Shown here in pieces: positions 1 to 64,000 of a DNA stretch of 64,000 nt. The first letter of the stretch is position 1. Every line of letters begins with the position of its first letter. The position numbers and the translations under genes were made by a program. The stretch comes from a virus (Duplodnaviria; Heunggongvirae; Uroviricota; Caudoviricetes), in the IMG/VR virus record IMGVR_UViG_3300038393_000245, positions 12,289 through 76,288 of that record; one strand, given 5' to 3'. The notes under the pieces are model-generated. The model searched no databases and was not told the DNA's origin. It was given only the letters and a program-made list of their open reading frames with translations.

Positions 1-18
1 TACGAAAATGTCAACTAC

Positions 19-375
19 TTATAACACTGCAACAATTGCGAGGTAGGTGAGTGAGTGAACCATCTGGTCGAAACCGGTCAACACCCAGAACTCATTGTGA
101 GTCGTCGGACCCCAGCCCTTTTTCTTATTGTACCACATCTTAAACCAATCCATGTGGTAGTGAACGATGAACTCGCCGATCGACAAAGAGATACCAACAA
201 CGGGACCAGTGAAGAACATTAAGATTAGGAGCGTGGCCAGAGCATGTTGTCCAGAATGGATGATGCCTCCTATATGACCATAGGTTCCTTTGTTCTGCCA
301 CTGATACGGAGGTTGATAGACGAAGTCCAGTACGAAATGTTTAATGGTGAGCAATAAGAGTAGAATCAACATCAT
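19..375 (-). CDS. DUF3307-like membrane protein
   Basis: KHFVLDF..Q..Q.QNKG, HSG.HA, H..MD..K and GFDQ..H motifs with hydrophobic helices. Confidence 0.7.
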   Translation of the reverse strand: MMLILLLLLTIKHFVLDFVYQPPYQWQNKGTYGHIGGIIHSGQHALATLLILMFFTGPVVGISLSIGEFIVHYHMDWFKMWYNKKKGWGPTTHNEFWVLTGFDQMVHSLTYLAIVAVL

Positions 376-584
376 TCTTCGTCCGTTTCTTGGATGAACA
401 TCTGAATTCCTAGATGATTTGCCATAGTTGAAATGGCGTCTCTAATATCAGACATCGCAGTGTAACCGTGTATATCATGATCAGTATAAGCGATAGTTAC
501 TTCTTCACCATCTGGTTTGATAAGAGTGTATCGTTCAAATTCGGCTATTATATCTTCTTCGATTTTAATTCTAAAACCAGTCAT
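372..584 (-). CDS. hypothetical protein
   Basis: 70-aa acidic ORF overlapping both flanking genes in operon fashion. Confidence 0.65.
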   Translation of the reverse strand: MTGFRIKIEEDIIAEFERYTLIKPDGEEVTIAYTDHDIHGYTAMSDIRDAISTMANHLGIQMFIQETDEE

Positions 585-3108
585 CTAGCGTTGCTCTCTT
601 CTCTGTCGACCAGCCGATGACTGTTAGAATGTCATTGAGTGGTTCTAGATACGTTTTGGAAAATTGTCGGTCATAATCCACATATCTCTCAAGACCAAAT
701 TCTTTGGGAAGGTTATTCAAAACAGCGATAACATCTTCTCTAGAAGGATTTGGAAGTCTCAAATATCCAAATTTAATCTTATCACCCGAATAAATTTGTT
801 CATATTCTCCAACAAGACCATAGTCTCTAACCAGCTTATTGTGCATCAGAGATGCACGAACATGTATTGGAGTAGCCGATTTATAGACTCGAGCGGCATC
901 ATGATACTTTTCTAGATTCTTTACTCCTCGTGGCATCGCGATCTGGTCGAATCTCTTTTTGACAAATTTAGACTTAAATCCTTCGATGTATTCGTGAAGC
1001 TTATCTTGACCCTCATTCATGATGATCTTGAAAGTGTCTTTCATTGCTTCGCGAACTATCTCTGGTGTAGAAGGCATTACCGCTTTAATCCCAGTCACCT
1101 TTAACTCTGGAGACGAATACCTTTTGCCTTCGACGTCATATGCATTTAACATATACATCTTAGCAGCAACCCATAGACCTTTATCCGCGATAGTCTCTCT
1201 CTTCATTTTAAGAGCTGGTTTATGAGCGTTCAAATACTCATACAACTCAGTACACGCCTTATTAATGACCGATTGTATCTTTTCCTTAGAGACCTTATCT
1301 AAGAATTCTGTGATCTTATGAGGATCTCCTCCGTTCGGATATATCTTCTTTACAAGATCATCTACCGTAACATAGATCGAGTCGGTATCCGCGTATATGA
1401 CGTATTCTTTATTCTTTCCAATAATTTTCGATAGATAATCATTGACGGCCCTTGCGACCCATCGAATTGCTAGCTGTCCAGTCATAGTGATAGCCTCAGC
1501 ATTATCTAGATCGAACCACCTGAACCATAGGTTTCCGAGAGCACCATAAGCTGAGTTTAACTGAATTTTTCTGGCTAACTGAAGTCCATTATACTTAGCA
1601 GAGAGATTCTCGTATTCTTTCTTTTTGGATGGATCTGTTTCCTTGTCTGCTAATTTTGAGTACTCTTTAGCCTTGTCCTTAAATGATTTACGATCATTAT
1701 ATTTGGATTCCATCAAGTACGAAAGGAAGCTTTGGGTGTCTTTCCTGTACATGGCCAAATTTGCCCCTACAGCAAGGTCCTTACCACCGGCAATAGATTT
1801 CCAATCTAATTTCCTATCCAAGGCTGAGTCCACGGTCCAGCCAGGTATATGGCCCTTTCCAGCATAGGTTTCTGGACCAATATTAAGAAGCATGATCAAA
1901 TGAGGATAGAGTGAGTCATAGTCAAACGATATCACCCAGTTATACATTCCAGGACGAGTAGCTCCTGGATTAAAGGGATGAACCTCTTTAACATATCCTC
2001 CGACTAGAGCTCTAGTCATGTGTTTCACTTCTTTAGGAGGAACACAGATTCCTTTATCAAGAAGGTAGTTATGAATAATAACGTCCCATGGCTTGACCGT
2101 AGCTAGAGTCTCGATGTAGTTCACCTTAGCGTCATACGCCATGTACAATACTAATTCGATGAACCCCAACTTTTCTTCTAATCGATCTACTAGAAGAACG
2201 TCCATGATGTTATAATCATAGAACTTCTGGGGATCCTTCTCATATAAGTCAAAGAGATTTTGGTATTCGGAATAATCGATCTTCTTCTCACCCAATTCTT
2301 TATGGGCGATCGTATTAAGCTTCCAGTCCTCCGAATTAGTAAATGAGAATTTCTTATATAAGTGTTGATAGTCTAGAATCGTAATTCCAAGAGGAACATA
2401 CGCTTGATTAGTTCTTCCTCGAATAATGATTTCTTTCTCTTCCATCATTCCCCATGGAGAGAGTCGGGCACTAACTTCTGAACCCATCAAATTAGTAATT
2501 CGATTTACTAGATACGGTATATCAAAAAATTCTACATTCCATCCTGTAATGACATCTGGATCGAATTGCTCCCAGACATCCAAAAATTTATACAGGAGTT
2601 GAGTCTCATGATCGCATTTATTATACACGACGTTCGGGTCTGAAGGAGTATAATCCTTATAACCAAAAACAACGGCCTTTCCATTCTTACGAATAGTAAT
2701 TGCAGTTATTTCTGCCGTTGGATTTGATGGATCAATTCCTCCCTCTTGTTTAGCCGTCTCGATGTCAAGAGTGACTACGCTCACCCACGATGGATCAAAA
2801 TCTATGTCTCCCTTATAGTTGTCGTAGATATACATCGACACCCAATCGGTGGATCCGTAGATATTAAAATTCTCGATCCCTTCGTATTCTTTGACAAACT
2901 CACGAGCTTCTTTAATAGTTCCAAATCTCATCCGATTCAAATATGATCCATTAAGACTCTTGAATTGTGTTTTTTGTCCCTTTTGCGCTGGTATAAACAG
3001 ATATGGAGAGTATGGAATCTGACGATGAACCCTAAATCCATTATCGTCATAACCTCGAACCAGCATCCTACCTCGATGCTGAGAAATATGCGTATAAATT
3101 TTTCCCAT
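571..3108 (-). CDS. gp43: family B DNA polymerase (T4 gp43)
   Basis: Exo motifs LDIET, GWNVEFFDIPY and YNIMDV; Pol motifs DYDSLYP, KIQLNSAYG and YADTDS; C-terminal clamp-binding ATLDDWF. Confidence 0.98.
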   Translation of the reverse strand: MGKIYTHISQHRGRMLVRGYDDNGFRVHRQIPYSPYLFIPAQKGQKTQFKSLNGSYLNRMRFGTIKEAREFVKEYEGIENFNIYGSTDWVSMYIYDNYKGDIDFDPSWVSVVTLDIETAKQEGGIDPSNPTAEITAITIRKNGKAVVFGYKDYTPSDPNVVYNKCDHETQLLYKFLDVWEQFDPDVITGWNVEFFDIPYLVNRITNLMGSEVSARLSPWGMMEEKEIIIRGRTNQAYVPLGITILDYQHLYKKFSFTNSEDWKLNTIAHKELGEKKIDYSEYQNLFDLYEKDPQKFYDYNIMDVLLVDRLEEKLGFIELVLYMAYDAKVNYIETLATVKPWDVIIHNYLLDKGICVPPKEVKHMTRALVGGYVKEVHPFNPGATRPGMYNWVISFDYDSLYPHLIMLLNIGPETYAGKGHIPGWTVDSALDRKLDWKSIAGGKDLAVGANLAMYRKDTQSFLSYLMESKYNDRKSFKDKAKEYSKLADKETDPSKKKEYENLSAKYNGLQLARKIQLNSAYGALGNLWFRWFDLDNAEAITMTGQLAIRWVARAVNDYLSKIIGKNKEYVIYADTDSIYVTVDDLVKKIYPNGGDPHKITEFLDKVSKEKIQSVINKACTELYEYLNAHKPALKMKRETIADKGLWVAAKMYMLNAYDVEGKRYSSPELKVTGIKAVMPSTPEIVREAMKDTFKIIMNEGQDKLHEYIEGFKSKFVKKRFDQIAMPRGVKNLEKYHDAARVYKSATPIHVRASLMHNKLVRDYGLVGEYEQIYSGDKIKFGYLRLPNPSREDVIAVLNNLPKEFGLERYVDYDRQFSKTYLEPLNDILTVIGWSTEKRATLDDWF

Positions 3109-3113
3109 AGTTC

Positions 3114-3142
3114 CTTATATCATAAATTGTCAAAAATGTCAA
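3114..3142 (-). promoter_or_regulatory. sigma70-like early promoter for gp43
   Basis: TTGACA-17 nt-TATAAG on the minus strand just upstream of gp43. Confidence 0.7.
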
Positions 3143-3144
3143 TG

Positions 3145-3152
3145 CATAAATA
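3145..3152 (+). promoter_or_regulatory. T4-type late promoter for the lysis cassette
   Basis: CATAAATA (cf. T4 TATAAATA) upstream of the GGAG RBS and ATG at 3170. Confidence 0.6.
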
Positions 3153-3169
3153 GTTTAAATGGAGATATT

Positions 3170-3883
3170 ATGGCTTTAATTATTACTGGTGCGTTTGATA
3201 TATTGACTGAGACAGGAGAGGTACAGTCTGTACCTGCTAGTTCTGTTCCATTAGTGATCAATATGATAGATGCGAATCTTCTAAAAATTGTAGCTCCAAA
3301 CAATCCCTCATTAGAACAATGGGTTGATCCTATCAAGAAAGCGTGTATCAAGTTTAACATAGATACAGTTAGAGAGGTCGCATGTTATCTCTCACAATCA
3401 GGGCACGAGAGTTCTGGCTTTACTCGACTCGAAGAATCTCTTAACTATAGCGCACAAAGACTAATGCAAGTCTGGCCAAAGAGGTTTCCTAACTCTTCGA
3501 TCGCCGAAAGATACGCTCATAATCCGAAAGCTCTAGCTAATAACGTCTATTCGAATAGACTAGGAAATGGAGATGAGAGTTCTGGAGATGGATACCGATT
3601 TAGGGGTGGAGGTCTCTTTCAATTGACTGGAAGAGAGAACTACACGAGGTTCGGAAAATCTGTTGGAATGAACGCTGAGAAGGCTTCCGATTACGTACGA
3701 ACAATTGAAGGAGCCGCGATATCAGCCGGATGGTATTTTGAAGATCGAGGCCTTGATAAGTTAGCCGCAACTCCTGGAGTTGAAGACGAAACAAAAGCCA
3801 TCAATGGAGGATCGATTGGTCTAGATGAGAGAAGAAGACTATTCGATCTAGTTGTAAAAGAATTTCTTAAAAGGGGAGCATAA
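3170..3883 (+). CDS. glycoside hydrolase family 19 endolysin
   Basis: LSQSGHESSGF..LEESLNYS, NNVYSNRLGNGD..SGDGYRFRGGGLFQLTGRENY and TKAINGG motifs. Confidence 0.9.
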   Translation: MALIITGAFDILTETGEVQSVPASSVPLVINMIDANLLKIVAPNNPSLEQWVDPIKKACIKFNIDTVREVACYLSQSGHESSGFTRLEESLNYSAQRLMQVWPKRFPNSSIAERYAHNPKALANNVYSNRLGNGDESSGDGYRFRGGGLFQLTGRENYTRFGKSVGMNAEKASDYVRTIEGAAISAGWYFEDRGLDKLAATPGVEDETKAINGGSIGLDERRRLFDLVVKEFLKRGA

Positions 3884-4263
3884 TGAGCGCTCTATTAACA
3901 TTCGCTTCCGGTCCATGGGGAGCACTTCTTCAAAAGGCGATGCTAGCATTAATGATCGCTGGAACAATCTGGATTGCCGTGTCGCAATATAATGATCATA
4001 TTGCAAAGGGTCAGATGTTAAGGGACCAAAATGCGCAGTTGGTTCAACTTCAAAAAGACAATCAAGAAGTTAATCAGAAACTATCTAATCTTCAAATCGA
4101 GAATAACAAGATACTCGAGAAATTAGATCAAAAGAACAATAAAGTTATCGAGACTCACGACAGAGTATCAACTTATATTAGGTCTCCAGAGGCTCGAAAA
4201 TCTAACAGAGAATCTTCTGACGTCATAAAGAAAACCATTGGGATGTTACAAAATGATGAATAA
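3883..4263 (+). CDS. putative i-spanin (Rz-like)
   Basis: N-terminal TM helix plus coiled coil, directly after the endolysin and overlapping a lipoprotein gene. Confidence 0.7.
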   Translation: MSALLTFASGPWGALLQKAMLALMIAGTIWIAVSQYNDHIAKGQMLRDQNAQLVQLQKDNQEVNQKLSNLQIENNKILEKLDQKNNKVIETHDRVSTYIRSPEARKSNRESSDVIKKTIGMLQNDE

Positions 4264-4540
4264 ACTATTAATCGTGTTAGCTTCGATAAGCTTGAGTGGG
4301 TGTTTTGGAATTGGACAACACGTTCAGCCAATTAAGACAGAATATAAAGTCGTGATGCCGGAATCTAAATATTTTGTCTGCGATGTAGTGAAGCTTCCAG
4401 ATCCAAAGAAGCTGACCGATGAAGAGGTTTCTCTTCTTATAAACGATCTAGTAAAAGCTAATCGAATATGCAGCAATAATATGACCGGAATTAAAACGTA
4501 CCTTCAAACTGCCCAGGACGTTCTTGAAAAGCGTCAGTGA
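4253..4540 (+). CDS. putative o-spanin lipoprotein (Rz1-like)
   Basis: MMNKLLIVLASISLSG-C lipobox, Pro-containing mature part, overlaps the i-spanin end; start moved from 4238 to ATG 4253. Confidence 0.75.
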   Translation: MMNKLLIVLASISLSGCFGIGQHVQPIKTEYKVVMPESKYFVCDVVKLPDPKKLTDEEVSLLINDLVKANRICSNNMTGIKTYLQTAQDVLEKRQ

Positions 4541-4875
4541 CGCATCTCAAAATAATAGTCGTTCATATCCCTCTTCTCGAGTAATAACTCGAGTCGGACT
4601 ACCACGTGCCTAAACGTGTTGATTGGATGAATAACCACTGAGGATTTAGAAGACTTTGATGGGATCGTATGAACAGCCGAAGGATTTCCCTTCTTGCTTA
4701 CAAGAGCCTCGTCATACCAAGTCTCACTTAAGACATAAGGAATCTGAGCCCTTTTTGTTTCTTTTAAGAATTGAGCGATAGGACAGGTATAGTTGTCGAT
4801 TCCATCAAACGTTTCATCCTGTGGCTTAGTCTTTGCCCATTCCAAAAATTCTACGTCGGTGAATCCCAATTTCAT
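4534..4875 (-). CDS. hypothetical protein
   Basis: 113-aa ORF, TAATG-coupled to the upstream small ORF. Confidence 0.65.
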   Translation of the reverse strand: MKLGFTDVEFLEWAKTKPQDETFDGIDNYTCPIAQFLKETKRAQIPYVLSETWYDEALVSKKGNPSAVHTIPSKSSKSSVVIHPINTFRHVVVRLELLLEKRDMNDYYFEMRH

Positions 4876-5051
4876 TAAGCAAACCTCATATCAATAAGCG
4901 CTTTAGTCTTTCCATTGATAGCTCGAACTTGTTTCTTATATTGACCTACAAGAACGTCTAATCTCTTGGCGATAATTGTTGGATCATCGGTGCACGACCC
5001 AACTTCCCTCCAGGTTCCTGATATGCTCTGAACTTGTAAGATAGTCATCAT
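4875..5051 (-). CDS. hypothetical protein (58 aa, below the ORF-track cutoff)
   Basis: Manual translation MMTILQVQSISGTWREVG...DMRFA; AAGGA RBS. Confidence 0.6.
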   Translation of the reverse strand: MMTILQVQSISGTWREVGSCTDDPTIIAKRLDVLVGQYKKQVRAINGKTKALIDMRFA

Positions 5052-5087
5052 TATTCCTTTTATAATACTTATTAGAAAATGTCAAAC

Positions 5088-5552
5088 TTACAAGTCACCA
5101 TGATATACCGGCCATCCATTGAAATGTCCTAGTTCATGACATAAGAGTCTTGCGTATGAGTCGGTCTTTGGATAGACGCAAGGATTAGGAATATGAATCT
5201 CTTTCTTGGTTTGATAGGCAAAGACAACTCCACACTGACCTTTGTTAGCATCCCAATTGATCTTGTTTGGGCTCTCAAAGTACACCGTAACTTGAGCGTC
5301 TCTCTGATATTTAATTGGAGGAGAATCGGTGTTGTACCAAGTGGCGTTAGGAACATACTTTGGAAGTGGAGGATCTTTTTTCTGTAATCTTGGATCACCA
5401 TATCTACAGACAGGAACATTCGTTGGTCTGACTATCCCTTCGCTAGATCCTATAGAATCTCCAGCAGAATAAGATACTCGATTGGGAATTCTATTTAAGG
5501 CCGTCGAAAACAACAAAAGAGCCGCAAGGGCTCCGACGAATATAGTCTTCAT
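5088..5552 (-). CDS. secreted/membrane-anchored protein with HExxH zinc-binding motif
   Basis: N-terminal signal-like segment, CHELGH near the C terminus, several Cys. Confidence 0.6.
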   Translation of the reverse strand: MKTIFVGALAALLLFSTALNRIPNRVSYSAGDSIGSSEGIVRPTNVPVCRYGDPRLQKKDPPLPKYVPNATWYNTDSPPIKYQRDAQVTVYFESPNKINWDANKGQCGVVFAYQTKKEIHIPNPCVYPKTDSYARLLCHELGHFNGWPVYHGDL

Positions 5553-5570
5553 ATCTCTCTCCCTTAGTGT

Positions 5571-5577
5571 TATTTAG
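5571..5577 (-). promoter_or_regulatory. late promoter motif
   Basis: CTAAATA followed by the AAGGGAG RBS before 5552. Confidence 0.45.
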
Positions 5578-5582
5578 GGAGA

Positions 5583-5660
5583 TGGTGTCCTCGGTGGGAC
5601 TCGAACCCACAAACTCCAATTTTTGAAAATGGAAGGTATTCCTATTTCCTTCACGAGGAC
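5583..5660 (-). tRNA. trnL: tRNA-Leu(CAA), short variable arm, atypical
   Basis: GTCCTCG/CGAGGAC acceptor, A73-CCA, TTCGAGT T-loop, anticodon loop TT-CAA-AA. Confidence 0.7.
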
Positions 5661-5836
5661 ACATAACCATATTGAATATCAACACTAGTATTGCAAAATG
5701 CTCTCTTAAATGATTTAATAAGAGCCTCAGCCGAATCTACATCAGTACAGATCGGCCAAGAGTAATAAGATGATACTTTCTTCCCTCTGTGGCAGATCTC
5801 ACCCTGAAGAATAAGCTTTCTAACACCAATCTTCAT
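5651..5836 (-). CDS. hypothetical protein
   Basis: ORF coupled by ATGA to the DUF4326 gene; stop overlaps the tRNA 5' end. Confidence 0.5.
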   Translation of the reverse strand: MKIGVRKLILQGEICHRGKKVSSYYSWPICTDVDSAEALIKSFKRAFCNTSVDIQYGYVSS

Positions 5837-6135
5837 TCTATCCACTCTTCCAAATTTGAACTGTTAGCTTTTCGAAGAATCGAATCTCCATGACACGGCC
5901 TGGGAGCACAGAAGCAGACTAGATCGCACCCTCTAAGAGCCGAAACATCAAGATTAGGGAGAACATGTTTTTCAAAGAGGGCAATGACCTGTTTCTTTGT
6001 TCCATGTTCTCCCCTCTTGTATGGATTCCCATAGGGTGAGCCCCGTCCGATATAAACAGCCCCTACTGGAATCTCATCGATATGTTTATTTAGAACTCTT
6101 GGCTTACGCTGGGATTGGGAGTCCAAATTTTTCAT
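5833..6135 (-). CDS. DUF4326 domain protein
   Basis: VYIGRGSPYGNPY and LRGCDLVCFCAPRPCHGD motifs. Confidence 0.8.
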   Translation of the reverse strand: MKNLDSQSQRKPRVLNKHIDEIPVGAVYIGRGSPYGNPYKRGEHGTKKQVIALFEKHVLPNLDVSALRGCDLVCFCAPRPCHGDSILRKANSSNLEEWIE

Positions 6136-6772
6136 TTAACTCTGATCGAGAAATAGCGAGGGCCGTGGATTGCACCGGAGAAGAAGTTCTTCCAATAACC
6201 TGTAGAACGAATGGTTTAATCTCAGGCCACTCGTCCATAAGCTTCTTCGCAGTAATGAATGAGTTAAGTGTAACATTAATACTAAGGCGATCCTTCTTGT
6301 ATTCATCAAGAAAATCTTCTATTCGCCTACTAATCTTATTGAATCGAGTGGTTAAATCATGGTCGACAGGAAAAACTATGTCGACAATATTATTATACCT
6401 AAATCCACTGTCAATACCAGAGAGAATCCTCTTCTTTACTTCTTTGGAGTCCTTAAAATATTTTGATACTAGCTTCCTATTATCCCATCCTGAGCAAAAA
6501 TTAGATGGATCTCCATTAAAATTTAGTTGAGCCACCTCCCATCCAAACTTTACACCAATGGTGTCTGATTCCAGCATCCAACGATTAGGAAGCGAATCAA
6601 TAAGTACTCGTTGCCTTTCGGTGAAGAGATTGTTATAAGCTTCCGAAGCTAGAGAAGCGATTTCCTTAGACACTTCTGATATTACTGAGTTCTTCTCATA
6701 CTTGTAATCAAGAACACGATCGGAGATTTGTGAACGCATAAGCTTAGTAAGACGAATAGATTCCTGTGTCAT
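6104..6772 (-). CDS. Nmad5-like (nucleotide modification associated domain 5) protein
   Basis: RLTKLMRSQI N terminus, TAKKL..EWPE and LNEKFGLP C terminus. Confidence 0.65.
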   Translation of the reverse strand: MTQESIRLTKLMRSQISDRVLDYKYEKNSVISEVSKEIASLASEAYNNLFTERQRVLIDSLPNRWMLESDTIGVKFGWEVAQLNFNGDPSNFCSGWDNRKLVSKYFKDSKEVKKRILSGIDSGFRYNNIVDIVFPVDHDLTTRFNKISRRIEDFLDEYKKDRLSINVTLNSFITAKKLMDEWPEIKPFVLQVIGRTSSPVQSTALAISRSELNEKFGLPIPA

Positions 6773-6798
6773 TACATTCTTTCATAGTGTAAATAAAT

Positions 6799-6876
6799 TG
6801 GTGTCCATGGCGAGATTCGAACCCGCACTGTTACGGCTCTCAACCGATTGTCTCCTACCAATTGGACTACATGGAC
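6799..6876 (-). tRNA. trnL: tRNA-Leu(GAG), short variable arm
   Basis: GTCCATG/CATGGAC acceptor, loop TT-GAG-AG, TTCGAAT T-loop, CCA. Confidence 0.75.
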
Positions 6877-6884
6877 ACATAAGA

Positions 6885-6959
6885 TGGAGCTTTAGAGGAG
6901 AATCGAACTCCTGATTCCTGTGTACGAAACAGGTGTGTTACCATTACCACTACTAAAGC
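6885..6959 (-). tRNA. trnT: tRNA-Thr(CGT)
   Basis: Cloverleaf, CCTGT-TTCGTAC-ACAGG anticodon arm, CCA. Confidence 0.9.
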
Positions 6960-6964
6960 AAATA

Positions 6965-7240
6965 TCAATAATAACTCCAATCCCAATACGAGATATTACC
7001 ATCTGGAGGAACAGTGAACGAAATTTTCCCGCTGTGAACCAGATAACTCAGAGCCGGAGATATATCGTGATCAAAATAGCTAGAAAGTTCCGAGAAAGTT
7101 TTACATCCATCTTCCAATAGAATTCTGGAGATGTCTTCTTGGTCTTTCAAATACGAATCAATTTCGTTCTGTGAACAACCATTAATTTTCATGAACATCA
7201 GAGTAGTATCTGCTTCACGATCCGTAATCATTGCTACCAT
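6965..7240 (-). CDS. hypothetical protein within tRNA array
   Basis: 91-aa ORF filling the gap between tRNAs. Confidence 0.55.
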   Translation of the reverse strand: MVAMITDREADTTLMFMKINGCSQNEIDSYLKDQEDISRILLEDGCKTFSELSSYFDHDISPALSYLVHSGKISFTVPPDGNISYWDWSYY

Positions 7241-7263
7241 TGCAATTCTTTCTGGGTTTGAAT

Positions 7264-7374
7264 TGGAACGAAGAGGGGGAATCTAACCCTGCACAAGATC
7301 GACGTCATCTGTGTGCCACTATCCCGCTACTCAGGTCATGACCCCAAGTGTGCTTACAATTACACTATCTTCGT
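7264..7374 (-). tRNA. tRNA-like RNA, CAT anticodon, about 35-40-nt variable region
   Basis: ACGAAGA/TCTTCGT acceptor, T-CCA, D arm, loop GT-CAT-GA, extra hairpin, TTAGATT T-loop; 111 nt. Confidence 0.6.
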
Positions 7375-7379
7375 ATAAA

Positions 7380-7460
7380 TCGTCATTAGACAGGCAACGC
7401 CAGGAATTGAACCTAGATGAGAACCACTCCGTGCCCAGAGCCTCTAACTGGCTCGACGAT
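7380..7460 (-). ncRNA. tRNA-like structured RNA lacking CCA
   Basis: ATCGTCG/TGACGAT closing helix, GAGCC/GGCTC hairpin, CTAGG-TTCAATT-CCTGG T-arm. Confidence 0.4.
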
Positions 7461-7467
7461 TATCTTA

Positions 7468-7543
7468 TGGTGCTCCAACAGGGAGTCGAACCCTGTCCTA
7501 ATCCTTACCAAGGACTCATTCTAACCGTTAAAACTATTGGAGC
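7468..7543 (-). tRNA. trnT: tRNA-Thr(GGT)
   Basis: Cloverleaf, loop TT-GGT-AA, CCA. Confidence 0.9.
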
Positions 7544-7548
7544 ATATG

Positions 7549-7623
7549 TGGTGCGTCTAGTAGGTAATGATCCTACCACCTTACCGATGTCAACGGTGCG
7601 CTCTACCTCTGAGCTATAGACGC
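7549..7623 (-). tRNA. trnV: tRNA-Val(GAC)
   Basis: Cloverleaf, loop TT-GAC-AT, atypical T-loop ATCATTA. Confidence 0.85.
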
Positions 7624-7630
7624 ATATTGT

Positions 7631-7780
7631 TTTGTAGGGACTTACACTACTTATGATCCTACTTATCGGAGACCACCCGGACTTCTCGCTTAAGAGGCGA
7701 GCGTGCTTTTTATCTTAACGACAAGATATCGGTCTGTCTTTTACTATCGATTGAGTCGTAATCCTCGATAGTCCTACAAA
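7631..7780 (-). ncRNA. 150-nt multi-hairpin RNA of unknown family
   Basis: Terminal helix TTTGTAGGAC/GTCC-CTACAAA enclosing at least 4 hairpins; I did not find an ORF here. Confidence 0.55.
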
Positions 7781-7784
7781 TTAA

Positions 7785-7860
7785 TGGGGTGTAGTACGGG
7801 TAACGATCCCGTCACTTCAGATTCACAATCTGACATGTATCCATCAACACTCACTACACC
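7785..7860 (-). tRNA. trnH: tRNA-His(GTG)
   Basis: G-1:C73 pair, TCAGA-TTGTGAA-TCTGA, T-loop ATCGTTA. Confidence 0.9.
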
Positions 7861-7867
7861 ATGAACT

Positions 7868-7944
7868 TGGTCGCGACGGAGGGAATTGAACCCTCGACTC
7901 CAGAGACACAATCTAGCATGATACCACTTCACCACGCCGTCACG
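7868..7944 (-). tRNA. degenerate tRNA with GTG anticodon (possible pseudo-tRNA-His)
   Basis: Good D, anticodon and T arms but 3-nt register mismatch in the acceptor and loop TT-GTG-TC. Confidence 0.5.
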
Positions 7945-7949
7945 GATAA

Positions 7950-8025
7950 TGGTCCGGGTGGTGGGACTCGAACCCACACCAACTCGGCTCCAAACCGAGG
8001 CTTCTCCCCACTAAACTACACCCGG
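7950..8025 (-). tRNA. trnP: tRNA-Pro(TGG)
   Basis: CCGGGTG acceptor, CTCGG-TTTGGAG-CCGAG. Confidence 0.92.
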
Positions 8026-8090
8026 ATAAACTAACAGGAACGTCTTTTTGCTATTCCAAAGCTAAGAGTTGCTGAATCGTTCCTAAAATA

Positions 8091-8166
8091 TGGAGCTACC
8101 GACGGGGTTCGAACCCGCTTCCACAGGAGTGAAAATCCTGCCGCCCGCCAATTAGCGTTCGGTAGC
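8091..8166 (-). tRNA. trnE: tRNA-Glu(TTC)
   Basis: CAGGA-TTTTCAC-TCCTG, cloverleaf, CCA. Confidence 0.88.
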
Positions 8167-8174
8167 ATATATGG

Positions 8175-8250
8175 TGGTACTCGCGAGGAGACTCGAACTC
8201 CTACTGGATACGTTCTAAGCGTATTGCCTCTTCCATTGGGCTACGCGAGC
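8175..8250 (-). tRNA. trnL: tRNA-Leu(TAG), short variable arm
   Basis: Leu-type D arm GCCCAATGGAAGAGGC, ATACG-CTTAGAA-CGTAT, 5-nt variable loop. Confidence 0.88.
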
Positions 8251-8256
8251 ACTAGC

Positions 8257-8526
8257 TTAATTACAGTCTCCGTTCTGGTCAACGGCCCTCTTTGGTTCTT
8301 TTAAATCAAATCCGAAAGTATAGACTGGGACAATAACAGTCTCAATAAAAATGATTCCCAGAGCAACATCTGCTACATTCGTTTCGTAACAAATCTTATC
8401 GCTCTTCTTTTCGACATTGAGAAGACCGTACGGCTCATGAGTCTTGCCATTGATCATGAGTGAATTAGAACACCCAGATAGTACAAGAGACGCTGCGATC
8501 ATCGCAGAAGCAATCAATTTCTTCAT
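8257..8526 (-). CDS. putative lipoprotein
   Basis: MKKLIASAMIAASLVLSG-C lipobox; start moved to 8526 because the upstream part overlaps a tRNA. Confidence 0.75.
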   Translation of the reverse strand: MKKLIASAMIAASLVLSGCSNSLMINGKTHEPYGLLNVEKKSDKICYETNVADVALGIIFIETVIVPVYTFGFDLKEPKRAVDQNGDCN

Positions 8527-8539
8527 AACAACTCCCAAA

Positions 8540-8617
8540 TGGTGACCCGCACGGGGATCGAACCCGTAATCTCCGCTGTGAGAGAGCGACGTCCTAAGCC
8601 AATTAGACCAGCGGGCC
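8540..8617 (-). tRNA. trnE: tRNA-Glu(CTC)
   Basis: TCGCT-CTCTCAC-AGCGG, cloverleaf, CCA. Confidence 0.9.
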
Positions 8618-8618
8618 A

Positions 8619-9041
8619 TTACTTATTTCTGCCACAAAAGGTGGAAGTTTGTGAATGACAGTTTGGACATAACATTCGAAGATTATCAAACTTATGGTTA
8701 TGACTATCTCCGTCAATATGGTCCAGCTGAATATTAAGTGGTTTCCCATTCCACTCTTCAACTCCACATTCACTACATTTATTTTCTACAAAACCGTCTT
8801 TAAGAAGTCTGTTCTTTAGTTTAACCGTAGGATATTGAGGGTGTTTTCCATCCAAAATATCTTCTAATTCAAACTTTCCACTATTACCGCCGTTTACAAA
8901 CTTAAGTTCTAACTTCTGAGCTCGACGCCAAATTGTTATATTTGGAACGCCGAATTTGACCGAGAGACGACCTAATTTAGGTTCTTGTTTATACTCCTCA
9001 ATCAGTTCTTTGTCTGTAAACTTATATTTGTCTTGTATCAT
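8619..9041 (-). CDS. HNH endonuclease (free-standing homing-type)
   Basis: CSECG..EWNGKPL..QLDHIDGD..N.KFDNLRMLCPNCHSQT motif; N-terminal HTH-like segment. Confidence 0.9.
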   Translation of the reverse strand: MIQDKYKFTDKELIEEYKQEPKLGRLSVKFGVPNITIWRRAQKLELKFVNGGNSGKFELEDILDGKHPQYPTVKLKNRLLKDGFVENKCSECGVEEWNGKPLNIQLDHIDGDSHNHKFDNLRMLCPNCHSQTSTFCGRNK

Positions 9042-9046
9042 AACTA

Positions 9047-9132
9047 TGGTGAGCCGGTGCGGAATCGAACCACTCCCAATTAAGGAGACGCTTTACAGGC
9101 GCCGTGCATCACACCAGATGCTTTCCCGACCC
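9047..9132 (-). tRNA. trnY: tRNA-Tyr(GTA)
   Basis: GGCGC-CTGTAAA-GCGTC, long variable arm, CCA. Confidence 0.9.
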
Positions 9133-9133
9133 A

Positions 9134-9256
9134 TTAACTCTTTTCGGAATTCTTAGAGAAGTGTTTACGAATAACTTCGAATGCAGAGAATGATTTATCG
9201 AATTCTCGAACTGGAGTCTTCAAACCGCCGTCGTCTGGCCACATTCTTTTCTTCAT
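9134..9256 (-). CDS. small hypothetical protein (40 aa)
   Basis: Manual translation MKKRMWPDDGGLKTPVREF...; GGAAG RBS; fills the tRNA spacer. Confidence 0.45.
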   Translation of the reverse strand: MKKRMWPDDGGLKTPVREFDKSFSAFEVIRKHFSKNSEKS

Positions 9257-9274
9257 TGTACTTCCAAAAAAAAA

Positions 9275-9351
9275 TGGAGGATCACCCGGGATTCGAACCC
9301 GGACCTTTCGACTTAAGAGGACGGCGCTCTACCAATTGTAGCTAGTGATCC
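9275..9351 (-). tRNA. trnK: tRNA-Lys(CTT)
   Basis: GGATCAC/GTGATCC acceptor, loop CT-CTT-AA, weak anticodon stem. Confidence 0.8.
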
Positions 9352-9360
9352 AATGCATTA

Positions 9361-9389
9361 CTTATATACTAATCTATCTATAATGTCAA
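9361..9389 (-). promoter_or_regulatory. sigma70-like promoter inside tRNA array
   Basis: TTGACA-17-TATAAG directly upstream of tRNA-Lys. Confidence 0.7.
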
Positions 9390-9394
9390 TAAAT

Positions 9395-9613
9395 TTATAT
9401 TGGAAACCAGAGTACTTCCGTAACGTCTTCGGAAATGTTAAGATGGAAAGCAACGTCTGAAGGATCCCTCTCGGTATCATCTATCTCGTTGTAATATACT
9501 AGTTTACAATATCCATCAAACGAATCAATCTCACCAACCACTACCTTGTCGATGAATTCATCGATATCAATTAATTCACCCGAGTCGGTATCTTCTTCTC
9601 GAAGCAGTCTCAT
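9395..9613 (-). CDS. acidic hypothetical protein
   Basis: Start moved to ATG 9613, immediately after the upstream stop. Confidence 0.6.
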   Translation of the reverse strand: MRLLREEDTDSGELIDIDEFIDKVVVGEIDSFDGYCKLVYYNEIDDTERDPSDVAFHLNISEDVTEVLWFPI

Positions 9614-9615
9614 AC

Positions 9616-9861
9616 TCACTTTCCGTATGTCTTTTGCCAAGATGAATCTACCGTAATTAGCCCTTCTCCTGCAAGAAGAACGTTCCACATGATTCGAGAG
9701 AGCTCTACTGGCGTTGGAGCGGATTCAATATCTCGAAGTAGTGCGAACTTCTTTGCTGGTTTTGTAGTGGTAGACTTTATTAAATCTAAGCAGTGGCTTC
9801 TAGCCTGGTCAATATTCATTAGAGGAATGTCTTGTAGAAGGGAAGGATCAAAAGTATCCAA
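9616..9861 (-). CDS. hypothetical protein
   Basis: 81-aa ORF with AAGGA RBS. Confidence 0.7.
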   Translation of the reverse strand: MDTFDPSLLQDIPLMNIDQARSHCLDLIKSTTTKPAKKFALLRDIESAPTPVELSRIMWNVLLAGEGLITVDSSWQKTYGK

Positions 9862-9931
9862 TTCTTGTTCCTTTCTAAGACCTTAGTATAATACTTTAGC
9901 CTGAAAGTAAATTACATTATTATAATATTAT

Positions 9932-10007
9932 TGGTGCTCTCGACAGGACTCGAACCTGTAACTAAACTTTAGGAGAGTTTCGTTTTTTCCAGTTATACTA
10001 CGAGAGC
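9932..10007 (-). tRNA. trnR: tRNA-Arg(CCT)
   Basis: AAACT-CTCCTAA-AGTTT, cloverleaf, CCA. Confidence 0.88.
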
Positions 10008-10012
10008 AATAT

Positions 10013-10103
10013 TGGATGCCCCTCCAGGATTCGAACCTGTTAAGATGCAATGCACGACGAGTTTCAAAGGCTCGGAGCCAGACCTACCAGCGCAAAAGGG
10101 GCA
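10013..10103 (-). tRNA. atypical tRNA, 9-nt anticodon loop (TTG/Gln or TGA/Ser), long variable region
   Basis: TGCCCCT/AGGGGCA acceptor, CGAG-CCTTTGAAA-CTCG, canonical T-loop, CCA. Confidence 0.6.
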
Positions 10104-10110
10104 ATGAAAA

Positions 10111-10186
10111 TGGTACACCCGGTAGGAGTTGAACCCACATCGAGGCCGTTATGAGCGGCTGGCTTTTACCGTTAAGCTACAGGTGC
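10111..10186 (-). tRNA. tRNA-Met/Ile2(CAT)
   Basis: GCCG-CTCATAA-CGGC, cloverleaf, CCA. Confidence 0.85.
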
Positions 10187-10193
10187 GTGATAA

Positions 10194-10288
10194 TGGTGCG
10201 CCCACTAGGATTCGAACCTAGACCGTGCGGTAATCTGCCGCCATTGCCGGAATATAAAGCCGGTGTTCTACCATTAAACTATAAGCGC
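10194..10288 (-). tRNA. atypical tRNA, probably Ile(TAT), 9-nt loop and long variable arm
   Basis: GCGCTTA/TGGGCGC acceptor, CCGG-CTTTATATT-CCGG, extra hairpin GCGG-CAGATTA-CCGC. Confidence 0.6.
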
Positions 10289-10301
10289 GTTACTTCTAAA
10301 A

Positions 10302-10378
10302 TGGTACCCACGGTCGGAGTCGAACCGACACTAGAACAAATTTTAAGCTTGTCGCCTCTTCCTTTGGGCTACGTGGGC
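10302..10378 (-). tRNA. trnL: tRNA-Leu(TAA), short variable arm
   Basis: Leu-type D arm GCCCAAAGGAAGAGGC, ACAAG-CTTAAAA-TTTGT. Confidence 0.88.
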
Positions 10379-10433
10379 GTGAACTTGTGCAGTGTTAACG
10401 AAAGCCAGCGAAGGTGGCTTCCAAACCGTTTAC

Positions 10434-10522
10434 TGGAGGAAAGCAGGGAGCCCGAGTCCCAGACCATCACTAGTCCCATCGGTTTAGCAAACCGCGACAG
10501 CACCCTGGCTGCTTTACTTTCC
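10434..10522 (-). tRNA. trnS: tRNA-Ser(GCT), atypical T-loop
   Basis: GGAAAGT/GCTTTCC acceptor, CGGT-TTGCTAA-ACCG, long variable arm, T-loop CTCGGGC. Confidence 0.7.
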
Positions 10523-10527
10523 ATAAT

Positions 10528-10605
10528 TGGAGGCGGGAGGGGCGCTCGAATCCCCCAGGTTACCTGCTTATGAGACAGGCGACTAACCGTCTTGTCCTTC
10601 CCGCA
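10528..10605 (-). tRNA. trnM: tRNA-Met(CAT)
   Basis: CCTGT-CTCATAA-GCAGG; 1:72 mismatch; enlarged T-loop. Confidence 0.75.
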
Positions 10606-10662
10606 AATTAGGCGATACTATGCTTACTGTACATCCGAGCTTAGCATAGCATCTAACTGAAT

Positions 10663-10739
10663 TGGAGGACCAGGTGGGGTTCGAACCCACATGCGCGCGG
10701 GTTAAAAGCCCGCCGTTCAGCCTATTGAACTACTGGTCC
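10663..10739 (-). tRNA. trnK: tRNA-Lys(TTT)
   Basis: GCGGG-CTTTTAA-CCCGC, cloverleaf, CCA. Confidence 0.92.
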
Positions 10740-10766
10740 ACTGTAACTGTTCAATATCGGCCATAG

Positions 10767-10850
10767 CAGCACCGTGAAGCACTGACTTTATCTGAATTGA
10801 GTGGCGGGTATTCGATCCACTTTTAACCGGCTACGAAGACGGTCACTCAA
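10767..10850 (-). ncRNA. minihelix-like RNA plus 3' hairpin
   Basis: TTGAGTG/CACTCAA helix enclosing an ACCG/CGGT hairpin and a T-arm-like GTGG-ATCGAATA-CCCGC; then a CAGTGC/GTGCTG hairpin. Confidence 0.4.
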
Positions 10851-10854
10851 AATT

Positions 10855-10925
10855 TGGTGCCGGTAAAGAGTAACGATCTCTCCATTGGGCGCTTATGAAA
10901 CGCTTATGCCCACCATGGGACCGGC
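10855..10925 (-). tRNA. tRNA(CAT) with truncated D arm
   Basis: GCCGGT/ACCGGC acceptor, CCC-ATGGT-GGG mini D arm, GCGT-TTCATAA-GCGC, T-loop ATCGTTA; 71 nt. Confidence 0.65.
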
Positions 10926-10931
10926 AAAATA

Positions 10932-11025
10932 TGGAGGAAGCGGTGGGATTCGAACCCACGGAACCCATCCCTGAGTCCCCTAGTTTTCAAGACTAGTCCA
11001 ATAAACCAGGCTCTGGCACGCTTCC
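10932..11025 (-). tRNA. trnS: tRNA-Ser(TGA)
   Basis: CTAGT-CTTGAAA-ACTAG, long variable arm, CCA. Confidence 0.92.
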
Positions 11026-11030
11026 ATATA

Positions 11031-11104
11031 TGGATGCTCCACTACGATTCGAACGTAGATTGAACGGTTCAGAGCCGCGTCTATTACCATTATAGGATGG
11101 AGCA
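11031..11104 (-). tRNA. trnQ: tRNA-Gln(CTG)
   Basis: T1-A72 acceptor, GCGG-CTCTGAA-CCGT. Confidence 0.9.
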
Positions 11105-11111
11105 AAAAAAT

Positions 11112-11185
11112 TGGTACTTCCTAGAGGAATCGAACCTCTGTACAGCGGTTATCGGCCGCATGCTCTGCCATTGAGCTAAGGAAGT
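11112..11185 (-). tRNA. trnI: tRNA-Ile(GAT)
   Basis: GCGG-CCGATAA-CCGC, cloverleaf, CCA. Confidence 0.9.
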
Positions 11186-11186
11186 A

Positions 11187-11262
11187 TGGCTCTAGTTGTT
11201 GGATTCGAACCAACCTTCATCGGTTAACAGCCGATTGCCCTCACCTAGATGGCTCAACTAGA
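11187..11262 (-). tRNA. trnN: tRNA-Asn(GTT)
   Basis: ATCGG-CTGTTAA-CCGAT, G73-CCA. Confidence 0.92.
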
Positions 11263-11270
11263 ACAAAATA

Positions 11271-11348
11271 TGGTACTCGATGGGGGAATCGAACCCGCCC
11301 TAAAATAGTGTGTAAAACTATCGGCCTCACCAGATGCACTAATCGAGC
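11271..11348 (-). tRNA. trnV: tRNA-Val(TAC)
   Basis: ATAGT-TTTACAC-ACTAT, cloverleaf, CCA. Confidence 0.88.
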
Positions 11349-11349
11349 A

Positions 11350-11429
11350 TGGAGCCCTAGACAGGATTCGAACCTGCATGTGATCCAGTTACCTTTCTAC
11401 TGATTCGTAGTCAGTGGGGTTACTAGGGC
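11350..11429 (-). tRNA. trnR: D-arm-less tRNA-Arg(ACG)
   Basis: GCCCTAG/CTAGGGC acceptor, only 7 nt before the anticodon stem ACTGA-CTACGAA-TCAGT, 21-nt variable region, canonical T arm. Confidence 0.7.
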
Positions 11430-11438
11430 GCTTATAAG

Positions 11439-11517
11439 TGGAGCCCTCGACAGGATTCGAACCTGCATGTGATCCATTAGCTTTCTCCTGCTTCGAAGGC
11501 AGGCGGCATACGAGGGC
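11439..11517 (-). tRNA. trnR: D-arm-less tRNA-Arg(TCG)
   Basis: GCCCTCG/CGAGGGC acceptor, 7-nt linker, CCTGC-CTTCGAA-GCAGG, 20-nt variable region. Confidence 0.7.
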
Positions 11518-11529
11518 ACACTGAAACTT

Positions 11530-11598
11530 TCCTCGCCACGAGCCATAGCATGCGCTCCGCGAGGACTCTAGAACTCACGACTGTATCGGACTCTAGAG
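11530..11598 (-). ncRNA. tandem hairpins in tRNA spacer
   Basis: CTCTAGA/TCTAGAG-closed and TCCTCGC/GCGAGGA-closed hairpins back to back. Confidence 0.35.
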
Positions 11599-11615
11599 CA
11601 AGTGTTAATATTCAA

Positions 11616-11627
11616 TTGTCAAAGAGC
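11616..11627 (-). promoter_or_regulatory. boxA-like antitermination element
   Basis: GCTCTTTGACAA directly after the tRNA-Phe CCA; cf. rrn boxA TGCTCTTTAACA. Confidence 0.5.
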
Positions 11628-11703
11628 TGGTGCGCCAGGTAGGAATCGAACCTACATCCTGGGATTTTCAGTCCCGTGCATGAACCATCACTGCCACCGA
11701 CGC
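11628..11703 (-). tRNA. trnF: tRNA-Phe(GAA)
   Basis: GGGA-CTGAAAA-TCCC, cloverleaf, CCA. Confidence 0.93.
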
Positions 11704-11710
11704 ATTTAAA

Positions 11711-12196
11711 TTATGGCGCGTGACGAACTAAATGGTCCGCCGCGTGCATTGCCGCGAATGCATCAGGTTTAATCTTAGGCTCAACACCATTTAGATTTCC
11801 CCTGACATAGCCGATAGCTTCTCGAACGGCTACATTAGACTTATATCTTGGATTTGGATTAATGTCAAGGTGAACCTCCATGTGTCGGTCACCAACTTCG
11901 TCCAAAATCTCAAGAGCCGCATTAACAGCAAACATAACTTCATTAAGAAGTCTGGTCTTAGGAGACTTATCGCTTCCCCAATCCTGGAGGATCTGAGAAT
12001 CGTAGAACAATTTGCAACCCTTAGAACTGTCCCTATGGACAATAATAACGGTCATATATCTAGCGTACCAAAGACCATTCTTCTTAAACCGTTTAGAGTC
12101 ACAACCAACATAGACTGAAGACTCTTGGCTCGATTCACGAATCGTTTCTTTCGCTTCGTCGATCCATGTCTTCGTATCTGTCACTTTAAACTCCAT
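11711..12196 (-). CDS. RNase H-like nuclease, YkuK/DUF458 family
   Basis: VYVGCDS, RLLNEV, EVHLDIN and IKPDAFAAMHAADH motifs. Confidence 0.8.
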   Translation of the reverse strand: MEFKVTDTKTWIDEAKETIRESSQESSVYVGCDSKRFKKNGLWYARYMTVIIVHRDSSKGCKLFYDSQILQDWGSDKSPKTRLLNEVMFAVNAALEILDEVGDRHMEVHLDINPNPRYKSNVAVREAIGYVRGNLNGVEPKIKPDAFAAMHAADHLVRHAP

Positions 12197-12207
12197 GGTT
12201 CTAAACT

Positions 12208-12281
12208 TGGCACCGGTACAAGGATTCGAACCCTGACAAGCAGTTTTGGAGGCTGCCGTGCTACCATTACACTATACCGAT
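12208..12281 (-). tRNA. trnW: tRNA-Trp(CCA)
   Basis: Loop CT-CCA-AA, G73-CCA. Confidence 0.9.
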
Positions 12282-12282
12282 G

Positions 12283-12357
12283 TGGTGGACCTCCGGGGAA
12301 TCGAACCCCGACTCCCTGCTTGCAAGGCAGGAGTGCTCCCATTATCACTAGAAGCCC
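12283..12357 (-). tRNA. trnA: tRNA-Ala(TGC)
   Basis: G3:U70 pair, CCTGC-CTTGCAA-GCAGG. Confidence 0.93.
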
Positions 12358-12363
12358 ACTAAA

Positions 12364-12437
12364 TGGCGATCTATTGGGGAATCGAACCCCAGACTAACCG
12401 TAGACAGCGGTTGGTTTTACCACTAAACTAATAGACC
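12364..12437 (-). tRNA. trnD: tRNA-Asp(GTC)
   Basis: AACCG-CTGTCTA-CGGTT, G73-CCA. Confidence 0.92.
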
Positions 12438-12438
12438 G

Positions 12439-12513
12439 TGGAGCGGATGAAGGGTTACGATCCCTCTACCTGATCGTTGGCAACGATCTGCTCTACCATT
12501 GAGCTACATCCGC
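12439..12513 (-). tRNA. trnG: tRNA-Gly(GCC)
   Basis: GATCG-TTGCCAA-CGATC, T-loop ATCGTAA. Confidence 0.9.
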
Positions 12514-12519
12514 ATGAGA

Positions 12520-12594
12520 TGGAGGTGAGGACCGGGATCGAACCGGTGTAAACTAGTTTTGCAGACTAGCGCGTAACCACTCCGCCACCACACC
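12520..12594 (-). tRNA. trnC: tRNA-Cys(GCA)
   Basis: CTAGT-CTGCAAA-ACTAG, U73-CCA. Confidence 0.92.
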
Positions 12595-12619
12595 AATATC
12601 TCTATAAATTATGTATTCC

Positions 12620-12648
12620 TATATATACTTTCCATCAAGAAATGTCAA
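12620..12648 (-). promoter_or_regulatory. sigma70-like promoter heading the tRNA array
   Basis: TTGACA-17-TATATA. Confidence 0.72.
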
Positions 12649-12658
12649 TAAGTTTTTT

Positions 12659-13177
12659 TCAAATATTGATTTTGTTTAATATTTCCGATGTAATGGTGTT
12701 GAGCCCCTCTTCATCACCATTAACTTCGAGATATGGAACCTCCCACTTATGTAAGAGTCCCTTGATGATCTCGTGTTTCTGTTTAGATTCCTCAGAGCTC
12801 TGATTTCTTCCCTTGGGATTATAAGGCTTCACACGATTAATCAAGAAATTAATATTGTTATATTGATTAAATGCCCATAGAGTAGTCTGATGAAAACACT
12901 CAGGATAATCTTGAGCGTATGCTAATCCTAAGAGAATTGGTGAATCAGAGATGATAACATCGCAATCCCCTGACAGTCTCCATACTCGATGATGTTGTTT
13001 TCCGAAAACATAAAGTTGATCTTGTAGAGTATGTTGTCTCTTCGACCATGTTAAATCTTTAGCATATTCTCCAGTAAGCTCTACGTTAATTCCCATGTTC
13101 TTAAGTCTATAAAATAGACCAGAAGCCGTAGTAGATTTTCCACTTCCTGGGCTTCCAAAAAGATTTATAACATTCAT
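12659..13177 (-). CDS. P-loop NTPase/kinase (AAA_28, NadR-type)
   Basis: GSPGSGKST Walker A, EYAKDL and IISDSPILL. Confidence 0.8.
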   Translation of the reverse strand: MNVINLFGSPGSGKSTTASGLFYRLKNMGINVELTGEYAKDLTWSKRQHTLQDQLYVFGKQHHRVWRLSGDCDVIISDSPILLGLAYAQDYPECFHQTTLWAFNQYNNINFLINRVKPYNPKGRNQSSEESKQKHEIIKGLLHKWEVPYLEVNGDEEGLNTITSEILNKINI

Positions 13178-13180
13178 ATA

Positions 13181-13636
13181 TTATGCATTACTACTTGCAC
13201 TCAGTGTTATTGTGTATGTTCTGGTTTTTCCAAAACTTGTTGAAGTCACGCTCCAAGTAGCCAATCTATCCCCTCCAGTCGACGGTGCTTGAACTGTAAA
13301 AGTTATAGTGTTTGAAGATGACCCAGTTGGAATATTAACTGTAGACCATGTCCCACTTCCAGTAGTTCTGGTATAATCCCATGTTGCAGGATAATTGCTC
13401 GTTATCGTATATCCTGCATTTACCGGATATGAGCTAGAAGTTCCATATGATCCATTCGCATCTGGGTTCCATCTTACGTAAGACTTTCCTTTAAGATCAG
13501 ACATCGATATGGATCCAGATGTCTTATCTGCTAGATAATAAACATTCGGATCACTCATAGAGATCGATCCTGCAGCAGATCCATAAATCTCTAGTCTGAC
13601 GTCAGATAGTTTAATTTGACCCGTTGGTGTAGTCAT
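13181..13636 (-). CDS. putative fibre-tip/adhesin-like virion protein
   Basis: N terminus TPTGQIKLSDV...SISMSD...SGSISMSDLKGKS resembles gp38-type adhesin N-domains; Thr/Ser-rich Ig-like C terminus. Confidence 0.6.
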   Translation of the reverse strand: MTTPTGQIKLSDVRLEIYGSAAGSISMSDPNVYYLADKTSGSISMSDLKGKSYVRWNPDANGSYGTSSSYPVNAGYTITSNYPATWDYTRTTGSGTWSTVNIPTGSSSNTITFTVQAPSTGGDRLATWSVTSTSFGKTRTYTITLSASSNA

Positions 13637-13659
13637 GAGATCTCCTAATTTATGACTAC

Positions 13660-13857
13660 TTATAATCTGGGACCCTTGTGTTGATATGAACTCTTCAATT
13701 CCTCAAGCGTACCGACAACGTAGTTAGACTTATTGACTGGTACTGTTAGAAACTGCTTCTTAGGTTCGCCGTGTTCTAGGCATGTACGATATCCAAGAGA
13801 AGCCCTAGCAGTACTAAATTCCTCACCACACTTAATGCAGTAAGCCATATCTCTCAC
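13660..13857 (-). CDS. small zinc-finger protein (DksA/TraR-like)
   Basis: CxxC...R...G..TC..H pattern. Confidence 0.55.
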   Translation of the reverse strand: MRDMAYCIKCGEEFSTARASLGYRTCLEHGEPKKQFLTVPVNKSNYVVGTLEELKSSYQHKGPRL

Positions 13858-14144
13858 TCATCAAACAAAGATGTATACTTTTTAAGCTTTGGTAATTTGT
13901 ACTGTATTCTCTCGGATATCAACTCGGATTCAATGAGACCTCTATCTCTTAGATATCGTTTTAGAAGTTCAAAGTCACCAATCTCATCATTTAAGAGAAG
14001 TCGATTCTCTCTCATCTCCGGATCGTTAGGGTGATATGAGTTTAATCCAAATCTACGAATCTTCGAAATAATCTGAATTATCTCAGCGCACTCTTCCTGC
14101 ATGAGGTTTAAGGCCTCATCAATTTCATTACTCATGTTATCCAC
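13854..14144 (-). CDS. MazG-like NTP pyrophosphohydrolase
   Basis: QEECAE...EIGD helical acidic motif. Confidence 0.65.
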   Translation of the reverse strand: MDNMSNEIDEALNLMQEECAEIIQIISKIRRFGLNSYHPNDPEMRENRLLLNDEIGDFELLKRYLRDRGLIESELISERIQYKLPKLKKYTSLFDE

Positions 14145-14148
14145 AGAT

Positions 14149-14310
14149 TTATTCTGGCTCGATAAGAGTTACAACGATAAGATCGTCGTTGTAATACATG
14201 TCTTGTAAGACACGATATTCAAAATATGCAGAGTTAGCATCTTCAAAAGTAAGATGGTCTAGTAGTCCAATAAGAGCAGATCGAACCTCAACAACGTACT
14301 CGTAATTCAT
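14149..14310 (-). CDS. hypothetical protein (53 aa)
   Basis: Manual translation MNYEYVVEVRSAL...IEPE, downstream of a sigma70 promoter. Confidence 0.55.
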   Translation of the reverse strand: MNYEYVVEVRSALIGLLDHLTFEDANSAYFEYRVLQDMYYNDDLIVVTLIEPE

Positions 14311-14343
14311 TAGAACCCCGCACATGTCTGAATCTTAGCATAT

Positions 14344-14372
14344 TATATATCACGTTACTAAGAAAATGTCAA
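14344..14372 (-). promoter_or_regulatory. sigma70-like early promoter
   Basis: TTGACA-17-TATATA. Confidence 0.65.
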
Positions 14373-14394
14373 GGTATTTTAGTACTTTTGTTTA

Positions 14395-14790
14395 TTAAGA
14401 TTTTCTCTTGCCGATATTGTACTTAGTGATTAACTCCCATTGATTCTTTTCTTTAAATGGAAGAATCTTTATTTGACTCATCGATGCTCTGTTATTTTCA
14501 ATAGAGTGATCTAATACTGACACCAAACCCCACTCTTCGAGAAGGAGAGCTATTGCATTTCTTCGTGATTGATCTTCTGGAGTAAAATCGGTAGGCTTAC
14601 CATCTAAAGCAAATAACTCCTTAAAATGGACTATGTAATAGTGGCCTTGTTTGTGGAGTATATGACACGATTGATAGAGTTTCTTATCTCTTTTCGAAGA
14701 CACTCCAATACGAGTCAATGTTTCTTTAATCTTTAAAAAATCTTCGTCATGCGCGAGATCTATCTCCACAAATGTATTTACTAGACTCAT
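14395..14790 (-). CDS. regA: translational repressor RegA
   Basis: DFLKIKETLTRIGV.S....LYQSCHILHKQG.YYIVHFKELF.LDG. Confidence 0.97.
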   Translation of the reverse strand: MSLVNTFVEIDLAHDEDFLKIKETLTRIGVSSKRDKKLYQSCHILHKQGHYYIVHFKELFALDGKPTDFTPEDQSRRNAIALLLEEWGLVSVLDHSIENNRASMSQIKILPFKEKNQWELITKYNIGKRKS

Positions 14791-15173
14791 CTGCCACCCT
14801 TTTCAAGCTTTTGTTTTAGTTCTTTTAATTGTTGGGTGGAAAGAACAGTTAAAGCTTGCTGCGCCTTTTTGTATCCATAACCAAAATACTCTTGGACTGC
14901 TTCAAGGTCACCATCTTTCTCACGTTTCGCCCATTTGGAAAATCTTTTCCTTGGACGAATGCTATTTATTAGATAATCGAACTGAAGCAATGCATCTAAG
15001 TGAGCCAACCTATTCATTTCATTGGCATAATACAAGGTGTCGGGATAGTAACTTAATCCACGATTGACCATGAAAGCAGAGTATTCTTTTTCTAACTGTT
15101 CCGGATTTTCTGACTCTCGGATGATGTCCTTATTCTGATTGATAGCGTTAATAAAATCAAACGGATTGGCCAC
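14787..15173 (-). CDS. gp62: clamp loader small subunit gp62
   Basis: PFDFINAINQ.K, FMVNRGLSY..D and VQEYFGYGYKKA; position between 44 and regA. Confidence 0.93.
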   Translation of the reverse strand: MANPFDFINAINQNKDIIRESENPEQLEKEYSAFMVNRGLSYYPDTLYYANEMNRLAHLDALLQFDYLINSIRPRKRFSKWAKREKDGDLEAVQEYFGYGYKKAQQALTVLSTQQLKELKQKLEKGGR

Positions 15174-15319
15174 TACAACATCTCTTTAGTAACAATATCG
15201 TATAGAGCTTCTCGGATCTCTTCTTGAGTGTCATTATCAACACCATTGAATAGAGATCTATCATCAAGTTCTTCGATGATTTTATCGACAATTTCTCCGG
15301 CTATAACATCAATCATCAT
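15173..15319 (-). CDS. acidic hypothetical protein (48 aa)
   Basis: Manual translation MMIDVIAGEIVDKIIEEL...; coupled to both gp44 and gp62. Confidence 0.55.
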   Translation of the reverse strand: MMIDVIAGEIVDKIIEELDDRSLFNGVDNDTQEEIREALYDIVTKEML

Positions 15320-16257
15320 TGGAACTCGCATTCACACATTACTTCTACCATAGCTGACGCTAGATTAATCTCTGGATCCGCAGAAAAAGCAGCCTGATAT
15401 TGATACTTTCCTAAGACTAAAATTAATTGAGGAATACTATGAGTTTTAAAATACATGGAAGCATTATCATAAAAGTTCCTGTATATTGAGACCTGATCAT
15501 TATCAGAATTTTGACCAATCCATTTTCGGACTTCGGTAAAATTCTTCTCTTTCATGTGGTTGACTAATTCTTTAAGAGAAACCTCTTGAAGATTAGCTAG
15601 AATTCCAGAATCAATCTTCCCTGCGGCAGAATATCTCTGTAATTCATTTAGAACTCTCCTCCAATCTGGAAAGTGCTTTGTAATAACTTCAGCCACTACC
15701 TTGGGATCATATTCAACAGATTCGGCTTCCAAGATAGTCTTTGTCCTCTCAAAGAACTGAGAGGCGAGTTTTGGCATGTCCTTTTTAGCGATCTTAAAAT
15801 GAATAACTGAACATCTTGAATGAAGAGGTTTGATCAGTCGATTTAGAAAATTACATGTTAAAATGAAACCACAGTTTTTCGAAAACTCTTCCATGAAATT
15901 GCGAAGAGCCGGCTGTGTCGAATTAGCATTAAGGTAGTCCGCCTCGTCCAAAATTACATATTTCCTACCTCCCATTAGAGAAATGGAAGAAGCAAAATTC
16001 ATGATCTCATTTCGAAGAGTATCAATGTTTCCATTTAAAGAACCATTGATGATAATATAATCGCATCCAAGTTCTTCTAACATGGCTTTGGCGATAGTAG
16101 TTTTTCCAACTCCTTGAGAACCATCAAGGATTAAATTGGGAATATTGTTTTGATCTACAAATTTCTGAAATGTTGACTTAAGATCAGAAGGAAGGATCGT
16201 CTCAGATACAGTAGATGGTCTATATTTCTCCACCCACAAAAAATCATCATTAATCAT
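15316..16257 (-). CDS. gp44: clamp loader large subunit gp44
   Basis: LWVEKYRP, G.GKTT, ILDEAD and SRC motifs; start moved to ATG 16257. Confidence 0.97.
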   Translation of the reverse strand: MINDDFLWVEKYRPSTVSETILPSDLKSTFQKFVDQNNIPNLILDGSQGVGKTTIAKAMLEELGCDYIIINGSLNGNIDTLRNEIMNFASSISLMGGRKYVILDEADYLNANSTQPALRNFMEEFSKNCGFILTCNFLNRLIKPLHSRCSVIHFKIAKKDMPKLASQFFERTKTILEAESVEYDPKVVAEVITKHFPDWRRVLNELQRYSAAGKIDSGILANLQEVSLKELVNHMKEKNFTEVRKWIGQNSDNDQVSIYRNFYDNASMYFKTHSIPQLILVLGKYQYQAAFSADPEINLASAMVEVMCECEFQ

Positions 16258-16272
16258 GTCGACTCCATAATA

Positions 16273-16365
16273 AACAAAAGGGAGTGGAATAGCTTCTGCA
16301 GCACTATCCACTCCCTCTCTGACTTGACTGGGGCGTCTAAGTCAGAAGTCGTCTTTCGACGACTT
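16273..16365 (-). terminator. three tandem hairpins, the last followed by a U-tract
   Basis: AAGTCGTC-GAAA-GACGACTT; TCTGACT/AGTCAGA; AGGGAGTGGA/TCCACTCCCT then TTTGTTT. Confidence 0.6.
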
Positions 16366-17023
16366 AATTAAACTTCGAGTTCTGCTCAATAGCAATAAAA
16401 TACTCAACATCCTTTGAAGTGAATCGAGAGATTCCAGCGGATGCAATATCTACGGTATAATTGTCAGGAAGAAGCCTAATGTTTTCGGCTTTAAAGATAC
16501 AGTTAAACGTCCTCGTGGTTTCTCCAACCTCTACAGAGTAGACATCAGATGTTGGGTCCTTAGAGTTAGTAGTTTCTAAACTAATAGTCTTTCCGTCTCC
16601 AACAATAGCAATCTCTGGCTGTCGGAGAACACCTAGAGCCTTTGTTACGTCTGCTAGAGCTTCTGTAGTCAACTCAAATGATACATCTGGAGTAGGAAAG
16701 TTGATCTCTTTTCCTTCCTTAGGAGCCACAATGGTATTGGGATCGGCAAAGACGTAATTGACCCTCTTTCTACCAGACTTAATAACAACAGACTTATCTC
16801 CAATCTCAAGATCTGGATCGTCAAAGAGACTTAGAACAGATAAGAATTTATTGAGATCGTAAATAGCAAATGAAGAAGGAAATTCCTGTTCAAGAGTTGC
16901 TTTTGCAAGAATAGTCTTGGTAGGCGTTACCGTCTTTACTATATTTCCTGGTCGAAACAGGATGCTAGGATTAATCGACGAAAAGTTCTTAAGGACTTGA
17001 AGAGTCCGATTATCAAATTTCAT
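16364..17023 (-). CDS. gp45: sliding clamp gp45
   Basis: TL.VLKNFSSINPSILF and FAIYDLNKFL; start moved to ATG 17023. Confidence 0.95.
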   Translation of the reverse strand: MKFDNRTLQVLKNFSSINPSILFRPGNIVKTVTPTKTILAKATLEQEFPSSFAIYDLNKFLSVLSLFDDPDLEIGDKSVVIKSGRKRVNYVFADPNTIVAPKEGKEINFPTPDVSFELTTEALADVTKALGVLRQPEIAIVGDGKTISLETTNSKDPTSDVYSVEVGETTRTFNCIFKAENIRLLPDNYTVDIASAGISRFTSKDVEYFIAIEQNSKFN

Positions 17024-17024
17024 A

Positions 17025-17324
17025 TTATAGTTCATTCCTATTTTCGGATGAGGTATTATCACCAAATTTAATCGTCTTGAAGTCTCTTCCTTTTCCAAAG
17101 TAAGAATTGAAACTTACTCGAATGAATCGACGATCAGTTTCATTTGGATTGGGATTTGGAATCGTAATCCATCCATTCTTTCCAGACCTCCACGCGATCA
17201 GCTTATTATAGAGCTTATCTCCTTCAGAGACACCCTCTTTAACAATTCTAAGAGTCTTATTCGAAACAGAAGGACGCTGACCCTTAGAAGTTATTTTACT
17301 TCGTGTCCTAACCTTTTTACCCAT
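17025..17324 (-). CDS. basic hypothetical protein
   Basis: 99-aa ORF directly after a perfect promoter. Confidence 0.75.
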   Translation of the reverse strand: MGKKVRTRSKITSKGQRPSVSNKTLRIVKEGVSEGDKLYNKLIAWRSGKNGWITIPNPNPNETDRRFIRVSFNSYFGKGRDFKTIKFGDNTSSENRNEL

Positions 17325-17351
17325 TGCAAAACTCCAATATTTTATTCATAG

Positions 17352-17380
17352 ATTATATTCAAAAATAGAACAAATGTCAA
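17352..17380 (-). promoter_or_regulatory. consensus sigma70 promoter
   Basis: TTGACA-17-TATAAT. Confidence 0.8.
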
Positions 17381-17385
17381 CCATT

Positions 17386-18252
17386 TTAGGATTTTGTTCT
17401 TTTAGTCTTATTCAACATGTTAGAACTAGCAGTTGCAGGAGCTCCAATCTGAGCTAGATGAACTAGAGATCCTCCAAAGACGTATGACCCGACGTGTTGC
17501 ATCTTCATCCAAGGACAGATCATGATCTTTCCTCCCATTTTTTTAACATATTGACAGAACATATAATCTTCAGACAGATACCTCTTAGTATCTGGGTCTA
17601 TAACAGTATCAAAAAATGCGTGGATCTCTCTAGAACCATCGAATGCTTCGGTCCTTACATGGTCTGGTTTATACGACAGATTTGGATATTGTTTTTTGAA
17701 TTTTTCTAAGACTGGCCTATTCAACATCATGAACCCAGTCCCTATTTCTAGAACTTCTGCTGGCTCATGGATCTTTATTTGTTGAGATCCATTAACTGGA
17801 TTAAATACATAATCACCAACAAAGTTTTCAAGAACTTTGGGATCCTTGTCGGCAACTCCCTTATCTACCGCTAGTTTAATCTTCTCCCATGAAATACACT
17901 TCTTGGGATATGGTCCTCCAATTACATCATAATCTGGATTCTGAATCATAAGGGCGAGGAGGGCTATAACATCATGTGGATCGAATCCGATATCGGAATC
18001 AATGAACATAAGATGAGTGCAGTCACTTCTTAGAAATTCATCTGCACAATAGTTCCTCGCCCTAGTAATCAGGGATTCGTTGAACATGAAGTAGTATTGT
18101 AATGCTAACCCGTATTGGGTTGCTAAAGCTGAAAGATGAGCGATAGATTTACAAAACATTCCACAACAATTTCCTCCGTACATAGGAGTAGCAATCATTA
18201 TCTTATGTTTTCTTAAGACATCACTCTCAATATTAATCGAAATCCCTGACAC
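17386..18252 (-). CDS. GT-A fold glycosyltransferase-like protein
   Basis: IMIATPMYGG, ITRARN, FIDSDIGF (DxD), GTGFMM and LSEDYMFC. Confidence 0.75.
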   Translation of the reverse strand: MSGISINIESDVLRKHKIMIATPMYGGNCCGMFCKSIAHLSALATQYGLALQYYFMFNESLITRARNYCADEFLRSDCTHLMFIDSDIGFDPHDVIALLALMIQNPDYDVIGGPYPKKCISWEKIKLAVDKGVADKDPKVLENFVGDYVFNPVNGSQQIKIHEPAEVLEIGTGFMMLNRPVLEKFKKQYPNLSYKPDHVRTEAFDGSREIHAFFDTVIDPDTKRYLSEDYMFCQYVKKMGGKIMICPWMKMQHVGSYVFGGSLVHLAQIGAPATASSNMLNKTKRTKS

Positions 18253-18258
18253 GTATTA

Positions 18259-18858
18259 TTACTTCTTAGTCGCTCTTGCTCTGTCAGAATCGCTGAAAGT
18301 AGTTCTAAGTCCACTAGATGCGTACGCGCCCGTATTTATGGCCATAAACTTCATTTCATCTGCAAGATTATTGGTTGAGATATTGTATGATTTACTATAA
18401 TCAATACCAATCGATTTAGCCTGATCAACAACTCTATCGAAATTAGCTCCTAGGAATACAACCTCCCAGTTGCGATCTTCAGCTCGAGCTAGTTTCTCTC
18501 GGATTACCTCCTTAGTATACTTCTTAGAAGTATTTTCTTCTCCATCAGTCATCACAACGATGTACGCTTTTTCAGGAGATTCTTCAAAAGCTTTGTCTAG
18601 AAGACGAGCCATCGAATCTAGAAGAGGGGTTCCACCTCTTGGGCGAGCCTCTGACTCATTAAGATCCTTAAATCCTTTAGCCGTAGTATTTCGGAGTTCG
18701 AGATAACTCACGTCTCCATTATATCCACTGTCAAAAGCTGCTATATAAACGTTAGTATCTCCGTTTAGCTCTTTGACATACGCATTAAGTGCTCCGATAG
18801 TGTCGGACCACTGCGATCCCATAGAACCTGAACGGTCTAATAGTACATAAACACGCAT
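18259..18858 (-). CDS. von Willebrand factor A domain protein
   Basis: LLDRSGSM MIDAS, GGTPLLD and MTDGEEN. Confidence 0.88.
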   Translation of the reverse strand: MRVYVLLDRSGSMGSQWSDTIGALNAYVKELNGDTNVYIAAFDSGYNGDVSYLELRNTTAKGFKDLNESEARPRGGTPLLDSMARLLDKAFEESPEKAYIVVMTDGEENTSKKYTKEVIREKLARAEDRNWEVVFLGANFDRVVDQAKSIGIDYSKSYNISTNNLADEMKFMAINTGAYASSGLRTTFSDSDRARATKK

Positions 18859-18864
18859 TAATGT

Positions 18865-19164
18865 TTATTCCTTTTCTGTATTGAATGTGTCATGCACGTA
18901 TAACATCATTATCGCATAATGGCACACTTTAAGAAGATCCTTTCGGTTTCTTCCATCCTTCTTGCCGTATCGTTGAGCGTATTTAATGATGTTTCCAATA
19001 GTAAACCCTTCACCATGACCCGCGTCCATGATGAATTCTGTTGATTGGATTTTGCTTAGGCTGTAGTGCTGACCATACGTTGATGTGATATATGTCAGTA
19101 ATTCATTGAGGTACATGTCCTCATCAAATTTATACTGCACTTCTTTCGGGTTCACTTCTGTCAT
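18865..19164 (-). CDS. DUF3310-like protein
   Basis: HY...Q, GF.IGNIIKYAQRYGKKDG and DLLKVCHY. Confidence 0.75.
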   Translation of the reverse strand: MTEVNPKEVQYKFDEDMYLNELLTYITSTYGQHYSLSKIQSTEFIMDAGHGEGFTIGNIIKYAQRYGKKDGRNRKDLLKVCHYAIMMLYVHDTFNTEKE

Positions 19165-19185
19165 AGTAATCTTCTATTTATGATT

Positions 19186-20400
19186 TTATGCTAAAAAATC
19201 TACGATAGTCTTGGATTGTTTTTCTTCCCAGATCTCGTGAGACTGATGAGCATTTACTTGATACGTATAATTCGAATCTAGGTATGGTCGATTTCCAAGG
19301 AGAACTTCCTTTACTTCAACTGCCATATCCTTGGCAGTATTAACTGGAACGTTCTGACATATATGATTCGCAGATTTCTTCGGGTTAAGAAGTTCAAAGT
19401 CTTCAGGCATTCCCATAATTGAAAGAGCCTCTCGGTAGTTAATATACCGATCCTGATCTGGATGAGTTAGCATCGATGGATAATGTCCTACAAACGCTCC
19501 AATAAAATCCTTCGGAACAATGGTTCCTCGACGCATTACATTTCCTCCAGAAGCGAGCTTAGCATATTTGTACTTACACTTCTCAACTTCTTTATCATAA
19601 CCATGCTTAGACAACCAATCTCCTACTTGCTTATAATTGTATCCCTGTTGCTCTATGAACGAGAATACATCGTTAGATCGAACTTTTAGAAATTCCATCT
19701 TATCATGAGAGAATTGTCTATGAGTAAGACCACCGTACATTTCCTCTAAAATAAATCGATAATATGGATCATCTTTAGATGGAGTTTTGGGATTGATTGG
19801 TTCTTGCATCGAATTGCTTCTAGCATTTCTGATAACATCCTCAATCTTAGTCCATGGTCTGTTATAGTATCCTAGGAGAGGAGTCTTTGTTCCTTTCCAA
19901 AAGAAGTAAAATGTTCTCTCTCGAACTTGAGGAGTTCCATGGAGTAGTGATTTTGTTCGATATACGGTCATGGAATAACCGTTATCAAGACCTATCTTTC
20001 GGACTTGGTTACGAATATCTTCTCCAATTTTTCCAGCAAACCCAGGGGCGTTCTCACCTAAGAAAACAGTTGGTTTTAGTGTTCCTAGGACGTATTGGGC
20101 CGACTTTATCATCCATTGATTGTTTGGATTATTCGTTCCGAATCCATGGCTAAGCTGACTGAGACCGGCGCATGGACAAATAGATGTAACTACATCAACT
20201 TTAGGCAGTGGATTATGTGGTTTATCTACATAATGATACGGTAAATCAATATTTTTCTGGTTTCTATAATAGTGTAACAAATGCTGTTCATTAGATTGAA
20301 ACCCTTCATAAGTCATGAAGTATTCAGGTGGAGCATTGAATACTTCATGACTTGCTAGAGTCATACCACCTATGAGAGGAACAATTGACGCATGCTTCAC
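19186..20400 (-). CDS. DNA cytosine-C5 methyltransferase-like protein
   Basis: Catalytic CPCAGLS (motif IV), GENAP (VI), PQVRERTF (VIII) and QNVP (X); divergent motif I IVPLIGG. Confidence 0.75.
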   Translation of the reverse strand: MKHASIVPLIGGMTLASHEVFNAPPEYFMTYEGFQSNEQHLLHYYRNQKNIDLPYHYVDKPHNPLPKVDVVTSICPCAGLSQLSHGFGTNNPNNQWMIKSAQYVLGTLKPTVFLGENAPGFAGKIGEDIRNQVRKIGLDNGYSMTVYRTKSLLHGTPQVRERTFYFFWKGTKTPLLGYYNRPWTKIEDVIRNARSNSMQEPINPKTPSKDDPYYRFILEEMYGGLTHRQFSHDKMEFLKVRSNDVFSFIEQQGYNYKQVGDWLSKHGYDKEVEKCKYKYAKLASGGNVMRRGTIVPKDFIGAFVGHYPSMLTHPDQDRYINYREALSIMGMPEDFELLNPKKSANHICQNVPVNTAKDMAVEVKEVLLGNRPYLDSNYTYQVNAHQSHEIWEEKQSKTIVDFLA

Positions 20401-20446
20401 TTATGATACTTTCTTTTATGAATCTCTATATTTCCAGCATTGTAAA

Positions 20447-21595
20447 TTAAAAGAATGAGTCCAGTGATGCTGATGGAGGAGTTACAGGATGGGCCGGAAG
20501 ACCTTGTTTCTTAGGGTCTTTAATTTGAGTTGTATTATATTCTACACCGGTCCAATGTGGATATGACATCCGTGAAAGGTGAACGGACTTCTTATACTCC
20601 ATTGCGTGGAGATTTAGTTCACCATTCTTATTTAGAAGATATTCAGTCCAACGAATGAACTTTACTTTGCTCTGCGAGCCCTTGCAAAGTTGCTCAAGAT
20701 AATCATTGAACTCTTTGCGAGCTACCATACGCTCTTCCCATGAACCCCAGAATGGTTTCTTCATAAAGTAGCCAGACTGTGGAAGCTTACGAGCCTCTTC
20801 CTCACATGGAAGGAGTTCATAGATGCCGACTGACTTAAGATTAGGAAACTGATCGTATAGCGCATCTGCAGCGATCTTATATTCCATCGCAAGATTGATG
20901 GGATCTGGCCAGAGGTCAGTACCTTCTTTAACCTCTTTTCGACAGAAGTGGTGCCTTAGGTCGATGTTTCCAAAATAAATCTCTACATTCTCCACTTGTT
21001 CTGGAGAATCGTAAGCGTCCATTATGAATGAACTCAATCCTGTTCTAAGAGCTCCACGAAGCGTTTTATAAGGAACTGAATTAACCATCCATCCAGGGCG
21101 ATACATGCAAATGGAATGACTATCTCCAATAACGATATTAGGAGTGACATGAGGATACCTCAAAACTTGAGAGGACTCCATTCTCTTTAGATTGTCCCAG
21201 TCCACTTCGTCCCATGCTGGATCTGGTGTTCTTCCATTCCCTCGATCTTGAGCTAATTTTTCTTGGAGTTGTCGGTGATAATCTGGGAATGGAATAGCCA
21301 GAGAAATGACCTCTCCCTTAAACAATGTGAGATTTCTGAAGTTCCATGCATATGGAAACCCTTCGGTTCCTCCATAGAGATTCAGGCCTCCAGACCAATC
21401 ATTTCCATGATAGACGTAAACTTTATCAAAATCGTTAAAATCGTGAGTTACGTTTCCACCAAAGTTAACTACAACGTCATCTCCAGTGGACTCACGAATC
21501 ATATCAGCATAAATGACCCCTTGAGCCGCTCTGTGAGATGCCATGAAAGCAGCGATTGGGATGAATGGCGCTACGACGAGTGATCTAGCCATCAT
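20447..21595 (-). CDS. uncharacterised protein with SGNH/GDSL-like C-terminal motifs
   Basis: IGDSH, FGNIDLRHH and SVHLS resemble SGNH blocks I, III and V. Confidence 0.5.
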   Translation of the reverse strand: MMARSLVVAPFIPIAAFMASHRAAQGVIYADMIRESTGDDVVVNFGGNVTHDFNDFDKVYVYHGNDWSGGLNLYGGTEGFPYAWNFRNLTLFKGEVISLAIPFPDYHRQLQEKLAQDRGNGRTPDPAWDEVDWDNLKRMESSQVLRYPHVTPNIVIGDSHSICMYRPGWMVNSVPYKTLRGALRTGLSSFIMDAYDSPEQVENVEIYFGNIDLRHHFCRKEVKEGTDLWPDPINLAMEYKIAADALYDQFPNLKSVGIYELLPCEEEARKLPQSGYFMKKPFWGSWEERMVARKEFNDYLEQLCKGSQSKVKFIRWTEYLLNKNGELNLHAMEYKKSVHLSRMSYPHWTGVEYNTTQIKDPKKQGLPAHPVTPPSASLDSFF

Positions 21596-21756
21596 GCAAA
21601 CCTTTTATTGATGCCTTCAGTTCCGAAAAAATCATCTTGTTCAAGTTCGAGGATCAACTCTAAAAGACCACATTGAAGGAAGTCTTCAACATCATTTTCA
21701 TCGGCGTTTTTAAACCATTCTAGAACGTCGTTTGCATCTATCTCAGATTTAGCCAT
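21592..21756 (-). CDS. acidic hypothetical protein (54 aa)
   Basis: Manual translation MAKSEIDANDVLEWF...; coupled to its neighbours. Confidence 0.55.
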   Translation of the reverse strand: MAKSEIDANDVLEWFKNADENDVEDFLQCGLLELILELEQDDFFGTEGINKRFA

Positions 21757-22006
21757 TATCAACCTCTGTTGGATATTCAGTAATTATTGCTACTTTTGCT
21801 CCACACTTAATAACTGGATTCCCATCCTTAGTCGAGATTATTCGAGCAACTGTATTTCCATCCTTATCTTTGATAGATAGAGTATGAGCCCTTTTGGTTA
21901 CCTTTCCAGATGGAGTATCGCTAACTCTAATCGCAGGAGATGGATCAATCCATTTCCTTTTGTTATTGGAAGCTATAACATTTTTGCATACAGAGATGTA
22001 ATTCAT
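21749..22006 (-). CDS. hypothetical protein
   Basis: 85-aa ORF in operon. Confidence 0.65.
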   Translation of the reverse strand: MNYISVCKNVIASNNKRKWIDPSPAIRVSDTPSGKVTKRAHTLSIKDKDGNTVARIISTKDGNPVIKCGAKVAIITEYPTEVDNG

Positions 22007-23283
22007 GCTAAAAAATTCTCTAATGATGAAGAAGAGGATCCAACCTCTTTTGAAATAGGAGCACTAGCTCTAGCTGAGGCTGCAGCAGGATTTTCTGCTA
22101 ATCGACAGAAAACGTTAAACTGGCAACTAGCGATTTCGCATCCGAAAGTAGTAAATCTTCCAAGCTCAGTGGCTTCTGTATGGTACTTATAATCCAAGTC
22201 AGAAGAAATGTCAAGGAATTTATGTTGCATATCTCTGATTCTCAGGAGAAGATGCATTGCCGTCTTAGTATTGATTATAATATTCGGAAAGAGATTTCTA
22301 AGAGTAGCGGATGCACCCGGGCCAGCCATAACGTAAGGAGCATCCTCGTCAAGATTCCCATGCTCGACATTAAGAGCATCAAATTCTTTCTTATACTCAA
22401 CTTCGATGATAGACTTACTGCCGACTTCAGGCATTCGAGCCAGATTAGATGAAAAGTGATACCCGTAGTAAGGGCCAATCCCTCTAATCGACGTAAGATA
22501 TTCATAACTTCCCTGCATTGTTGGCTTTGTTTTATAAAACGCGGTCCATTCATCCGTCACACTCTTAATCCAAGCGATCATATCAGAAGTTCTCATCTTC
22601 CGATCTGGAGATATGGAATTAGGTGCTATTAATCGTCGTCCATTGAATTCAACACCACGAATATCAATAGGAGTAGGAACAGAACGTGCATAATTTCTTG
22701 CCGCAATTTGAAGTGAGGTTCTTAACTCTGTAGTTCCCCAAATTTGTTCTTTATGATGTGATGCGAGTTCAATATTTCGCATCAGAGTATACTCGTACTC
22801 TTTATCTTCTTTTAATCTTTCGAAGTCGATGAAGGGCTTGTCTGTCCGAACCAAGTACGGGAGATCGTTTGCCTGTCCGGTAATGATATCGAGTGTCCGT
22901 GAAGGACCATAGAACTTAACAATGGCCGAGTTGACCAGTCTATTTTCGAATGAGACATCTTGTCTGTAATATAAGTGCTGATTAAGCCAGATAATCTCGT
23001 CATGGAATGATCGATTGGGGTGAAAATACGGAACTGGTCTGTTGTTAACGACAAATCCTGTGCCAAATGATTCCTGGTGTTGATATCCCGTCTTAACGTA
23101 ATCTTCAAATGATTCATGTGTTTTTCCAATTCGAACACACCATTCTCTCTTATTAAATTCTCGAATAAATGATCCGTACTTTTTTCTAAAGTCGTGATCG
23201 CAATATTTCCATAACTCCTCACCCGATAGGTTTAGAGCTTGTTCCGTCGTCAATTGATCCATGCCAAACATTCTCTTTTTCAA
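22003..23283 (-). CDS. aGPT-PPlase-like (HhH glycosylase fold) DNA base-modifying transferase
   Basis: HhH-like SIRGIGPYYGYHF followed by AGPGA..TL and a C-terminal CEIASCQF, as in alpha-glutamyl/putrescinyl-thymine pyrophosphorylase families. Confidence 0.6.
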   Translation of the reverse strand: MKKRMFGMDQLTTEQALNLSGEELWKYCDHDFRKKYGSFIREFNKREWCVRIGKTHESFEDYVKTGYQHQESFGTGFVVNNRPVPYFHPNRSFHDEIIWLNQHLYYRQDVSFENRLVNSAIVKFYGPSRTLDIITGQANDLPYLVRTDKPFIDFERLKEDKEYEYTLMRNIELASHHKEQIWGTTELRTSLQIAARNYARSVPTPIDIRGVEFNGRRLIAPNSISPDRKMRTSDMIAWIKSVTDEWTAFYKTKPTMQGSYEYLTSIRGIGPYYGYHFSSNLARMPEVGSKSIIEVEYKKEFDALNVEHGNLDEDAPYVMAGPGASATLRNLFPNIIINTKTAMHLLLRIRDMQHKFLDISSDLDYKYHTEATELGRFTTFGCEIASCQFNVFCRLAENPAAASARASAPISKEVGSSSSSLENFLA

Positions 23284-23653
23284 CTAGGTCATGAACAATT
23301 CGTACGACCTTTACTCGAGGACACTCTTGTTCGATAATATTCGCTTGAACAGGGTCGTCCTCATAGTGGATTCCAATATCGACTCCGTGATCAAGGAGAT
23401 AATTGAGCTTAGAGGCTTTGTACTTTCCGGAACCTTCTCTAGTCTTGGTTTCAAACTTAACAGGGTTCATGTATACTCTAGAGTTTTGAATTCCATTATC
23501 TCTTAGCCATTTAATAGTATAATCGGCCTCATCAAAATAAGAACGACCTGTAATAATAACATCTTCGGGTCTTGGTCGTAACCCGATATATTTGCCCATA
23601 TTTATTACACCATCGATGTCATAGGAATTAATCACGCCAACTCCTATCCTCAT
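23219..23653 (-). CDS. HAD-like phosphatase
   Basis: YDIDGV (DxD), ITGR, K and HYEDD motifs I-IV. Confidence 0.7.
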   Translation of the reverse strand: MRIGVGVINSYDIDGVINMGKYIGLRPRPEDVIITGRSYFDEADYTIKWLRDNGIQNSRVYMNPVKFETKTREGSGKYKASKLNYLLDHGVDIGIHYEDDPVQANIIEQECPRVKVVRIVHDLVEKENVWHGSIDDGTSSKPIG

Positions 23654-24122
23654 CGACTCTAAATTGAAGCCATCTAATCATATCATCAATAGTCTCTACT
23701 AAAGGAATACCATGATACTCACACACGATATCAACATTTCCTTTCCTCCAATATCCAGGAGGACAGCAAACAACTATGTCTTTATTATGATGTAGACCTA
23801 ATTCGAGAAGAGTTATGGGAGCCTGACCATTTGGATCAAAGCAATATGTTATAACATCGGCTTTACTTTGAGCATCCAATTCCCACAAAACTTGTTCTTT
23901 GAATTGTGCATTATGAATACTCTGTTCCCAAGTCGAATCCCAATCTGTTCTCCTTGGATTATAGATATCAACTGGATATTCTTCAAGAGACCTTATGACT
24001 TGGGTCTGCCAATCAATAGCAGACCCCATGTCGATACTTCCACCAAGAAAGATAGAAGTATTAAGCCTCTCGTTCCTATCAATTTGTTGTGGAGCGAGAA
24101 ATACTCTTTGCATTATTTCCAA
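23628..24122 (-). CDS. nucleoside 2-deoxyribosyltransferase-like protein
   Basis: IFLGGSI..WQ, YNPRR.DWD, EQVLWEL and APITLLELGLH. Confidence 0.85.
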   Translation of the reverse strand: MEIMQRVFLAPQQIDRNERLNTSIFLGGSIDMGSAIDWQTQVIRSLEEYPVDIYNPRRTDWDSTWEQSIHNAQFKEQVLWELDAQSKADVITYCFDPNGQAPITLLELGLHHNKDIVVCCPPGYWRKGNVDIVCEYHGIPLVETIDDMIRWLQFRVDEDRSWRD

Positions 24123-25354
24123 GCCTCAAGTTTCTTTTCATAAGAAGTTGGCTGAGCTTTTGGAGTATTATCGATATCAGAAACAATCCTAATTGGAGTA
24201 GTCGGAAGATTATTTTGAGCTAGAGAATTGGTAATTCTACGAGTTGCCAAGGCTTCACACTCTCGATGAGCATCGTCGATCATCATCTGAGTTGGAGGAG
24301 TCTTCTGAGTAGCAGCCGAAGGACCGCGCAGGGAGCCAACCAATCCCATCTCGCGAGCAACTGTTACGTATCGGATAGCATCGATAACAACTCCAGCTGA
24401 GTTTGGAGAATCCTGAACAGATAGTCGTGCGTCAAAAATGAGGGGAGCCCCTCCGAAGCCCTTCGCTTCGATTCGGAAATGAGCGACCTTATTGTCACCA
24501 TGGTAAGCAATGTAAGATGATGGACCGGCGTAAATACCGTTCTTTGGGACTGGGATTCCTCGAATGTCATTCTGACTCCTGATTACGTTTTCTTTAGAAA
24601 TCTTCTTCGAAGCGAGACGGCTCTGGTCCATCATGTTAAGGAAGTCGGTATTTCCACCATGGTTGGTCTGCTCATGGAATTGGACAGTGCAACCACGGTT
24701 AAAGAAGAGCTCCTGCAGTGCTTGGCTCATGACTGATGCTCCAAGCTGTGACCGCATGTCATCTCCAATAGCAGGGATTCCAGCCTCTTTGATTCGTGTT
24801 TCCCACTTAGGATCGGAAACAATGAATACAGGAATGCAGTTTACAAATGGAACCTTGGCTTCAAGACATCCTTCAATATAGAATTCTGTAGCTTCCTGAG
24901 AACCGACAGGTAGATAGTTAAGAAGAACGTCTACTTCATTATCCTTAAGGTCTTTAACGAGTTGTTCATGGGTGAGTTGTTCAGATTCTTCATCGACTCG
25001 GAAAGCTTCATCCTCATCGAAATCTGACATGTGAGATGCGACTCCATCAAGAACTCGACCCATTTTCACTTTGACGATTCTAGCTCCAATGCTCATTAAT
25101 GCTGCGTTGGAAACATTAAAATCCATAGCACAATTTGGTCGAGAAAAGATTGCCTCTTGAAGAGGTTTACCAACTTTTCGGGAATCGACATCATATGCGA
25201 GAACAAACTCGATATGCTCTGCCTTATATCCACCGATGTCTGGAAATGCCAGACCATCTGTCTGACCTGTTTCTGAATAGAGAGCAACTCCCTCAATAAG
25301 GGACTTTGCACAGTTGCCGACGCCTACGACGGCGACACGAATTTTATTCTTCAT
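24113..25354 (-). CDS. ino1: myo-inositol-1-phosphate synthase (Ino1)
   Basis: VGVGNCAKSL, NYLPVGS, FVNCIP, IGDD..SQLGA, GGNTDFLNM, SKKISK, GDNK and DSPNSAGVVIDAIR. Confidence 0.95.
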   Translation of the reverse strand: MKNKIRVAVVGVGNCAKSLIEGVALYSETGQTDGLAFPDIGGYKAEHIEFVLAYDVDSRKVGKPLQEAIFSRPNCAMDFNVSNAALMSIGARIVKVKMGRVLDGVASHMSDFDEDEAFRVDEESEQLTHEQLVKDLKDNEVDVLLNYLPVGSQEATEFYIEGCLEAKVPFVNCIPVFIVSDPKWETRIKEAGIPAIGDDMRSQLGASVMSQALQELFFNRGCTVQFHEQTNHGGNTDFLNMMDQSRLASKKISKENVIRSQNDIRGIPVPKNGIYAGPSSYIAYHGDNKVAHFRIEAKGFGGAPLIFDARLSVQDSPNSAGVVIDAIRYVTVAREMGLVGSLRGPSAATQKTPPTQMMIDDAHRECEALATRRITNSLAQNNLPTTPIRIVSDIDNTPKAQPTSYEKKLEAWK

Positions 25355-25374
25355 TGATATCCTTTCATATCAGT

Positions 25375-25440
25375 TGGTGACCCGGTAGCGGCTATAGCCT
25401 TTTGGCCTCTATCGAGGGTAGCCGGGGAATACAATGTATT
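25375..25440 (-). promoter_or_regulatory. GC-rich structured leader upstream of ino1
   Basis: CCCGG...CCGGG, CTC-GATA-GAG, GCC-AAAA-GGC and palindrome GGCTATAGCC in an otherwise AT-rich intergenic region. Confidence 0.45.
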
Positions 25441-25445
25441 CGATT

Positions 25446-25453
25446 TATTTATA
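25446..25453 (-). promoter_or_regulatory. late promoter motif upstream of ino1
   Basis: Exact TATAAATA overlapping the upstream stop codon. Confidence 0.4.
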
Positions 25454-25877
25454 GTGAAAGATATTTTCGGCACTCATCGAGTTTTTGATTAATGAATCTA
25501 TCATCATTAATCTGTCTATTGAGTGGCGAAGGATGAGGTAGTTTGAAGTGGTGGATGCCGGCCTTCGTTAAAGCTTCAGCGGCAAAATTCCCTAAAGCAA
25601 CTACCTTAGTAAACTTATATAGGGCTTTCCTTAAATTGTCAAGGTTTACATCACTAATTTTGCATTTTCCTGGATAAGGATAAGCATTCATGAATGTAAA
25701 CGTATCTAAACCAAGCTTATCTATCCAATCATTTAATCTTGGAAACGTATTACCATTCTTTGCAGCTCTTGCAGATGGATTTTGTCCGACAAAAGCTACG
25801 ATGTTCGAGTCAGCCTCATTAATTAGTTCTACGTTCAGTAGTCCTTCAAGCGTCGAACCAATCTCAATCAATTTCAA
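25449..25877 (-). CDS. uracil-DNA glycosylase superfamily protein
   Basis: FVGQNPS, VVALG..A..AL and LPHPSPLN motifs. Confidence 0.7.
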   Translation of the reverse strand: MKLIEIGSTLEGLLNVELINEADSNIVAFVGQNPSARAAKNGNTFPRLNDWIDKLGLDTFTFMNAYPYPGKCKISDVNLDNLRKALYKFTKVVALGNFAAEALTKAGIHHFKLPHPSPLNRQINDDRFINQKLDECRKYLSL

Positions 25878-26322
25878 TATCCATCTCTACGACTTCAATC
25901 CCCGCTTCGGCAAAATATGATTTAGTCTTATTGACCGAATCAAGCCACCTATCATATAATCTCTCTGGTAAGACTGGAGCGACGACTCTAATGATTCCAG
26001 CCTGTATCATATGGACAGCGCATCTATCGCACGATAGGAATGGCCAAGTATAAAGGGTGCATTCCTTAACTGTAGTTGGTGAATTGATTACTGCATTCAT
26101 TTCGCAATGAACGATCATACTATATTTTGTTGGTCTGTCGTTCAATCTCTCTGAAGTATCATTAAGACGACTTGGAAATCCATTATATCCGACTGATACA
26201 ATATGCCGATTCTCATCAACAATTACCGCTCCAGTCTGAGTTGATGGATCTTTACTCCAAGTCGACACTTCTCGTGCTAGCCGGAGAAATCGGGTGTCCC
26301 ACTTCTTTTTCGTCATATGCAT
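25864..26322 (-). CDS. cd: dCMP deaminase
   Basis: WSKDPSTQTGAVIV, VGYNG, HCEMNA and SCDRCA. Confidence 0.92.
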   Translation of the reverse strand: MHMTKKKWDTRFLRLAREVSTWSKDPSTQTGAVIVDENRHIVSVGYNGFPSRLNDTSERLNDRPTKYSMIVHCEMNAVINSPTTVKECTLYTWPFLSCDRCAVHMIQAGIIRVVAPVLPERLYDRWLDSVNKTKSYFAEAGIEVVEMDIEID

Positions 26323-26542
26323 CCATTAAACTTCCAAATGCGCGTTCGAAGGCACTCATATCGTGAGTTCCATCATCAACGTCAAGATAAAATTGAAATC
26401 CTAGAAATATGATGGCAAAAGTTCTCCTCTTTGGATATATTTTGCTTGGTTTCTCATATTGAAATCTAGGAAACCATATCCAATAGAATGGATTAAGTCC
26501 GATTCTTATTGAAATTTCAGAGTTTTTAATATATTCAATCAT
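26252..26542 (-). CDS. hypothetical protein
   Basis: 96-aa ORF coupled to gp42. Confidence 0.6.
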   Translation of the reverse strand: MIEYIKNSEISIRIGLNPFYWIWFPRFQYEKPSKIYPKRRTFAIIFLGFQFYLDVDDGTHDMSAFERAFGSLMDAYDEKEVGHPISPASTRSVDLE

Positions 26543-27201
26543 TACTTAACCAAATTAAAATGTTTTTCGTATACGTGAAGCGATCCTACCTGCCAGTATA
26601 TGTTCCCCATTGGAATTCGTAGAGCATCAGATAAAAAGAATAGAACATGCCTCTGCCATGCTCGATCATTTTTGAATCCATATACGACGTCATTGCTTCT
26701 CATATTAACAATAGAGTGAACGTGATTATCTCTTACGACGTATTGAACGGTGTTAGTGCATATAAAGTCGCTCATTCCATCCGTGTTGTATTCAGTTTGG
26801 ATAGAAGGACGAGTATATATCATTATAGCTCTTCGAGATTCTGGATCCTTCTGAAGAGTCCTTAAACAATTAAGAAACTGGCTTCCATTTTCTTCAGACC
26901 AGATTAAGAATCCATAGTTTGAATTAATCCTTCCATCAGGAGTGGCGACTTGTTTCCAAATCTGAGGAACTGGAGGAGGAATGTCATTGACATTTAGAGA
27001 TCTTGATTCATACCATTGTATCTCTCGATTAACATAATCTTGGTTAACCGTTCCAAAAATAGAAGGTTCATCCGCGACAAAAGATGCTCCAACCATTTCA
27101 ATCATCTTGCAACCGGTCTTATCGGTCACAAAATTTTCATTATGGAGCTCATTTTTAAAATATTCTCGGATATCACTTACGTTTAATCTATTCATTATCA
27201 C
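26542..27201 (-). CDS. gp42: dCMP hydroxymethylase (T4 gp42 homologue)
   Basis: DKTG...GASFVADEP, INSNYG, SRRAIMIYTRPS, SDFICTNTVQY, MRSNDVVYGFKND and GSLHVY closely match T4 gp42; the dCMP-specifying Asp is kept. Confidence 0.93.
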   Translation of the reverse strand: MIMNRLNVSDIREYFKNELHNENFVTDKTGCKMIEMVGASFVADEPSIFGTVNQDYVNREIQWYESRSLNVNDIPPPVPQIWKQVATPDGRINSNYGFLIWSEENGSQFLNCLRTLQKDPESRRAIMIYTRPSIQTEYNTDGMSDFICTNTVQYVVRDNHVHSIVNMRSNDVVYGFKNDRAWQRHVLFFLSDALRIPMGNIYWQVGSLHVYEKHFNLVK

Positions 27202-27677
27202 TCCTGAGCCGCGACTGAATCCTTATGTTCCTCAAAATCTGAGTTAACTCGATCCATCACATCTCGAACGACTCCCTCGAGTGACTTGGGAGTCTTATTT
27301 TCTGTTAACAAAACCTGTTGAGCAGTTTCTTCTAAAGAAGGTAGATATCGATTCAACATATCCCTCTTCTCTTGTTGCCCTTCCATCTTACCTCGAATAT
27401 AAGATACAGCAAAACTTAGGTAATTGATTGCATCTTTGTAAGTATCTTCAAGACTCTCAAAATTCGGTTCCCTAATCTCTCCATTTTCCATAGGTTCGAG
27501 AAGAGACTGTGCTCGAAGAAGCTTTTGATGAACCATATCATGAATGGTCGAGACTCCTCGTCGATAATGCATCGCTTGACGAATATTAGAGTTAGGATTC
27601 TGATAATCAGCGCTCTTCTTAATCTGAAGATCAATACACTCCTGGAGAACTTTCACAGATTCACGCTGTGAAGACAT
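27198..27677 (-). CDS. Nmad1/DUF1599-like nucleotide-modification-associated protein
   Basis: LQIKKSADY, K.LRAQSL and ESLEDTYKDAINY; start moved to ATG 27677. Confidence 0.6.
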   Translation of the reverse strand: MSSQRESVKVLQECIDLQIKKSADYQNPNSNIRQAMHYRRGVSTIHDMVHQKLLRAQSLLEPMENGEIREPNFESLEDTYKDAINYLSFAVSYIRGKMEGQQEKRDMLNRYLPSLEETAQQVLLTENKTPKSLEGVVRDVMDRVNSDFEEHKDSVAAQE

Positions 27678-28137
27678 TTTTATATCCTTTATATTTTGAT
27701 GGAGATAGCTTCCACATAGTTGTAGAAGCATTTCTATCTTGTATTATACCAATTTTTACAAGATTTGTCAACCTATAAAATTGACAATATTCTCCATTAA
27801 AGTGTTCTCTGAAGTCATACCTCCTATTAGTTTCAGAATCCTTAATGGATTCATAAAACACAACTTCATTCTGAGGCATATCCGGAACTTCGATAAAGAT
27901 TAATCTATCTACGGATTCACACTTTTTCGATTGATTACACGGAAGACAGAATGAATTGTATTTGTATACAGGAAGGAGAGTCTTAACTTCAACCGTCTTG
28001 CCATTTACAATCATATCCTTCTCATCATCATATTTGTCTTCCGACATTATGACAATCTTACCTTGGCTTTGGAAGAATCTTCTAACGAGCCCTTCTCCAA
28101 CGGCTCCCAGTAATTCTTTACACTGAGATGGTGTCAT
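27661..28137 (-). CDS. putative PD-(D/E)xK nuclease
   Basis: GAVGE..V...D..KDMIV..VEVKT pattern. Confidence 0.5.
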   Translation of the reverse strand: MTPSQCKELLGAVGEGLVRRFFQSQGKIVIMSEDKYDDEKDMIVNGKTVEVKTLLPVYKYNSFCLPCNQSKKCESVDRLIFIEVPDMPQNEVVFYESIKDSETNRRYDFREHFNGEYCQFYRLTNLVKIGIIQDRNASTTMWKLSPSKYKGYKNVFTA

Positions 28138-28625
28138 TCAAATTCTGTGTGAAATAGAGTATAGTCTATTTGATCTAAAAGTCCATGGTTTCCTTCGTGA
28201 GAAGGTCCAACCCATCCCTCTGGTTTAATGAGATCAGGAAGACCTAGAGGATTCGGCCTCTCTGGCTTAATTCCTCTCTCTTTTGTCATATTTGCGTGAT
28301 GAACTCGATTCCACGCTTCTTGGGAATCAACATTATAGATATCGAGTGTTCCAATTGCCACGACACAGAGATCGATCATTGCGTCTACGATATCTTCGGC
28401 CGATGTCGCTGATTTAGCCTCGTCTAGTTCTTCTTGGAGAAATTTTAATCTGAATGATAGCATCTTCCTCAGTTTCTCAGAATCCATTTGAGCGGCCGAT
28501 TCATGAAAACCGTATTTGTCATGCATCTCATTATTATCAAGCCACCAAGGCTTGTCGTAATACAATTCTACTTCTTCAAGATTTAGAAAATTTTCATCTG
28601 ATGTCATATTATTCCTTAGATCCAA
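28134..28625 (-). CDS. MazG/PRA-PH-like NTP pyrophosphohydrolase (candidate dCTPase/dUTPase)
   Basis: LQEELDE...IVDAMIDL, W..VH.ANM.K and LIKPEGW. Confidence 0.8.
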   Translation of the reverse strand: MDLRNNMTSDENFLNLEEVELYYDKPWWLDNNEMHDKYGFHESAAQMDSEKLRKMLSFRLKFLQEELDEAKSATSAEDIVDAMIDLCVVAIGTLDIYNVDSQEAWNRVHHANMTKERGIKPERPNPLGLPDLIKPEGWVGPSHEGNHGLLDQIDYTLFHTEFE

Positions 28626-29134
28626 TCAGGAGGATCTCGATTAGTCCACTTATGTAAGTGGCGTTTAGCTTTTCTATAGTATTCTCGATAGTTATCGACG
28701 TACGAACTTATTTTATACTCATCCGGCATGCAGCACGGTGGAGTGGTCCAATCCCAATCAGTTAATCCAGATGGAGGAGATTGTAGATCATATAATAGTC
28801 TTCCAGTCTTATGCTTCTTTTTATATCGATGAGTATATTCTTGTAAGAGACCATCAAAGTGGTCCACAAGCCAGTTATGATTTGAGACGGATTTTCTAGC
28901 CCAAATAACCGATGGATGATTCTTATGAGTTATACGATAGAATTCTTCATTTCGATAATCAGGGAGGACTCCAGATTCATTTCCATCAATAATCCTATGA
29001 GTCGTTGATAAAATTTGAGCACTCTCCAGAATCATTTTTACTACGTGTTTATCACACTGCATTTTTGCTGATTCGTATGCATCATTTGATAAAAAGAAAA
29101 TGTTCACCTTGATCTTCTCTTCAACAACTTCCAA
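28616..29134 (-). CDS. pyrimidine-dimer DNA glycosylase (DenV family)
   Basis: NIFFL...DKHVVKMILESAQILST, THKNHP..IWAR and EYTHRY.K.H. Confidence 0.75.
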   Translation of the reverse strand: MEVVEEKIKVNIFFLSNDAYESAKMQCDKHVVKMILESAQILSTTHRIIDGNESGVLPDYRNEEFYRITHKNHPSVIWARKSVSNHNWLVDHFDGLLQEYTHRYKKKHKTGRLLYDLQSPPSGLTDWDWTTPPCCMPDEYKISSYVDNYREYYRKAKRHLHKWTNRDPPDWI

Positions 29135-29595
29135 TTCTTAAGAGCTTTTTCTCGATGGAACCTATTGGCTCTATCGATCATTCTTATTCCATCTAAGTGA
29201 TCTAACTCGTGTTGAAAGATTCTTGAACTCATTCCGGTAAACGTTTTAGTGTATGTCTCCCCGTCTGGACCTTCAAAGCGAACTTTAATAACTTTGGGCC
29301 TCTTAACTTTGATTGACATTCCAGGAAACGATAGGCAAGCTTCTTCTAGAACAACTAATTCTTCTCCAGGAATAACGATTCTCGGATTGAAGCACACATA
29401 GGCCGGCTCGCCCTCCATGGCGAAGACTCTATAATTTAATCCAACTTGATTAGCCGCCAACCCAATCCCATTGTTGTCTCTCATGAAATTAACCAATTCA
29501 ATGGCTAATTCTTCGGGATCAACATCTGAATTTTGAAAATCAAATGGAAGGCATTCGGAAGTTAGAATATTATCGTTGTATTCGACTAATTTCAT
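29104..29595 (-). CDS. def: peptide deformylase
   Basis: GIGLAANQVG, EACLS and HELDH motifs. Confidence 0.95.
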   Translation of the reverse strand: MKLVEYNDNILTSECLPFDFQNSDVDPEELAIELVNFMRDNNGIGLAANQVGLNYRVFAMEGEPAYVCFNPRIVIPGEELVVLEEACLSFPGMSIKVKRPKVIKVRFEGPDGETYTKTFTGMSSRIFQHELDHLDGIRMIDRANRFHREKALKNWKLLKRRSR

Positions 29596-29601
29596 TAATC
29601 A

Positions 29602-30066
29602 TTATATTCCGGTTTTTCGAGGAATAGTCCTACGGGTTCCATCGGGAGATATTTGAGTCACTGACCCATCTCGCCCATGTTCATAACTATAATGGATTGG
29701 TTCAAAAATGTCAAGGATAAAAGGCTTATTTTGTTTCCTTAAAATTTCAGACATGTGTTTAGCACCGGAAGAACTTCCATCCCACATGATGATTCCACCC
29801 TCGGCAAAATCACCCATCTCTTGATTCCTAATTGGACCAGCAGCTTTTCCATGAAGATCCCACTTTGCCGGAAACTTTGCTATCCCAATTCCATTTTCTC
29901 GAGCCCACATCTCTCCGAGTTTATCAGGACCTCTAGCTAATCCAGACACGACTAGCGTGATCTTCCCATAATCATTCTCAAATCTCTCTACAAGAGATTC
30001 TAGTTCTCTCATGTAATAAGAACACGTTTCTGAAAGTGTTCTAGAACCGGCGATTACTACCTTCAT
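29602..30066 (-). CDS. SLOG/YspA-like (DUF2493) protein
   Basis: VVIAGSR, SG.ARGPD.LG and AAGPIRN..M. Confidence 0.85.
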   Translation of the reverse strand: MKVVIAGSRTLSETCSYYMRELESLVERFENDYGKITLVVSGLARGPDKLGEMWARENGIGIAKFPAKWDLHGKAAGPIRNQEMGDFAEGGIIMWDGSSSGAKHMSEILRKQNKPFILDIFEPIHYSYEHGRDGSVTQISPDGTRRTIPRKTGI

Positions 30067-30409
30067 TTATTTTATCTCCCCACACATAAGCATCTTTTCG
30101 ATCTTCTAAAGCACATAGAAAATCATATTGTCTAGAATCCGCAAGTTCATACGCCGTATGATCAATATATACATCTCGTGGATCTCTAATTCCACGACAC
30201 TGGCTAGTCATGCTCTCTAGAGTAACAACACGAACTCTAGATGAATCCTCATTGTAATTATGGACCCTATTCTTTAATTCATTTCCTAAAAAATAAGTTC
30301 CAACGATAAGATATACTGGTTTATTATGCATGGACATCTCTTCGATCATTGTCAAAAGAAGTGTCGTAGTTCTTCCAGTCTGTCTTGGTCCAAACGCTAA
30401 CTCTCTCAT
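30041..30409 (-). CDS. hypothetical protein with P-loop-like N terminus
   Basis: GPRQTGRTT near the N terminus. Confidence 0.55.
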   Translation of the reverse strand: MRELAFGPRQTGRTTTLLLTMIEEMSMHNKPVYLIVGTYFLGNELKNRVHNYNEDSSRVRVVTLESMTSQCRGIRDPRDVYIDHTAYELADSRQYDFLCALEDRKDAYVWGDKINEGSNRRF

Positions 30410-31071
30410 TAATCAATCCATTGTTCTATGTTTGTACATGTTTCTGTTTTCCAAATTTCCAACTCCTCCTTACAGCGAGTCCAATGAAAACGAGTTATTT
30501 CATTCTTCTTATCATTGTTATGATAATCCCACACAAACCATGCGTAGGAAACCATTCCTCCAAGAGGATCAATTTCAAAATTCTTTTCTTGACAACTGAA
30601 TCTTCCTGCCATCATAAGAATATCTGTAGGAGGAGTTTTACTAAAGAATTCATATCTACCATCAGCCTCAACCCAAAGAAGTCGACATAACATCGCAGTA
30701 AATGGAACTGATAAATCTAAAGATTTTTGAGCGAACTCCTGAGGAAGCTTCTTCTCATACGGAGGGTTAGTGATAATAGCCTCAACGTCTCTTTTTACCG
30801 TGGGGTCTAGAAAATTAACACCCCATTCGATATCACATAGAGCATCCTCATATTGAAACAACTCAGTAGCAACCACACTGTGTCCATTTCGAATAAGCTC
30901 TTGAGCCATCCATCCTCGTCCAGAGGCTGGTTCCCAGACGGTTTTAGGAACATTGAATTTTCTGCACAGAGCATTTGTTACGAATGGAGGAGTTGGATAA
31001 TAGTCATTATCCTTTCTCTCCAGTGATTTATCTCGGCCTGAGCCGAGCAATCTCATGTGTTTATTGCTCAT
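30409..31071 (-). CDS. amino (N6-adenine/N4-cytosine) DNA methyltransferase
   Basis: DYYPTP, WEPASGRG (motif I) and ITNPPY (motif IV). Confidence 0.85.
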   Translation of the reverse strand: MSNKHMRLLGSGRDKSLERKDNDYYPTPPFVTNALCRKFNVPKTVWEPASGRGWMAQELIRNGHSVVATELFQYEDALCDIEWGVNFLDPTVKRDVEAIITNPPYEKKLPQEFAQKSLDLSVPFTAMLCRLLWVEADGRYEFFSKTPPTDILMMAGRFSCQEKNFEIDPLGGMVSYAWFVWDYHNNDKKNEITRFHWTRCKEELEIWKTETCTNIEQWID

Positions 31072-32774
31072 GCCGCTACTCGACTAAAATTCTTATGCTT
31101 TTCAAACTTAATCACATTATCAAACTTCTCAAACAAAGAATCTCCCATATGAGATATAACAAATACATTCGTATCAGACATGGTGTCTAGGATTTGGAAG
31201 AATGCTTCCTTAGCATTACTATCAATCGAACCATCTAAGACTTCATCCATGATTAGTAGGTTAGTATTAATCGAATTTCTTAACTTAGCGACTGCCCTCC
31301 ATGTGAAGAGTATTGCTAGGTTAATCCTCATCTTCTCTCCTTCAGAGAATGACTCATATGAATATTCATCCATATGACGATGCTTAATGGTTTCTTCAAA
31401 ACTCTCGTTCAATTCAAAGCTGACGAAGAAGTCCATAATCGCGAGATATTTGTTAATCAATTTATTGATAATGGGAATATATTGCTTAACGATTTTAGAC
31501 TTAATACCTCCATCTTTAAGAAGAGTTCCAGCAATTTGATATACCTGTCTCTTCTCATGAAGATCCGAAAGAGTCTTTCCTATAATCTTTACTTCCTCTT
31601 GGAGAGAACTAATATCTTCAATCTTATTACTCTTAGAGTTCTTTTGAAGATTTTGTATCTCTTCATTAAGTTGTTCTACATAATCATTCCAGCCGGTGAT
31701 TCGAGTATTAAGAGCAGACAATTCAAGATTAAGATCAGTAATTTTAGAGTTAACAGAAACAATCTCAGATAATCTAGAATGAGATTTTAAATATTCTTCG
31801 TTAAGCTTCTCAAGTCCATCTTCAGTCTCGGTAATTTTAGTTGTCTTAACAATAATCGCTTCTTTTTTAAATTCATGATCGATTTCTTGCTGACATGTTG
31901 GACAACTATCGTGATCGTGAAAGAAACCAACCTCCTTTTTAATCACCTCAATTTTATGAGCGATTCTAGTCTTTAATTCGTCTAGGTTCCTAATCTTTTG
32001 AGTTATTTTATTCTCATCGGAGATTGAATTTCTTAGAGACTTGAGATCCTCTCGAATCTCTTCTATCTGGCTGTGGGTAGCCTCGATCTGACTCTCTGTC
32101 GATTTTATTCTATCTCTTTTTTCCTCGATAAGCTTATCATTATTCTCTTGCATTTCAGCAATATGTTTTCGAATAAGCTTTAACTTTTGAGTTGCTAGTT
32201 CTTTCTTACGATCATTGTCATATATTGAGCCATTGTTATCATTCGTCTTCTGAACTAAGATCTTATTCATTATAGTGAAGATTTGTAAATCTAGAAGATC
32301 CTCAATTATCTCCCTTCTGTTACCTGCGGGAAGACCCATAAATGGACTATAAGTTGCCGATCCAAGAATTACAATTTGGCAGAAGCTCTTAAAATTACAC
32401 TTAATGATCTGCTTCTCAAGAGTTTCCTGATATTCTCTAGATTTCGCGTTTTGATTTAGAAGCTTTCCATCCTGATAGACTTCAAATATTCCCGGTCTAT
32501 CACCCCTTCGAATCCTATATGGAATTCCATTAATCTTCAATTCGAGTTCTACAAGGAGTCCCTTCTTAGTAATCGAATTATGAAGCTGTGGTTTATTGAT
32601 ATTTCTGAAAGGTTTCCCAAAGAGTGCATAAGTAATGGCATCCAGAAGAGTTGATTTTCCGGCTCCATTTACTCCAACAATAAGAGTGGTTCTATCTTTG
32701 TTTAGGACAACTTCAGTAAACTGGTTTCCAGTACTTAGGAAATTGCGCCATCTTACGGTTTCGAAAAGCAACAT
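31068..32774 (-). CDS. gp46: recombination endonuclease subunit gp46 (SbcC-like)
   Basis: WRNFLSTGN, G.NGAGKST, CPTCQQ zinc hook, FSEGEK and MDEVLD. Confidence 0.97.
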   Translation of the reverse strand: MLLFETVRWRNFLSTGNQFTEVVLNKDRTTLIVGVNGAGKSTLLDAITYALFGKPFRNINKPQLHNSITKKGLLVELELKINGIPYRIRRGDRPGIFEVYQDGKLLNQNAKSREYQETLEKQIIKCNFKSFCQIVILGSATYSPFMGLPAGNRREIIEDLLDLQIFTIMNKILVQKTNDNNGSIYDNDRKKELATQKLKLIRKHIAEMQENNDKLIEEKRDRIKSTESQIEATHSQIEEIREDLKSLRNSISDENKITQKIRNLDELKTRIAHKIEVIKKEVGFFHDHDSCPTCQQEIDHEFKKEAIIVKTTKITETEDGLEKLNEEYLKSHSRLSEIVSVNSKITDLNLELSALNTRITGWNDYVEQLNEEIQNLQKNSKSNKIEDISSLQEEVKIIGKTLSDLHEKRQVYQIAGTLLKDGGIKSKIVKQYIPIINKLINKYLAIMDFFVSFELNESFEETIKHRHMDEYSYESFSEGEKMRINLAILFTWRAVAKLRNSINTNLLIMDEVLDGSIDSNAKEAFFQILDTMSDTNVFVISHMGDSLFEKFDNVIKFEKHKNFSRVAA

Positions 32775-32926
32775 TAAGTATTAGACTTATTATTTGTTTC
32801 TTCAACAATTTTTTGAAAACAAGATTCACAGAATGCGTTAAGATGAATATGAGGAGGAATAGTTCCTATTAGCTGTTGAGGAGAAAATTCTTTTCCACAT
32901 TCTTTGTATTGACACTTGAAATTCAT
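32774..32926 (-). CDS. small Cys-rich hypothetical protein (50 aa)
   Basis: Manual translation MNFKCQYKECGKEF...FCESCFQK; coupled to gp46. Confidence 0.55.
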   Translation of the reverse strand: MNFKCQYKECGKEFSPQQLIGTIPPHIHLNAFCESCFQKIVEETNNKSNT

Positions 32927-33075
32927 TCGTATTCTTCCTCAAGACACTCCATGATACTTTTAATCTTCATGGCCGTTTCAATTTGATTATCTTGGTAATC
33001 CCAGTTGATCTGTCCGTCTCTGATTATGGCTTCAACTCTATCTTTTAGTTTTTCCCAAGCTTCAGCGTATTTCAT
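32923..33075 (-). CDS. hypothetical protein (50 aa)
   Basis: Manual translation MKYAEAWEKLKDRVE...; ATGA-coupled on both sides. Confidence 0.55.
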   Translation of the reverse strand: MKYAEAWEKLKDRVEAIIRDGQINWDYQDNQIETAMKIKSIMECLEEEYE

Positions 33076-34133
33076 TCTACAGATAATGCTTCATCATATA
33101 ATTCGGATAACGTGTCATATAGTTGGTCCTTCATCGGAATGTTCATTTGATCAATCGCTTTTCGAAATATAGTAAGAGTATCTTCTGCCTCATCAACAAT
33201 ATCCTCATCCTCTTCAAGATTAAGATTTAAGTGATCCTCGACTACTTGGAGATCAATAACTCCAGAGGTTTCTAATTTGTCGATGAACATATCAAACCAG
33301 TATGGATTGTTCTTAGACTTAACGACAACCTTAACAATTGTATCCTTATATGACTCTGTGTCGAATGACATGATTTCTTCAAGGGTCATTCCAGAATCAT
33401 CATAGAATATTTTTTTGAATATGCTGATAGGATTTTGAACAAATTCTAGTTCACGAGTTTCCGTATCAAATATATGAAAGCCATGGGGATCGTTAAAGTC
33501 AGACCAAGTATACTCACAAGGAGCGCCAAGATAATGAATATTACCAGAGCTAGACCTAGTATGATAATGACCGGAGCATACCAGATCAAACTTACTAAAG
33601 AGTTTGGGGTTTTCTCCTTCATGAGCGACATGACCTCGATACATTGCGAAACCACTAATCTCCAAATGTCCAAAAGCAACAGTCGCATCAGTCGATGAAA
33701 TAAGCTCCATTGTTTCTTTGGAGTTTTCTGAACATATCCACGGTAGGAATAGTATCTTGCAACCGTCGAATTCAGCTTCAGTCGCGGTGGTATGCCATCT
33801 GAAATTTTCATTTGTGTTTAACCAACACAATTCTTCCAGAGCATTAACTGAGTTAGTGTTCTTATAGTAGACGTCATGATTTCCAATAATTACATCCGTA
33901 TCGAATTCTTTGATAGCGGGCTCGATGAATTGCTTTCTTAAAGCTCGAGCAGTAAGATAGTTGATATACTTTCGGCGATCAACAATGTCACCCAAATGGA
34001 TGATCTTTTTTATATTATTTTCTCGAAGATACGGGAAGAATATTTCTGAATAAAAGCGTTCAAAATAACGATGAAATGCGCTATTGTCGCTTCTAACTCC
34101 CCAATGAGTATCGGTAACCAATGCAATTTTCAT
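33072..34133 (-). CDS. gp47: recombination endonuclease subunit gp47 (SbcD/Mre11-like)
   Basis: TDTHWG, HLGD..DRRK, GNHD, GHLE and SGHYH. Confidence 0.97.
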   Translation of the reverse strand: MKIALVTDTHWGVRSDNSAFHRYFERFYSEIFFPYLRENNIKKIIHLGDIVDRRKYINYLTARALRKQFIEPAIKEFDTDVIIGNHDVYYKNTNSVNALEELCWLNTNENFRWHTTATEAEFDGCKILFLPWICSENSKETMELISSTDATVAFGHLEISGFAMYRGHVAHEGENPKLFSKFDLVCSGHYHTRSSSGNIHYLGAPCEYTWSDFNDPHGFHIFDTETRELEFVQNPISIFKKIFYDDSGMTLEEIMSFDTESYKDTIVKVVVKSKNNPYWFDMFIDKLETSGVIDLQVVEDHLNLNLEEDEDIVDEAEDTLTIFRKAIDQMNIPMKDQLYDTLSELYDEALSVE

Positions 34134-34141
34134 TAGTTTCC

Positions 34142-34170
34142 TTTATAATATATGAGCATTAAAATGTCAA
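34142..34170 (-). promoter_or_regulatory. sigma70-like promoter for gp47
   Basis: TTGACA-17-TATAAA. Confidence 0.6.
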
Positions 34171-34185
34171 GGTTTTTATGAAATA

Positions 34186-34737
34186 TCACTCATCAAGAAA
34201 CTTTTCAACTCCCTTAACCTTCGACGTCTTTTTCTCATTTTGTTTTTTCTCGAATTTCTCAATTATTCGATTAGAAACTTCGTTATTCATTTGATTGATT
34301 CCAATAATGTTCGCGTCATCTCCGACAGCCAATTGATCGAATAGTCCCGATTCATGGAATGCTTTATGCTTAATATAACTCTGTTTCTGCTCCTTTTGAA
34401 TCCTTCTTACGAAAGCCCTCCATGCGATTAGAGAGAAATATCCGAATGGATTTTGTTTCTGTTCATTTGGATCAAAATTATCTACGGCAGAAAGACAGTT
34501 TTCTATCGCGTCTCCAACCATCTCCTCTCTGAACGAATAGTTCACGAAATTAGGACGCCATGATAGTCTCTCACAGATTTGAAAGAAACAATTTCCAAGA
34601 TAGTTATTAATTCTCGGTTTTTCTGTTCCATTCTTTTCAGCCTCAATGGCCGCGAGACGATACTTTGTCATCTCGACATGGAACTGTTTCTTATCTATGT
34701 AGTTGTGAGTTACTCTGGTTTTTTTCGGTGGTTGCAT
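34186..34737 (-). CDS. gp55: late-transcription sigma factor gp55
   Basis: HNYID.K.F, I..LS.RPNF.NYSFREEM.GDAIENC and NPFGYF..I...AF.RRI.KE.KQ. Confidence 0.95.
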   Translation of the reverse strand: MQPPKKTRVTHNYIDKKQFHVEMTKYRLAAIEAEKNGTEKPRINNYLGNCFFQICERLSWRPNFVNYSFREEMVGDAIENCLSAVDNFDPNEQKQNPFGYFSLIAWRAFVRRIQKEQKQSYIKHKAFHESGLFDQLAVGDDANIIGINQMNNEVSNRIIEKFEKKQNEKKTSKVKGVEKFLDE

Positions 34738-34751
34738 TACTAAAACTCTTG

Positions 34752-34780
34752 TTGACAATTTTTGGCACGTGGATTATAAT
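34752..34780 (+). promoter_or_regulatory. consensus sigma70 promoter, antisense orientation
   Basis: TTGACA-17-TATAAT on the plus strand. Confidence 0.55.
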
Positions 34781-34792
34781 TGCTTTGGCATT

Positions 34793-35209
34793 TCAGTGAA
34801 TAGTATCTATATCTGTTCTGTATCCTATGATCTCCCCTGTAGCATCAGCTATCATTCTTGCATGGTAGTCTGTTATCATGCTCTTCATTTTTCTAGTCAT
34901 ATGGGATATTCTCTCATCGTATGACTCGTCTGTAATCTTAGATACTTCTACAGCCGCATCATAGAAGTCTGAAAAGGTTCCGCTCATCGTGGCCATTGAA
35001 GTTATTGATGAAGAGGAGATTGGTATAGATGATTCTTGTGTTCCGTTAAGATATTTGACTAGTGCACTTCCAGTGATTCCATCTGGTCCCTCGTACTCTT
35101 CCCATACCATGGGATTTTCGATTATGACCATCTTGCTACTAGAGCACTTTTCTTTAATAACACCATAAACATTCTCACCTGATAGTAATTTGAGTATGAA
35201 ATGATTCAT
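34793..35209 (-). CDS. hypothetical protein
   Basis: 138-aa ORF between uvsW and gp55; KL.SGE..G N terminus. Confidence 0.75.
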   Translation of the reverse strand: MNHFILKLLSGENVYGVIKEKCSSSKMVIIENPMVWEEYEGPDGITGSALVKYLNGTQESSIPISSSSITSMATMSGTFSDFYDAAVEVSKITDESYDERISHMTRKMKSMITDYHARMIADATGEIIGYRTDIDTIH

Positions 35210-36654
35210 GTGTTTAGCCTTATGTTTCTGATTCTGTACTTGAATTCTTGTTCGGCGTAGATTTTTATTCTACTCACGAAGTGCTTCATTCCATGATTCT
35301 CGCTAGACTTCCATGATATATCATCGGCAATATCATATAAAGTAAGGAACTCTTTACTATCATGAAGTCGGAGTCCTCTTCCTATAGACTGCAAGAGTTT
35401 TATTCTTCCCTTTCCCGGGTGAGCTAGAATAATATTGTGTAAATTTTTAACATTTACTCCAGTAGAAAAGGTTCCAACAGAACATACTACTATGGCATCA
35501 TCATGACCCTCAAGAAGTAATCGAATATTTTCTCGTTCTTCTGTAGAGACACTCCCACTCACAAAATAAACTGGTCGATCAGTCTCTGATCTAATTATGT
35601 CGTAGAGAACCTTGCCATGTTCTTCTACATATCTGTACATTACAAAGGTATTGCCTTTAATGTTTAGAGCAAGATTCTTGATGAATTTATTTCTAGATTC
35701 ATTCTTAATAAGATACGCGATTTCTGAAGCATAATCGACTGAATTTTTAGCGAATAACTTACGAACATTATCTGGATACTTAAGAACCAACCCTTCGATT
35801 GATAACTTGGCAACACTTCCCGATCCCATCAATTCTTTAGTAGTTGTTACTTCATATACTGGACCGAATAATCCCTCTAGAACTAGTTTATTCGTTTCGG
35901 TTCCATCAAGGGTTCCAGTAAGACCAATCTTATATGGACAATCAGTTAGTTTTGTCATGAGAGTAGTTAGAGACTTAGCCTTGAATGTATGAGCCTCATC
36001 GCCAATAACTAGATCAAACGAATCAAACCACTTCTTAGGCAACTGATACACAGATTGCCATGTCGTCACTACTATTTGTTTATTGGTATTCTTATCGTGA
36101 CCAGAATAAATTTTGTGAACGTACGATTCAGAGTCGAATCCATAGTCCTCAAAATCTCCAAACATTTGATTAACCAGAGTAGTAGTAGGAACTACTACTA
36201 GTGTTTTGACATTAAAATATCTTATTAAGAGATATATGATAAAAGATTTGCCACTAGCAGTTGGTGAAAGCAGAAGAGTTCTTCTTTTCTTAACCGCGTG
36301 AGTGAATGCTTTAGTCTGATAATCTCTTGGAGGGAGAGTTGGATTAAGCTTTGATATCCATTCTATAGCATGGTCTATGTTGAATTCAGTATCTTTGAAG
36401 GATTCAGGAATCTCAATAGAGTAGTTTCTACTATCACAAAACTTCTGTAATTTACTTAAGAGACCAACATATAAGAGACACGTAAACTGATTGAATAATC
36501 GTATCTTTCCATCCCATTGCCGATTCTTGAATTTCGGCATGAACTTATAGCCTGGAACATAGAATGTAAAATAATCCGATATTTCCTGAGCCATTCCAGC
36601 ATCACATCGTACCTTCAAGTGTACGTCATCGACTCGTTCTATTCTAATATCCAT
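35206..36654 (-). CDS. uvsW: UvsW DNA helicase
   Basis: PRDYQ, SPTASGKS, GDEAH, GLTGT and LQSIGRGLR. Confidence 0.97.
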   Translation of the reverse strand: MDIRIERVDDVHLKVRCDAGMAQEISDYFTFYVPGYKFMPKFKNRQWDGKIRLFNQFTCLLYVGLLSKLQKFCDSRNYSIEIPESFKDTEFNIDHAIEWISKLNPTLPPRDYQTKAFTHAVKKRRTLLLSPTASGKSFIIYLLIRYFNVKTLVVVPTTTLVNQMFGDFEDYGFDSESYVHKIYSGHDKNTNKQIVVTTWQSVYQLPKKWFDSFDLVIGDEAHTFKAKSLTTLMTKLTDCPYKIGLTGTLDGTETNKLVLEGLFGPVYEVTTTKELMGSGSVAKLSIEGLVLKYPDNVRKLFAKNSVDYASEIAYLIKNESRNKFIKNLALNIKGNTFVMYRYVEEHGKVLYDIIRSETDRPVYFVSGSVSTEERENIRLLLEGHDDAIVVCSVGTFSTGVNVKNLHNIILAHPGKGRIKLLQSIGRGLRLHDSKEFLTLYDIADDISWKSSENHGMKHFVSRIKIYAEQEFKYRIRNIRLNT

Positions 36655-37088
36655 TATGAACCACTCTCAAACTTAACCCATTCAATAGCGGATCGTATCT
36701 GGAACCCGAGTCTAGAGATAATATCTACGATTGATTTTAATACTTCTATTTTCTCTTGCTGTATTCCAATTTTTAGAGATAGAGATATAAGATCCTTATC
36801 AGCATCTAGATAAGGGCCAACGTCGCTCTTAATGACTCGACCCTTGGGAGGCATTTCCCATCCCTTAGCAATTTGCTCTTCGCAAGGGCCATCGATATAG
36901 AATACTTGCTTTTCTAATTTCAAAACTTTATATTCTGTTTCATATTTTTTAAGCAAGAGTCTCTCGTGTGAGAGTATCCTAATGTACTTAGAATGCATTT
37001 GAGGTATTCCTAAAGCAATTAGGTCAAGCTTGGTTCTATCGAGTTGGGAATCTTTTTCCCACTCTGTAAAGATGTCTTCTAATTTCAT
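36654..37088 (-). CDS. uvsY: recombination mediator UvsY
   Basis: W.KDS.LD, IP.MHSKY and I..AIEW.KFESG. Confidence 0.92.
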   Translation of the reverse strand: MKLEDIFTEWEKDSQLDRTKLDLIALGIPQMHSKYIRILSHERLLLKKYETEYKVLKLEKQVFYIDGPCEEQIAKGWEMPPKGRVIKSDVGPYLDADKDLISLSLKIGIQQEKIEVLKSIVDIISRLGFQIRSAIEWVKFESGS

Positions 37089-37120
37089 TATTTCTTTGAA
37101 CGATCGTTAAATATCGACTA

Positions 37121-37149
37121 CATATAACATATTTTGAATGAAATGTCAA
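37121..37149 (-). promoter_or_regulatory. sigma70-like promoter for uvsY
   Basis: TTGACA-17-TATATG. Confidence 0.6.
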
Positions 37150-37679
37150 CTGATTTTAACAGGATTCACATCAAAAGTTTGGTAGACGAATTGAACTCGG
37201 GAAGTTACTACAGGCTGATCAGGATTTGTAGTTGATAACATAGGAGCAGAGACCATCACGGGGATGGCATCCCTAAATGTGTACTCAATATTAGCATTCT
37301 TTGATCCAGTGTTAGTAAAGACTGAAATATCAGAGAGAAGAGCCTCATTTCTATTTCCATATCGAATATCAGATATTGCTTCCTGGTATTCATCGAATGA
37401 TGTTGGGAAACCAAGACCTCGAATCCAATGGTACATTTCTCTGTATCCCTGAAGATCCTCATCTACTAAGAAATCAACATTCAATGGTTCCCAAGAAATA
37501 TGATCTCCTGGATATGGGATGTTTGTAAATGGAGTAGGAATATCTACTTCATTCATGCTGATAGTTGGAAGAGCTACTGTTTGGACGAAGAATGTTAGAT
37601 ATGGAGCTCGATGCAAGAAGAATCGAAACTCATTAGGATTCAGAAGAGAGGTGTTAGTTGGTGCACAAAACTGTGTCAT
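37146..37679 (-). CDS. gp3: tail completion / tube terminator gp3
   Basis: NPNEFRF...P.L.FF.Q...LP.I, L.VDFLVDEDL..Y.E.Y.WI. Confidence 0.88.
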   Translation of the reverse strand: MTQFCAPTNTSLLNPNEFRFFLHRAPYLTFFVQTVALPTISMNEVDIPTPFTNIPYPGDHISWEPLNVDFLVDEDLQGYREMYHWIRGLGFPTSFDEYQEAISDIRYGNRNEALLSDISVFTNTGSKNANIEYTFRDAIPVMVSAPMLSTTNPDQPVVTSRVQFVYQTFDVNPVKIS

Positions 37680-37712
37680 TATATTCTACTCCAAGCGTAA
37701 TCTTCTTGATTA

Positions 37713-37719
37713 TATTTAT
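37713..37719 (-). promoter_or_regulatory. late promoter motif for gp3
   Basis: ATAAATA upstream of GGAG RBS. Confidence 0.6.
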
Positions 37720-37725
37720 TCATAC

Positions 37726-37752
37726 AAAAAGGGCGAGACCGAAGCCCCGCCC
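37726..37752 (-). terminator. rho-independent terminator after gp23
   Basis: GGGCGGGGC-TTCG-GTCTCGCCC followed by TTTTT. Confidence 0.85.
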
Positions 37753-37777
37753 GAGTTGCGCTTGGTTATTCCAAGTC

Positions 37778-39133
37778 TTACATAAGATTCTGAACGATTG
37801 TTCTACGATAGTAGACGTTAGCGTTACGAGTTAGAGCACCCGAACCTTCCGTTAGTCCCTCTGCGTATGGATTTGCAACCATTCCGTAACGAGTCTTGAA
37901 TCCAATCTTTGGCTGGAAGCTGTTTGGATCGACCGCACGAACCATCTGAAGAGGAACGTATGGGCAATAGAACAGACCAGCATCGGTGAAGTTCCTACCC
38001 TTATAACCGATGGTCAGATAGTTACCACCAATAGCATATGGATCGATATAGACATTTAGTCGACCATTTAGAACACCAGCGAAGGTGTTGCCAGTGTCAT
38101 CGATCTGCATGTTATCATTTCGGTTAAGAGCAGGAGTGTAGTCAAGAACACCGGCCATCTGAAGAGCTGAAGCAACGTCAGCAGAACAGATAACGATGTT
38201 ACCCTTACCACGACGAGTCTCTTTGGCAATGATGTTAGCTTCTCTCTCGAGCTGGAACATAAGACCCTTGAACTTCTCAACCGACCAACGGCCGTTTGAG
38301 TCGGTATCAAGATCGAATACTCCAGGTGTAGCAGTATCAGTTAGAGAACCCTGCTTAGCAACAGTGTTGATAGTACGAACTACCTCACGGTTAATTTCAG
38401 CTAGAATCTCGGTTGAGAGAATATTGCTGAGCTCGGTTTCTGCGTCCAGACCATGAACCGCCTTAAGGTCCTGAGCGAGCTCCATGGTGTACTCTGCCTT
38501 TAGAGCACGACCCTTAGCAGTTACCGTAACCTTCTCGATACTGAATGCCATCTCAGCGAAAGCAGAGTTCGAATCAGTTCCAAGAGCCTCCATCTGAGAA
38601 GTGCTCATTCCTGAACCAAAGTTATAGTTGTTAGAGTTGGTCTCTAGACCGGTTGGAAGCTGACCAACGTTCTTCTGACCAGTGGTATTAGCACCAGTAA
38701 CAACAGTTGAGAACGCGGTGTTAACTTCGTTATAGAAGTTCTCATTTCCAGTCTGACTGGTGTAACGAGATCTCATAGCGAAGATAAGACCGGTTGGTCC
38801 ACTCATTGGCTGCACGCCGCAGATATCATATGCCAATAGGTTTGGCATAGAACGACGTACTAGAGAGATAAGAATTGGGTCGAAAGCATCGATGTTACCA
38901 CCGGTACCAGCATTTGCTGATGAGGTACCCCATGCGTTAGCATGGACTGGTGAAGCCTCACTTAGAAGACCCTGTGAATATCCATTCTCAGCAGCAGTTC
39001 GGAGTTCACGCTCGGTGTTCTCTAGAAGCTGTGCAGTGACGGCACGACGGAAAGAATCCTTGATTGGAGCCAGGTCTTCGTGCTCAAGAATTGGCTGCCA
39101 CTTCTTGCGAGTTTCCTCAGCTAGGTTAAACAT
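37778..39133 (-). CDS. gp23: major capsid protein gp23
   Basis: GVQPM.GPTGLIFAMR, LKAEYT.ELAQDLKAVHG.DAE.EL and FYCPYVP...FKTRYG. Confidence 0.99.
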   Translation of the reverse strand: MFNLAEETRKKWQPILEHEDLAPIKDSFRRAVTAQLLENTERELRTAAENGYSQGLLSEASPVHANAWGTSSANAGTGGNIDAFDPILISLVRRSMPNLLAYDICGVQPMSGPTGLIFAMRSRYTSQTGNENFYNEVNTAFSTVVTGANTTGQKNVGQLPTGLETNSNNYNFGSGMSTSQMEALGTDSNSAFAEMAFSIEKVTVTAKGRALKAEYTMELAQDLKAVHGLDAETELSNILSTEILAEINREVVRTINTVAKQGSLTDTATPGVFDLDTDSNGRWSVEKFKGLMFQLEREANIIAKETRRGKGNIVICSADVASALQMAGVLDYTPALNRNDNMQIDDTGNTFAGVLNGRLNVYIDPYAIGGNYLTIGYKGRNFTDAGLFYCPYVPLQMVRAVDPNSFQPKIGFKTRYGMVANPYAEGLTEGSGALTRNANVYYRRTIVQNLM

Positions 39134-39190
39134 TTATTGCTCCCTTATCTTTGGGTGTTTTTGATATTTATAACTCAGCAATTCTTAAGC

Positions 39191-40204
39191 TTAGAACCTA
39201 CGAACGCTGCGTGAGATTGCATCAGCATAAGAGCGAATCTCAGGTGCTAGGGAAGCCGTTTTATTCTCTGGCTTTCCGGCTGCTGCCTCAGGATCACTCT
39301 CTTCAGTTAGGATTCCCGTTGAAGGAGTCTTCTGAGAAGATTTCTCCGTTAGGTTCTCCTTGACCATTTCGACCTTTGTCTTAAAGGTCTCCAGATCACC
39401 ATCAAACTCAACACTCTCACTTAGTGAACGAAGCTTCTCTGCAGTTGTTAGTGCGAGACCTTCGCATACTGAATCAATGATGTCGTTCTTTTCACTCTCA
39501 AGAAGTTGACTCTTAAGAGATGCATTTTCATTAATCGAAGCATCTAGCCTTTCCTCGAGTTCAACTACTCTATCTGCTAGTTCTTCTACCACATTAACCT
39601 TTTCCTCTGGAACATTCATATAATGTTCAGCGAAAAGATTCTTCATTCCTATAATGAAGTCTTCAGTGACCTCATTTCGGAGAGAAGATTCGATAGCAAC
39701 TTCGTTATCAGTTAGCCATTGCTCGACTACAACGTCGAGATACGCATCTAGCTTAGTTGCCATATCTTCAGAAATTTGACCATATGCTTCTTCGAGACGA
39801 TCATTCATTTCTTCAATGAGTGATTCTCTCTCTACGATTAATCTAGCTTCTAAAGCGGATTCGAATAGGCTAGCAGCCTGATCTCGAACTTCTTCAGAAA
39901 GCTCTTCACCTTCTCCTAGAATGTTTGCTAGATCTGACTTAACTGATTCTCTCATCGCAGCAGAAGGCTTCATATTAATCGAAGCTTGGTTCTGTGCAGA
40001 CGCGTCTGGAGCTCCACCACCATTAAGCGAACTAGAATTGTCACTTACTTGAGCTAGAGTATCATTTAGAAAGTGTGATAGGTCTTCAATGTCTAGACCA
40101 GCGAGCTTAGCGAGCGCTGCACCTAGCATCTGAGACTTATTCTGTTGTGGGATCTTGATAGTTTCCGCCGCAACAGAATCTTCGTTTACTGGCTTCTTCG
40201 ACAT
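39191..40204 (-). CDS. gp22: prohead core scaffold gp22
   Basis: Acidic coiled coil, FESAL, YLD.VVEQW...NEVAI and NLFAEHY.NVPEEK; upstream of gp23. Confidence 0.9.
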   Translation of the reverse strand: MSKKPVNEDSVAAETIKIPQQNKSQMLGAALAKLAGLDIEDLSHFLNDTLAQVSDNSSSLNGGGAPDASAQNQASINMKPSAAMRESVKSDLANILGEGEELSEEVRDQAASLFESALEARLIVERESLIEEMNDRLEEAYGQISEDMATKLDAYLDVVVEQWLTDNEVAIESSLRNEVTEDFIIGMKNLFAEHYMNVPEEKVNVVEELADRVVELEERLDASINENASLKSQLLESEKNDIIDSVCEGLALTTAEKLRSLSESVEFDGDLETFKTKVEMVKENLTEKSSQKTPSTGILTEESDPEAAAGKPENKTASLAPEIRSYADAISRSVRRF

Positions 40205-40235
40205 CGAAGTGGTCTCCTTGGAGTTTCTTTTCTAG

Positions 40236-40243
40236 TATTTATA
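40236..40243 (-). promoter_or_regulatory. late promoter for gp22
   Basis: TATAAATA. Confidence 0.7.
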
Positions 40244-40254
40244 CGTTGTGGTTC

Positions 40255-40512
40255 TTAACCAAGCAGATGAGGGACTTTCTTCTTCAAAAGTCCCTTTTCT
40301 TTTTCAATTCGTGGACCATTTCGCATATGAACTACTGAACGGCCAAACCTATTGTTGGTCATCTGTTGTAGAGATGCTGGCATGGTCAGATTACGAATAG
40401 CATTAAAATGTTCTTGTTTATTGCAGTACCAAGCATTATTATCTTTTTCATGACGAGGCATTTTACTATCCGTATCACTCTCAAGAATATCGCGAAGTAG
40501 CTTAGGCATCAC
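40255..40512 (-). CDS. small basic protein, candidate internal head protein
   Basis: MMPKLLRDILES N terminus with an L-E potential gp21 cleavage site; Lys/Arg-rich. Confidence 0.5.
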   Translation of the reverse strand: MMPKLLRDILESDTDSKMPRHEKDNNAWYCNKQEHFNAIRNLTMPASLQQMTNNRFGRSVVHMRNGPRIEKEKGLLKKKVPHLLG

Positions 40513-41182
40513 TCTTCCTATTAGAAAGAGTTTTCATGAAGCGCTCAAAGAGAGGAATCAAATTCTCATTGATAGTCTTTGCTGGCATCTTTTTCATATC
40601 TTCTGCCAGCTTTTCAACTCCCTGTTCAGCCCAAGTTCCAGAGATCGCATCAAATATCCATGATCGACCTTCCATGATTCCATTAACAAATGCATCGGGA
40701 GCCGATGGATCGGCTACAACATCAGCAAGAGTTGCTAGTCTAAAGTCTGGTTGAACTCTCTGAATACCTTCGACCATTTTAAGAGATCCCATTCCTCTAG
40801 AAGAGACTCCTAACTGGCAACCTTCTTTAATATATCCTTCGACGATCTTTCCCATTGGGAGTTCAGTCAGAACTCTAGCTTTTCCAATGAAGTTATCGCC
40901 CTCTCTTTTAACGTTTTCATGAAGTATACATACTCGGTCTAGGTTAATAGTAGGACCCTGTGGATGTCCGAGCTCGCCAAAAGCTCTCTTACTCTTAACA
41001 TTCTCTCCCATATATCTCTTGATCTCATTTTCCAAAAGATCCGAATCATAAATTCGACCATTTCGGTTCTTGATATTTCCCTGAAGGAATGTTCCCTCGA
41101 GATATAGTTTTCGAGGTTTACCCTCAGAACCCTCTTCAATAATGAAGCGAGAATCTTCTACGTTTTCGCATATTAGAAACAT
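40502..41182 (-). CDS. gp21: prohead protease gp21
   Basis: NRNGRIY, AFGELGHP, GVSSRG.GS and D.VADPSAPDAFV. Confidence 0.97.
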   Translation of the reverse strand: MFLICENVEDSRFIIEEGSEGKPRKLYLEGTFLQGNIKNRNGRIYDSDLLENEIKRYMGENVKSKRAFGELGHPQGPTINLDRVCILHENVKREGDNFIGKARVLTELPMGKIVEGYIKEGCQLGVSSRGMGSLKMVEGIQRVQPDFRLATLADVVADPSAPDAFVNGIMEGRSWIFDAISGTWAEQGVEKLAEDMKKMPAKTINENLIPLFERFMKTLSNRKSDA

Positions 41183-41206
41183 TGTTGGTAATTCCTCTTT
41201 TTCATT

Positions 41207-41213
41207 TATTTAG
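41207..41213 (-). promoter_or_regulatory. late promoter motif for gp21
   Basis: CTAAATA. Confidence 0.55.
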
Positions 41214-41226
41214 TTAGAACTAAAAC

Positions 41227-41448
41227 TTAATTGAGTCCAACAATGTTAGTAGCCGTCGTAGCAGTCTTAATTTCAATCACGTTAATCCATAAGACTGCCC
41301 CAGTTGGAACACTCTTGAAGGTTACAGGAGCCGAATCTCCAACCATCGTAACGATTAGATCCCCTGTCCCTCCAATGTACAAACCTCTAAATCTTACAGC
41401 GGCTCCATCGGCTGGAGTTACTGGAGTTCCATGTCTTGCTGAATACAT
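41227..41448 (-). CDS. head spike base-like protein (RcGTA Rcc01079-like)
   Basis: VTPAD....RGLYIGGTGDL.VTM...VTF..VP.G. Confidence 0.65.
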   Translation of the reverse strand: MYSARHGTPVTPADGAAVRFRGLYIGGTGDLIVTMVGDSAPVTFKSVPTGAVLWINVIEIKTATTATNIVGLN

Positions 41449-41458
41449 CTATCGCTTC

Positions 41459-41668
41459 CTATAGTGCTGAGACTTTGGCTGCATTCTCAGCCTCTTGTCT
41501 ATCGGTGTATTTTCCTCCCTTTCGAGAGTAGTTCTGAGTTCCTGAATTCCACACAAATCTACCATAAAAACGGCGATCAATCTTTCTGATATACCATTTC
41601 TTTCGATTCGTGTTCTCTCCTCCAGTATCGAAGGTTTCCGATAGTATTTCAGACAACTTCCGAGCCAT
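41459..41668 (-). CDS. small basic protein, candidate internal head protein
   Basis: MARKLSEILSE N terminus; occupies the gp68 position. Confidence 0.55.
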   Translation of the reverse strand: MARKLSEILSETFDTGGENTNRKKWYIRKIDRRFYGRFVWNSGTQNYSRKGGKYTDRQEAENAAKVSAL

Positions 41669-41958
41669 TATTCCCCCGATGGAGTTTCCTCTACTTTTGG
41701 TTCGTGTTCACTGGTTTCAGTGGTTCCATCTTCTTCTTCAGAATTCCCATCATCAGAAGCGACTTTGGGCTCTTCACCATTAAAAACACTCTTGGCAACT
41801 TCTTCACGCTTCTTCTCCACTGCATCTTGTATTCGATCTGCTAACATTCCATTAACGGTAGTCTCAAACTCTAGAGGGTGCTGATAAAGAGCATGATTAA
41901 GAGCCACCATTGCAGTATATTTAGGATCGGTTCCATCTTCAACTATTGGATTTGTCAT
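41668..41958 (-). CDS. gp67: prohead core protein gp67-like
   Basis: F......RI.DA.EKKR.EVAKS.F then an acidic tail; follows the portal. Confidence 0.7.
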   Translation of the reverse strand: MTNPIVEDGTDPKYTAMVALNHALYQHPLEFETTVNGMLADRIQDAVEKKREEVAKSVFNGEEPKVASDDGNSEEEDGTTETSEHEPKVEETPSGE

Positions 41959-41960
41959 TA

Positions 41961-43547
41961 TTACTTTCCTTGTTCAGGCATTGGAGGCAGTTCTGGTGAT
42001 TCATTGAAACCATTTGAATCCGGATCTAAAACTGCCTGATTATATTGTGGATTTAGTAGTTCTTGAGCAATTTGCATGTCTATCTTCAAAATTTCTTCAT
42101 CATCTTGACGAAGAACTTCTTTCCTGACTTGTTCCCATGAGAACACCTTTCCAATGTATGGATATAACTGCTCTAATAAGTTTAATCTATTGCTTAAAAC
42201 TTCTGCTTCTTTAAGCTCTGCAAAGTAATTGTCTCTTGCAAATCTGAACTTGATCTGATCTCTAATCAGAACCCAATCATCATAAGTGGCAATTCCCTTA
42301 AGAATTAACTGTTTCTCGAGCAACTGTAAGAACAGCTTCGTGAATCTAGTTCTTAGACGATCTATAAACTTTGCAAACTTAATTTCATCTCGACTAATCT
42401 GAGTAGCTCTTCCTAGATCGAACATGGCTTCTGAATCTAGACGAGTTACAGGAACATTAAGAGCCCTATACAATTGTTTCTGGAAGTATAGAACATCATC
42501 CATCTCTCCAAGATTCTGACCTCCCGGAAGAGTATCGACTTGAGTTCCTCTGCCACCTTCTCGACGAGGAAGCCAATAGTCTTCGAGCATCGTCATATAC
42601 TTTCGATCGTCTCGAATCTCACCAGTTGCAGAATCATAGACCAAGCGATTCTTATGCTTAGTCATAATATCCTTAAGATACTGTTCCGCTTTCATCTTTG
42701 GAAGGTTTCCGACGTCTACATACCAGATTCTTCTTTCTGGAGCTCTAGATAATCTGTAAATAATCGCAGCATTTTCAAGAGTTCGAAGCTGGTTACACTC
42801 TCTAAGAGCTTTCTGAAGGTGAGAAAGAACAAGAGTTCCATTGGCATCGGTAAGTCCAGAGCTTATAAGAACAATAGAGTCTCTAGCGATCTTAAGACCA
42901 TTAGTTACTCCCTGTTGGACACCTCCAATGGTTTGATTTCTAGTTGAGAAGCCTCTTTCATTATAAATGTAGTATTCATTAACGGTCTTAGTCAGAGTAG
43001 CATCACCCTGATTCTTATCTTTTATGGGCTCTCTCTTGATCTCTCGAATTTTACGAATTTTCCTAGGATCGAGATACCTTAATTCAGAAATTCCTTCAGC
43101 AGGATTATTTACAATGACATGGTAATAGAGTCTTCCATCAATATACCATCTTCTGAATACATCATAAGGTTCATGATTGAACTCTAAGAGCTTGAGAATC
43201 TTATCAAACTCTTGAACAATAATCTGCTTGATCTTTTCTTGAACTTGGACATCGTCTAGAACTATATCAACTACATCTTGATCCTCATCGAGAGTGATTG
43301 CTTCATTAACAATCTCATCAATGGCCGAATCTACTTCTGGTTGCTGAGATACTTCTCTATATTTTGATATTAGATCCGCTTCATTCCTGACGGTTCCATC
43401 TAGATCCACTACGGTACTATACGCACCACCAACCGCTCCGACAGACTGGACGAGAACGGCTCCATCATCATTGTTAGGTGGAGCGAATGAGACATTCTGG
43501 TTATCCAGTTGTGTCTTACGTTTAAACTCAAAACCAAAAAATTTCAT
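41961..43547 (-). CDS. gp20: portal protein gp20
   Basis: FRRWYIDGRLYYH, ELRYLDPRKIRK, YRLSRAPERR.WYVDVGNLP and EDYWLPRREGGRGT. Confidence 0.99.
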   Translation of the reverse strand: MKFFGFEFKRKTQLDNQNVSFAPPNNDDGAVLVQSVGAVGGAYSTVVDLDGTVRNEADLISKYREVSQQPEVDSAIDEIVNEAITLDEDQDVVDIVLDDVQVQEKIKQIIVQEFDKILKLLEFNHEPYDVFRRWYIDGRLYYHVIVNNPAEGISELRYLDPRKIRKIREIKREPIKDKNQGDATLTKTVNEYYIYNERGFSTRNQTIGGVQQGVTNGLKIARDSIVLISSGLTDANGTLVLSHLQKALRECNQLRTLENAAIIYRLSRAPERRIWYVDVGNLPKMKAEQYLKDIMTKHKNRLVYDSATGEIRDDRKYMTMLEDYWLPRREGGRGTQVDTLPGGQNLGEMDDVLYFQKQLYRALNVPVTRLDSEAMFDLGRATQISRDEIKFAKFIDRLRTRFTKLFLQLLEKQLILKGIATYDDWVLIRDQIKFRFARDNYFAELKEAEVLSNRLNLLEQLYPYIGKVFSWEQVRKEVLRQDDEEILKIDMQIAQELLNPQYNQAVLDPDSNGFNESPELPPMPEQGK

Positions 43548-43567
43548 CTAATAACTCCAGAGGCAAT

Positions 43568-43618
43568 GAAAGGGGCTTGTGGCCCCTTCCATGCGATCAC
43601 AAAGAGGCAATCTTTGTG
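43568..43618 (-). terminator. two hairpins between gp19 and gp20
   Basis: CACAAAGA/TCTTTGTG and GAAGGGGC/GCCCCTTTC. Confidence 0.45.
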
Positions 43619-43619
43619 C

Positions 43620-43626
43620 TATTTAT
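43620..43626 (-). promoter_or_regulatory. late promoter motif upstream of gp20
   Basis: ATAAATA overlapping the gp19 stop. Confidence 0.45.
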
Positions 43627-44171
43627 TATAGCCCGAGAAGGCTTCCACCTGTGATTGCTTCCCACCAGTCGAATGAGAACGTAGCCTCATAGACTTCAAT
43701 TTGATTCTTGTTATCCCAGCTCAGCTCAATTGGACCAATCATAGTTGGGAACAATCCAACCATCTCATATCGGCGAAGGACATTTCCCTCTTTTCCATAC
43801 TGAGTGATTATAGCCTCTCTCTTGTATTGGCGATCTCGTCGAAGATTGGCTACATGAGAGTTCTGAACTTGGCTCCACTGCTCGAGCATGTCTCGAACAA
43901 GGAAGTCTTCATCATTGATAATAGACACGGTCCAATCAGGGAATGTTCTATCACCAGACACCTTAATCTCTCGTCCAAAGTATCCAACTGGAATCGCCTC
44001 TACAATGGCAGGAGGGATTTGAGTGGCTCGACACATGAACTTAATCTTTTCAATGGTGGCTCCACTTGCTGTACCAGCAGGAGGATTGTTAATCTCCACC
44101 TGGAACAATGTAGGACGAGCACCATGGAAGGTTAGTCCACGTGACTTAAAGTCCTGTACGTTGAATGCCAT
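43626..44171 (-). CDS. gp19: tail tube protein gp19
   Basis: ARPTLFQV, YFGREIK..GDRTF.DWTV.IINDEDF and F.FDWW. Confidence 0.97.
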   Translation of the reverse strand: MAFNVQDFKSRGLTFHGARPTLFQVEINNPPAGTASGATIEKIKFMCRATQIPPAIVEAIPVGYFGREIKVSGDRTFPDWTVSIINDEDFLVRDMLEQWSQVQNSHVANLRRDRQYKREAIITQYGKEGNVLRRYEMVGLFPTMIGPIELSWDNKNQIEVYEATFSFDWWEAITGGSLLGL

Positions 44172-44189
44172 CGTTGTTCTCCTCTTTAG

Positions 44190-44196
44190 TATTTAT
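44190..44196 (-). promoter_or_regulatory. late promoter for gp19
   Basis: ATAAATA upstream of GAGGAG RBS. Confidence 0.6.
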
Positions 44197-46229
44197 TAGA
44201 ACTGCCCGATGATTTCATTGAACTGGACACTTCCACGAACAGCAACGAAATTAAGCTGGATGCTACGAATAGCCCTGTTAGGCTTAATGTAGATGTCTCC
44301 AACGAACTCTTCTTGGTCGATGACTTCATCAGTGTTATTTGTTGAGTCACAGATTACTTCGAATGAGGTAATTCCTCTTCGTCCCATAACGTCTCTTAGG
44401 AATGGAACCACTCGATTTCTGAACTGAGCTCGAGTAAAGTCATCATTGAACTCGAAGAGCATGTACTTAGCGTCTGTAGCTATAGCTTTTTCTAGAACGA
44501 TGAATAGTCTTCTGACGTTAATTGCTCTGAACGCTGAAGTCTTCTTAAGAAGAGTTCTGTCATCAAACAGAATTGGACCCTCTCCCTTTTCATTGATTAC
44601 GGCGTTGCATGATGCCTTAGAAAGAAGATCTCTCTCGGCTTTCTTTGGATTCCAAGATAGTTTAACGACGTTTTTAATTCGTCCACGATTGAACCCAGCA
44701 AATGACCACCATGCATCATTAGTGGTGTCTGTTCTCGCAGCGAGTCCCGCGATATCACCATTTAGAGGAATCCATCGATAGATATCATTGTACTTGTCGT
44801 ACTGATATTTGTATCCACTGTCAAGGAATCCATAAGAGCTTCCACGGAGGTTCTCTGCGAAGTTAACCACATCCTCGACTTCTCCACCCTCATTGCTTAC
44901 CACGGTTTCTTTCGGAGGAGAAGCAAAAACAATGCAATCTTTTCTATCGTCTGCTAGATTGTCGATAAGATAATTGACCTTAGTGATACCGTCGGTTGAA
45001 CGAGCTTTTCCAGCTAGAACAAATGACACATCAACCTCGGTTGGGTCTGAAAGAAGATCGTATCCTACCGCCATATTTGATAGAGATATGGTAGATTCAT
45101 CACTACCATCATCACCACCAGCAAAACGCACAGATAGAGCGTCATCAGTTGTTGCTGATGTGATAAGAGCAGCGGTATTAGAATCCGCTCCAGTTCTGTC
45201 CGAAGACCACCATAGATACTTTGATCCGGTGTTTATAACAGTCTTATAATAGTTGGTGCTTCCATCTTCAGTCTTGGAATCGGTGGCTCTTGATAGACCA
45301 GAATACACCTCGAGGACGGATCCTGGAACACCGGTAAAGCTTCCCCCGTCATCGACGACCACGATATGAAGCTCGTCTTGGGCTGCCGTATTTCCGAATG
45401 ATTCAACGTAATTCGATGTTCCTGGAGCTCTATCGACGATGTTGTGGAACTCCCAATATCGAGATAGAGTATCAGATGCCCAATCGGTGTGAAGACGATA
45501 TGGCTCTGCAAGGTTAACACTGAAAGTAGAAATCGTAGAGTTACCAGTGACCGCTCCAATTGAAGCGATCTTCACGTACTGACTACCAATGGTTGTATTT
45601 CCAACTAGAAGATTGTCTCCAGTCTGAAGTTCGGCTGCTAGAGCATATGCTTGAGAGTTAGCAGTAGCTTGAGTGCCGGTTCCGGCAAATCCGACCGAAA
45701 CAGTAGCAACAGATGAACCTACCTGGAAAGAGACGTTAGAAGTTGACGCTATGCTTGAATTAGCTACGATAGAAATATCTCTCGAATAAGCATTTGTACT
45801 ATCACATACAGATACTCGAAGAGAGTTTCCTAGATCTCCAGGATATTTTGCGATGTATGCAACATTAGAGCTTAGAGCAATCTCACCAGAATTGTAATGA
45901 TCCTCATTATCAATAGTAAGTGTATTAGCAGCCGGAGCACTAGAACCTGGAAACACAGCTAGAGCCGATGTTCCATCGTTAACTCGAATGGTGTGAAGAG
46001 CGTTTCCGTATTGCAGGAAATTGGCTGCTACAAACCAGGTTTCAGCGTTGAAATTAGTTGGCTTATGGAACTTCGATACCAGATCAGGTTCTGAGGTGAC
46101 TAGCACTCTCTTACCAACTGGACCCCAACGAAATACACCAGCGATACCCGCCTCTGAGGTCGAGACTGCTGGGACACCAGTCGAAGCATCGATCTCCGAA
46201 ACGTTTACTGCAGGACTAATTGTGAACAT
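44196..46229 (-). CDS. gp18: tail sheath protein gp18
   Basis: SP.V...E.D, F.WGP, D.YND.YRWIPLNGDIAGL.ARTD, INVRRLF and FEFND..TR..F. Confidence 0.98.
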   Translation of the reverse strand: MFTISPAVNVSEIDASTGVPAVSTSEAGIAGVFRWGPVGKRVLVTSEPDLVSKFHKPTNFNAETWFVAANFLQYGNALHTIRVNDGTSALAVFPGSSAPAANTLTIDNEDHYNSGEIALSSNVAYIAKYPGDLGNSLRVSVCDSTNAYSRDISIVANSSIASTSNVSFQVGSSVATVSVGFAGTGTQATANSQAYALAAELQTGDNLLVGNTTIGSQYVKIASIGAVTGNSTISTFSVNLAEPYRLHTDWASDTLSRYWEFHNIVDRAPGTSNYVESFGNTAAQDELHIVVVDDGGSFTGVPGSVLEVYSGLSRATDSKTEDGSTNYYKTVINTGSKYLWWSSDRTGADSNTAALITSATTDDALSVRFAGGDDGSDESTISLSNMAVGYDLLSDPTEVDVSFVLAGKARSTDGITKVNYLIDNLADDRKDCIVFASPPKETVVSNEGGEVEDVVNFAENLRGSSYGFLDSGYKYQYDKYNDIYRWIPLNGDIAGLAARTDTTNDAWWSFAGFNRGRIKNVVKLSWNPKKAERDLLSKASCNAVINEKGEGPILFDDRTLLKKTSAFRAINVRRLFIVLEKAIATDAKYMLFEFNDDFTRAQFRNRVVPFLRDVMGRRGITSFEVICDSTNNTDEVIDQEEFVGDIYIKPNRAIRSIQLNFVAVRGSVQFNEIIGQF

Positions 46230-46267
46230 GGGATTCTCCTTTCGCCCAATCTTCTAATAGTTTCTAG

Positions 46268-46275
46268 TATTTATA
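46268..46275 (-). promoter_or_regulatory. late promoter for gp18
   Basis: TATAAATA. Confidence 0.7.
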
Positions 46276-46287
46276 GGAGGCGTTCCC

Positions 46288-48012
46288 TTACCACGAACCC
46301 ATCCAGTTCCATCCGGGCGGTGCTTCTTCCTCTTCTTGAGGATCTTGGTGGTTGTCAACAAATCCGAAAGGAGTTAAATCACCCTCTAATTCTTCATCTG
46401 TTTTTTCTCTGAGCCTCAAGAGAGTATTGATATCAGTATACTCTTTAAAAAATAACTGCTGAGTCATCCAAGCGAAGAATACTAGACCCATTACTAGATC
46501 ATCATGCTTTCCTGGCTCGGCTTGATATTGTTTTCCCTTTAGAGAGAACGTCGATAATTCGTGGATGGTTTCATAATCATTAATCACGAGTTGCTGCTGT
46601 TCAATCATGAGCTTCAACATAGCGCATCCAGTTCCTTTTACAGGATTTGTCGTTCTGAGGCCCATATCTACGGCGCCACCTCCAAATCCGGAGCAAATTC
46701 TCTTTCCCGCTCTACCAGCATTTTCTGTAAAGAGTAGACCCTCATACTCATACTCTTCCCATAGGATTCGTGCTAATTCTTCTCCCAGGTCATTAAGCTC
46801 GACTAAACAGACGGCATTATTATAGGCTTTCATAGTGGCCAATATGAGTTTAGCATAATCTGGAGGAGCCATAACATTATTTCTGAAAACGCACACTTGC
46901 TGATACGGCATCTCAGTAACGTCGATGATATTAAACGCTGAATAATCTAGTCCCTTACCCCTAGAGCAATCCACCGTAGCAACATATCTTCTAGAAGAAT
47001 CTGGTTCAAAATATTTGTACAGACCTTCTTTTTGATAAATTGGATTTCTATGAATGAGACACTTAAGAGATCCACCGGAGATAAGAGTATTCGAACTTCC
47101 TAAGAATTCAACACAATATTCTTGGTTGAATTTCTCGATATCATTAGACATTCCCTTAAGAACGGCATCTCGCCATTCATTGTTTCTTCCAGGAACGTCA
47201 TACCACATCACTTTGATCGGATTATAATCATTCCTTCTGGCCTCATCACTGACCGAACCATCTTCCTGAATTCCAGTCTCAACCCACAACTTATGGAAAT
47301 GGTTTAAACCATTTGGAGTAGAAACAAGAACAACTTTAGTGGATTTTCCCGATGAAACGGTAGGGAAAACTGAAGTAAAGAATTCGTCCCATCCCTCAAT
47401 GAACGCAGCCTCATCAATGAATAGCATATTGATAGTATACCCTCGAATGTTATCACTCGAAGTAGAACCAGCAAGAACACGAGAACCGTTCTCAAGGAGA
47501 ACGGAACCTTTATTCCATTCGACTATTCCCTGTTGAAGCCATTTAGGAAGATATTGATATGCCAACTGAACTCTGCTCAAGATTTCTCGAGCGGTATCTC
47601 CCTTATTGGCCAAGAGAGCTACAGTCTTCTCTTTGTTAAAGATGATATACCATAAGATGAATCCACAAGTTGTAGTGGATTTTCCTGCCTGACGAGCCGT
47701 GGCAATAATCGACATTCGATTTTCTGCCATAGACTTAACCATCTGTTTCTGATAACCATATAGTTCAAAATTAACGAGACCGTAATCTACGTTAATAATT
47801 TTCATATACGTTTCAATGAAATAGATTGGATCCTGAGAACACTTCATGTATTCTTCTAAGCGCTCTGGATTCCATTCAATCTGTTCTCCTACGCGCTTAA
47901 GTTGTGGATTTCCAAAATATCCCTTAGTGATCGTGATATCATCTACGGGAGCTGTTAATTTAAACACTCCTTCTGGAAGATACTCTTGATCATTTTCAGT
48001 TTTATCACTCAT
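46288..48012 (-). CDS. gp17: terminase large subunit gp17
   Basis: ARQAGKST, IDEAAF, STPNG.NHF, FNQEY and HDDLVM. Confidence 0.98.
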   Translation of the reverse strand: MSDKTENDQEYLPEGVFKLTAPVDDITITKGYFGNPQLKRVGEQIEWNPERLEEYMKCSQDPIYFIETYMKIINVDYGLVNFELYGYQKQMVKSMAENRMSIIATARQAGKSTTTCGFILWYIIFNKEKTVALLANKGDTAREILSRVQLAYQYLPKWLQQGIVEWNKGSVLLENGSRVLAGSTSSDNIRGYTINMLFIDEAAFIEGWDEFFTSVFPTVSSGKSTKVVLVSTPNGLNHFHKLWVETGIQEDGSVSDEARRNDYNPIKVMWYDVPGRNNEWRDAVLKGMSNDIEKFNQEYCVEFLGSSNTLISGGSLKCLIHRNPIYQKEGLYKYFEPDSSRRYVATVDCSRGKGLDYSAFNIIDVTEMPYQQVCVFRNNVMAPPDYAKLILATMKAYNNAVCLVELNDLGEELARILWEEYEYEGLLFTENAGRAGKRICSGFGGGAVDMGLRTTNPVKGTGCAMLKLMIEQQQLVINDYETIHELSTFSLKGKQYQAEPGKHDDLVMGLVFFAWMTQQLFFKEYTDINTLLRLREKTDEELEGDLTPFGFVDNHQDPQEEEEAPPGWNWMGSW

Positions 48013-48427
48013 CCTTCTTCTTCATATTTTCAAGCATTTGTTGTAATTCGGCAGTCGAACCTACAAATAAATTGTTATTAGTGATTCCAGCAACTCCCTT
48101 ACTATGAGGAGCCTCTTCTGGCTTCAAGTCGATTTTCTTTTTATGAGACTCCATAAGATCATTGTTAATATCTGCCGTTGCTTTTAAAAGAGTTGCAATA
48201 ACCTCAAATGCTCTTGGTTGTTGCGATTGCTTGGCGATTAACAAGATCTCATTTATAGCATCTTGACCTTGAGAGATTAATTCTTTAAGATTGTTTTGAA
48301 CATATTCAAAATCTATATCGATGCTATCATCTTTCTCGACTTCACACTCGATTGGAACCAGGGCATTTTCTTGCTCTGGACCTTCTTCACTCATTCCAAG
48401 TGCTTTTCTTATAATATCATCACTCAT
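48005..48427 (-). CDS. gp16: terminase small subunit gp16
   Basis: D.DFEY...NL..LI..G, PRAFEV and NNLFVGST.ELQ; start moved to ATG 48427. Confidence 0.92.
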   Translation of the reverse strand: MSDDIIRKALGMSEEGPEQENALVPIECEVEKDDSIDIDFEYVQNNLKELISQGQDAINEILLIAKQSQQPRAFEVIATLLKATADINNDLMESHKKKIDLKPEEAPHSKGVAGITNNNLFVGSTAELQQMLENMKKKDE

Positions 48428-49218
48428 GATATCTGATCTGGTCCTAAGATTTGAACTACATATCCCCAATCATCATCTGAATTAATGGTGTGAGGATCTA
48501 CTGAGTTATTTGCTATTGTTGTTGGCTCTCCATTCGCCGTCATTCCAGGTTGAGCCCTAAGTTCTTCCATGAGTTCTCTAGATTTAATGTCATTGAAATT
48601 AACATGAACAACCTTAATAACTTTACGAGGAGCAGAATCTATAGGTCCTCCAAACTCACCCTTCATTAAGAATTCTAGAGTCCAGATGATCGATCTTCTA
48701 TTCTGATAAGGTCCATAGGAATTATTCTGAACCGATGTAGATTGTAGAATAATTGGAACATCTATAGAATAGTTACCAAAGTCTGCAGTCACTGTTAGAG
48801 ATGGAGTAAAATATGGAAGTATCTGTTCTATGACTCTCAATCCATCCTCTTCTTCTTTTGCATAAATTTTTAGAGTGAATGGAATATTGTATGGAACCGG
48901 AACGAATTGAGTTCTAGTTCCATCTGGAGAAACAATACATCTTTTGAGAGTGCTTTGTAACTTTCTCGCAGGGTCGTATATTGGAGAACCCATTTGATAT
49001 GATATCATTGGACTGAAAGCAGCAACTGGTCTATCTAGCTCTGGATCTCCATGCAATCTCGCCAACATCTTATCTTCTGAAGAGTAGGCAAGAGGAACCT
49101 TAACGGTTTGAATAGTGGAGTCATTCCTCGGTCTAGTAATATGGATATCGTTAAACAACGTTCCAAATATAACTACATATTTTCTGGAATACTCGTTATA
49201 AAAAGTTTGACCGAACAT
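48424..49218 (-). CDS. gp15: tail sheath stabiliser/completion gp15
   Basis: FY....RKYV..FGTLFN.I, VPL.Y and EQILPYF.P. Confidence 0.93.
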   Translation of the reverse strand: MFGQTFYNEYSRKYVVIFGTLFNDIHITRPRNDSTIQTVKVPLAYSSEDKMLARLHGDPELDRPVAAFSPMISYQMGSPIYDPARKLQSTLKRCIVSPDGTRTQFVPVPYNIPFTLKIYAKEEEDGLRVIEQILPYFTPSLTVTADFGNYSIDVPIILQSTSVQNNSYGPYQNRRSIIWTLEFLMKGEFGGPIDSAPRKVIKVVHVNFNDIKSRELMEELRAQPGMTANGEPTTIANNSVDPHTINSDDDWGYVVQILGPDQIS

Positions 49219-49862
49219 TATAGAGTCGATCCTTTCCCGAATGGATCCTCTTCAGTCCAGTCGAGTATAGTATCACTCTCAGTTTGAATTTCCGAGCTCT
49301 GATCTTTCCAGTCTTGAATCTCATTCGTTTCAGAGCCATCCATAATGAATTCAGTGCTGATATTATCAATCTCTGGAATCCCAGTATTGAATTGCTCTCC
49401 TGAATATTCGAGTAGTTCTACGGTTAGGTCATAAGTCATTAATCTTCCAGCCTGATAAAATACAGACTGGTGATCAACGAATTTTATTTCATAGACTTTT
49501 TTGTCAAGAGGAAAATACATAAGATCTCCCTCTCCTGGCCGATCTCTATTAGTGATCTGCTTGAACACTTTTTGAGACATGGTAATCACCATGGAATCAC
49601 GAATCTCATGTCCAAGAACATCAGACATAAATTTACCATCTCCCTCAAAACCCATGTTTGTCTTGAGATAACACTCTATGGTAAACGCCTCATTATATGA
49701 ACTAGCTGTTCCTTCTCTGAATACCTCATCAAAATCATCAATTTGTCTAGGCATGAAATAAGTGTCGAATCCATACATTCTGACCGACTCAATAATGAGA
49801 TCCTCGATCAGGTCCTGTTCATTCGTAGCATTGTACAGGTTGAAATATGGGTTTACTGGCAT
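49218..49862 (-). CDS. gp14: neck protein gp14
   Basis: NPYFN, EQ.L..L..ES..M.G, P.EGDL.YFP and DPFG. Confidence 0.93.
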   Translation of the reverse strand: MPVNPYFNLYNATNEQDLIEDLIIESVRMYGFDTYFMPRQIDDFDEVFREGTASSYNEAFTIECYLKTNMGFEGDGKFMSDVLGHEIRDSMVITMSQKVFKQITNRDRPGEGDLMYFPLDKKVYEIKFVDHQSVFYQAGRLMTYDLTVELLEYSGEQFNTGIPEIDNISTEFIMDGSETNEIQDWKDQSSEIQTESDTILDWTEEDPFGKGSTL

Positions 49863-49886
49863 CAGAATATTGTCCTTGTTACTAAG

Positions 49887-49893
49887 TATTTAG
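49887..49893 (-). promoter_or_regulatory. late promoter motif for gp14
   Basis: CTAAATA. Confidence 0.55.
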
Positions 49894-49915
49894 TAATAAC
49901 AAAGACATTGAACTT

Positions 49916-50659
49916 CTAGGCGATCATGTCACTGACTGGAAGTGAGTAGCTGTTGATCATCTCCTCTTCCATTTCCTTAATCTCTTTCTCGGCCTCATCA
50001 TATATCTCTTGTCCATTCAATATAACGCCTCCAGGAAGTTGGATCTTTCCTAATTTCTTAAGATTGTTTCCCCACTGTCTCTTGACAAGAGCTGTACCAT
50101 ATTTTAGAAGCCATCTGTCAGCCCAAGCGTCTTGCCATAAATCTGGATCCACGACTTGATAGGCCTCAACAATAACATACTGCCCAGATTCCAAAAGAGT
50201 CCAATCAGTATCAATATAAAGCCTATTCATGTGGCGATTAAATCTTATTGGTTTTTCACCAACAAGAACCTCTTGAAGAACATTAAGATGCTGTCTCATC
50301 ATATAGTAAGGGACAACATCATAACTCGTCAGAGTATACAGATCATTAAGAGCAATCTGGTATTGAACATTAAACATGTTATTTGTGCTGGATGAATAAA
50401 ATCCTAGTTGAAATACTCTAACGGCCCCAATTATATTATCAGGCATATCGATATATTTGTTAGCTTTATCTTGATCTGTTATCTGATACTTAAAGTATAC
50501 TTTCTGAGAACCATCAAAGTGATAATCCCAATAATAACGAAGAGCCTCATCAATTCTATCGTCTACTTGATCATCAGACACATTGATATTGATAACCGGC
50601 TTTCCAAGAGCTCGGAGGCAATATTCTTTAAAATCTGACCTATTGACTGGTTTTGACAT
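49916..50659 (-). CDS. gp13: neck protein gp13
   Basis: YCLRALGKPVINI, DYHFDG, WLLKY.TAL.KRQWG.NL.K and LPGG. Confidence 0.95.
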   Translation of the reverse strand: MSKPVNRSDFKEYCLRALGKPVININVSDDQVDDRIDEALRYYWDYHFDGSQKVYFKYQITDQDKANKYIDMPDNIIGAVRVFQLGFYSSSTNNMFNVQYQIALNDLYTLTSYDVVPYYMMRQHLNVLQEVLVGEKPIRFNRHMNRLYIDTDWTLLESGQYVIVEAYQVVDPDLWQDAWADRWLLKYGTALVKRQWGNNLKKLGKIQLPGGVILNGQEIYDEAEKEIKEMEEEMINSYSLPVSDMIA

Positions 50660-50674
50660 TTGAATCTCTTTGTG

Positions 50675-53600
50675 TTACGCCGCGTTATATGATAGAGCCT
50701 TAGCTTTTGCTGTAGCATATGGCTCTATTGTACGATTTCCGGTTCTATCAGTGTGGGCCCACCATGCTGTACTTCCTTGAGTTCCTACATAGTCAAACAA
50801 CATCATTAAGTGTGGACATGTGAGAGCCATTTGATCAATATAATAAGCATGAGTAGTCGCGTATGTTGAGCTCTGTTTGTAAGCAGAAGTCATAGCAGTT
50901 GCTCTGGCTCCCATTCCAGCTCCAAGAGCATCATCCCAATTCTTTTCAGTTACAACGATATGCTGACTGGCTTCATAACTCACTAATCCAATAGAATTCT
51001 TATTCAATCCCTTACTAACAGAATAAGATGGAATCCAATCAAATAAAGTTTTAGTTAGACCAACTTCATAACTGAGAGCACTTCTCATTTGTATGTCGGC
51101 ATAAGTGTTGAAGTTAGTCTGATTTGAAGCTACAACAGCATCTCGAATATTCTGTGGTGTGTTTGTATAACTACCAACATCATGCCCGGATCCGTCAACG
51201 TTCATGTATGGAGCAGTTGCGATTACATCAATATGCTGATACGCATTGCCATCAATATCTAACATCGCTTTCCACGTATTAATTGATGTCGCAGTTTGCC
51301 ATGCTAAGACACCTTTAACTCTATTAGACTGAGAACCCCAAACCGCTTTCCAACGTGCTACTTTAGTTGCAGTCTCTCTCGCATGCAATAAATGTTTATT
51401 GTCTCCATTAGAAGGGCTATAAGCCGGATCTGAAGGATCCAAAGCTCTAGAACGATTTAATAACAATGTAGGAGAGTAATAACTCCAATTCCATCGCTCA
51501 TTCCCTACTTCTACATACACATCAATTCCAGAGTTGAGATGATCTCGATAGAAGGTAGCTTGTGCGTCAATGTAAGTATCATCAGCTAGGTCCGGAATGT
51601 TAACCCATATCATTTTGTGCCCAGATTGATTAGCCAAATCTGCAGACGCTTTCCATTCCATTCTTCCTCCAGAAGGAACATTATTTATTGCACTAAAACC
51701 TCCGACAGGGGTTGTAACAAAAATTTCAATAACCTGATCCCCGTGAATGTTTCTGCGTCCATAAAATGGAGAATAATCTCCTATTTTATCCATTCCGGCG
51801 TAAGGAATTCCAATGTCTGGTGCTGGACCTCCAGTTTCCCAAGTAGGAACGCCGGAAATAAAGAATGTATTTCCAATTGGAGTTGATCGATCAACTCTTA
51901 AGAACGGATTACTATCCGAAGTATAAACAATATCAAATGTTCCTGCGGATGTATTTGCGTTTTGCATTGTACAGCCTCCCGCAGAAGCAGCAAGATTCCA
52001 TTTTACTCCGGGTTGTGTTTTACAATGGAATGTTGCTGGATATCTAGCACTTGGAAGTTTCCATGGAGGAAAATACGCAATAGTTAAATTTGGATCATCA
52101 GGGAGTTTAGTGGGCAAACCACCCTCACTCAAGTTAACAGTGTTAGCCGAACAATATCCGTAAAGAGCCCATCCAGTCGTTGAACCACTTGGATCGGAAG
52201 TGCTTGGAGCAACTCCGGAACGCGCAGTGGCAACAGTTCTCCGGAACTGAATGCCATTATAGACACAGCATCGGTAATTATCACTTCCATCAACATCAGG
52301 ATACAGTTGAGTAGGACTGTAAGGCAAATTCCAGTTTCCATAATTTGGACTAAAATCTTGTCCTTTGGCTATGACTCCTACTCGATCTGAAGTAGATCCC
52401 GTTGTCATAACGCAAAGAGCATGAGTTGATGATAAGAATAGATCTCGTCCTGGTAGCTGATTTCCCCAATAATCGTCGAATGAATCATTAAGACCAAGTC
52501 TCATTTTTTGGTCGAGAACATAACCATTAGGCGCCGTTAGATATGATCCGGTATTGACAGATCCGCCTACATTTCGAACCAAGATTCGAAACTTTTCACC
52601 CTCGTGAACGTGATCGCTAAGCAATGCAGTAGCTGTTGCTGTAGTTCCAGAAAGAGTCATCGAAGTCCAATCGGTTACAAATTCTCCCGATTCAGTTTCG
52701 ATTTTATATTGAGCACCGGTGGCTCCAGTTGCAGATATATTAGCAGTAATATCAATTTGCTTCTGATACGGGAGACCTCCTGATTGTACATTAATAATTG
52801 CTGATGAAATTGTGTTGGACAATAAACTAGTATATGTTAGAGCATTAATCAGATTATCTCCAGCAGGAGGCCTATTTCCAGTATATTGATTTGTAAAACC
52901 GGATTTAGATGTCCAAGGTCCGGTCCATGCGCTTAAATCATAACCAGCTGGATCTCCTGCCGCTACATTATTCTGAAAAGCGTAGATTCTTTTTGCAGTG
53001 TCGTCGATTTTGATCTTGAGCTTATCACCGTCTTGCCATGGCGATGGAAGACTACTAATAATAATATCAACGGAACCTGCAGTAATTCGGATCCACTGAG
53101 CATATAGCTTATCTGATCGAACAAGAACTCGTATTCCGGTAGGTGTGCTTCCATCTGGAGAATTTGCTGAAAAAATAAATTGTGGATTTTGTTCTGTTCC
53201 TGCAGCATCTTCCAAGCATAGAGTGATCTCCCAAATTCCTCCCGGAGCTCCGAAATCACGAACAGTGGCTGTATTCCACGCTCCACTGGTATTCGAGTAT
53301 GTCTGCTGAACTTTTCCATTATAAATTCGAAGCATCTGGCAAAAGCCAGTTGTATCTGCGTCACCATTTTGCCATCCAATTGCATCCCATCCGGATATAT
53401 GAGGAGATGCAGTATTGGCGTATGTTCCAACTCCAGTCTGATATCTAGATGCTAATCTAGTTCCATCAGAATAAGAATTGAAATCTTCCGAAAAAGTAGG
53501 AGGATCATAATATGACCCAAGGAAACTCTTAGCAACAACAGATCCTGGTAGAGCTGTCACTCGATATTCGAGTGACTTTGACGTATCAGAGTCAGTATAG

Positions 53601-53788
53601 CTGGTTGTCATGTTTCCAGTCGCAATTCCATTAGAATACCACTGACCAGAAAGAGAGCTAGCTCCAGTCCATGTACCATTAGTTGCCGTTAGAGTTCCAC
53701 CTCTCGTTCCACTAATCGTAGGAGATATTACATTGATAGCTGCGGAAACAATCCGTCTTCGACTAGAAGCTGATAATCCTAAATGCAT
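50675..53788 (-). CDS. large virion appendage protein with lectin-like and glycoside-hydrolase/CBM-like domains
   Basis: About 1037 aa, Ser/Thr/Gly-rich; WVNIP...YVEVGNE.WN and YEA.QH resemble a TIM-barrel carbohydrate-active domain; start moved to 53788. Confidence 0.55.
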   Translation of the reverse strand: MHLGLSASSRRRIVSAAINVISPTISGTRGGTLTATNGTWTGASSLSGQWYSNGIATGNMTTSYTDSDTSKSLEYRVTALPGSVVAKSFLGSYYDPPTFSEDFNSYSDGTRLASRYQTGVGTYANTASPHISGWDAIGWQNGDADTTGFCQMLRIYNGKVQQTYSNTSGAWNTATVRDFGAPGGIWEITLCLEDAAGTEQNPQFIFSANSPDGSTPTGIRVLVRSDKLYAQWIRITAGSVDIIISSLPSPWQDGDKLKIKIDDTAKRIYAFQNNVAAGDPAGYDLSAWTGPWTSKSGFTNQYTGNRPPAGDNLINALTYTSLLSNTISSAIINVQSGGLPYQKQIDITANISATGATGAQYKIETESGEFVTDWTSMTLSGTTATATALLSDHVHEGEKFRILVRNVGGSVNTGSYLTAPNGYVLDQKMRLGLNDSFDDYWGNQLPGRDLFLSSTHALCVMTTGSTSDRVGVIAKGQDFSPNYGNWNLPYSPTQLYPDVDGSDNYRCCVYNGIQFRRTVATARSGVAPSTSDPSGSTTGWALYGYCSANTVNLSEGGLPTKLPDDPNLTIAYFPPWKLPSARYPATFHCKTQPGVKWNLAASAGGCTMQNANTSAGTFDIVYTSDSNPFLRVDRSTPIGNTFFISGVPTWETGGPAPDIGIPYAGMDKIGDYSPFYGRRNIHGDQVIEIFVTTPVGGFSAINNVPSGGRMEWKASADLANQSGHKMIWVNIPDLADDTYIDAQATFYRDHLNSGIDVYVEVGNERWNWSYYSPTLLLNRSRALDPSDPAYSPSNGDNKHLLHARETATKVARWKAVWGSQSNRVKGVLAWQTATSINTWKAMLDIDGNAYQHIDVIATAPYMNVDGSGHDVGSYTNTPQNIRDAVVASNQTNFNTYADIQMRSALSYEVGLTKTLFDWIPSYSVSKGLNKNSIGLVSYEASQHIVVTEKNWDDALGAGMGARATAMTSAYKQSSTYATTHAYYIDQMALTCPHLMMLFDYVGTQGSTAWWAHTDRTGNRTIEPYATAKAKALSYNAA

Positions 53789-54729
53789 TATAGATCGCCC
53801 GTTAGAGTCCATGTATCAGAAGCCACCTTCTTTACTGCAGCCACTGAATATTGACCAGCAAGAGTAAAGTCTGCTCCTCTTGAATTTAAAGTAACTCCAG
53901 ATCCGGGAGCCACGGTTAGTGCTCCAGCTCCTGTTTGCTCCATTTCAATAACCGTTCCAATTGGAAAATTCTGAGAACTCTCCGGAGGTATGGTGAATGT
54001 GACTGGAGAAGCGTTAGAAAATCGTATATATGTGGTAGCATCTGCTAAAACCGCTGAATAGGTAGTTCCAGTTTGAGATGACACAGAAGAACTTGAATCA
54101 CCTTTTGATCCAGTGTATCCGAGTGATCCCTGAGATCCGGTGTATCCGAGTGATCCCTGAGATCCAGTGAAACCAGTCGGACCATTTGTTCCTGAAGATC
54201 CAGTATACCCAGTAGGACCAACAGCCGTAGAAGCCGATCCAGTGAAACCAGTCGGACCAACAGGTCCAGTAGAACCCTGAGAGCCAGTGTATCCGGTAGG
54301 GCCAGACGCGGTTGAAGCAGAGCCGGTGAATCCCGTGGATCCTTGTGATCCGGTATAACCAGCAGAACCGGTGTATCCGGTAGGACCAACAGTCGTAGAA
54401 GCCGATCCGGTGTATCCCGATGGACCAATAGAACCTTGAGAACCGGTATATCCCATCAGACCTTGTGAACCGGTGTATCCGGTTCCTCCGATGGATCCAG
54501 TGTATCCAGTCGGACCAGCTGGTCCCGAAGGCCCCATAGAACCAGTATATCCTGTCGATCCAGCTCCGTCTGTTGGAAGATATCCTAATGAAGACCAGGC
54601 CGTAGTACCATCTCCTATCTTAATCTTTCCTGTGTCGGTCTCATACCCGAATTCTCCAGTAGATAAAACGGTATTCGCCGTAGACCAGCTGGTAGATGTT
54701 CCTCGTCGTATCTGAATCTTCTGAGCCAT
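53788..54729 (-). CDS. collagen-like fibre protein with Mtd_N-like N-terminal domain
   Basis: IQIRRGT..W...[19 protein letters not shown] followed by long G-X-Y repeats (GYTGS/GPT). Confidence 0.85.
54105..54170 (-). repeat. 27-bp tandem repeat encoding GSQGSLGYT
   Basis: Near-identical duplicated unit in the collagen coding region. Confidence 0.7.
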
Positions 54730-54974
54730 TATGGAGTTCCCCCGTCTATATTAGTGATTGGATCATATGTTGACGTCGGAGTTCCTCCATCAATATCAGA
54801 AGAACTACTGACTCCTCCGGCAAAATAAGCTAAAGAATTCCAAGCGGTTGTTCCATCACCAATCTTGAGTTTCCCAGTATCGGTCTCATATCCAGGTTCG
54901 GCCTGAGCTAGAGTTGGATTTACTGATGACCAGTTGCTAGCGGTATCTCGTCTTAGTTCAATTTGTTGAGCCAC
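54729..54974 (-). CDS. small Mtd_N-like fibre component
   Basis: GTG start; [13 protein letters not shown]...[14 protein letters not shown] plus IDGG repeats. Confidence 0.75.
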
Positions 54975-55335
54975 TAGCGTTACCTCCATCAATAATGGAA
55001 TTAGGATTGTGGATGGTGCTCGAACTGCCGCCGTCAATGCTTGCCAGAGGTTTGAAAATAGTGACAGCACTACCCCCATCAATACCGTTTAGAAAATTAC
55101 TCGATGATAGTTCAACCCACGTTCCATCGGCACTTAGGAACTTGGTTGTTCCTCCTCCTGAGTCTGATGTTAACTTAGATTTGATACTCGTACTGGTCTC
55201 ATCCCCAGTATTTATTCCCGATAGGTTTGTAAGAGGAACTTGAACTAGAGTAGTCCCATTTTTTAATCCAATTAAGGCCGTATCAGAATAATCAACAGAC
55301 TCTCCTAATGGCTTATCTCCAATATCTCCAGACAT
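54958..55335 (-). CDS. small virion protein with IDGG repeats
   Basis: Three IDGG motifs; late promoter upstream. Confidence 0.65.
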   Translation of the reverse strand: MSGDIGDKPLGESVDYSDTALIGLKNGTTLVQVPLTNLSGINTGDETSTSIKSKLTSDSGGGTTKFLSADGTWVELSSSNFLNGIDGGSAVTIFKPLASIDGGSSSTIHNPNSIIDGGNASGSTN

Positions 55336-55351
55336 GCTCTTCCTTTCACTA

Positions 55352-55358
55352 TATTTAG
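55352..55358 (-). promoter_or_regulatory. late promoter motif for fibre genes
   Basis: CTAAATA upstream of GAAAGGAAG RBS. Confidence 0.55.
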
Positions 55359-55371
55359 TGAACCAAGTCAG

Positions 55372-55400
55372 TTGACAATTCTAAATAGTTGTGTTATAAT
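55372..55400 (+). promoter_or_regulatory. consensus sigma70 promoter with an embedded late motif
   Basis: TTGACA-17-TATAAT; CTAAATA at 55381-55387 within the spacer. Confidence 0.75.
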
Positions 55401-55428
55401 AGCTTTGGCCTAATGAAGATGATAGAGT

Positions 55429-58029
55429 ATGAATATTGCATTTGTTGATACAGTTGGTTCTCCATACGATGGGTCTACTCCAAACAGCAGAGGATTAGGA
55501 GGATCGGAATCCTCTCTAATCTACATCTCTAGAGAGTTGAGTAGGATTGGACTCGATGTTACAGTATATAATGACTGTTCTAGCCTAGACTGTTCTCCAG
55601 GAACATATGATGGAGTCACTTATAAGACTCTCGATTCTCTAAGCGATAACATCTCGTACGATGTCGTAGTCGTATCTAGAAGCACTAGGCCCTTCACCTC
55701 TATTCGAATAGTTCAAGACGCTAAGTTCAGAGTTCTCTGGATGCATGATACGTTCTGCGATGGAGATGAGGACCTGGAGAGACTCGTTGTGAATGGTCTC
55801 ATAAGCGAGGTATGGACTCTTTCAGACTGGCACACCACGTACGTATCACAGTGTATTCATGGACACCGTCGAATGATGGAAGTCTTGAAGAGGAAGATCT
55901 GGGTGACGAGGAATGGAGTGAATCTCTATCGCCAGTGTGACATGTCACTCAAGAGTAAGAACAACTTCATTTTTAACGCGGCGGTCTCAAAGGGAATGGT
56001 TACTCTCCTGCAAGACGTCTGGCCAAGAGTAAGAGAGAGGATTCCAGAAGCGAATCTAACCATTATTGGCGGCGCGTATCCTCTTAAGAATGCTGATGTT
56101 CAGAATGATCTTCTGTCTCAATTGCGATCCGACCATGATGGAAGAAATGGCGTAAGGTTCACCGGAATCATCAGCCAATCAGACGTGTCGGAATATCTGG
56201 TTCGGTCGGGATTCATGATCTATCCTCAGAGCTTTCCTGAGACTTTTGGAATATCAACCGTAGAATCTCTAGCGTATGGAACTCCAGTGATCTCTGGCAG
56301 GTTTGGTGCCATGGAAGAGACCGCCATCGACTCCGCGTGCTATCTGATGGACTATCCGGTAGATTCAAACGTCTTGTATACGTTTGATAGAGATAGACAT
56401 ATAGAACAATTTGTCGATCTGGTAGTTAATTCCTATAATAATGATTATCTATGGCAACAGAAGCGTAATCTAGCTCTAAGTGTTAGAGAAGTCTGTGAAT
56501 GGTCTAGAGTAGCCCTTCAGTGGAAACAACACCTCTATCGAAAGACAGGAAGATACCTATCAGTCAATGAATATCGCGAGGTTCAACGAATAAACCACAG
56601 AACTCACGAGATATTTAATAAGAGATGGAGTAATATTGAAGAGTGGGCATATTACCCTGAAAGTGAAAAACACCTTGAAGTCATCATCCCATTTTACAAT
56701 TCTTCTCAATACCTTAGGAAGTGCATCGAATCAATAGCTGCTCAAAATTACGAGAGATTTAGAGTCCACCTAATTGATGATTGCTCTTCTGATGACAGTC
56801 AGAGAGTTATCGAAGAATCTATATCAGAATTCAATATTAGAGATAAAGTTCTTCGGTATATCAACGATGATAATGTTGGAGCTCTAGCCAATCAAATAGG
56901 AATTATTAGTCATCTCGACAAGGATAGCATCGTAGTTCTTATTGATGGAGACGATGCACTCTCTAATGACCCGAATATATTTAAAAAGATCAATTCAGAA
57001 TATCATCAAGGTGCCGAGATGACATATGGATCCATGTGGTCTATGGCAGATAACATACCATTAGTCGCACAGGAATATCCAAATGAAGTTTTTGAAGAAA
57101 AGTCCTTTAGAAGTCATAGATTTAATTGGAACATTCCTTACACGCATCTCAGAACGTTCTCTGTTTCTCTATTCAATCATGTTAATCTTAATGATCTCCG
57201 TGATGATAATGGTGTATATTACAAGGCCGGAGGCGACTCAGCACTATTTTATGCACTTATTGAACAATGCAAGGATCGTTTTTCGGTACGACCCATAAGA
57301 GACATCTTGTATCTCTACAATGATATAAATCCTATTAATGATTATAAGATCAACTCAGAAGAACAAACCAAGAACTCTTTGAATATTCTGAGTAAGAAGA
57401 ATCAGACTCCAATTAAAAAGAAGAATCAAAGAATTCTTATAGCCATCCCAACGGCTCAAAATATACACGCTCATACATTTAAGTCGATATATGACCTGGA
57501 TATTCCAGAAGGATTTGAGGTTGACTTCCAATTCTTTTATGGATATTGTGTCGATCAAGTAAGAAATCTTATCGCTAATTTTACGATAGAGAACAACTAT
57601 GATTATCTATTTTCGGTAGATTATGATATCGAATTCGATAGAGATACTCTTAAGAAGTTACTCTCTCACGATAAACATATTGTATCTGGATTGTATATTC
57701 AGAGGAAACCAGGACAGCATATTCTTGAAATATATCGCGATAATGGATTCGGAGGACAGAGTAACGTTGATATCAAGGATCTCCAAAAGAAGCTCGAGCC
57801 GATAGATGGATGTGGTTTCGGTTGTGTTCTTGTCAAGAGTGAGGTTCTTAGAGGGATTGGATATCCTCAGTTCACGTATCATCATGCCATTAAGATAGAA
57901 GATACAATATCAGAAGATGTAGATTTTTGTAGAAAAGCAAAATCTAAAGGATTTAAAATGTTTGCCGACACCACGATATTATGTCGGCACCATGGAAACA
58001 TAGCATTTGGAGTAATGAATGGTAAGTGA
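55429..58029 (+). CDS. three-domain glycosyltransferase (GT4-like + GT2 + GT-A)
   Basis: GLGGSE, LWMHD and ETFGIS..E.LA.G (GT-B); IIPFYN..IDD.S.D, IDGDD (GT2); ILIAIP, SVDYDI, CGFGCVL and SEDVDFC (GT-A). Confidence 0.9.
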   Translation: MNIAFVDTVGSPYDGSTPNSRGLGGSESSLIYISRELSRIGLDVTVYNDCSSLDCSPGTYDGVTYKTLDSLSDNISYDVVVVSRSTRPFTSIRIVQDAKFRVLWMHDTFCDGDEDLERLVVNGLISEVWTLSDWHTTYVSQCIHGHRRMMEVLKRKIWVTRNGVNLYRQCDMSLKSKNNFIFNAAVSKGMVTLLQDVWPRVRERIPEANLTIIGGAYPLKNADVQNDLLSQLRSDHDGRNGVRFTGIISQSDVSEYLVRSGFMIYPQSFPETFGISTVESLAYGTPVISGRFGAMEETAIDSACYLMDYPVDSNVLYTFDRDRHIEQFVDLVVNSYNNDYLWQQKRNLALSVREVCEWSRVALQWKQHLYRKTGRYLSVNEYREVQRINHRTHEIFNKRWSNIEEWAYYPESEKHLEVIIPFYNSSQYLRKCIESIAAQNYERFRVHLIDDCSSDDSQRVIEESISEFNIRDKVLRYINDDNVGALANQIGIISHLDKDSIVVLIDGDDALSNDPNIFKKINSEYHQGAEMTYGSMWSMADNIPLVAQEYPNEVFEEKSFRSHRFNWNIPYTHLRTFSVSLFNHVNLNDLRDDNGVYYKAGGDSALFYALIEQCKDRFSVRPIRDILYLYNDINPINDYKINSEEQTKNSLNILSKKNQTPIKKKNQRILIAIPTAQNIHAHTFKSIYDLDIPEGFEVDFQFFYGYCVDQVRNLIANFTIENNYDYLFSVDYDIEFDRDTLKKLLSHDKHIVSGLYIQRKPGQHILEIYRDNGFGGQSNVDIKDLQKKLEPIDGCGFGCVLVKSEVLRGIGYPQFTYHHAIKIEDTISEDVDFCRKAKSKGFKMFADTTILCRHHGNIAFGVMNGK

Positions 58030-58747
58030 AGTTTATGATACTGAATTTGCTTTAAACGAGTTCAGTATCGCAGGAGAGGTTCAGATGATGGATCGTCTCT
58101 CTCAATTCAATCTTAAAACGATATTCGACGTAGGAGCCAACATTGGAGAATGGTCCAAGATGGCCTTACAACGCAATGAAACTTCTGAGATTCACGCGTT
58201 TGAACCAATGCCATATGTCTTTAGAAATCTTATAAAGAATATATCTAATGATGAGAGAGTGATCCCTAATCCATTCGGACTATCTTCTAAAATGGAAATG
58301 CGAGATATGTTGTTCTCTCGAGATAATGATAGGTTGACGACTCCATGTTTAGAGTTAGCTCGAGAGAATCCAGAAATCATTCCTCTAATAATGGTAGCCG
58401 GAGATGATTATTGTCGAAGCAGAAATATCTATTCAATAGACATTCTTAAGATCGATACTGAGGGTCATGAATTTCAAGTTCTGAAAGGATTTGAAAACAT
58501 GATTAATGAACAGAAAATCAGCCTTATTCAGTTTGAGTACGGGTTCGCGAACGTACTAACCAAAGACTTGTTAATAGATTTTTATCGTTTGCTCAGACCA
58601 TTAGGATACGTCATAGGAATTCAAACTCCAAATGGAGTAGTTTTTAGAGATTATATTCTTCCACACGAAAACTTCATGGGTCCTAATTATGTAGCGGTCC
58701 ATGCTAACGATGCTCATATTATAAACGCTATTCAGGTGAATCCGTGA
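58019..58747 (+). CDS. FkbM family methyltransferase
   Basis: IFDVGANIG, FEP, LKIDTEG.E and IQFEY. Confidence 0.92.
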   Translation: MVSEVYDTEFALNEFSIAGEVQMMDRLSQFNLKTIFDVGANIGEWSKMALQRNETSEIHAFEPMPYVFRNLIKNISNDERVIPNPFGLSSKMEMRDMLFSRDNDRLTTPCLELARENPEIIPLIMVAGDDYCRSRNIYSIDILKIDTEGHEFQVLKGFENMINEQKISLIQFEYGFANVLTKDLLIDFYRLLRPLGYVIGIQTPNGVVFRDYILPHENFMGPNYVAVHANDAHIINAIQVNP

Positions 58748-59307
58748 AAAATCTGTGGGAAGTCTGGCCGGCTGCTTTAAGTTCCGAATATTGTGAATAT
58801 ATCATTCAAAAGGCCAAAAAGAGACCTCCAGTCGATGCTACGATTGGATTTGAATCGGGAGGAGTTCCTAATTCAAATCATAGAACATCTACTATTAGAT
58901 GGTTAGATGTTTTTAATGAAGACAGAGACATCTCAGAAACTTTAATGGGTTTCATAAGAATGTCTAATAGAACAAACTTTGGATTCGATATCTCTACAAT
59001 GAATGAGATACAATTTACTGAATATCATGGAGATTCCAAAGGACACTATGATTGGCACCATGACGTATATTGGGAAAATCCAATGCCATACGATAGAAAA
59101 TTATCTATCGTTGTTCAGCTCAGTGATCCTACAGATTATGAAGGAGGTCAATTTGAATTCTTTGGGATTCCATCTCCCGGAGACGAATGGAAACAACGAG
59201 GATCCGTTTTAATATTTCCATCATTCTTCTACCACAGAGTTCTTCCAGTAACCAGAGGACACAGGATATCTCTTGTATCGTGGATTGAAGGAACTAAGTG
59301 GAGTTAA
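58744..59307 (+). CDS. 2OG-Fe(II) oxygenase (prolyl 4-hydroxylase-like)
   Basis: Q.TEY, Y.WHHD, RKLS.VVQLS.P.DYEGG.F, FPS..YHRV.PVT.G.R.SLV.W. Confidence 0.92.
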
Positions 59308-60521
59308 GACTTCAATTGATCTATTTCTTTCTTTAACTCTTTAATAGCTTCTATCACTAGTGGAATTAGAGCGGCATAATCCACAGTCAGATATGAATCA
59401 TCAATTGGAGCTGGTCTTACCACTTCTGGAAGAACATTGTTAACTTCCTGAGCAGACACACCAACTCTTCTTCCTGTGTTCAAATATCCAAGAGATTCTG
59501 CTAGACTATTGGGTTCGTAATAGAATCCATTAATGCTCATAACCATATTAAGAGCATCGGTTATTAAACCGAGTCTTGTCTTTAGTCTATCATCAGAATA
59601 AGATGCCGTGATGTCTCCAGTGGCTCTTATCTCGCCGGTCGTTCCAGACGCCGAAGTTCCAACTCCTAGAGAGTTAACCTGTCCATTTGATCCAGTCGAG
59701 AATGCTCCCTGTGATCCAGTGTATCCGGTAGCTCCCTGAATTCCCTGTGATCCGGTAGACCCGGTGAACCCAGTTGGGCCAGTAGAACCATTAGCTCCCT
59801 GCGATCCAGTGTATCCGGTAGCTCCCTGAATTCCCTGCGATCCAGTAGACCCGGTGAATCCAGTTGGGCCAGTAGTTCCTGATGAACCCGTGAATCCTCT
59901 CGAACCGGTAAATCCAACAGCTCCCTGAATTCCCTGAGGACCTGTCGGCCCTGGATCTCCTTGCGATCCAGTGAATCCAATAGGACCAGTCGGTCCGGTG
60001 TTCCCAGTCGGTCCGGCGATACCCTGAGTTCCCTGAGGCCCCGTAGAACCCTGAGATCCCGTGTATCCTATAGGTCCCTGAGTTCCTGTAGATCCGACGA
60101 AACCTTGAGATCCAGTATAACCAATAGGACCAATCGGTCCAGCAGGGCCCAGAGATCCTGTGTATCCGATCGATCCTTGTGATCCAGTATATCCACCACC
60201 AGGTCCGGTCGGACCCATGGGTCCCGTCGATCCTTGAGAACCAGTATATCCGATTGAACCAGTGTATCCCTGAGAACCAGTGTATCCAATGGTTATATTA
60301 ACCCAAGAATTGTCACCCCTTAAAACAGTATTGGCACTTCTTGTTCCTGAAGAACCAATGAGAGATATTGGAACCATTGATGAGATTCGATCTCCAGGGA
60401 CACTTCCTGAAGTCATTGTTCCCGAAAAGCTTACATTAGCACCGAGGTCAGAATCTCCCTCTACCGCTAAATTACCTTTTGATCTTATTCCGTTCTTTGC
60501 GACGAATTCTTTATCGGCCAT
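59304..60521 (-). CDS. collagen-like tail fibre with C-terminal intramolecular chaperone (peptidase S74-like)
   Basis: Long G-X-Y run ([13 protein letters not shown]); SD.RLK, G.SAQEV..VLPEVV, VDY..L.PL.IEAIKEL. Confidence 0.9.
59700..59880 (-). repeat. 90-bp tandem duplication in collagen region
   Basis: [27 protein letters not shown] occurs twice with a 30-aa period. Confidence 0.7.
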
Positions 60522-60557
60522 AGTTCTCTTTCCCCAGGCGTTTATTTGTACTTATAG

Positions 60558-61178
60558 TTAAGTAGAAATCAGAGTTCTTGAAACGTTTATCTGAACATTA
60601 GAAGTGGCTGGAGTGACTAGAAGCCTAACATTGCCAGTGTTTATGTCAGATGCAAATGTAGCTAAAACAGAATTGCTTGATAGTGTAGCATATTCAGTAG
60701 AATATGTAGAAGATCCATCATGCATTAACATGATTTCAGTAGCTTGATATTTACTATTGACGGGATCCGTGATTGATATTACGTATTTTGCTGTTCGATA
60801 AGAATTTATTGAGAATGAATCAACCGTCTGTGTCGACGTATTTGATGTTGTTATTCTTATTGAGTGATCGTGAGATATACCATTGGCTCCAAGGGTCAAC
60901 CCCTTGTCGATTCTTACGAGATTATCAGTAAATACTGAGTTGGACGTTATAGTCAGCACTCCAGAGGAAACAGTATTTCCTCCACGAAGAGTATCACACG
61001 TGATCGTGTTAGAACCAAATGCTCCACTAACATATCCAGTTCCAACCGTAATAGCTCCATTCGCACTATTATTCGCTGTTACTATTTCGGTGTTAGCAAA
61101 GTCAATGATTCCATTTACTTTAACGACCCATGAATAAAATGTGTCAGTGTTGACATCAACGATTGGAAGTTGCTTCAT
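60558..61178 (-). CDS. virion structural protein
   Basis: DTF..WV.K.N N terminus; DSF....YRTAKY.I....YQ..E....HDG..Y..EY C-domain typical of T4-like fibre and baseplate genes. Confidence 0.7.
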   Translation of the reverse strand: MKQLPIVDVNTDTFYSWVVKVNGIIDFANTEIVTANNSANGAITVGTGYVSGAFGSNTITCDTLRGGNTVSSGVLTITSNSVFTDNLVRIDKGLTLGANGISHDHSIRITTSNTSTQTVDSFSINSYRTAKYVISITDPVNSKYQATEIMLMHDGSSTYSTEYATLSSNSVLATFASDINTGNVRLLVTPATSNVQINVSRTLIST

Positions 61179-61353
61179 CTATTCTCTTCTCCAGCTCAAG
61201 AACAAGGTTAGTGAGTATCGTCATTCTTCTTTTAAGTCTTTCGATCTCAATGACATTGTCTCTTTGAGCTTTATATACTTTCCATGCATTTTCGTCATTG
61301 TCTAGAACCGCTCCATGAGCATCCACAACGAATTGTTGAGATGAATCGATCAT
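61156..61353 (-). CDS. small hypothetical coiled-coil protein
   Basis: 65-aa ORF coupled to its neighbours. Confidence 0.65.
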   Translation of the reverse strand: MIDSSQQFVVDAHGAVLDNDENAWKVYKAQRDNVIEIERLKRRMTILTNLVLELEKRIDEATSNR

Positions 61354-63953
61354 GCTGAGACTCCAACCGCTCTAATGTTCCAAATTTTAGGAACAATGGA
61401 CTCATTATTGCTCGTTAGAACTAACTTAACTTGGAACGTGTTGTAAGTATCATGTTTTCCCATCGCAGAATCGTAATACCTGCAAATATATGAATTCGGA
61501 ACATAAGTGAACGCCTGGAATGGATTTCCAGCTTCTTCATTAACACCATCATTAGGTCGACCAATGATATCTATCTTCATATTTCCAGTAGTTAACCCAA
61601 TATCCGTAACTACATCATCAATAGAAATTAGAGTATTATTCGCTATTGATCTGACTACGCTTATCATATAATCTTCTGGGAATAGCTCCGACCAAATTTT
61701 AACAACGTCATTGACGTGCAAATCCACGGTGAATGTTGTTCCAATTCCAACGACATTTGCTTGTCCATTGCTGACCGTTACATCTCCAGATATAGTAGAT
61801 AAAGATTCAGGACAAGTTGGAAGACCATATGTAAATTCTATAATGTCTTTTTCGTCCGTCAGAGAACTTGTTAGAGAAGAGTTGTTACTCTTGATCTCTA
61901 AATGAGTCCAGTCCTTATCGTCAAATGTTTCTTGATCAGAATTACTATGGAGTCTGACATATACGTTTATATCGGTTCCATCTGGTCTATAGGCATCTAG
62001 ATAAACGACTACATCTTCTGCACTTCGATTCTCTACGAACGTTACTTTTTCAGAAATATGACGAGCTAGAGCTTTTCCAATTCCTTTTCTCTCACCCGTG
62101 ATATCATCATTGATTATGTAACTGTAATTGTAGACCTGGCCAGTTTGAACGGTAGGAATAGTGAACGCATTATTAGAAGTAACGGATAATTCGACTATTG
62201 ATGAAGATTTTACTTTAGTCGAAAAATTAGATCCATTAGCAAGGTGAACTACAACATTACTTGAAGATACGGCTTCATTCGATCTAGAAGCAAGAACATA
62301 AACGCGTCCATCGTTATTTTCAAAATCAAAGGTTGGGTTATTAACGTTTAATCTTACTTCTCTGTCCATCGCAGGATTAGATGAATTAAGAACGTGTTCT
62401 AATCCAGGAGTCACATAATATCCAAAGTGTTGAATCACTCTTTCTGTGTGATGCTGATTAGAAATGATTCGAATATCTGGATATGTTCTATGAACTGGAA
62501 CGTTGGTAATAACACATCCACCAACCATAGAATTGGACTGTGCGCCTCTAACACTACATCCAACATCCGGAATCAAATTAGCCGATGTTCCTCCTGAAGT
62601 TGATATAGTGAGGGCAACGTTAGAAGTCATTCCAAAGCCAGAGTTTGTTACTGAAATTCCAGTGATCGTTCCAGATCCATTAGTAACAACATTGGCAGTC
62701 GCGTTAGCGTACGCTGGGATGTATGCAATGTTAGATGGGTCCGATGTATTAGAATCCAATATTGGATATACAGTAACAACGTCTGAATTGCTATATCCAA
62801 TTCCTCCAGAATTTATAGCAATCCCTTCTACTATATTATTCGAAAATCGTATAGATGAATTGGCATTACTATCAGATACTCTTAGAATGTCTGTTTTTCT
62901 TCCAACACACGAAGTGAATGTATTGCTAGTTTGATCGAACAATCTTCCAGTATAAAAATATTCTCCAAGATACTCTAACTGACCAGCTGCGGATATAGAA
63001 AATGTAGCCGTGTTACTAGAAAACTTTGGAAGTCTAACAACTTGGATTTCCGTATTCGAAACAACACTAGCCACTTCAACTACGTCTACGTTGGCAGCTT
63101 GAGTCGAACCGTTTCTAAGAACGATATATTGTTTTTGAGAAACAACAGGATCGATGCTAAGAGTGGTCTCATCTCCAACTGGAGGAGATGGAAGAAGAGT
63201 TGAAAAGTTGATTCCAGAACCGGTAGACTTAATCGATGTTGATGTGGAATCAACAGAGATAGGTCCATAGATAACGGGCGTCTCCTGGAACACCATCTCT
63301 CCTATTTGGAAAGAATTAAACTTATTTGTTTTAGTGTTATACCTATCGAACATAATATATTCGGTAGGATTACATGGAAGCAAATATGTATTCGATATCG
63401 TGTTGGCTGATGTATTAGATGAATACGTAGCTGCAAATACTGAAAACTTTAAGTCAACATTAGTTAATGGTTTCCACGTTCCAGTGTCCGTGGTTCCAGT
63501 AAATTCAAAATACTTTCCCACATTACGAGCAGAAGCTCCACTAGTAATGGTGTTAGTATCTACTAGAGTCTCTCCCTCTCGACAAGTCCATACTTCAAAC
63601 TCTTCAGAACCATCGTAAGAAATGCCAACAGAGTATGTTGTATTCGTTTTAACAATTACAGGAGCAGAGAATTTGAACTTGGTTCTTATCGACGCATCAG
63701 AAGATGGAATAATAGAATCGTATTCTACTCTAGTTACAGACGTTTCTATAACTTTAGTAATGTCAGGAATATCATTGTCCTGAACCATCATGATTGAAAT
63801 GGTCACTCCAGGGTTTGTTATTCCTGATCTATTTCCAGTGGATCTTGGTTTAGATTTAAAGTACAAATCAATACTGTCGAGAGAAACAGTTTCAGAATCT
63901 CTAACGATAGTTTTATCAATATAGAATGTTTGAGCGACTTTGAGCGCCATCAA
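61350..63953 (-). CDS. large virion structural protein (VrlC/DUF4815-like)
   Basis: AQTFY..., IDLYF.SKP, DLKF..F.A.Y N-domain; C-terminal F.VK.VL.S.N...VPKI..R. Confidence 0.7.
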   Translation of the reverse strand: MMALKVAQTFYIDKTIVRDSETVSLDSIDLYFKSKPRSTGNRSGITNPGVTISIMMVQDNDIPDITKVIETSVTRVEYDSIIPSSDASIRTKFKFSAPVIVKTNTTYSVGISYDGSEEFEVWTCREGETLVDTNTITSGASARNVGKYFEFTGTTDTGTWKPLTNVDLKFSVFAATYSSNTSANTISNTYLLPCNPTEYIMFDRYNTKTNKFNSFQIGEMVFQETPVIYGPISVDSTSTSIKSTGSGINFSTLLPSPPVGDETTLSIDPVVSQKQYIVLRNGSTQAANVDVVEVASVVSNTEIQVVRLPKFSSNTATFSISAAGQLEYLGEYFYTGRLFDQTSNTFTSCVGRKTDILRVSDSNANSSIRFSNNIVEGIAINSGGIGYSNSDVVTVYPILDSNTSDPSNIAYIPAYANATANVVTNGSGTITGISVTNSGFGMTSNVALTISTSGGTSANLIPDVGCSVRGAQSNSMVGGCVITNVPVHRTYPDIRIISNQHHTERVIQHFGYYVTPGLEHVLNSSNPAMDREVRLNVNNPTFDFENNDGRVYVLASRSNEAVSSSNVVVHLANGSNFSTKVKSSSIVELSVTSNNAFTIPTVQTGQVYNYSYIINDDITGERKGIGKALARHISEKVTFVENRSAEDVVVYLDAYRPDGTDINVYVRLHSNSDQETFDDKDWTHLEIKSNNSSLTSSLTDEKDIIEFTYGLPTCPESLSTISGDVTVSNGQANVVGIGTTFTVDLHVNDVVKIWSELFPEDYMISVVRSIANNTLISIDDVVTDIGLTTGNMKIDIIGRPNDGVNEEAGNPFQAFTYVPNSYICRYYDSAMGKHDTYNTFQVKLVLTSNNESIVPKIWNIRAVGVSA

Positions 63954-64000
63954 GTTCTCCGTACTTTAATAGTACTTATACGTTATTTACCATGCCACCA

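Follow-up and report, generated by a model that had tools for sequence, protein, structure and literature searches.

A putative pathway for cyclitol decoration of 5-hydroxymethylcytosine in an uncultured T4-like phage

Why would a T4-like phage carry an inositol phosphate synthase amid genes for making a modified cytosine? The window analysed here, 64,000 nucleotides in length, comes from the 173.6-kb record of a T4-like phage, estimated to be complete and with a T4-like backbone (gp43, gp45, gp44/62 and gp46). All 11 genes between positions 19186 and 28625 lie on the minus strand and mostly overlap or abut, as the initial annotation had described; its family calls were likewise upheld, at the Pfam, PHROG, motif or fold level. 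The gene cassette and the 5-hydroxymethylcytosine (hmC) enzyme beside it point to an undescribed, cyclitol-bearing DNA base. We consider it probable (roughly 0.6) that the block is a pathway decorating hmC in the phage DNA with a phage-made cyclitol, most likely myo-inositol. In the literature we found no paper describing a cassette of SGNH protein, Ino1, HAD phosphatase and transferase. The features are as follows:

16364-17098, minus strand: gp45 sliding clamp (PF09116, E 1.2e-13)
19186-20400, minus strand: divergent C5 cytosine methyltransferase-like enzyme (PF00145, E 2.5e-17)
20447-21595, minus strand: 382-aa two-domain protein, alpha/beta N-domain and SGNH hydrolase/acyltransferase domain (AF2 fold)
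22003-23283, minus strand: predicted 426-aa HhH-fold aGPT-Pplase/HMUDK_hel-like DNA base transferase (fold, motifs)
23219-23653, minus strand: small capless HAD-type phosphatase (PHROG 415, E 4e-11; motifs)
23628-24122, minus strand: NDT-like (Nuc_deoxyri_tr2) protein (PF15891, E 1.5e-34)
24113-25354, minus strand: Ino1, myo-inositol-1-phosphate (inositol-3-phosphate) synthase (PF01658, E 1.3e-23)
25446-25453, minus strand: T4-type late promoter TATAAATA, upstream of ino1 (identified by inspecting the sequence)
25449-25877, minus strand: UDG-superfamily protein (PF03167, E 3.2e-8, above the Pfam cut-off)
25864-26322, minus strand: dCMP deaminase (PF00383, E 7e-16, above cut-off; PHROG 174, E 6e-42)
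26542-27201, minus strand: gp42-type dCMP hydroxymethylase, 5hm-dCMP synthase (T4 gp42, 1b5e, E 1.5e-82)
27198-27731, minus strand: Nmad1/DUF1599-like protein (PF07659, E 0.0039, below cut-off)
28134-28625, minus strand: MazG-type NTP pyrophosphohydrolase (PF01503, E 1.3e-7, above cut-off)

The transferase reading frame encodes 426 aa; the called gene has 419 aa, its start probably at 23262. Pfam support for the Nmad1-like protein is weak, and PHROG 18404 spans both it and the MazG gene.

Probable synthesis of hydroxymethylated cytosine

The gp42 homologue is about 55-60% identical to T-even gp42, with identical specificity residues. Residue criteria are available that separate hydroxymethylases from 5-hydroxy-dCMP synthases (PMC13326640). 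The catalytic Cys (DFICTN) and Asp169 (RSND) are both retained in the phage enzyme, which carries Asp at the positions of ThyA L143 and N177 (FKND). By these criteria its residues argue well for the 5-hydroxymethyl-dCMP synthase type, not the RB69-type 5-hydroxy-dCMP synthase, and the full hydroxymethylase signature, with the match to T4 dCMP hydroxymethylase, bears out the original gp42-like call. RB69 and DLP3, with arabinosylated 5-hydroxycytosine, are likewise T4-like, use a TS homologue to produce their modified dCMP and themselves encode the supply of the appended polyol or sugar, including a small HAD phosphatase (PMC13326640). Their TS homologues, however, have the D169N signature and yield 5-hydroxy-dCMP, whereas the phage here keeps the Asp, and transfer in RB69 and DLP3, unlike in the cassette here, relies on GT4-type glycosyltransferases with UDP-arabinose as donor (PMC13326640).

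T4 gp56 was not matched anywhere in the genome. The MazG-type enzyme, whose gene adjoins gp42 in L006, L008 and L009 too, is a candidate dCTPase. The T-even hmC pathway (gp56, gp42, alpha- and beta-glucosyltransferases) thus shares with this phage a gp42 orthologue, the T4-like backbone and the hydroxymethyl as attachment point, but here a MazG-type enzyme takes the place of gp56 and the alpha- and beta-glucosyltransferases are absent. The group attached here would be a carbocyclic polyol, added by another enzyme class and probably joined by an ether bond, not a glycosidic one.

The initial statement that no alpha- or beta-glucosyltransferase is present holds for the T4 families across the whole genome, but other glycosyltransferases are encoded outside the block (a GT-A-like gene at 17386-18252 and a 338-aa GT-B). 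These enzymes, not the cassette, could modify hmC, which counts against the cyclitol reading. Pelagibacter podophages and cyanophages fall within their common phyletic pattern, which means that the two genes do not depend on the presence of gp42.

The predicted transferase and its conserved partners

The protein encoded at 22003-23283 had been called aGPT-PPlase-like. Its AF2 model (pLDDT 92) aligns by VIA with PaMx11 gp46 over 222 residues at Z 8.5, a middling value for a helical protein; other VIA matches were DUF2419 (Z 8.7), followed by about 18 HhH DNA glycosylases. The AFDB search returned proteins named '5-hmdU DNA kinase helical domain' (E 7e-13). The only Pfam match was HMUDK_hel (E 5e-5, under cut-off), with none to ADDT (PF18724), and hhalign against gp46 was not significant (probability 0.2%). 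The motifs GTTELRTS, GxGxYYGYH and E376-x3-C380-Q are kept down to 23% identity. PaMx11 gp46 is a 5-PmdU glycinyltransferase, an aGPT-Pplase, with residues W146, K150, E243 and C247 (PMC11472151), to which the invariant Y265, H269, E376 and C380 correspond; the Glu-x3-Cys spacing is the same, and the Trp146 position is aromatic. For clade 2 aGPT-Pplases, thiolate attack on C6 has been proposed (PMC8989533). The predicted fold and the active-site motif thus support the aGPT-Pplase-like call.

Homologues of this protein were found in 80 IMG/VR viral loci, a count that includes related phages and hence events that are not independent. Ino1 and the SGNH protein are each present in 76 of these loci, and in 74 a HAD homologue lies no more than about 2 kb from Ino1. 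Ino1 is missing from four loci, one in an Aeromonas-type phage and three that end just upstream. The association persists at identities as low as 23% and in jumbo phages that are not T4-like, and the cassette genes are interleaved in a second lineage, jumbo phages with a DnaE polymerase. Six more distant genomes were checked for a dCMP-hydroxymethylase-type TS, namely four jumbo records that carry a cassette homologue plus Aeromonas phages 31 and AS4, and each of them has one; in a fifth jumbo record, with a completeness of only 34%, none was seen. Co-occurrence of ino1 with gp42 and aGPT-PPlase genes, proposed at the outset as a check, is therefore strong. The linkage of Ino1 is far from chance, and the conserved unit is the SGNH protein, Ino1, HAD and the HhH transferase.

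Other genes of the block are less constant. The NDT-like gene, first taken as a pathway member, occurs in only 3/80 loci, and the close relative L006 has anti-Thoeris Tad3 (PF25185, E 5.7e-39) in the same slot; it is probably a variable insert outside the pathway. For the C5 methyltransferase the family call stands, with motifs IV (CPCAGLS), VI (GENAPG) and VIII (QVRER) kept and VPLIGG as motif I, but core membership does not, the gene being accessory (19/80 loci, including the DnaE-type jumbo lineage). Such an enzyme is hard to reconcile with complete replacement of C by hmC, which counts against the cyclitol reading. Between HAD and transferase, 60/80 loci have an FkbM-type methyltransferase, which in P0064 forms a fusion with the transferase. 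Annotations of FkbM proteins mostly describe O-methylation of sugar hydroxyls, and this putative tailoring enzyme was counted as support for a cyclitol.

The SGNH protein has no Pfam match. In its AF2 model (pLDDT 90.8), residues ~151-349 adopt an SGNH fold (Foldseek E 1e-6; VIA Z 13.1), which, with invariant GDSH, GNID and His339, confirms the earlier SGNH-like call. It ends in a clamp-type tail, SLDSFF, which conforms to a pattern found in 42/45 homologues and resembles the tails of the polymerase (571-3108; ATLDDWF), the transferase (C-terminal SLENFLA) and the C5 methyltransferase (IVDFLA). Complex prediction of gp45 with the SGNH protein tail gave weak support (0.54 versus 0.00 for the best control) for the proposal that gp45 may tether the tailed cassette enzymes.

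In Aeromonas phages 31 and 44RR2.8t the SGNH protein is fused to the HhH protein (ORF233c, PHROG 17781; uncharacterised; 33% and 59% identity). These phages have a gp42-type enzyme but neither Ino1 nor HAD; an SGLT-type sodium:solute symporter adjoins the fusion gene, consistent with a substrate that is imported as a free polyol or sugar. Since the transporter replaces Ino1 and HAD jointly, the phosphatase is suggested to act before transfer.

Proposed pathway and alternatives

In the proposed pathway, the MazG-type enzyme would convert dCTP back to dCMP, and 5hm-dCMP made by the gp42 homologue, a step well supported by residues, would be phosphorylated and polymerised into DNA. Ino1 would convert glucose-6-phosphate to inositol phosphate, from which HAD would free myo-inositol, as their family and pairing suggest. 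On DNA, the HhH enzyme, probably tethered to gp45 via its C-terminal tail, would flip out the modified base. Cys380 would attack C6, a step already suggested for aGPT-Pplase2 enzymes; the 5-methylene would then lose its substituent and a cyclitol hydroxyl would add, giving ether-linked 5-(inosityloxymethyl)cytosine. The tailed SGNH-domain protein may also act at the DNA level, either by tailoring the cyclitol or, to make up for the missing DNA kinase, by giving hmC an acyl leaving group, and the C5 methyltransferase-like enzyme would be accessory. We infer the chemistry of the base, namely inositol as the attached group, the linkage and the hydroxymethyl activation. Neither a P-loop DNA kinase nor any other activator that uses ATP is encoded in the cassette, which leaves the energetics of hydroxyl replacement unexplained. 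Of the pathway as first drawn, the gp42 type, Ino1 with its phosphatase, the aGPT-Pplase-like enzyme and the co-occurrence stand; NDT and C5 methyltransferase as core members do not, and the absence of glycosyltransferases is limited to the T4 alpha and beta families.

Thymidine hypermodification by 5-HMUDK with aGPT-Pplase2 or amino-acid:DNA transferase (M6, ViI, PaMx11, PhiW-14) likewise starts from a TS-family enzyme that makes a 5-hydroxymethyl pyrimidine nucleotide and uses a post-replicative helical enzyme of HhH-like type, whose active-site Cys is preceded by a Glu at a distance of four residues; a free small-molecule nucleophile replaces the group on the 5-methylene, and in ViI serine is joined via its oxygen, a precedent for an ether link (PMC5889632, PMC8989533, PMC11472151). 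Here, in contrast, the base is cytosine rather than uracil, the P-loop DNA kinase is absent and the transferase lacks an ADDT match. The nucleophile is likely a cyclitol from dedicated Ino1 and phosphatase instead of an amino acid or polyamine, and the constant partner is an SGNH-fold protein.

The role of HAD bears on the order of events. Motif I (DIDGV) is visible by eye, ITGR and EDD are present as well, and a Pfam search gave no match. The Ino1-HAD pairing extends to the cultured phages Moby, Cr30 and RP13, and L009 and its close kin lack HAD. The protein could instead be a nucleotidase, which counts against the cyclitol reading. Alternatively, the same cassette would act on the same base with a cyclitol that is nucleotide-activated or attached through phosphate (giving phospho-inositol on hmC via NDP-inositol or inositol phosphate), HAD removing the terminal phosphate after transfer by analogy with sucrose-6-P, trehalose-6-P or mycothiol logic. 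This would provide the missing driving force and agrees with the absence of HAD from L009, where an NTP_transferase (28 bits, above cut-off) adjoins Ino1, with a cytidylyltransferase-like gene in L105, and with the small capless type of the HAD; small capless HADs often have large substrates. We nevertheless judge it unlikely, as the Aeromonas transporter substitutes for Ino1 and HAD together, an aGPT-Pplase-type Cys mechanism displaces a leaving group of the base and not of a donor, and the NTP_transferase is limited to one sub-lineage.

A free cyclitol, the preferred reading, need not be myo-inositol. The phage Ino1 falls short of the NCBIfam Ino1 equivalog TIGR03450 (302 bits, cut-off 638), so its product could differ; viral Ino1 proteins form a separate PHROG, and Ari2 (6k96, E 3e-50) is the second-best solved relative. 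That it makes another carbocycle, such as a five-membered cyclitol phosphate like Ari2, or uses another sugar phosphate, is nonetheless quite improbable: M. tuberculosis Ino1 (1gr0) is much closer (E 1.5e-77), GVGNCA, GGNxDFLNM, SKKISK and DSPNSAG are present in MIPS-like form, and Ari2's two-residue deletion is missing. With PF01658, these features uphold the Ino1 call: the enzyme appears to be a genuine inositol-phosphate synthase, and a phosphatase accompanies it.

The Ino1-phosphatase pair also forms part of four further types of DNA-modification cluster in phages: with a PF18724 AADT (E 1e-52) in Cr30, with an HMUD2 kinase in RP13, as FolE-Ino1-HAD-QueC-DpdA-QueE in Menderavirus, and as kinase-AADT-GT4-HAD-Ino1-TET/JBP in L105. 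That the pair is auxiliary metabolism unrelated to DNA (inositol for host physiology, or a glucose-6-phosphate drain), with hmC plain or glycosylated by other phage enzymes and the HhH and SGNH proteins in another DNA role, might be suggested by the variable gene 45-46 interval, which gathers accessory genes, by Tad3 within the relative's cassette and by the two extra glycosyltransferases, but has little probability given these clusters, the Ino1-HhH linkage across lineages and gene orders, and glycosyltransferases not tied to gp42.

The late promoter TATAAATA upstream of ino1 was counted, as evidence on timing, in favour of the cyclitol pathway.

A conserved cassette between genes 45 and 46 of a T4-like genome

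The window belongs to one IMG/VR virus record of 173,592 bp, complete according to CheckV. The genome has a T4-like backbone, with a family-B polymerase (571-3108) and a gp45 clamp (16364-17098); its clamp-loader, RegA and gp46/47 genes stand in the same order in close relatives. Between the gp45 and gp46 genes lies a block of co-oriented and mostly overlapping minus-strand genes:

19186-20400, minus strand: C5 methyltransferase
20447-21595, minus strand: SGNH protein, 382 aa, with the SGNH fold in residues ~151-349
22003-23283, minus strand: transferase, 426 aa, all-helical
23219-23653, minus strand: small HAD-type protein
23628-24122, minus strand: NDT-like protein (PF15891), between ino1 and the HAD gene
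24113-25354, minus strand: Ino1
26542-27201, minus strand: gp42 homologue
Further members, minus strand: UDG-like protein, dCMP deaminase, weak Nmad1 match, MazG-type pyrophosphohydrolase

The initial annotation had read this block as a pathway attaching inositol to hydroxymethylcytosine, and each gene family it named is borne out by Pfam, PHROG, PDB-sequence and fold searches. Compared by megablast with GenBank phages, the block gave zero matches. A T4-type late promoter (TATAAATA, 25453-25446) is present upstream of ino1, and a perfect sigma-70-type promoter (27771-27743) upstream of the Nmad1/gp42 genes. The stretch from the late promoter to the ino1 ribosome-binding site (25375-25445) holds a GC-rich segment of ~55 nt with the palindrome GGCTATAGCC and TCACCA at its end.

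IMG/VR was scanned with an alignment of the transferase family, and the 80 loci returned were searched for the proteins of the window. In these counts, which take in related phages and do not record independent events, Ino1 and the SGNH protein each occur in 76 of the 80 loci, the HAD protein in 74, an FkbM-type methyltransferase in 60, a gp42-type thymidylate synthase (TS) within 10 kb in 23, the C5 methyltransferase in 19 and the NDT-like protein in 3. The proposed association of ino1 with an aGPT-Pplase-like gene thus holds in nearly every locus; of the four lacking Ino1, one is an Aeromonas 44RR-type phage and three are truncated immediately upstream of the matching sequence. The genes usually run SGNH protein, Ino1, HAD, (FkbM methyltransferase), transferase. 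T4-like contigs and DnaE-polymerase jumbo contigs both carry the cassette, which is strongly conserved over two gene orders, two types of replisome and identities of 23-78%. That it forms a conserved unit is well supported; the chemistry discussed below is what we infer from it. Cluster representatives found in database searches number 135 for the transferase and 652 for the SGNH protein.

Four of five jumbo records carry a canonical ThyA together with a divergent TS of 290 to 324 aa bearing dCMP-hydroxymethylase residues; no TS was found in the fifth, which is 34% complete. The jumbo locus L010 likewise carries a dCMP-hydroxymethylase-type TS. In its DnaE-type lineage the transferase (L010, 9001-10518) ends in an extra domain of ~100 aa that replaces the clamp-type tail described below. 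An NTP_transferase encoded in another locus, L009, was not found in the other 80 loci.

Proposed target base and cyclitol supply, and accessory genes

The gp42 homologue matches PF00303 (E 6.7e-16), has the TS fold and aligns over its whole length with T4 dCMP hydroxymethylase (PDB 1b5e, E 1.5e-82), its DFICTN and GFKND aligning with DFMCTN and GFRND of T4. The catalytic Cys148 is kept, the acidic residue is an Asp at the ThyA Leu143 position, and Asp179 occupies the position of ThyA Asn177. The latter change (N177 to D) specifies dCMP and rules out a dUMP hydroxymethylase feeding a thymidine pathway. Another alternative is a 5-hydroxy-dCMP synthase, the activity of the TS homologues of RB69 and DLP3, which is marked by Asn at ThyA position 169 (2026 paper, PMC13326640). 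Because that position keeps Asp here (RSND), the RB69-type activity is ruled out, and the enzyme is of the hydroxymethylase type, predicted to form 5hm-dCMP out of dCMP and methylene-THF. The adjoining MazG gene forms with gp42 a pair that is conserved in relatives. As tblastn found no orthologue of T4 gp56 in the genome, we infer only that the MazG-type enzyme is likely a dCTPase. The genome probably replaces C.

Ino1 matches PF01658 (E 1.3e-23) and M. tuberculosis Ino1 (1gr0, E 1.5e-77). The alignment with 1gr0 contains the NAD motif GxGxxA, the SKKISK Lys pair, GGNxDF, DSPNSAG and the C-terminal Lys; the lysines are catalytic in MIPS (PMC11348189). The conserved blocks have the MIPS form, and the protein is far nearer M. 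tuberculosis Ino1 than Ari2, a synthase of a five-membered cyclitol phosphate. On the NCBIfam equivalog TIGR03450 it scores 302 bits, under the cut-off of 638, so its product may be a cyclitol other than myo-inositol. The HAD-type protein has DIDGV, ITGR and EDD motifs seen by eye and matches PHROG 415 (E 4e-11); Pfam, NCBIfam and PDB sequences gave no match to it.

Two neighbors call for separate treatment. Membership of the NDT-like gene in the pathway is rejected because of its distribution across the transferase loci. In the close relative L006 its variable slot (9086-9484) holds the type I Thoeris inhibitor Tad3 (PF25185, E 5.7e-39), which argues that the gene is an insert. The NDT-like protein, too, may serve in anti-defence, as an enzyme destroying a nucleotide signal. 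The C5 methyltransferase has motifs IV (CPCAGLS), VI (GENAPG) and VIII (QVRER), and its motif I is VPLIGG, not FxGxG, in all five lineage representatives. The idea that this enzyme no longer binds SAM and is the actual transferase is unsupported: despite the unusual motif I, it has a motif II-like NE.

Proposed group transfer, activation and clamp tethering

The model of the 426-aa transferase is confident (pLDDT 92). Foldseek found nothing in the PDB at E <= 0.001, and the tentative fold assignment came solely from an exhaustive VIA search and from AlphaFold-DB. The top three in the VIA search are two DUF2419 queuine-salvage proteins (Z 8.7 and 8.4) and gp46 of phage PaMx11 (Z 8.5, rmsd 4.5, 222 residues aligned), followed by ~18 helix-hairpin-helix (HhH) DNA glycosylases (Z 4-7). 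The AlphaFold-DB matches are proteins named for the 5-hmdU DNA kinase helical domain (HMUDK_hel; E 7e-13), which is also the only Pfam match (E 5e-5, 23.2 bits, under the cut-off of 25). The protein is not a member of Pfam ADDT, PF18724 giving no match at E <= 0.01. The family profile had no match among PDB sequences at E <= 10, and hhalign of the family against PaMx11 gp46 was not significant (probability 0.2%).

PaMx11 gp46, which is distinct from the T4-like gene of that name, is a 5-phosphomethyl-dU glycinyltransferase. Its Trp146 and Cys247 clamp the flipped base, Glu243 keeps the metal at O4 in place and Lys150 binds the glycine (PMC11472151). It belongs to the aGPT-Pplase2 clade, whose members were proposed by Lee et al. 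to attack C6 with a thiolate (PMC8989533). The transferase family has two invariant elements, a GxGxYYGYH loop (GPYYGYH) and Glu376-x3-Cys380-Gln, both kept down to 23% identity. Its Glu-Cys spacing and distance to the C terminus equal those of PaMx11 gp46, a correspondence drawn from motif spacing and co-linear superposition, not from a residue-level structural alignment. Because of these shared motifs and spacing, and of the proposed thiolate attack on C6, the transferase probably works like an aGPT-Pplase. The initial reading of an aGPT-Pplase-like protein is supported by the active-site Cys, the Glu four residues upstream and the aromatic residue of the GPW-type loop, and not by the PF18724 profile or hhalign. 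One homologue of 720 aa (P0064) is fused to an FkbM methyltransferase domain.

The SGNH fold of the 382-aa protein is clear (Foldseek probability 1.0, VIA Z 13.1), with the invariant residues G157-D158-S159-H160 (block I), G209-N210-D212 (block III) and H339 (block V). The protein has no Pfam match; its N-terminal domain (residues 1-150) has none at E <= 1 and matches no Atlas feature. Pfam and PHROG matches of the ORFs in 16364-31071 (the 99-aa ORF at 17025-17324 being compared with PHROGs alone) include no kinase family, such as a P-loop 5-hydroxymethylpyrimidine DNA kinase. As the cassette has no kinase, the SGNH protein was considered as the activator. It is the only candidate for activating the hydroxymethyl group, for example by acyl transfer; equally, it could tailor the cyclitol.

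The SGNH protein and the transferase both end in a short motif resembling the C terminus of the polymerase (ATLDDWF). Among the genome's 555 ORFs with 60 aa or more, only three have an L-[DENS]-x-F tail: the SGNH protein (SLDSFF), the transferase (SLENFLA) and a probably spurious ORF of 60 aa. The SGNH-protein tail is kept in 42 of 45 homologues, and the C5 methyltransferase ends in IVDFLA. Complex prediction for gp45 with the SGNH tail gave 0.54 against 0.00 for the best control, with a partner pLDDT of 42-45 and at least 49% of contacts shared between runs. Clamp-peptide complexes have already been solved, and the prediction may reflect those structures. Because of this, and because the prediction gives weak support, tethering of the tailed enzymes to the clamp can only be suggested. 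The more distant members P0078-P0120 of the family alignment (~390 aa) have tails such as QLSLF, QISLF and LKLF, like the bacterial beta-clamp-binding motif and unlike the SLExFF of the T4-like group.

The proposed modification and its relatives

A far-reaching and tentative reading, to which we give a probability of roughly 0.3, is as follows. Many uncultured T4-like and jumbo phages would carry a carbocyclic polyol (myo-inositol, often O-methylated) ether-linked to 5-hydroxymethylcytosine, installed independently of a kinase by a clamp-tethered pair, an SGNH acyl-transfer activator and a Cys-dependent HhH transferase; inositol would be a general hypermodification block, used also on hmU and in 7-deazaguanine and TET-based clusters. 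A full-text search of the literature on inositol or cyclitol plus phage DNA modification found no description. If the reading is true, cyclitols are a new chemical class among the groups that viruses attach to DNA, aGPT-Pplase-type group transfer extends from thymine to cytosine, and hydroxymethylpyrimidines can be activated without a DNA kinase. Environmental viromes commonly contain the cassette, so the modification could alter the restriction, CRISPR and sequencing behavior of many uncultured phages. The enzymes could become tools for site-directed derivatization of 5hmC.

Among GenBank phages, a transferase homologue is found only in Aeromonas phages, for example 31 and 44RR2.8t. There the SGNH protein and the transferase form a single polypeptide of 795 aa, whose gene adjoins a sodium:solute symporter of the SGLT/YidK type; a gp42-type enzyme is present, and Ino1 and HAD are absent. 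As the symporter stands for Ino1 and HAD at once, the arrangement fits a substrate imported as free polyol or sugar, with the phosphatase of the cassette acting before transfer.

Ino1 itself occurs in three groups of GenBank phages, always with an adjoining HAD homologue and always among DNA-modification genes. The Stenotrophomonas Menderavirus cluster reads FolE-Ino1-HAD-QueC-DpdA-QueE. Ralstonia RP13 has a 5-hmdU DNA kinase 2 gene and a dUMP-hydroxymethylase-like TS. Caulobacter phage Cr30 (L002, 5904-8872) has a PF18724 amino-acid:DNA transferase (E 1e-52) and a weak match to a TET-associated glycosyltransferase; these two and a PF18909 dATP/dGTP diphosphohydrolase lie directly upstream of ino1, and canonical ThyA is the only TS found in that genome. 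The viral contig L105 combines kinase, AADT, cytidylyltransferase/cupin, GT4, a non-homologous HAD, Ino1 and TET/JBP.

The initial annotation had recognized no alpha- or beta-glucosyltransferase. This stands for the T4 families (PF11440, PF09198), neither of which matches anything in the 173.6-kb record at E <= 1; other glycosyltransferases are, however, encoded:

17386-18252: GT-A-like protein, 288 aa, Atlas structure with TM 0.84 to viral GT2 proteins
Outside the window, within genome 147921-151292 (locus L129): GT-B protein, 338 aa, between the genes for a 5'-3' exonuclease (RNase H-like) and S-adenosylmethionine decarboxylase
Adjoining a collagen-like fibre gene: three-domain glycosyltransferase

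The GT-A-like and GT-B genes share a distribution that takes in cyanophages or Pelagibacter podophages. They therefore do not track gp42, and they were set aside as hmC glycosyltransferases. The AdoMet decarboxylase gene beside the GT-B gene hints at polyamine metabolism. The GT-A-like gene is the first of three (17386-19164) whose conservation alongside the cassette extends to L006 and L008, the T4-like genomes closest to this one; in L009 it alone is detectable. The second encodes a protein with a VWA domain and the third a DUF3310-like protein of 99 aa, which PHROG links to nucleotide-kinase fusions. Amid minus-strand genes, a plus-strand island (55429-60521) encodes an FkbM methyltransferase, a 2OG-Fe(II) oxygenase and a protein of 866 aa whose domains are GT1, GT2 and Anp1-like. 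The island borders on a fibre gene that has collagen repeats and a Peptidase_S74 chaperone domain, and it resembles a gene set for the hydroxylation and glycosylation of a collagen-like tail fibre.

Follow-up and report, generated by a model that had tools for sequence, protein, structure and literature searches.

By hypermodifying their DNA, phages escape restriction enzymes and CRISPR, and the modifications are a source of new enzymes and chemistries for biotechnology. To our knowledge, the known pyrimidine adducts are all sugars, amino acids or polyamines drawn from host pools. The glucosyl-hmC (hmC, 5-hydroxymethylcytosine) system of T4 works with gp42, gp56 and the alpha- and beta-glucosyltransferases. 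In the thymidine hypermodification of ViI, M6 and PaMx11, which works with a 5-hmdU DNA kinase and an amino acid:DNA transferase (ADDT), activation of a hydroxymethylpyrimidine in DNA is followed by attachment of a nucleophile, which in ViI is an oxygen nucleophile (PMC8989533). RB69 and DLP3 produce arabinosyl-5-hydroxycytosine by means of a sugar-phosphate enzyme, a HAD phosphatase and GTs (PMC13326640).

The gene described here encodes an Ino1-like inositol-3-phosphate synthase (MIPS). Cellular Ino1 is found with lipid or mycothiol genes, whereas the phage MIPS is paired with a phage-specific HAD phosphatase. The bare presence of MIPS in a phage is not new and is less novel than the original prediction implied, as the gene is already annotated in GenBank for Caulobacter phage Cr30, Stenotrophomonas Menderavirus (Moby, IME-SM1, Mendera, YB07 and others) and Ralstonia phage RP13. 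The MIPS proteins of these phages are 45-57% identical to the present one, the same HAD gene comes next and DNA-modification genes lie around the pair. What differs is the set of base-modification neighbours: Cr30 has TET/ADDT genes, RP13 has 5-hmdU kinases, Moby has 7-deazaguanine genes and the present phage has gp42-type hmC genes.

The MIPS gene and its relatives

The window (the whole stretch of DNA that was analysed, 64,000 nucleotides) belongs to a 173.6-kb virus record that is 100% complete by CheckV. A near-identity DNA search with the MIPS region against phage genomes gave no match. The MIPS gene is located at 24113-25354 on the minus strand and encodes 413 amino acids from an ATG start, with an AAAGGA ribosome-binding site 7 nt 5' of the ATG; the assignment follows from the ORF call, PF01658 and an alignment with the M. 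tuberculosis inositol-3-phosphate synthase (1GR0). The ORF matched PF01658 (Inos-1-P_synth) with an E value of 1.3e-23 and 83.6 bits (cut-off 27), scored 86.8 bits in the genome-wide search and matched phrog_33138 at 1.4e-155. The alignment with 1GR0 covered residues 3-367 (E 1.5e-77, 264.6 bits), and the two proteins are alike in fold, length, the NAD-binding GxGxxA, where GVGNCA aligns with GVGNCA, and the SKKISK, GDNK and DSPNSAG motifs. The claim that this is a phage-encoded MIPS with recognisable catalytic motifs was thus upheld: all six named motifs (GVGNCA, GDD, GGNTDF, SKKISK, GDNK and DSPNSAG) are present, and the source genome carries T4-type core genes, so that "phage-encoded" holds.

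On aligning 12 phage and bacterial homologues, it was found that G11, G13, D199, S202, N231, N235, D237, K250, K254, K289, D315 and K351 were invariant, and the predicted intactness of the enzyme is borne out to the extent that these key residues allow: it looks catalytically intact. We take the individual motif residues to keep their catalytic roles as mapped onto the phage protein. The lysine/aspartate network, whose lysines act in MIPS catalysis (PMC11348189), is unchanged in 12/12 sequences (GDD, NxGGNxDF, SKxxSK, the lysine of GDNK, DSPNSAG and a C-terminal lysine). By the mechanism proposed for the phage enzyme, glucose-6-phosphate would be oxidised, cyclised and re-reduced to inositol-3-phosphate with bound NAD+ (PMC11348189). 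The phage protein differs from bacterial and archaeal Ino1 in a non-conserved C-terminal tail, which makes up the last ~35 residues, and in its score of 302 bits against TIGR03450, the NCBIfam equivalog for the actinobacterial mycothiol-type Ino1, which does not reach the cut-off of 638. It is hence placed, by profile scores, inside the wider Ino1 family and outside that subfamily. The nearest named cellular relative is a Ca. Desulfarcum protein named inositol-3-phosphate synthase, and with 74% identity to it the phage gene reads as an unremarkable Ino1 of bacterial type that shows no specialisation.

The low TIGR03450 score could also be read as the mark of a MIPS-fold paralogue with another substrate or product. 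Ari2, for example, converts fructose-6-phosphate to a five-membered cyclitol phosphate for carbocyclic nucleosides, and the phage would in that case produce some other cyclitol or a nucleoside analogue. Among solved relatives Ari2 (6K96) ranks second, and the phage gene lies among nucleotide-metabolism genes that include a nucleoside 2-deoxyribosyltransferase-like (NDT-like) protein (23628-24122, minus strand; PF15891 at 1.5e-34), located between MIPS and the HAD gene. This reading is nevertheless very improbable. The true Ino1 1GR0 scores 90 bits higher and aligns in one piece (264.6 bits), whereas Ari2 aligns in two (174.7 bits); SKKISK and DSPNSAG are exactly those of Ino1, against SKRQSK and DSSNAAG in Ari2; and the 74% identity is to a bacterial inositol-3-phosphate synthase. 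Moreover, the NDT-like gene is missing from most lineages, its homologues being found only in L007-L009 of the related IMG/VR loci (L-numbered here).

The HAD phosphatase and the MIPS-HAD pair

The product of the gene at 23219-23653 (minus strand), two genes downstream of MIPS, is recognised as a small, capless HAD-superfamily phosphatase from its four motifs (DxDGV, TGR, K and EDD), which are invariant in 10 lineages, and from the Rossmannoid HAD core of a predicted model with a pLDDT of 88. A sequence search against the PDB gave no match. On fold comparison, the closest relatives of the model were the 3'-phosphatase domains of Pnkp (Z 12.4-12.6), and generic small-molecule HADs reached at most 8.7. 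A classical inositol monophosphatase (IMPase/SuhB) was also considered and was rejected, as the protein matched no Pfam family even at E values up to 5 and the fold is that of a HAD protein. The family is small: only 78 members were found among 5.8 billion clusters, all of them unnamed.

The two genes are a conserved pair. Of 50,697 phage records, the 19 that contain MIPS are exactly those that contain the HAD family, and the HAD gene follows MIPS in Moby, Cr30 and RP13 and in 15 of the 20 IMG/VR loci with sufficient sequence downstream. It is absent beside MIPS in L018 and L021/L022, and L010 has instead an unrelated NT5C-type HAD gene directly upstream of MIPS. The original prediction did not mention the pair, the probable co-transcription with the hmC genes or the DNA-hypermodification context.

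Hydroxymethylation genes and candidate DNA-directed enzymes in the window

The genes around the pair, all on the minus strand, recall those of T4 in several respects. Directly upstream of MIPS is a gene for a UDG-superfamily protein (25449-25877; PF03167 at 3.2e-8; syntenic), and this is followed upstream by a dCMP deaminase (25864-26322; PF00383 at 7e-16), a gp42-type dCMP hydroxymethylase (26542-27201; 279.5 bits to T4 gp42, 1B5E), a DUF1599-like "nucleotide modification associated domain 1" protein (27198-27731), for which the match is weak and below the cut-off (PF07659 at 0.0039), and a MazG/PRA-PH-like nucleotide pyrophosphohydrolase (28134-28625; PF01503 at 1.3e-7; phrog_671). By analogy with T4 gp56, the last of these may act as a dCTPase. 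A consensus sigma-70-type promoter (27743-27771, minus strand; TTGACA-17-TATAAT with TG, 12/12 matches) lies upstream of the co-oriented run from the DUF1599-like gene to the gene for the C-half protein described below, and behind this single promoter the genes overlap head to tail. MIPS probably shares a transcription unit with the genes for hydroxymethylcytosine.

The gp42-type protein is predicted to make 5-hydroxymethyl-dCMP and would provide the source of hydroxymethylpyrimidine for DNA. Conserved in the protein are the catalytic Cys, the Asp that specifies cytosine (in KND, where T4 has RND) and the Asp of RSND, residues that are diagnostic for gp42-type ThyA homologues (PMC13326640). 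This bears on the comparison with RB69 and DLP3, in which a phage-borne sugar-phosphate enzyme and a small HAD protein likewise lie in a cluster based on a ThyA homologue. The ThyA homologue found here differs in keeping Asp at the D169 position and is therefore assigned as a hydroxymethylase and not as a 5-hydroxy-dCMP synthase. A second difference is that in the arabinosyl pathway the sugar is activated as an NDP-sugar for GTs, whereas NTP_transf_3, the sole nucleotidyltransferase family searched, had no match in this phage, Moby, Cr30 or RP13. A 5-hmdU (thymidine) system was rejected as a reading of the cluster, since its ThyA homologue is a gp42-type dCMP hydroxymethylase.

The cluster differs from that of T4 in that the MIPS-HAD module and phrog_17781-type proteins fill it. 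A Pfam search for the T4 alpha- and beta-glucosyltransferases gave no match in this phage, an absence that carries little weight because the PF09198 control matched nothing anywhere. Following the HAD gene, the "C-half" protein (22003-23283) corresponds to the C-terminal half of phrog_17781 and appears to be kin of the helical domain of 5-hmdU DNA kinases; it scores 23.2 bits, or 26.1 summed, against HMUDK_hel (cut-off 25), with no P-loop identified, and its homologue in L014 scores 54.6 bits (1.4e-14). It is thus a candidate DNA-directed kinase or transferase. No relative was found among solved structures, and a relation to ADDT was discarded after profile comparison.

Next come a conserved ORF of 85 amino acids (21749-22006), which has counterparts of 80-86% identity at the corresponding position in L004 and L006, and the "N-half" protein (20447-21595), the N-terminal half of phrog_17781, which has an N-terminal alpha/beta domain and an SGNH-hydrolase-like domain with a GDSH motif (model pLDDT 80; SGNH fold at Z 12.2 over residues 146-348). 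The N-half gene occupies the position of ADDT in other loci and was considered as a divergent ADDT, a candidate that was dropped at an hhalign probability of 0.2%; ADDT itself (PF18724) had no match in this genome. A C5 cytosine DNA methyltransferase-like gene (19186-20400; PF00145 at 2.5e-17) follows and is syntenic in L005-L013, L018, L021 and L022. The phrog_17781 halves do not share the phylogenetic profile of MIPS: both are also found in Aeromonas T4-like phages that have no MIPS, and hence these enzymes are independent of inositol.

Recurrent context and a possible cyclitol modification

In 3/3 cultured lineages and in all distinct uncultured contexts, that is, IMG/VR loci related to the MIPS region, the MIPS-HAD pair adjoins DNA-modification genes, and rare DNA-hypermodification enzymes are encoded no more than about 5 kb away; the only exception is L023, a 7-kb contig. 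L016/L017 and L024 share the order Tet_JBP, ADDT, MIPS, HAD and P-loop nucleotide kinase 3; in L016/L017 an FkbM gene separates Tet_JBP from ADDT. L015 and L010 have ADDT, GT4 and MIPS, with TET also present in L010. Cr30 has Tet_JBP, ADDT (2.4e-54), MIPS and HAD; RP13 has an ADDT-like gene, HMUDK_hel (1.7e-48), MIPS, HAD and HMUD2; and Moby has FolE, MIPS, HAD, QueC, DpdA and QueE. ADDT, homologues of which are rare (348 of 50,697 phage records), thus stands beside MIPS in Cr30, L010, L015, L016 and L024. In T4-like genomes early nucleotide-metabolism genes are clustered, and chance adjacency is therefore inflated.

It has to be asked whether such clustering alone could explain the association. 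In a reading along the lines of the original prediction, MIPS and HAD would form a stand-alone metabolic module that gives the infected cell free myo-inositol, which it could not otherwise make, to serve as an osmolyte, in lipid head groups or in virion glycans, the DNA-modification neighbours reflecting only shared early expression. The intact motifs agree with this, a dedicated phosphatase would give free inositol, and T4-like phages do pack accessory early genes among core replication genes. The control genomes of Caulobacter, E. coli and B. subtilis contain no PF01658 match, which makes it plausible, as predicted, that the hosts have no MIPS of their own. The single FkbM-type methyltransferase gene of the genome (58019-58747, plus strand; PF05050 at 1.4e-17) is in the GT operon of the window (55429-59307). 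In other phages MIPS is found together with FkbM genes, which lie between or beside MIPS and HAD in L014, L025 and L016/L017; L018 has an FkbM-like ORF at that place, recognised by its SAM-binding motif only. The link of this methyltransferase to the MIPS module is uncertain.

Against a stand-alone module, no CDP-alcohol phosphatidyltransferase or cytidylyltransferase (PF01066, PF12804) was found in this phage, Moby, Cr30 or RP13, in searches whose controls matched 13-14 of 14 genomes, so that, at the level of these families, the phages encode no recognisable pathway to inositol lipids or solutes. The HAD protein resembles polynucleotide phosphatases and not the known inositol monophosphatases, and the proximity to rare hypermodification enzymes holds everywhere except in L023. 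Virion glycans or a compatible solute could not be kept as the leading fate, since these lipid and cytidylyl enzymes are missing and the GT operon (55429-58029) is 30 kb away. The metabolic reading is considered unlikely.

It is on balance somewhat probable that MIPS and HAD make the donor for a so far undescribed hypermodification of DNA with a cyclitol. The two genes would form a mobile module providing an inositol-type cyclitol in hosts unable to make one, probably co-transcribed with the genes for introducing 5-hydroxymethylcytosine into DNA (the gp42-type hydroxymethylase, the MazG-like pyrophosphohydrolase and the dCMP deaminase). The DNA-directed enzymes directly after the module would be the C-half kin of 5-hmdU DNA kinases, the SGNH-domain protein and the C5-methyltransferase-like protein. 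By analogy with the serine oxygen in ViI, the modified base may carry the cyclitol or cyclitol phosphate on its activated hydroxymethyl carbon, and the substrate of the phosphatase may be either free inositol phosphate or the adduct on DNA. The likeness to thymidine hypermodification extends to the kinase-family and ADDT genes that flank MIPS in related phages. It differs in that the supposed nucleophile would be a phage-made cyclitol and not a host amino acid, and in that the base would be hmC made before replication, with no ADDT detectable in the window. The closeness of HAD to polynucleotide 3'-phosphatases, the lack of a Pfam match to the T4 glucosyltransferases as a sink for hmC and the published arabinosyl-5-hydroxycytosine pathway as an analogue were also counted in support. 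Literature searches on phage MIPS function or an inositol-bearing DNA base found nothing relevant.

Moby has none of gp42, TET, ADDT and HMUDK, and therefore one attachment chemistry cannot hold everywhere. A wider proposal, to which slightly less than an even chance is given, is that several unrelated groups of large phages, including Cr30, RP13 and Menderavirus, attach an inositol-type cyclitol of their own making covalently to a DNA base. MIPS and the Pnkp-like HAD would then be a portable donor cassette serving at least three base-activation chemistries, namely pre-replicative hmC, TET/kinase/ADDT and 7-deazaguanine. The same spread over three chemistries (hmC, TET/ADDT and 7-deazaguanine) would fit a module that accompanies modified DNA in a role unrelated to the adduct, either by draining glucose-6-phosphate or through a small molecule that shifts host sugar-nucleotide pools or blocks a defence against modified DNA. 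Such a role is judged improbable: it has no precedent in the searched literature, no specific target is indicated, and the placement between ADDT and kinase genes better fits a supplier of substrate.

If cyclitol hypermodification is correct, a cyclitol adduct whose donor the phage itself encodes would represent a new class of chemistry, and the occurrence of Ino1 in phages of inositol-lacking hosts would be explained. Three cultured phages carry the module, which makes the proposal testable at once. As inositol and glucose have the same formula, inositol on hmC would be isobaric with glucosyl-hmC and could be misread as such in routine mass spectrometry.

Identity and origin of the inositol phosphate synthase

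The inositol-3-phosphate synthase (MIPS) gene of the window (24113-25354, minus strand) encodes 413 amino acids from an ATG start, which an AAAGGA ribosome-binding site precedes by 7 nt, and the ORF was judged to be real. The product matches Pfam PF01658 (Inos-1-P_synth) with an E value of 1.3e-23, and the inositol-3-phosphate synthase of M. tuberculosis (1GR0) matches it in a single alignment over residues 3-367 (E 1.5e-77, 264.6 bits). The six motifs named in the original prediction were all recovered in the ORF translation and in the alignment with 1GR0. In an alignment of 12 phage and bacterial homologues, G11, G13, D199, S202, N231, N235, D237, K250, K254, K289, D315 and K351 were invariant. 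These residues belong to the NAD-binding loop and the lysine/aspartate network, and the mapping of individual residues of the window protein to catalytic roles is presumed here. In MIPS, the lysine/aspartate network carries out ring opening, oxidation, aldol closure and reduction (PMC11348189). The protein scores 302 bits against a cut-off of 638 for the actinobacterial equivalog TIGR03450, and hence belongs to the wider family, outside the actinobacterial subfamily. Judged by its sequence, it is an intact, ordinary-looking MIPS. In the 94-nt gap 5' of the gene (25355-25448) there are stretches of high GC content that are in part self-complementary (CCCCGGCTACC ... GCTACCGGG).

After 1GR0, the nearest relative of solved structure is Ari2. 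This MIPS paralogue forms a five-membered cyclitol phosphate on the way to aristeromycin, a carbocyclic nucleoside, and the placement of the MIPS gene among nucleotide-metabolism genes would suit an Ari2-like enzyme with a product other than inositol phosphate. Such an identity is nevertheless highly improbable, since the match to true Ino1 is 90 bits better and forms one full-length alignment, and since SKKISK and DSPNSAG are identical to Ino1, whereas Ari2 has SKRQSK and DSSNAAG.

The source genome is a single virus record of 173.6 kb, complete according to CheckV, with T4-type genes for polymerase, clamp, clamp loader, RegA, gp46/47 and UvsX; the synthase is phage-encoded. Phage MIPS as such is not new, the inositol-phosphate synthase annotation being already present in 19 GenBank/RefSeq phage records (16 of Stenotrophomonas Menderavirus, two of Caulobacter phage Cr30 and one of Ralstonia phage RP13) whose proteins are 45-57% identical to that of the window. 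Thousands of relatives are present in a large protein database; many are 70-87% identical and carried on contigs of 150-190 kb, and a named one comes from Candidatus Desulfarcum epimagneticum (74% identity). Studies on the function of any phage MIPS were not found in the literature searched.

The partner HAD phosphatase

Two genes downstream of MIPS lies an ORF of 144 amino acids (HAD; 23219-23653, minus strand), whose four HAD phosphatase motifs are all invariant in 10 lineages. A synteny script placed HAD after MIPS in the Menderavirus phage Moby, in Cr30, in RP13 and in 15 of the 20 IMG/VR loci with sufficient downstream sequence, and the loci keeping this order include some whose remaining genes bear no relation to the window. 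In a collection of 50,697 phage records, HAD is present in the same 19 records as MIPS and in no others, and its family comprises 78 unnamed proteins among 5.8 billion clusters. No HAD was found beside MIPS in L018 and L021/L022 (L numbers denote related MIPS loci, mostly IMG/VR contigs). L010 lacks this HAD and carries an unrelated NT5C-type HAD immediately upstream of MIPS; this is a non-orthologous replacement, which supports a functional MIPS-phosphatase pair. In sum, MIPS is tied to an intact HAD phosphatase. Its predicted structure (pLDDT 88) is a capless HAD core, for which the best folds are polynucleotide 3'-phosphatase domains (Pnkp1, Z 12.6; T4 Pnkp, Z 12.4, rmsd 2.6 Å over 113 residues), followed by lipin/LNS2 phosphatases (Z 11) and ordinary small-molecule HADs (Z ≤8.7).

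Placement of the cassette in DNA-hypermodification clusters

The recurrent placement of the MIPS-HAD cassette inside DNA-hypermodification clusters is the central result. In the window, every gene from 28625 down to 19186 lies on the minus strand, with mostly overlapping ends, and a consensus sigma-70-type promoter is predicted at 27771-27743. The run starts with a MazG-like pyrophosphohydrolase (28134-28625), two small ORFs, a DUF1599-like protein, a ThyA homologue (26542-27201), a conserved 96-aa ORF (26252-26542), dCMP deaminase and a UDG-superfamily protein (25449-25877). After MIPS come a nucleoside deoxyribosyltransferase-like protein, HAD, the C-half protein (22003-23283, 426 aa), which matches the helical domain of 5-hmdU DNA kinases at a borderline score, a conserved 85-aa ORF, the N-half protein (20447-21595, 382 aa) and, last, a C5 cytosine methyltransferase-like protein (19186-20400). 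In the window group, the small UDG-superfamily gene is conserved immediately 5' of MIPS; L014 has it too. Beyond the run, a VWA-domain protein (18259-18858) and a conserved unknown protein (phrog_1574; 17386-18252) are encoded between the C5-methyltransferase-like gene and the gp45 clamp, syntenic across related contigs, and a peptide deformylase (29104-29595; PF01327, 3.8e-39) is likewise kept in related contigs.

The ThyA homologue is closely related to the T4 dCMP hydroxymethylase gp42 (279.5 bits) and retains three diagnostic residues, the first being the catalytic cysteine. It retains the aspartate that specifies cytosine (KND in the window protein, RND in T4, RNN in the structure of the D179N mutant) and the aspartate that is asparagine in 5-hydroxy-dCMP synthases, a change included among the published diagnostic criteria for ThyA homologues (PMC13326640). 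The phage is therefore predicted to make 5-hydroxymethylcytosine DNA, and hydroxymethyluracil DNA was rejected because the homologue is of the gp42 type with the cytosine-specifying aspartate. Neither T4 glucosyltransferase gave a Pfam match, the control for one of them having matched nothing anywhere. The C5 methyltransferase-like gene is conserved although the gp42-type hydroxymethylase already replaces cytosine, so that little unmodified cytosine is expected in the phage DNA.

N-half and C-half correspond to the N- and C-terminal halves of phrog_17781, one family of 795 positions; one annotated ORF of Aeromonas phage 31 (PHG31ORF233c) spans both, and in the window the 85-aa ORF separates them. 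In L014 they flank the MIPS, FkbM and HAD genes, and the C-half relative matches HMUDK_hel (1.4e-14). In N-half, a GDSH motif is conserved and residues 146-348 show an SGNH-hydrolase fold (Z 12.2); taken over the whole chain, its resemblance to T4 beta-glucosyltransferase is no more than weak (Foldseek TM about 0.3). Both halves were rejected as candidates for ADDT, the amino acid:DNA transferase, as they are unrelated to it; the window has no recognisable ADDT copy. Since Aeromonas phages 44RR2.8t and 31, which are without MIPS, encode both halves as well, the two proteins do not depend on inositol.

Other clusters differ in composition. L016/L017 and L024 carry a TET/JBP dioxygenase, ADDT, MIPS, HAD and P-loop nucleotide kinase 3, with an additional FkbM methyltransferase between TET and ADDT in L016/L017; L015 has ADDT, a GT4 glycosyltransferase and MIPS; L014 and L025 have N-half, MIPS, FkbM and HAD, followed in L014 by the HMUDK_hel protein. 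The richest variant, L010 (3558-10345), combines ADDT, a cytidylyltransferase-like/cupin fusion, a 210-aa ORF without Pfam match, GT4, the NT5C-type HAD, MIPS and TET/JBP, and its nucleotidyltransferase hints at an NDP-activated donor in that lineage. Cr30 encodes TET/JBP, a dATP/dGTP diphosphohydrolase domain, ADDT (E 2.4e-54), a weak match to a TET-associated glycosyltransferase, MIPS, HAD and a P-loop kinase-like protein. Its gene at 3709-5037 of L002, the Cr30 locus (KF301602.1 59353-60681), is annotated 'putative SNF2 DNA repair protein' and matches the TET/JBP dioxygenase domain (8.4e-21), and its strong ADDT is annotated "hypothetical". RP13 has an ADDT-like ORF, HMUDK_hel (E 1.7e-48), a helicase, MIPS, HAD and 5-hmdU DNA kinase 2. 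In Moby, FolE, MIPS, HAD, QueC, DpdA and QueE form a 7-deazaguanine DNA-modification cluster, and no hydroxymethylpyrimidine route was found in this phage.

In two of the three cultured lineages, and in four contexts from uncultured viruses, no more than about 5 kb separates ADDT from MIPS, and because ADDT homologues are rare (348 of 50,697 phage records) this proximity is far beyond chance. The only viral locus with full-length MIPS and without DNA-modification neighbours is L023, a 7-kb contig binned to a giant-virus MAG; L026, a partial match of 55 residues, was left out of the full-length loci. Early nucleotide gene clustering in T4-like genomes inflates adjacency. Set beside these neighbourhoods, a stand-alone metabolic module is an unlikely description of MIPS-HAD.

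A putative cyclitol-bearing DNA base

Neither virion glycans nor a compatible solute, the fates first proposed for the product, is supported as the leading one. As regards lipids and solutes, none of the phages examined encodes a way to phosphatidylinositol or to solutes of the di-inositol-phosphate type: CDP-alcohol phosphatidyltransferase and the NTP_transf_3 cytidylyltransferase are absent in the window phage, Moby, Cr30 and RP13, while control genomes match in 13-14 of 14 cases. For virion glycans, the glycosyltransferase operon (55429-59307; GT1/GT2 fusion, FkbM, 2OG oxygenase) is 30 kb from MIPS on the opposite strand, the single weak link being FkbM beside MIPS in some other phages. Such FkbM-type genes lie between or beside MIPS and HAD at L014:9226-9933, L025:3563-4291, L016:3243-4181 and L018:4132-4863 (the last called by its SAM-binding motif only), and the sole FkbM gene of the window (58019-58747) is in the distant operon. 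Their recurrence may mean that the cyclitol is O-methylated or that the MIPS and glycosyltransferase operons are linked.

The premise that hosts are without MIPS was borne out for the Caulobacter, E. coli and B. subtilis control genomes. In such a host a phage needing a cyclitol must supply the synthase, which fits DNA hypermodification equally well. A metabolic or anti-defence role without any adduct is distinctly improbable, and sequence and context together tip the balance slightly towards MIPS-HAD as the donor-making branch for DNA hypermodification with a cyclitol.

In this scheme of hypermodification, the MIPS module would be transcribed together with the hydroxymethylcytosine genes, and MIPS would convert host glucose-6-phosphate into inositol-3-phosphate. 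The cyclitol or its phosphate would then be linked via oxygen to the activated 5-methylene carbon of hydroxymethylcytosine or, in the TET/ADDT phages, of a hydroxymethylpyrimidine. A precedent for the oxygen linkage is phage ViI, in which serine is joined through oxygen to 5-phosphomethyl-dU (PMC8989533). HAD would strip the phosphate before or after attachment, and the likeness of its predicted fold to DNA-end phosphatases slightly favours the latter. FkbM methyltransferases and GT4 enzymes may tailor the adduct further in some lineages. In overall design, the arabinosyl-5-hydroxycytosine pathway comes closest among published systems: its DNA glycosyltransferases are supplied by a sugar-phosphate isomerase of the phage together with a kinase/nucleotidyltransferase and a HAD phosphatase (PMC13326640).

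Of interest, then, are the MIPS-HAD cassette itself and the consistency with which it is set among DNA-modification genes. Cassette and context point to an undescribed, putative cyclitol-bearing DNA base, an idea immediately testable in Cr30, the Menderavirus phages and RP13.
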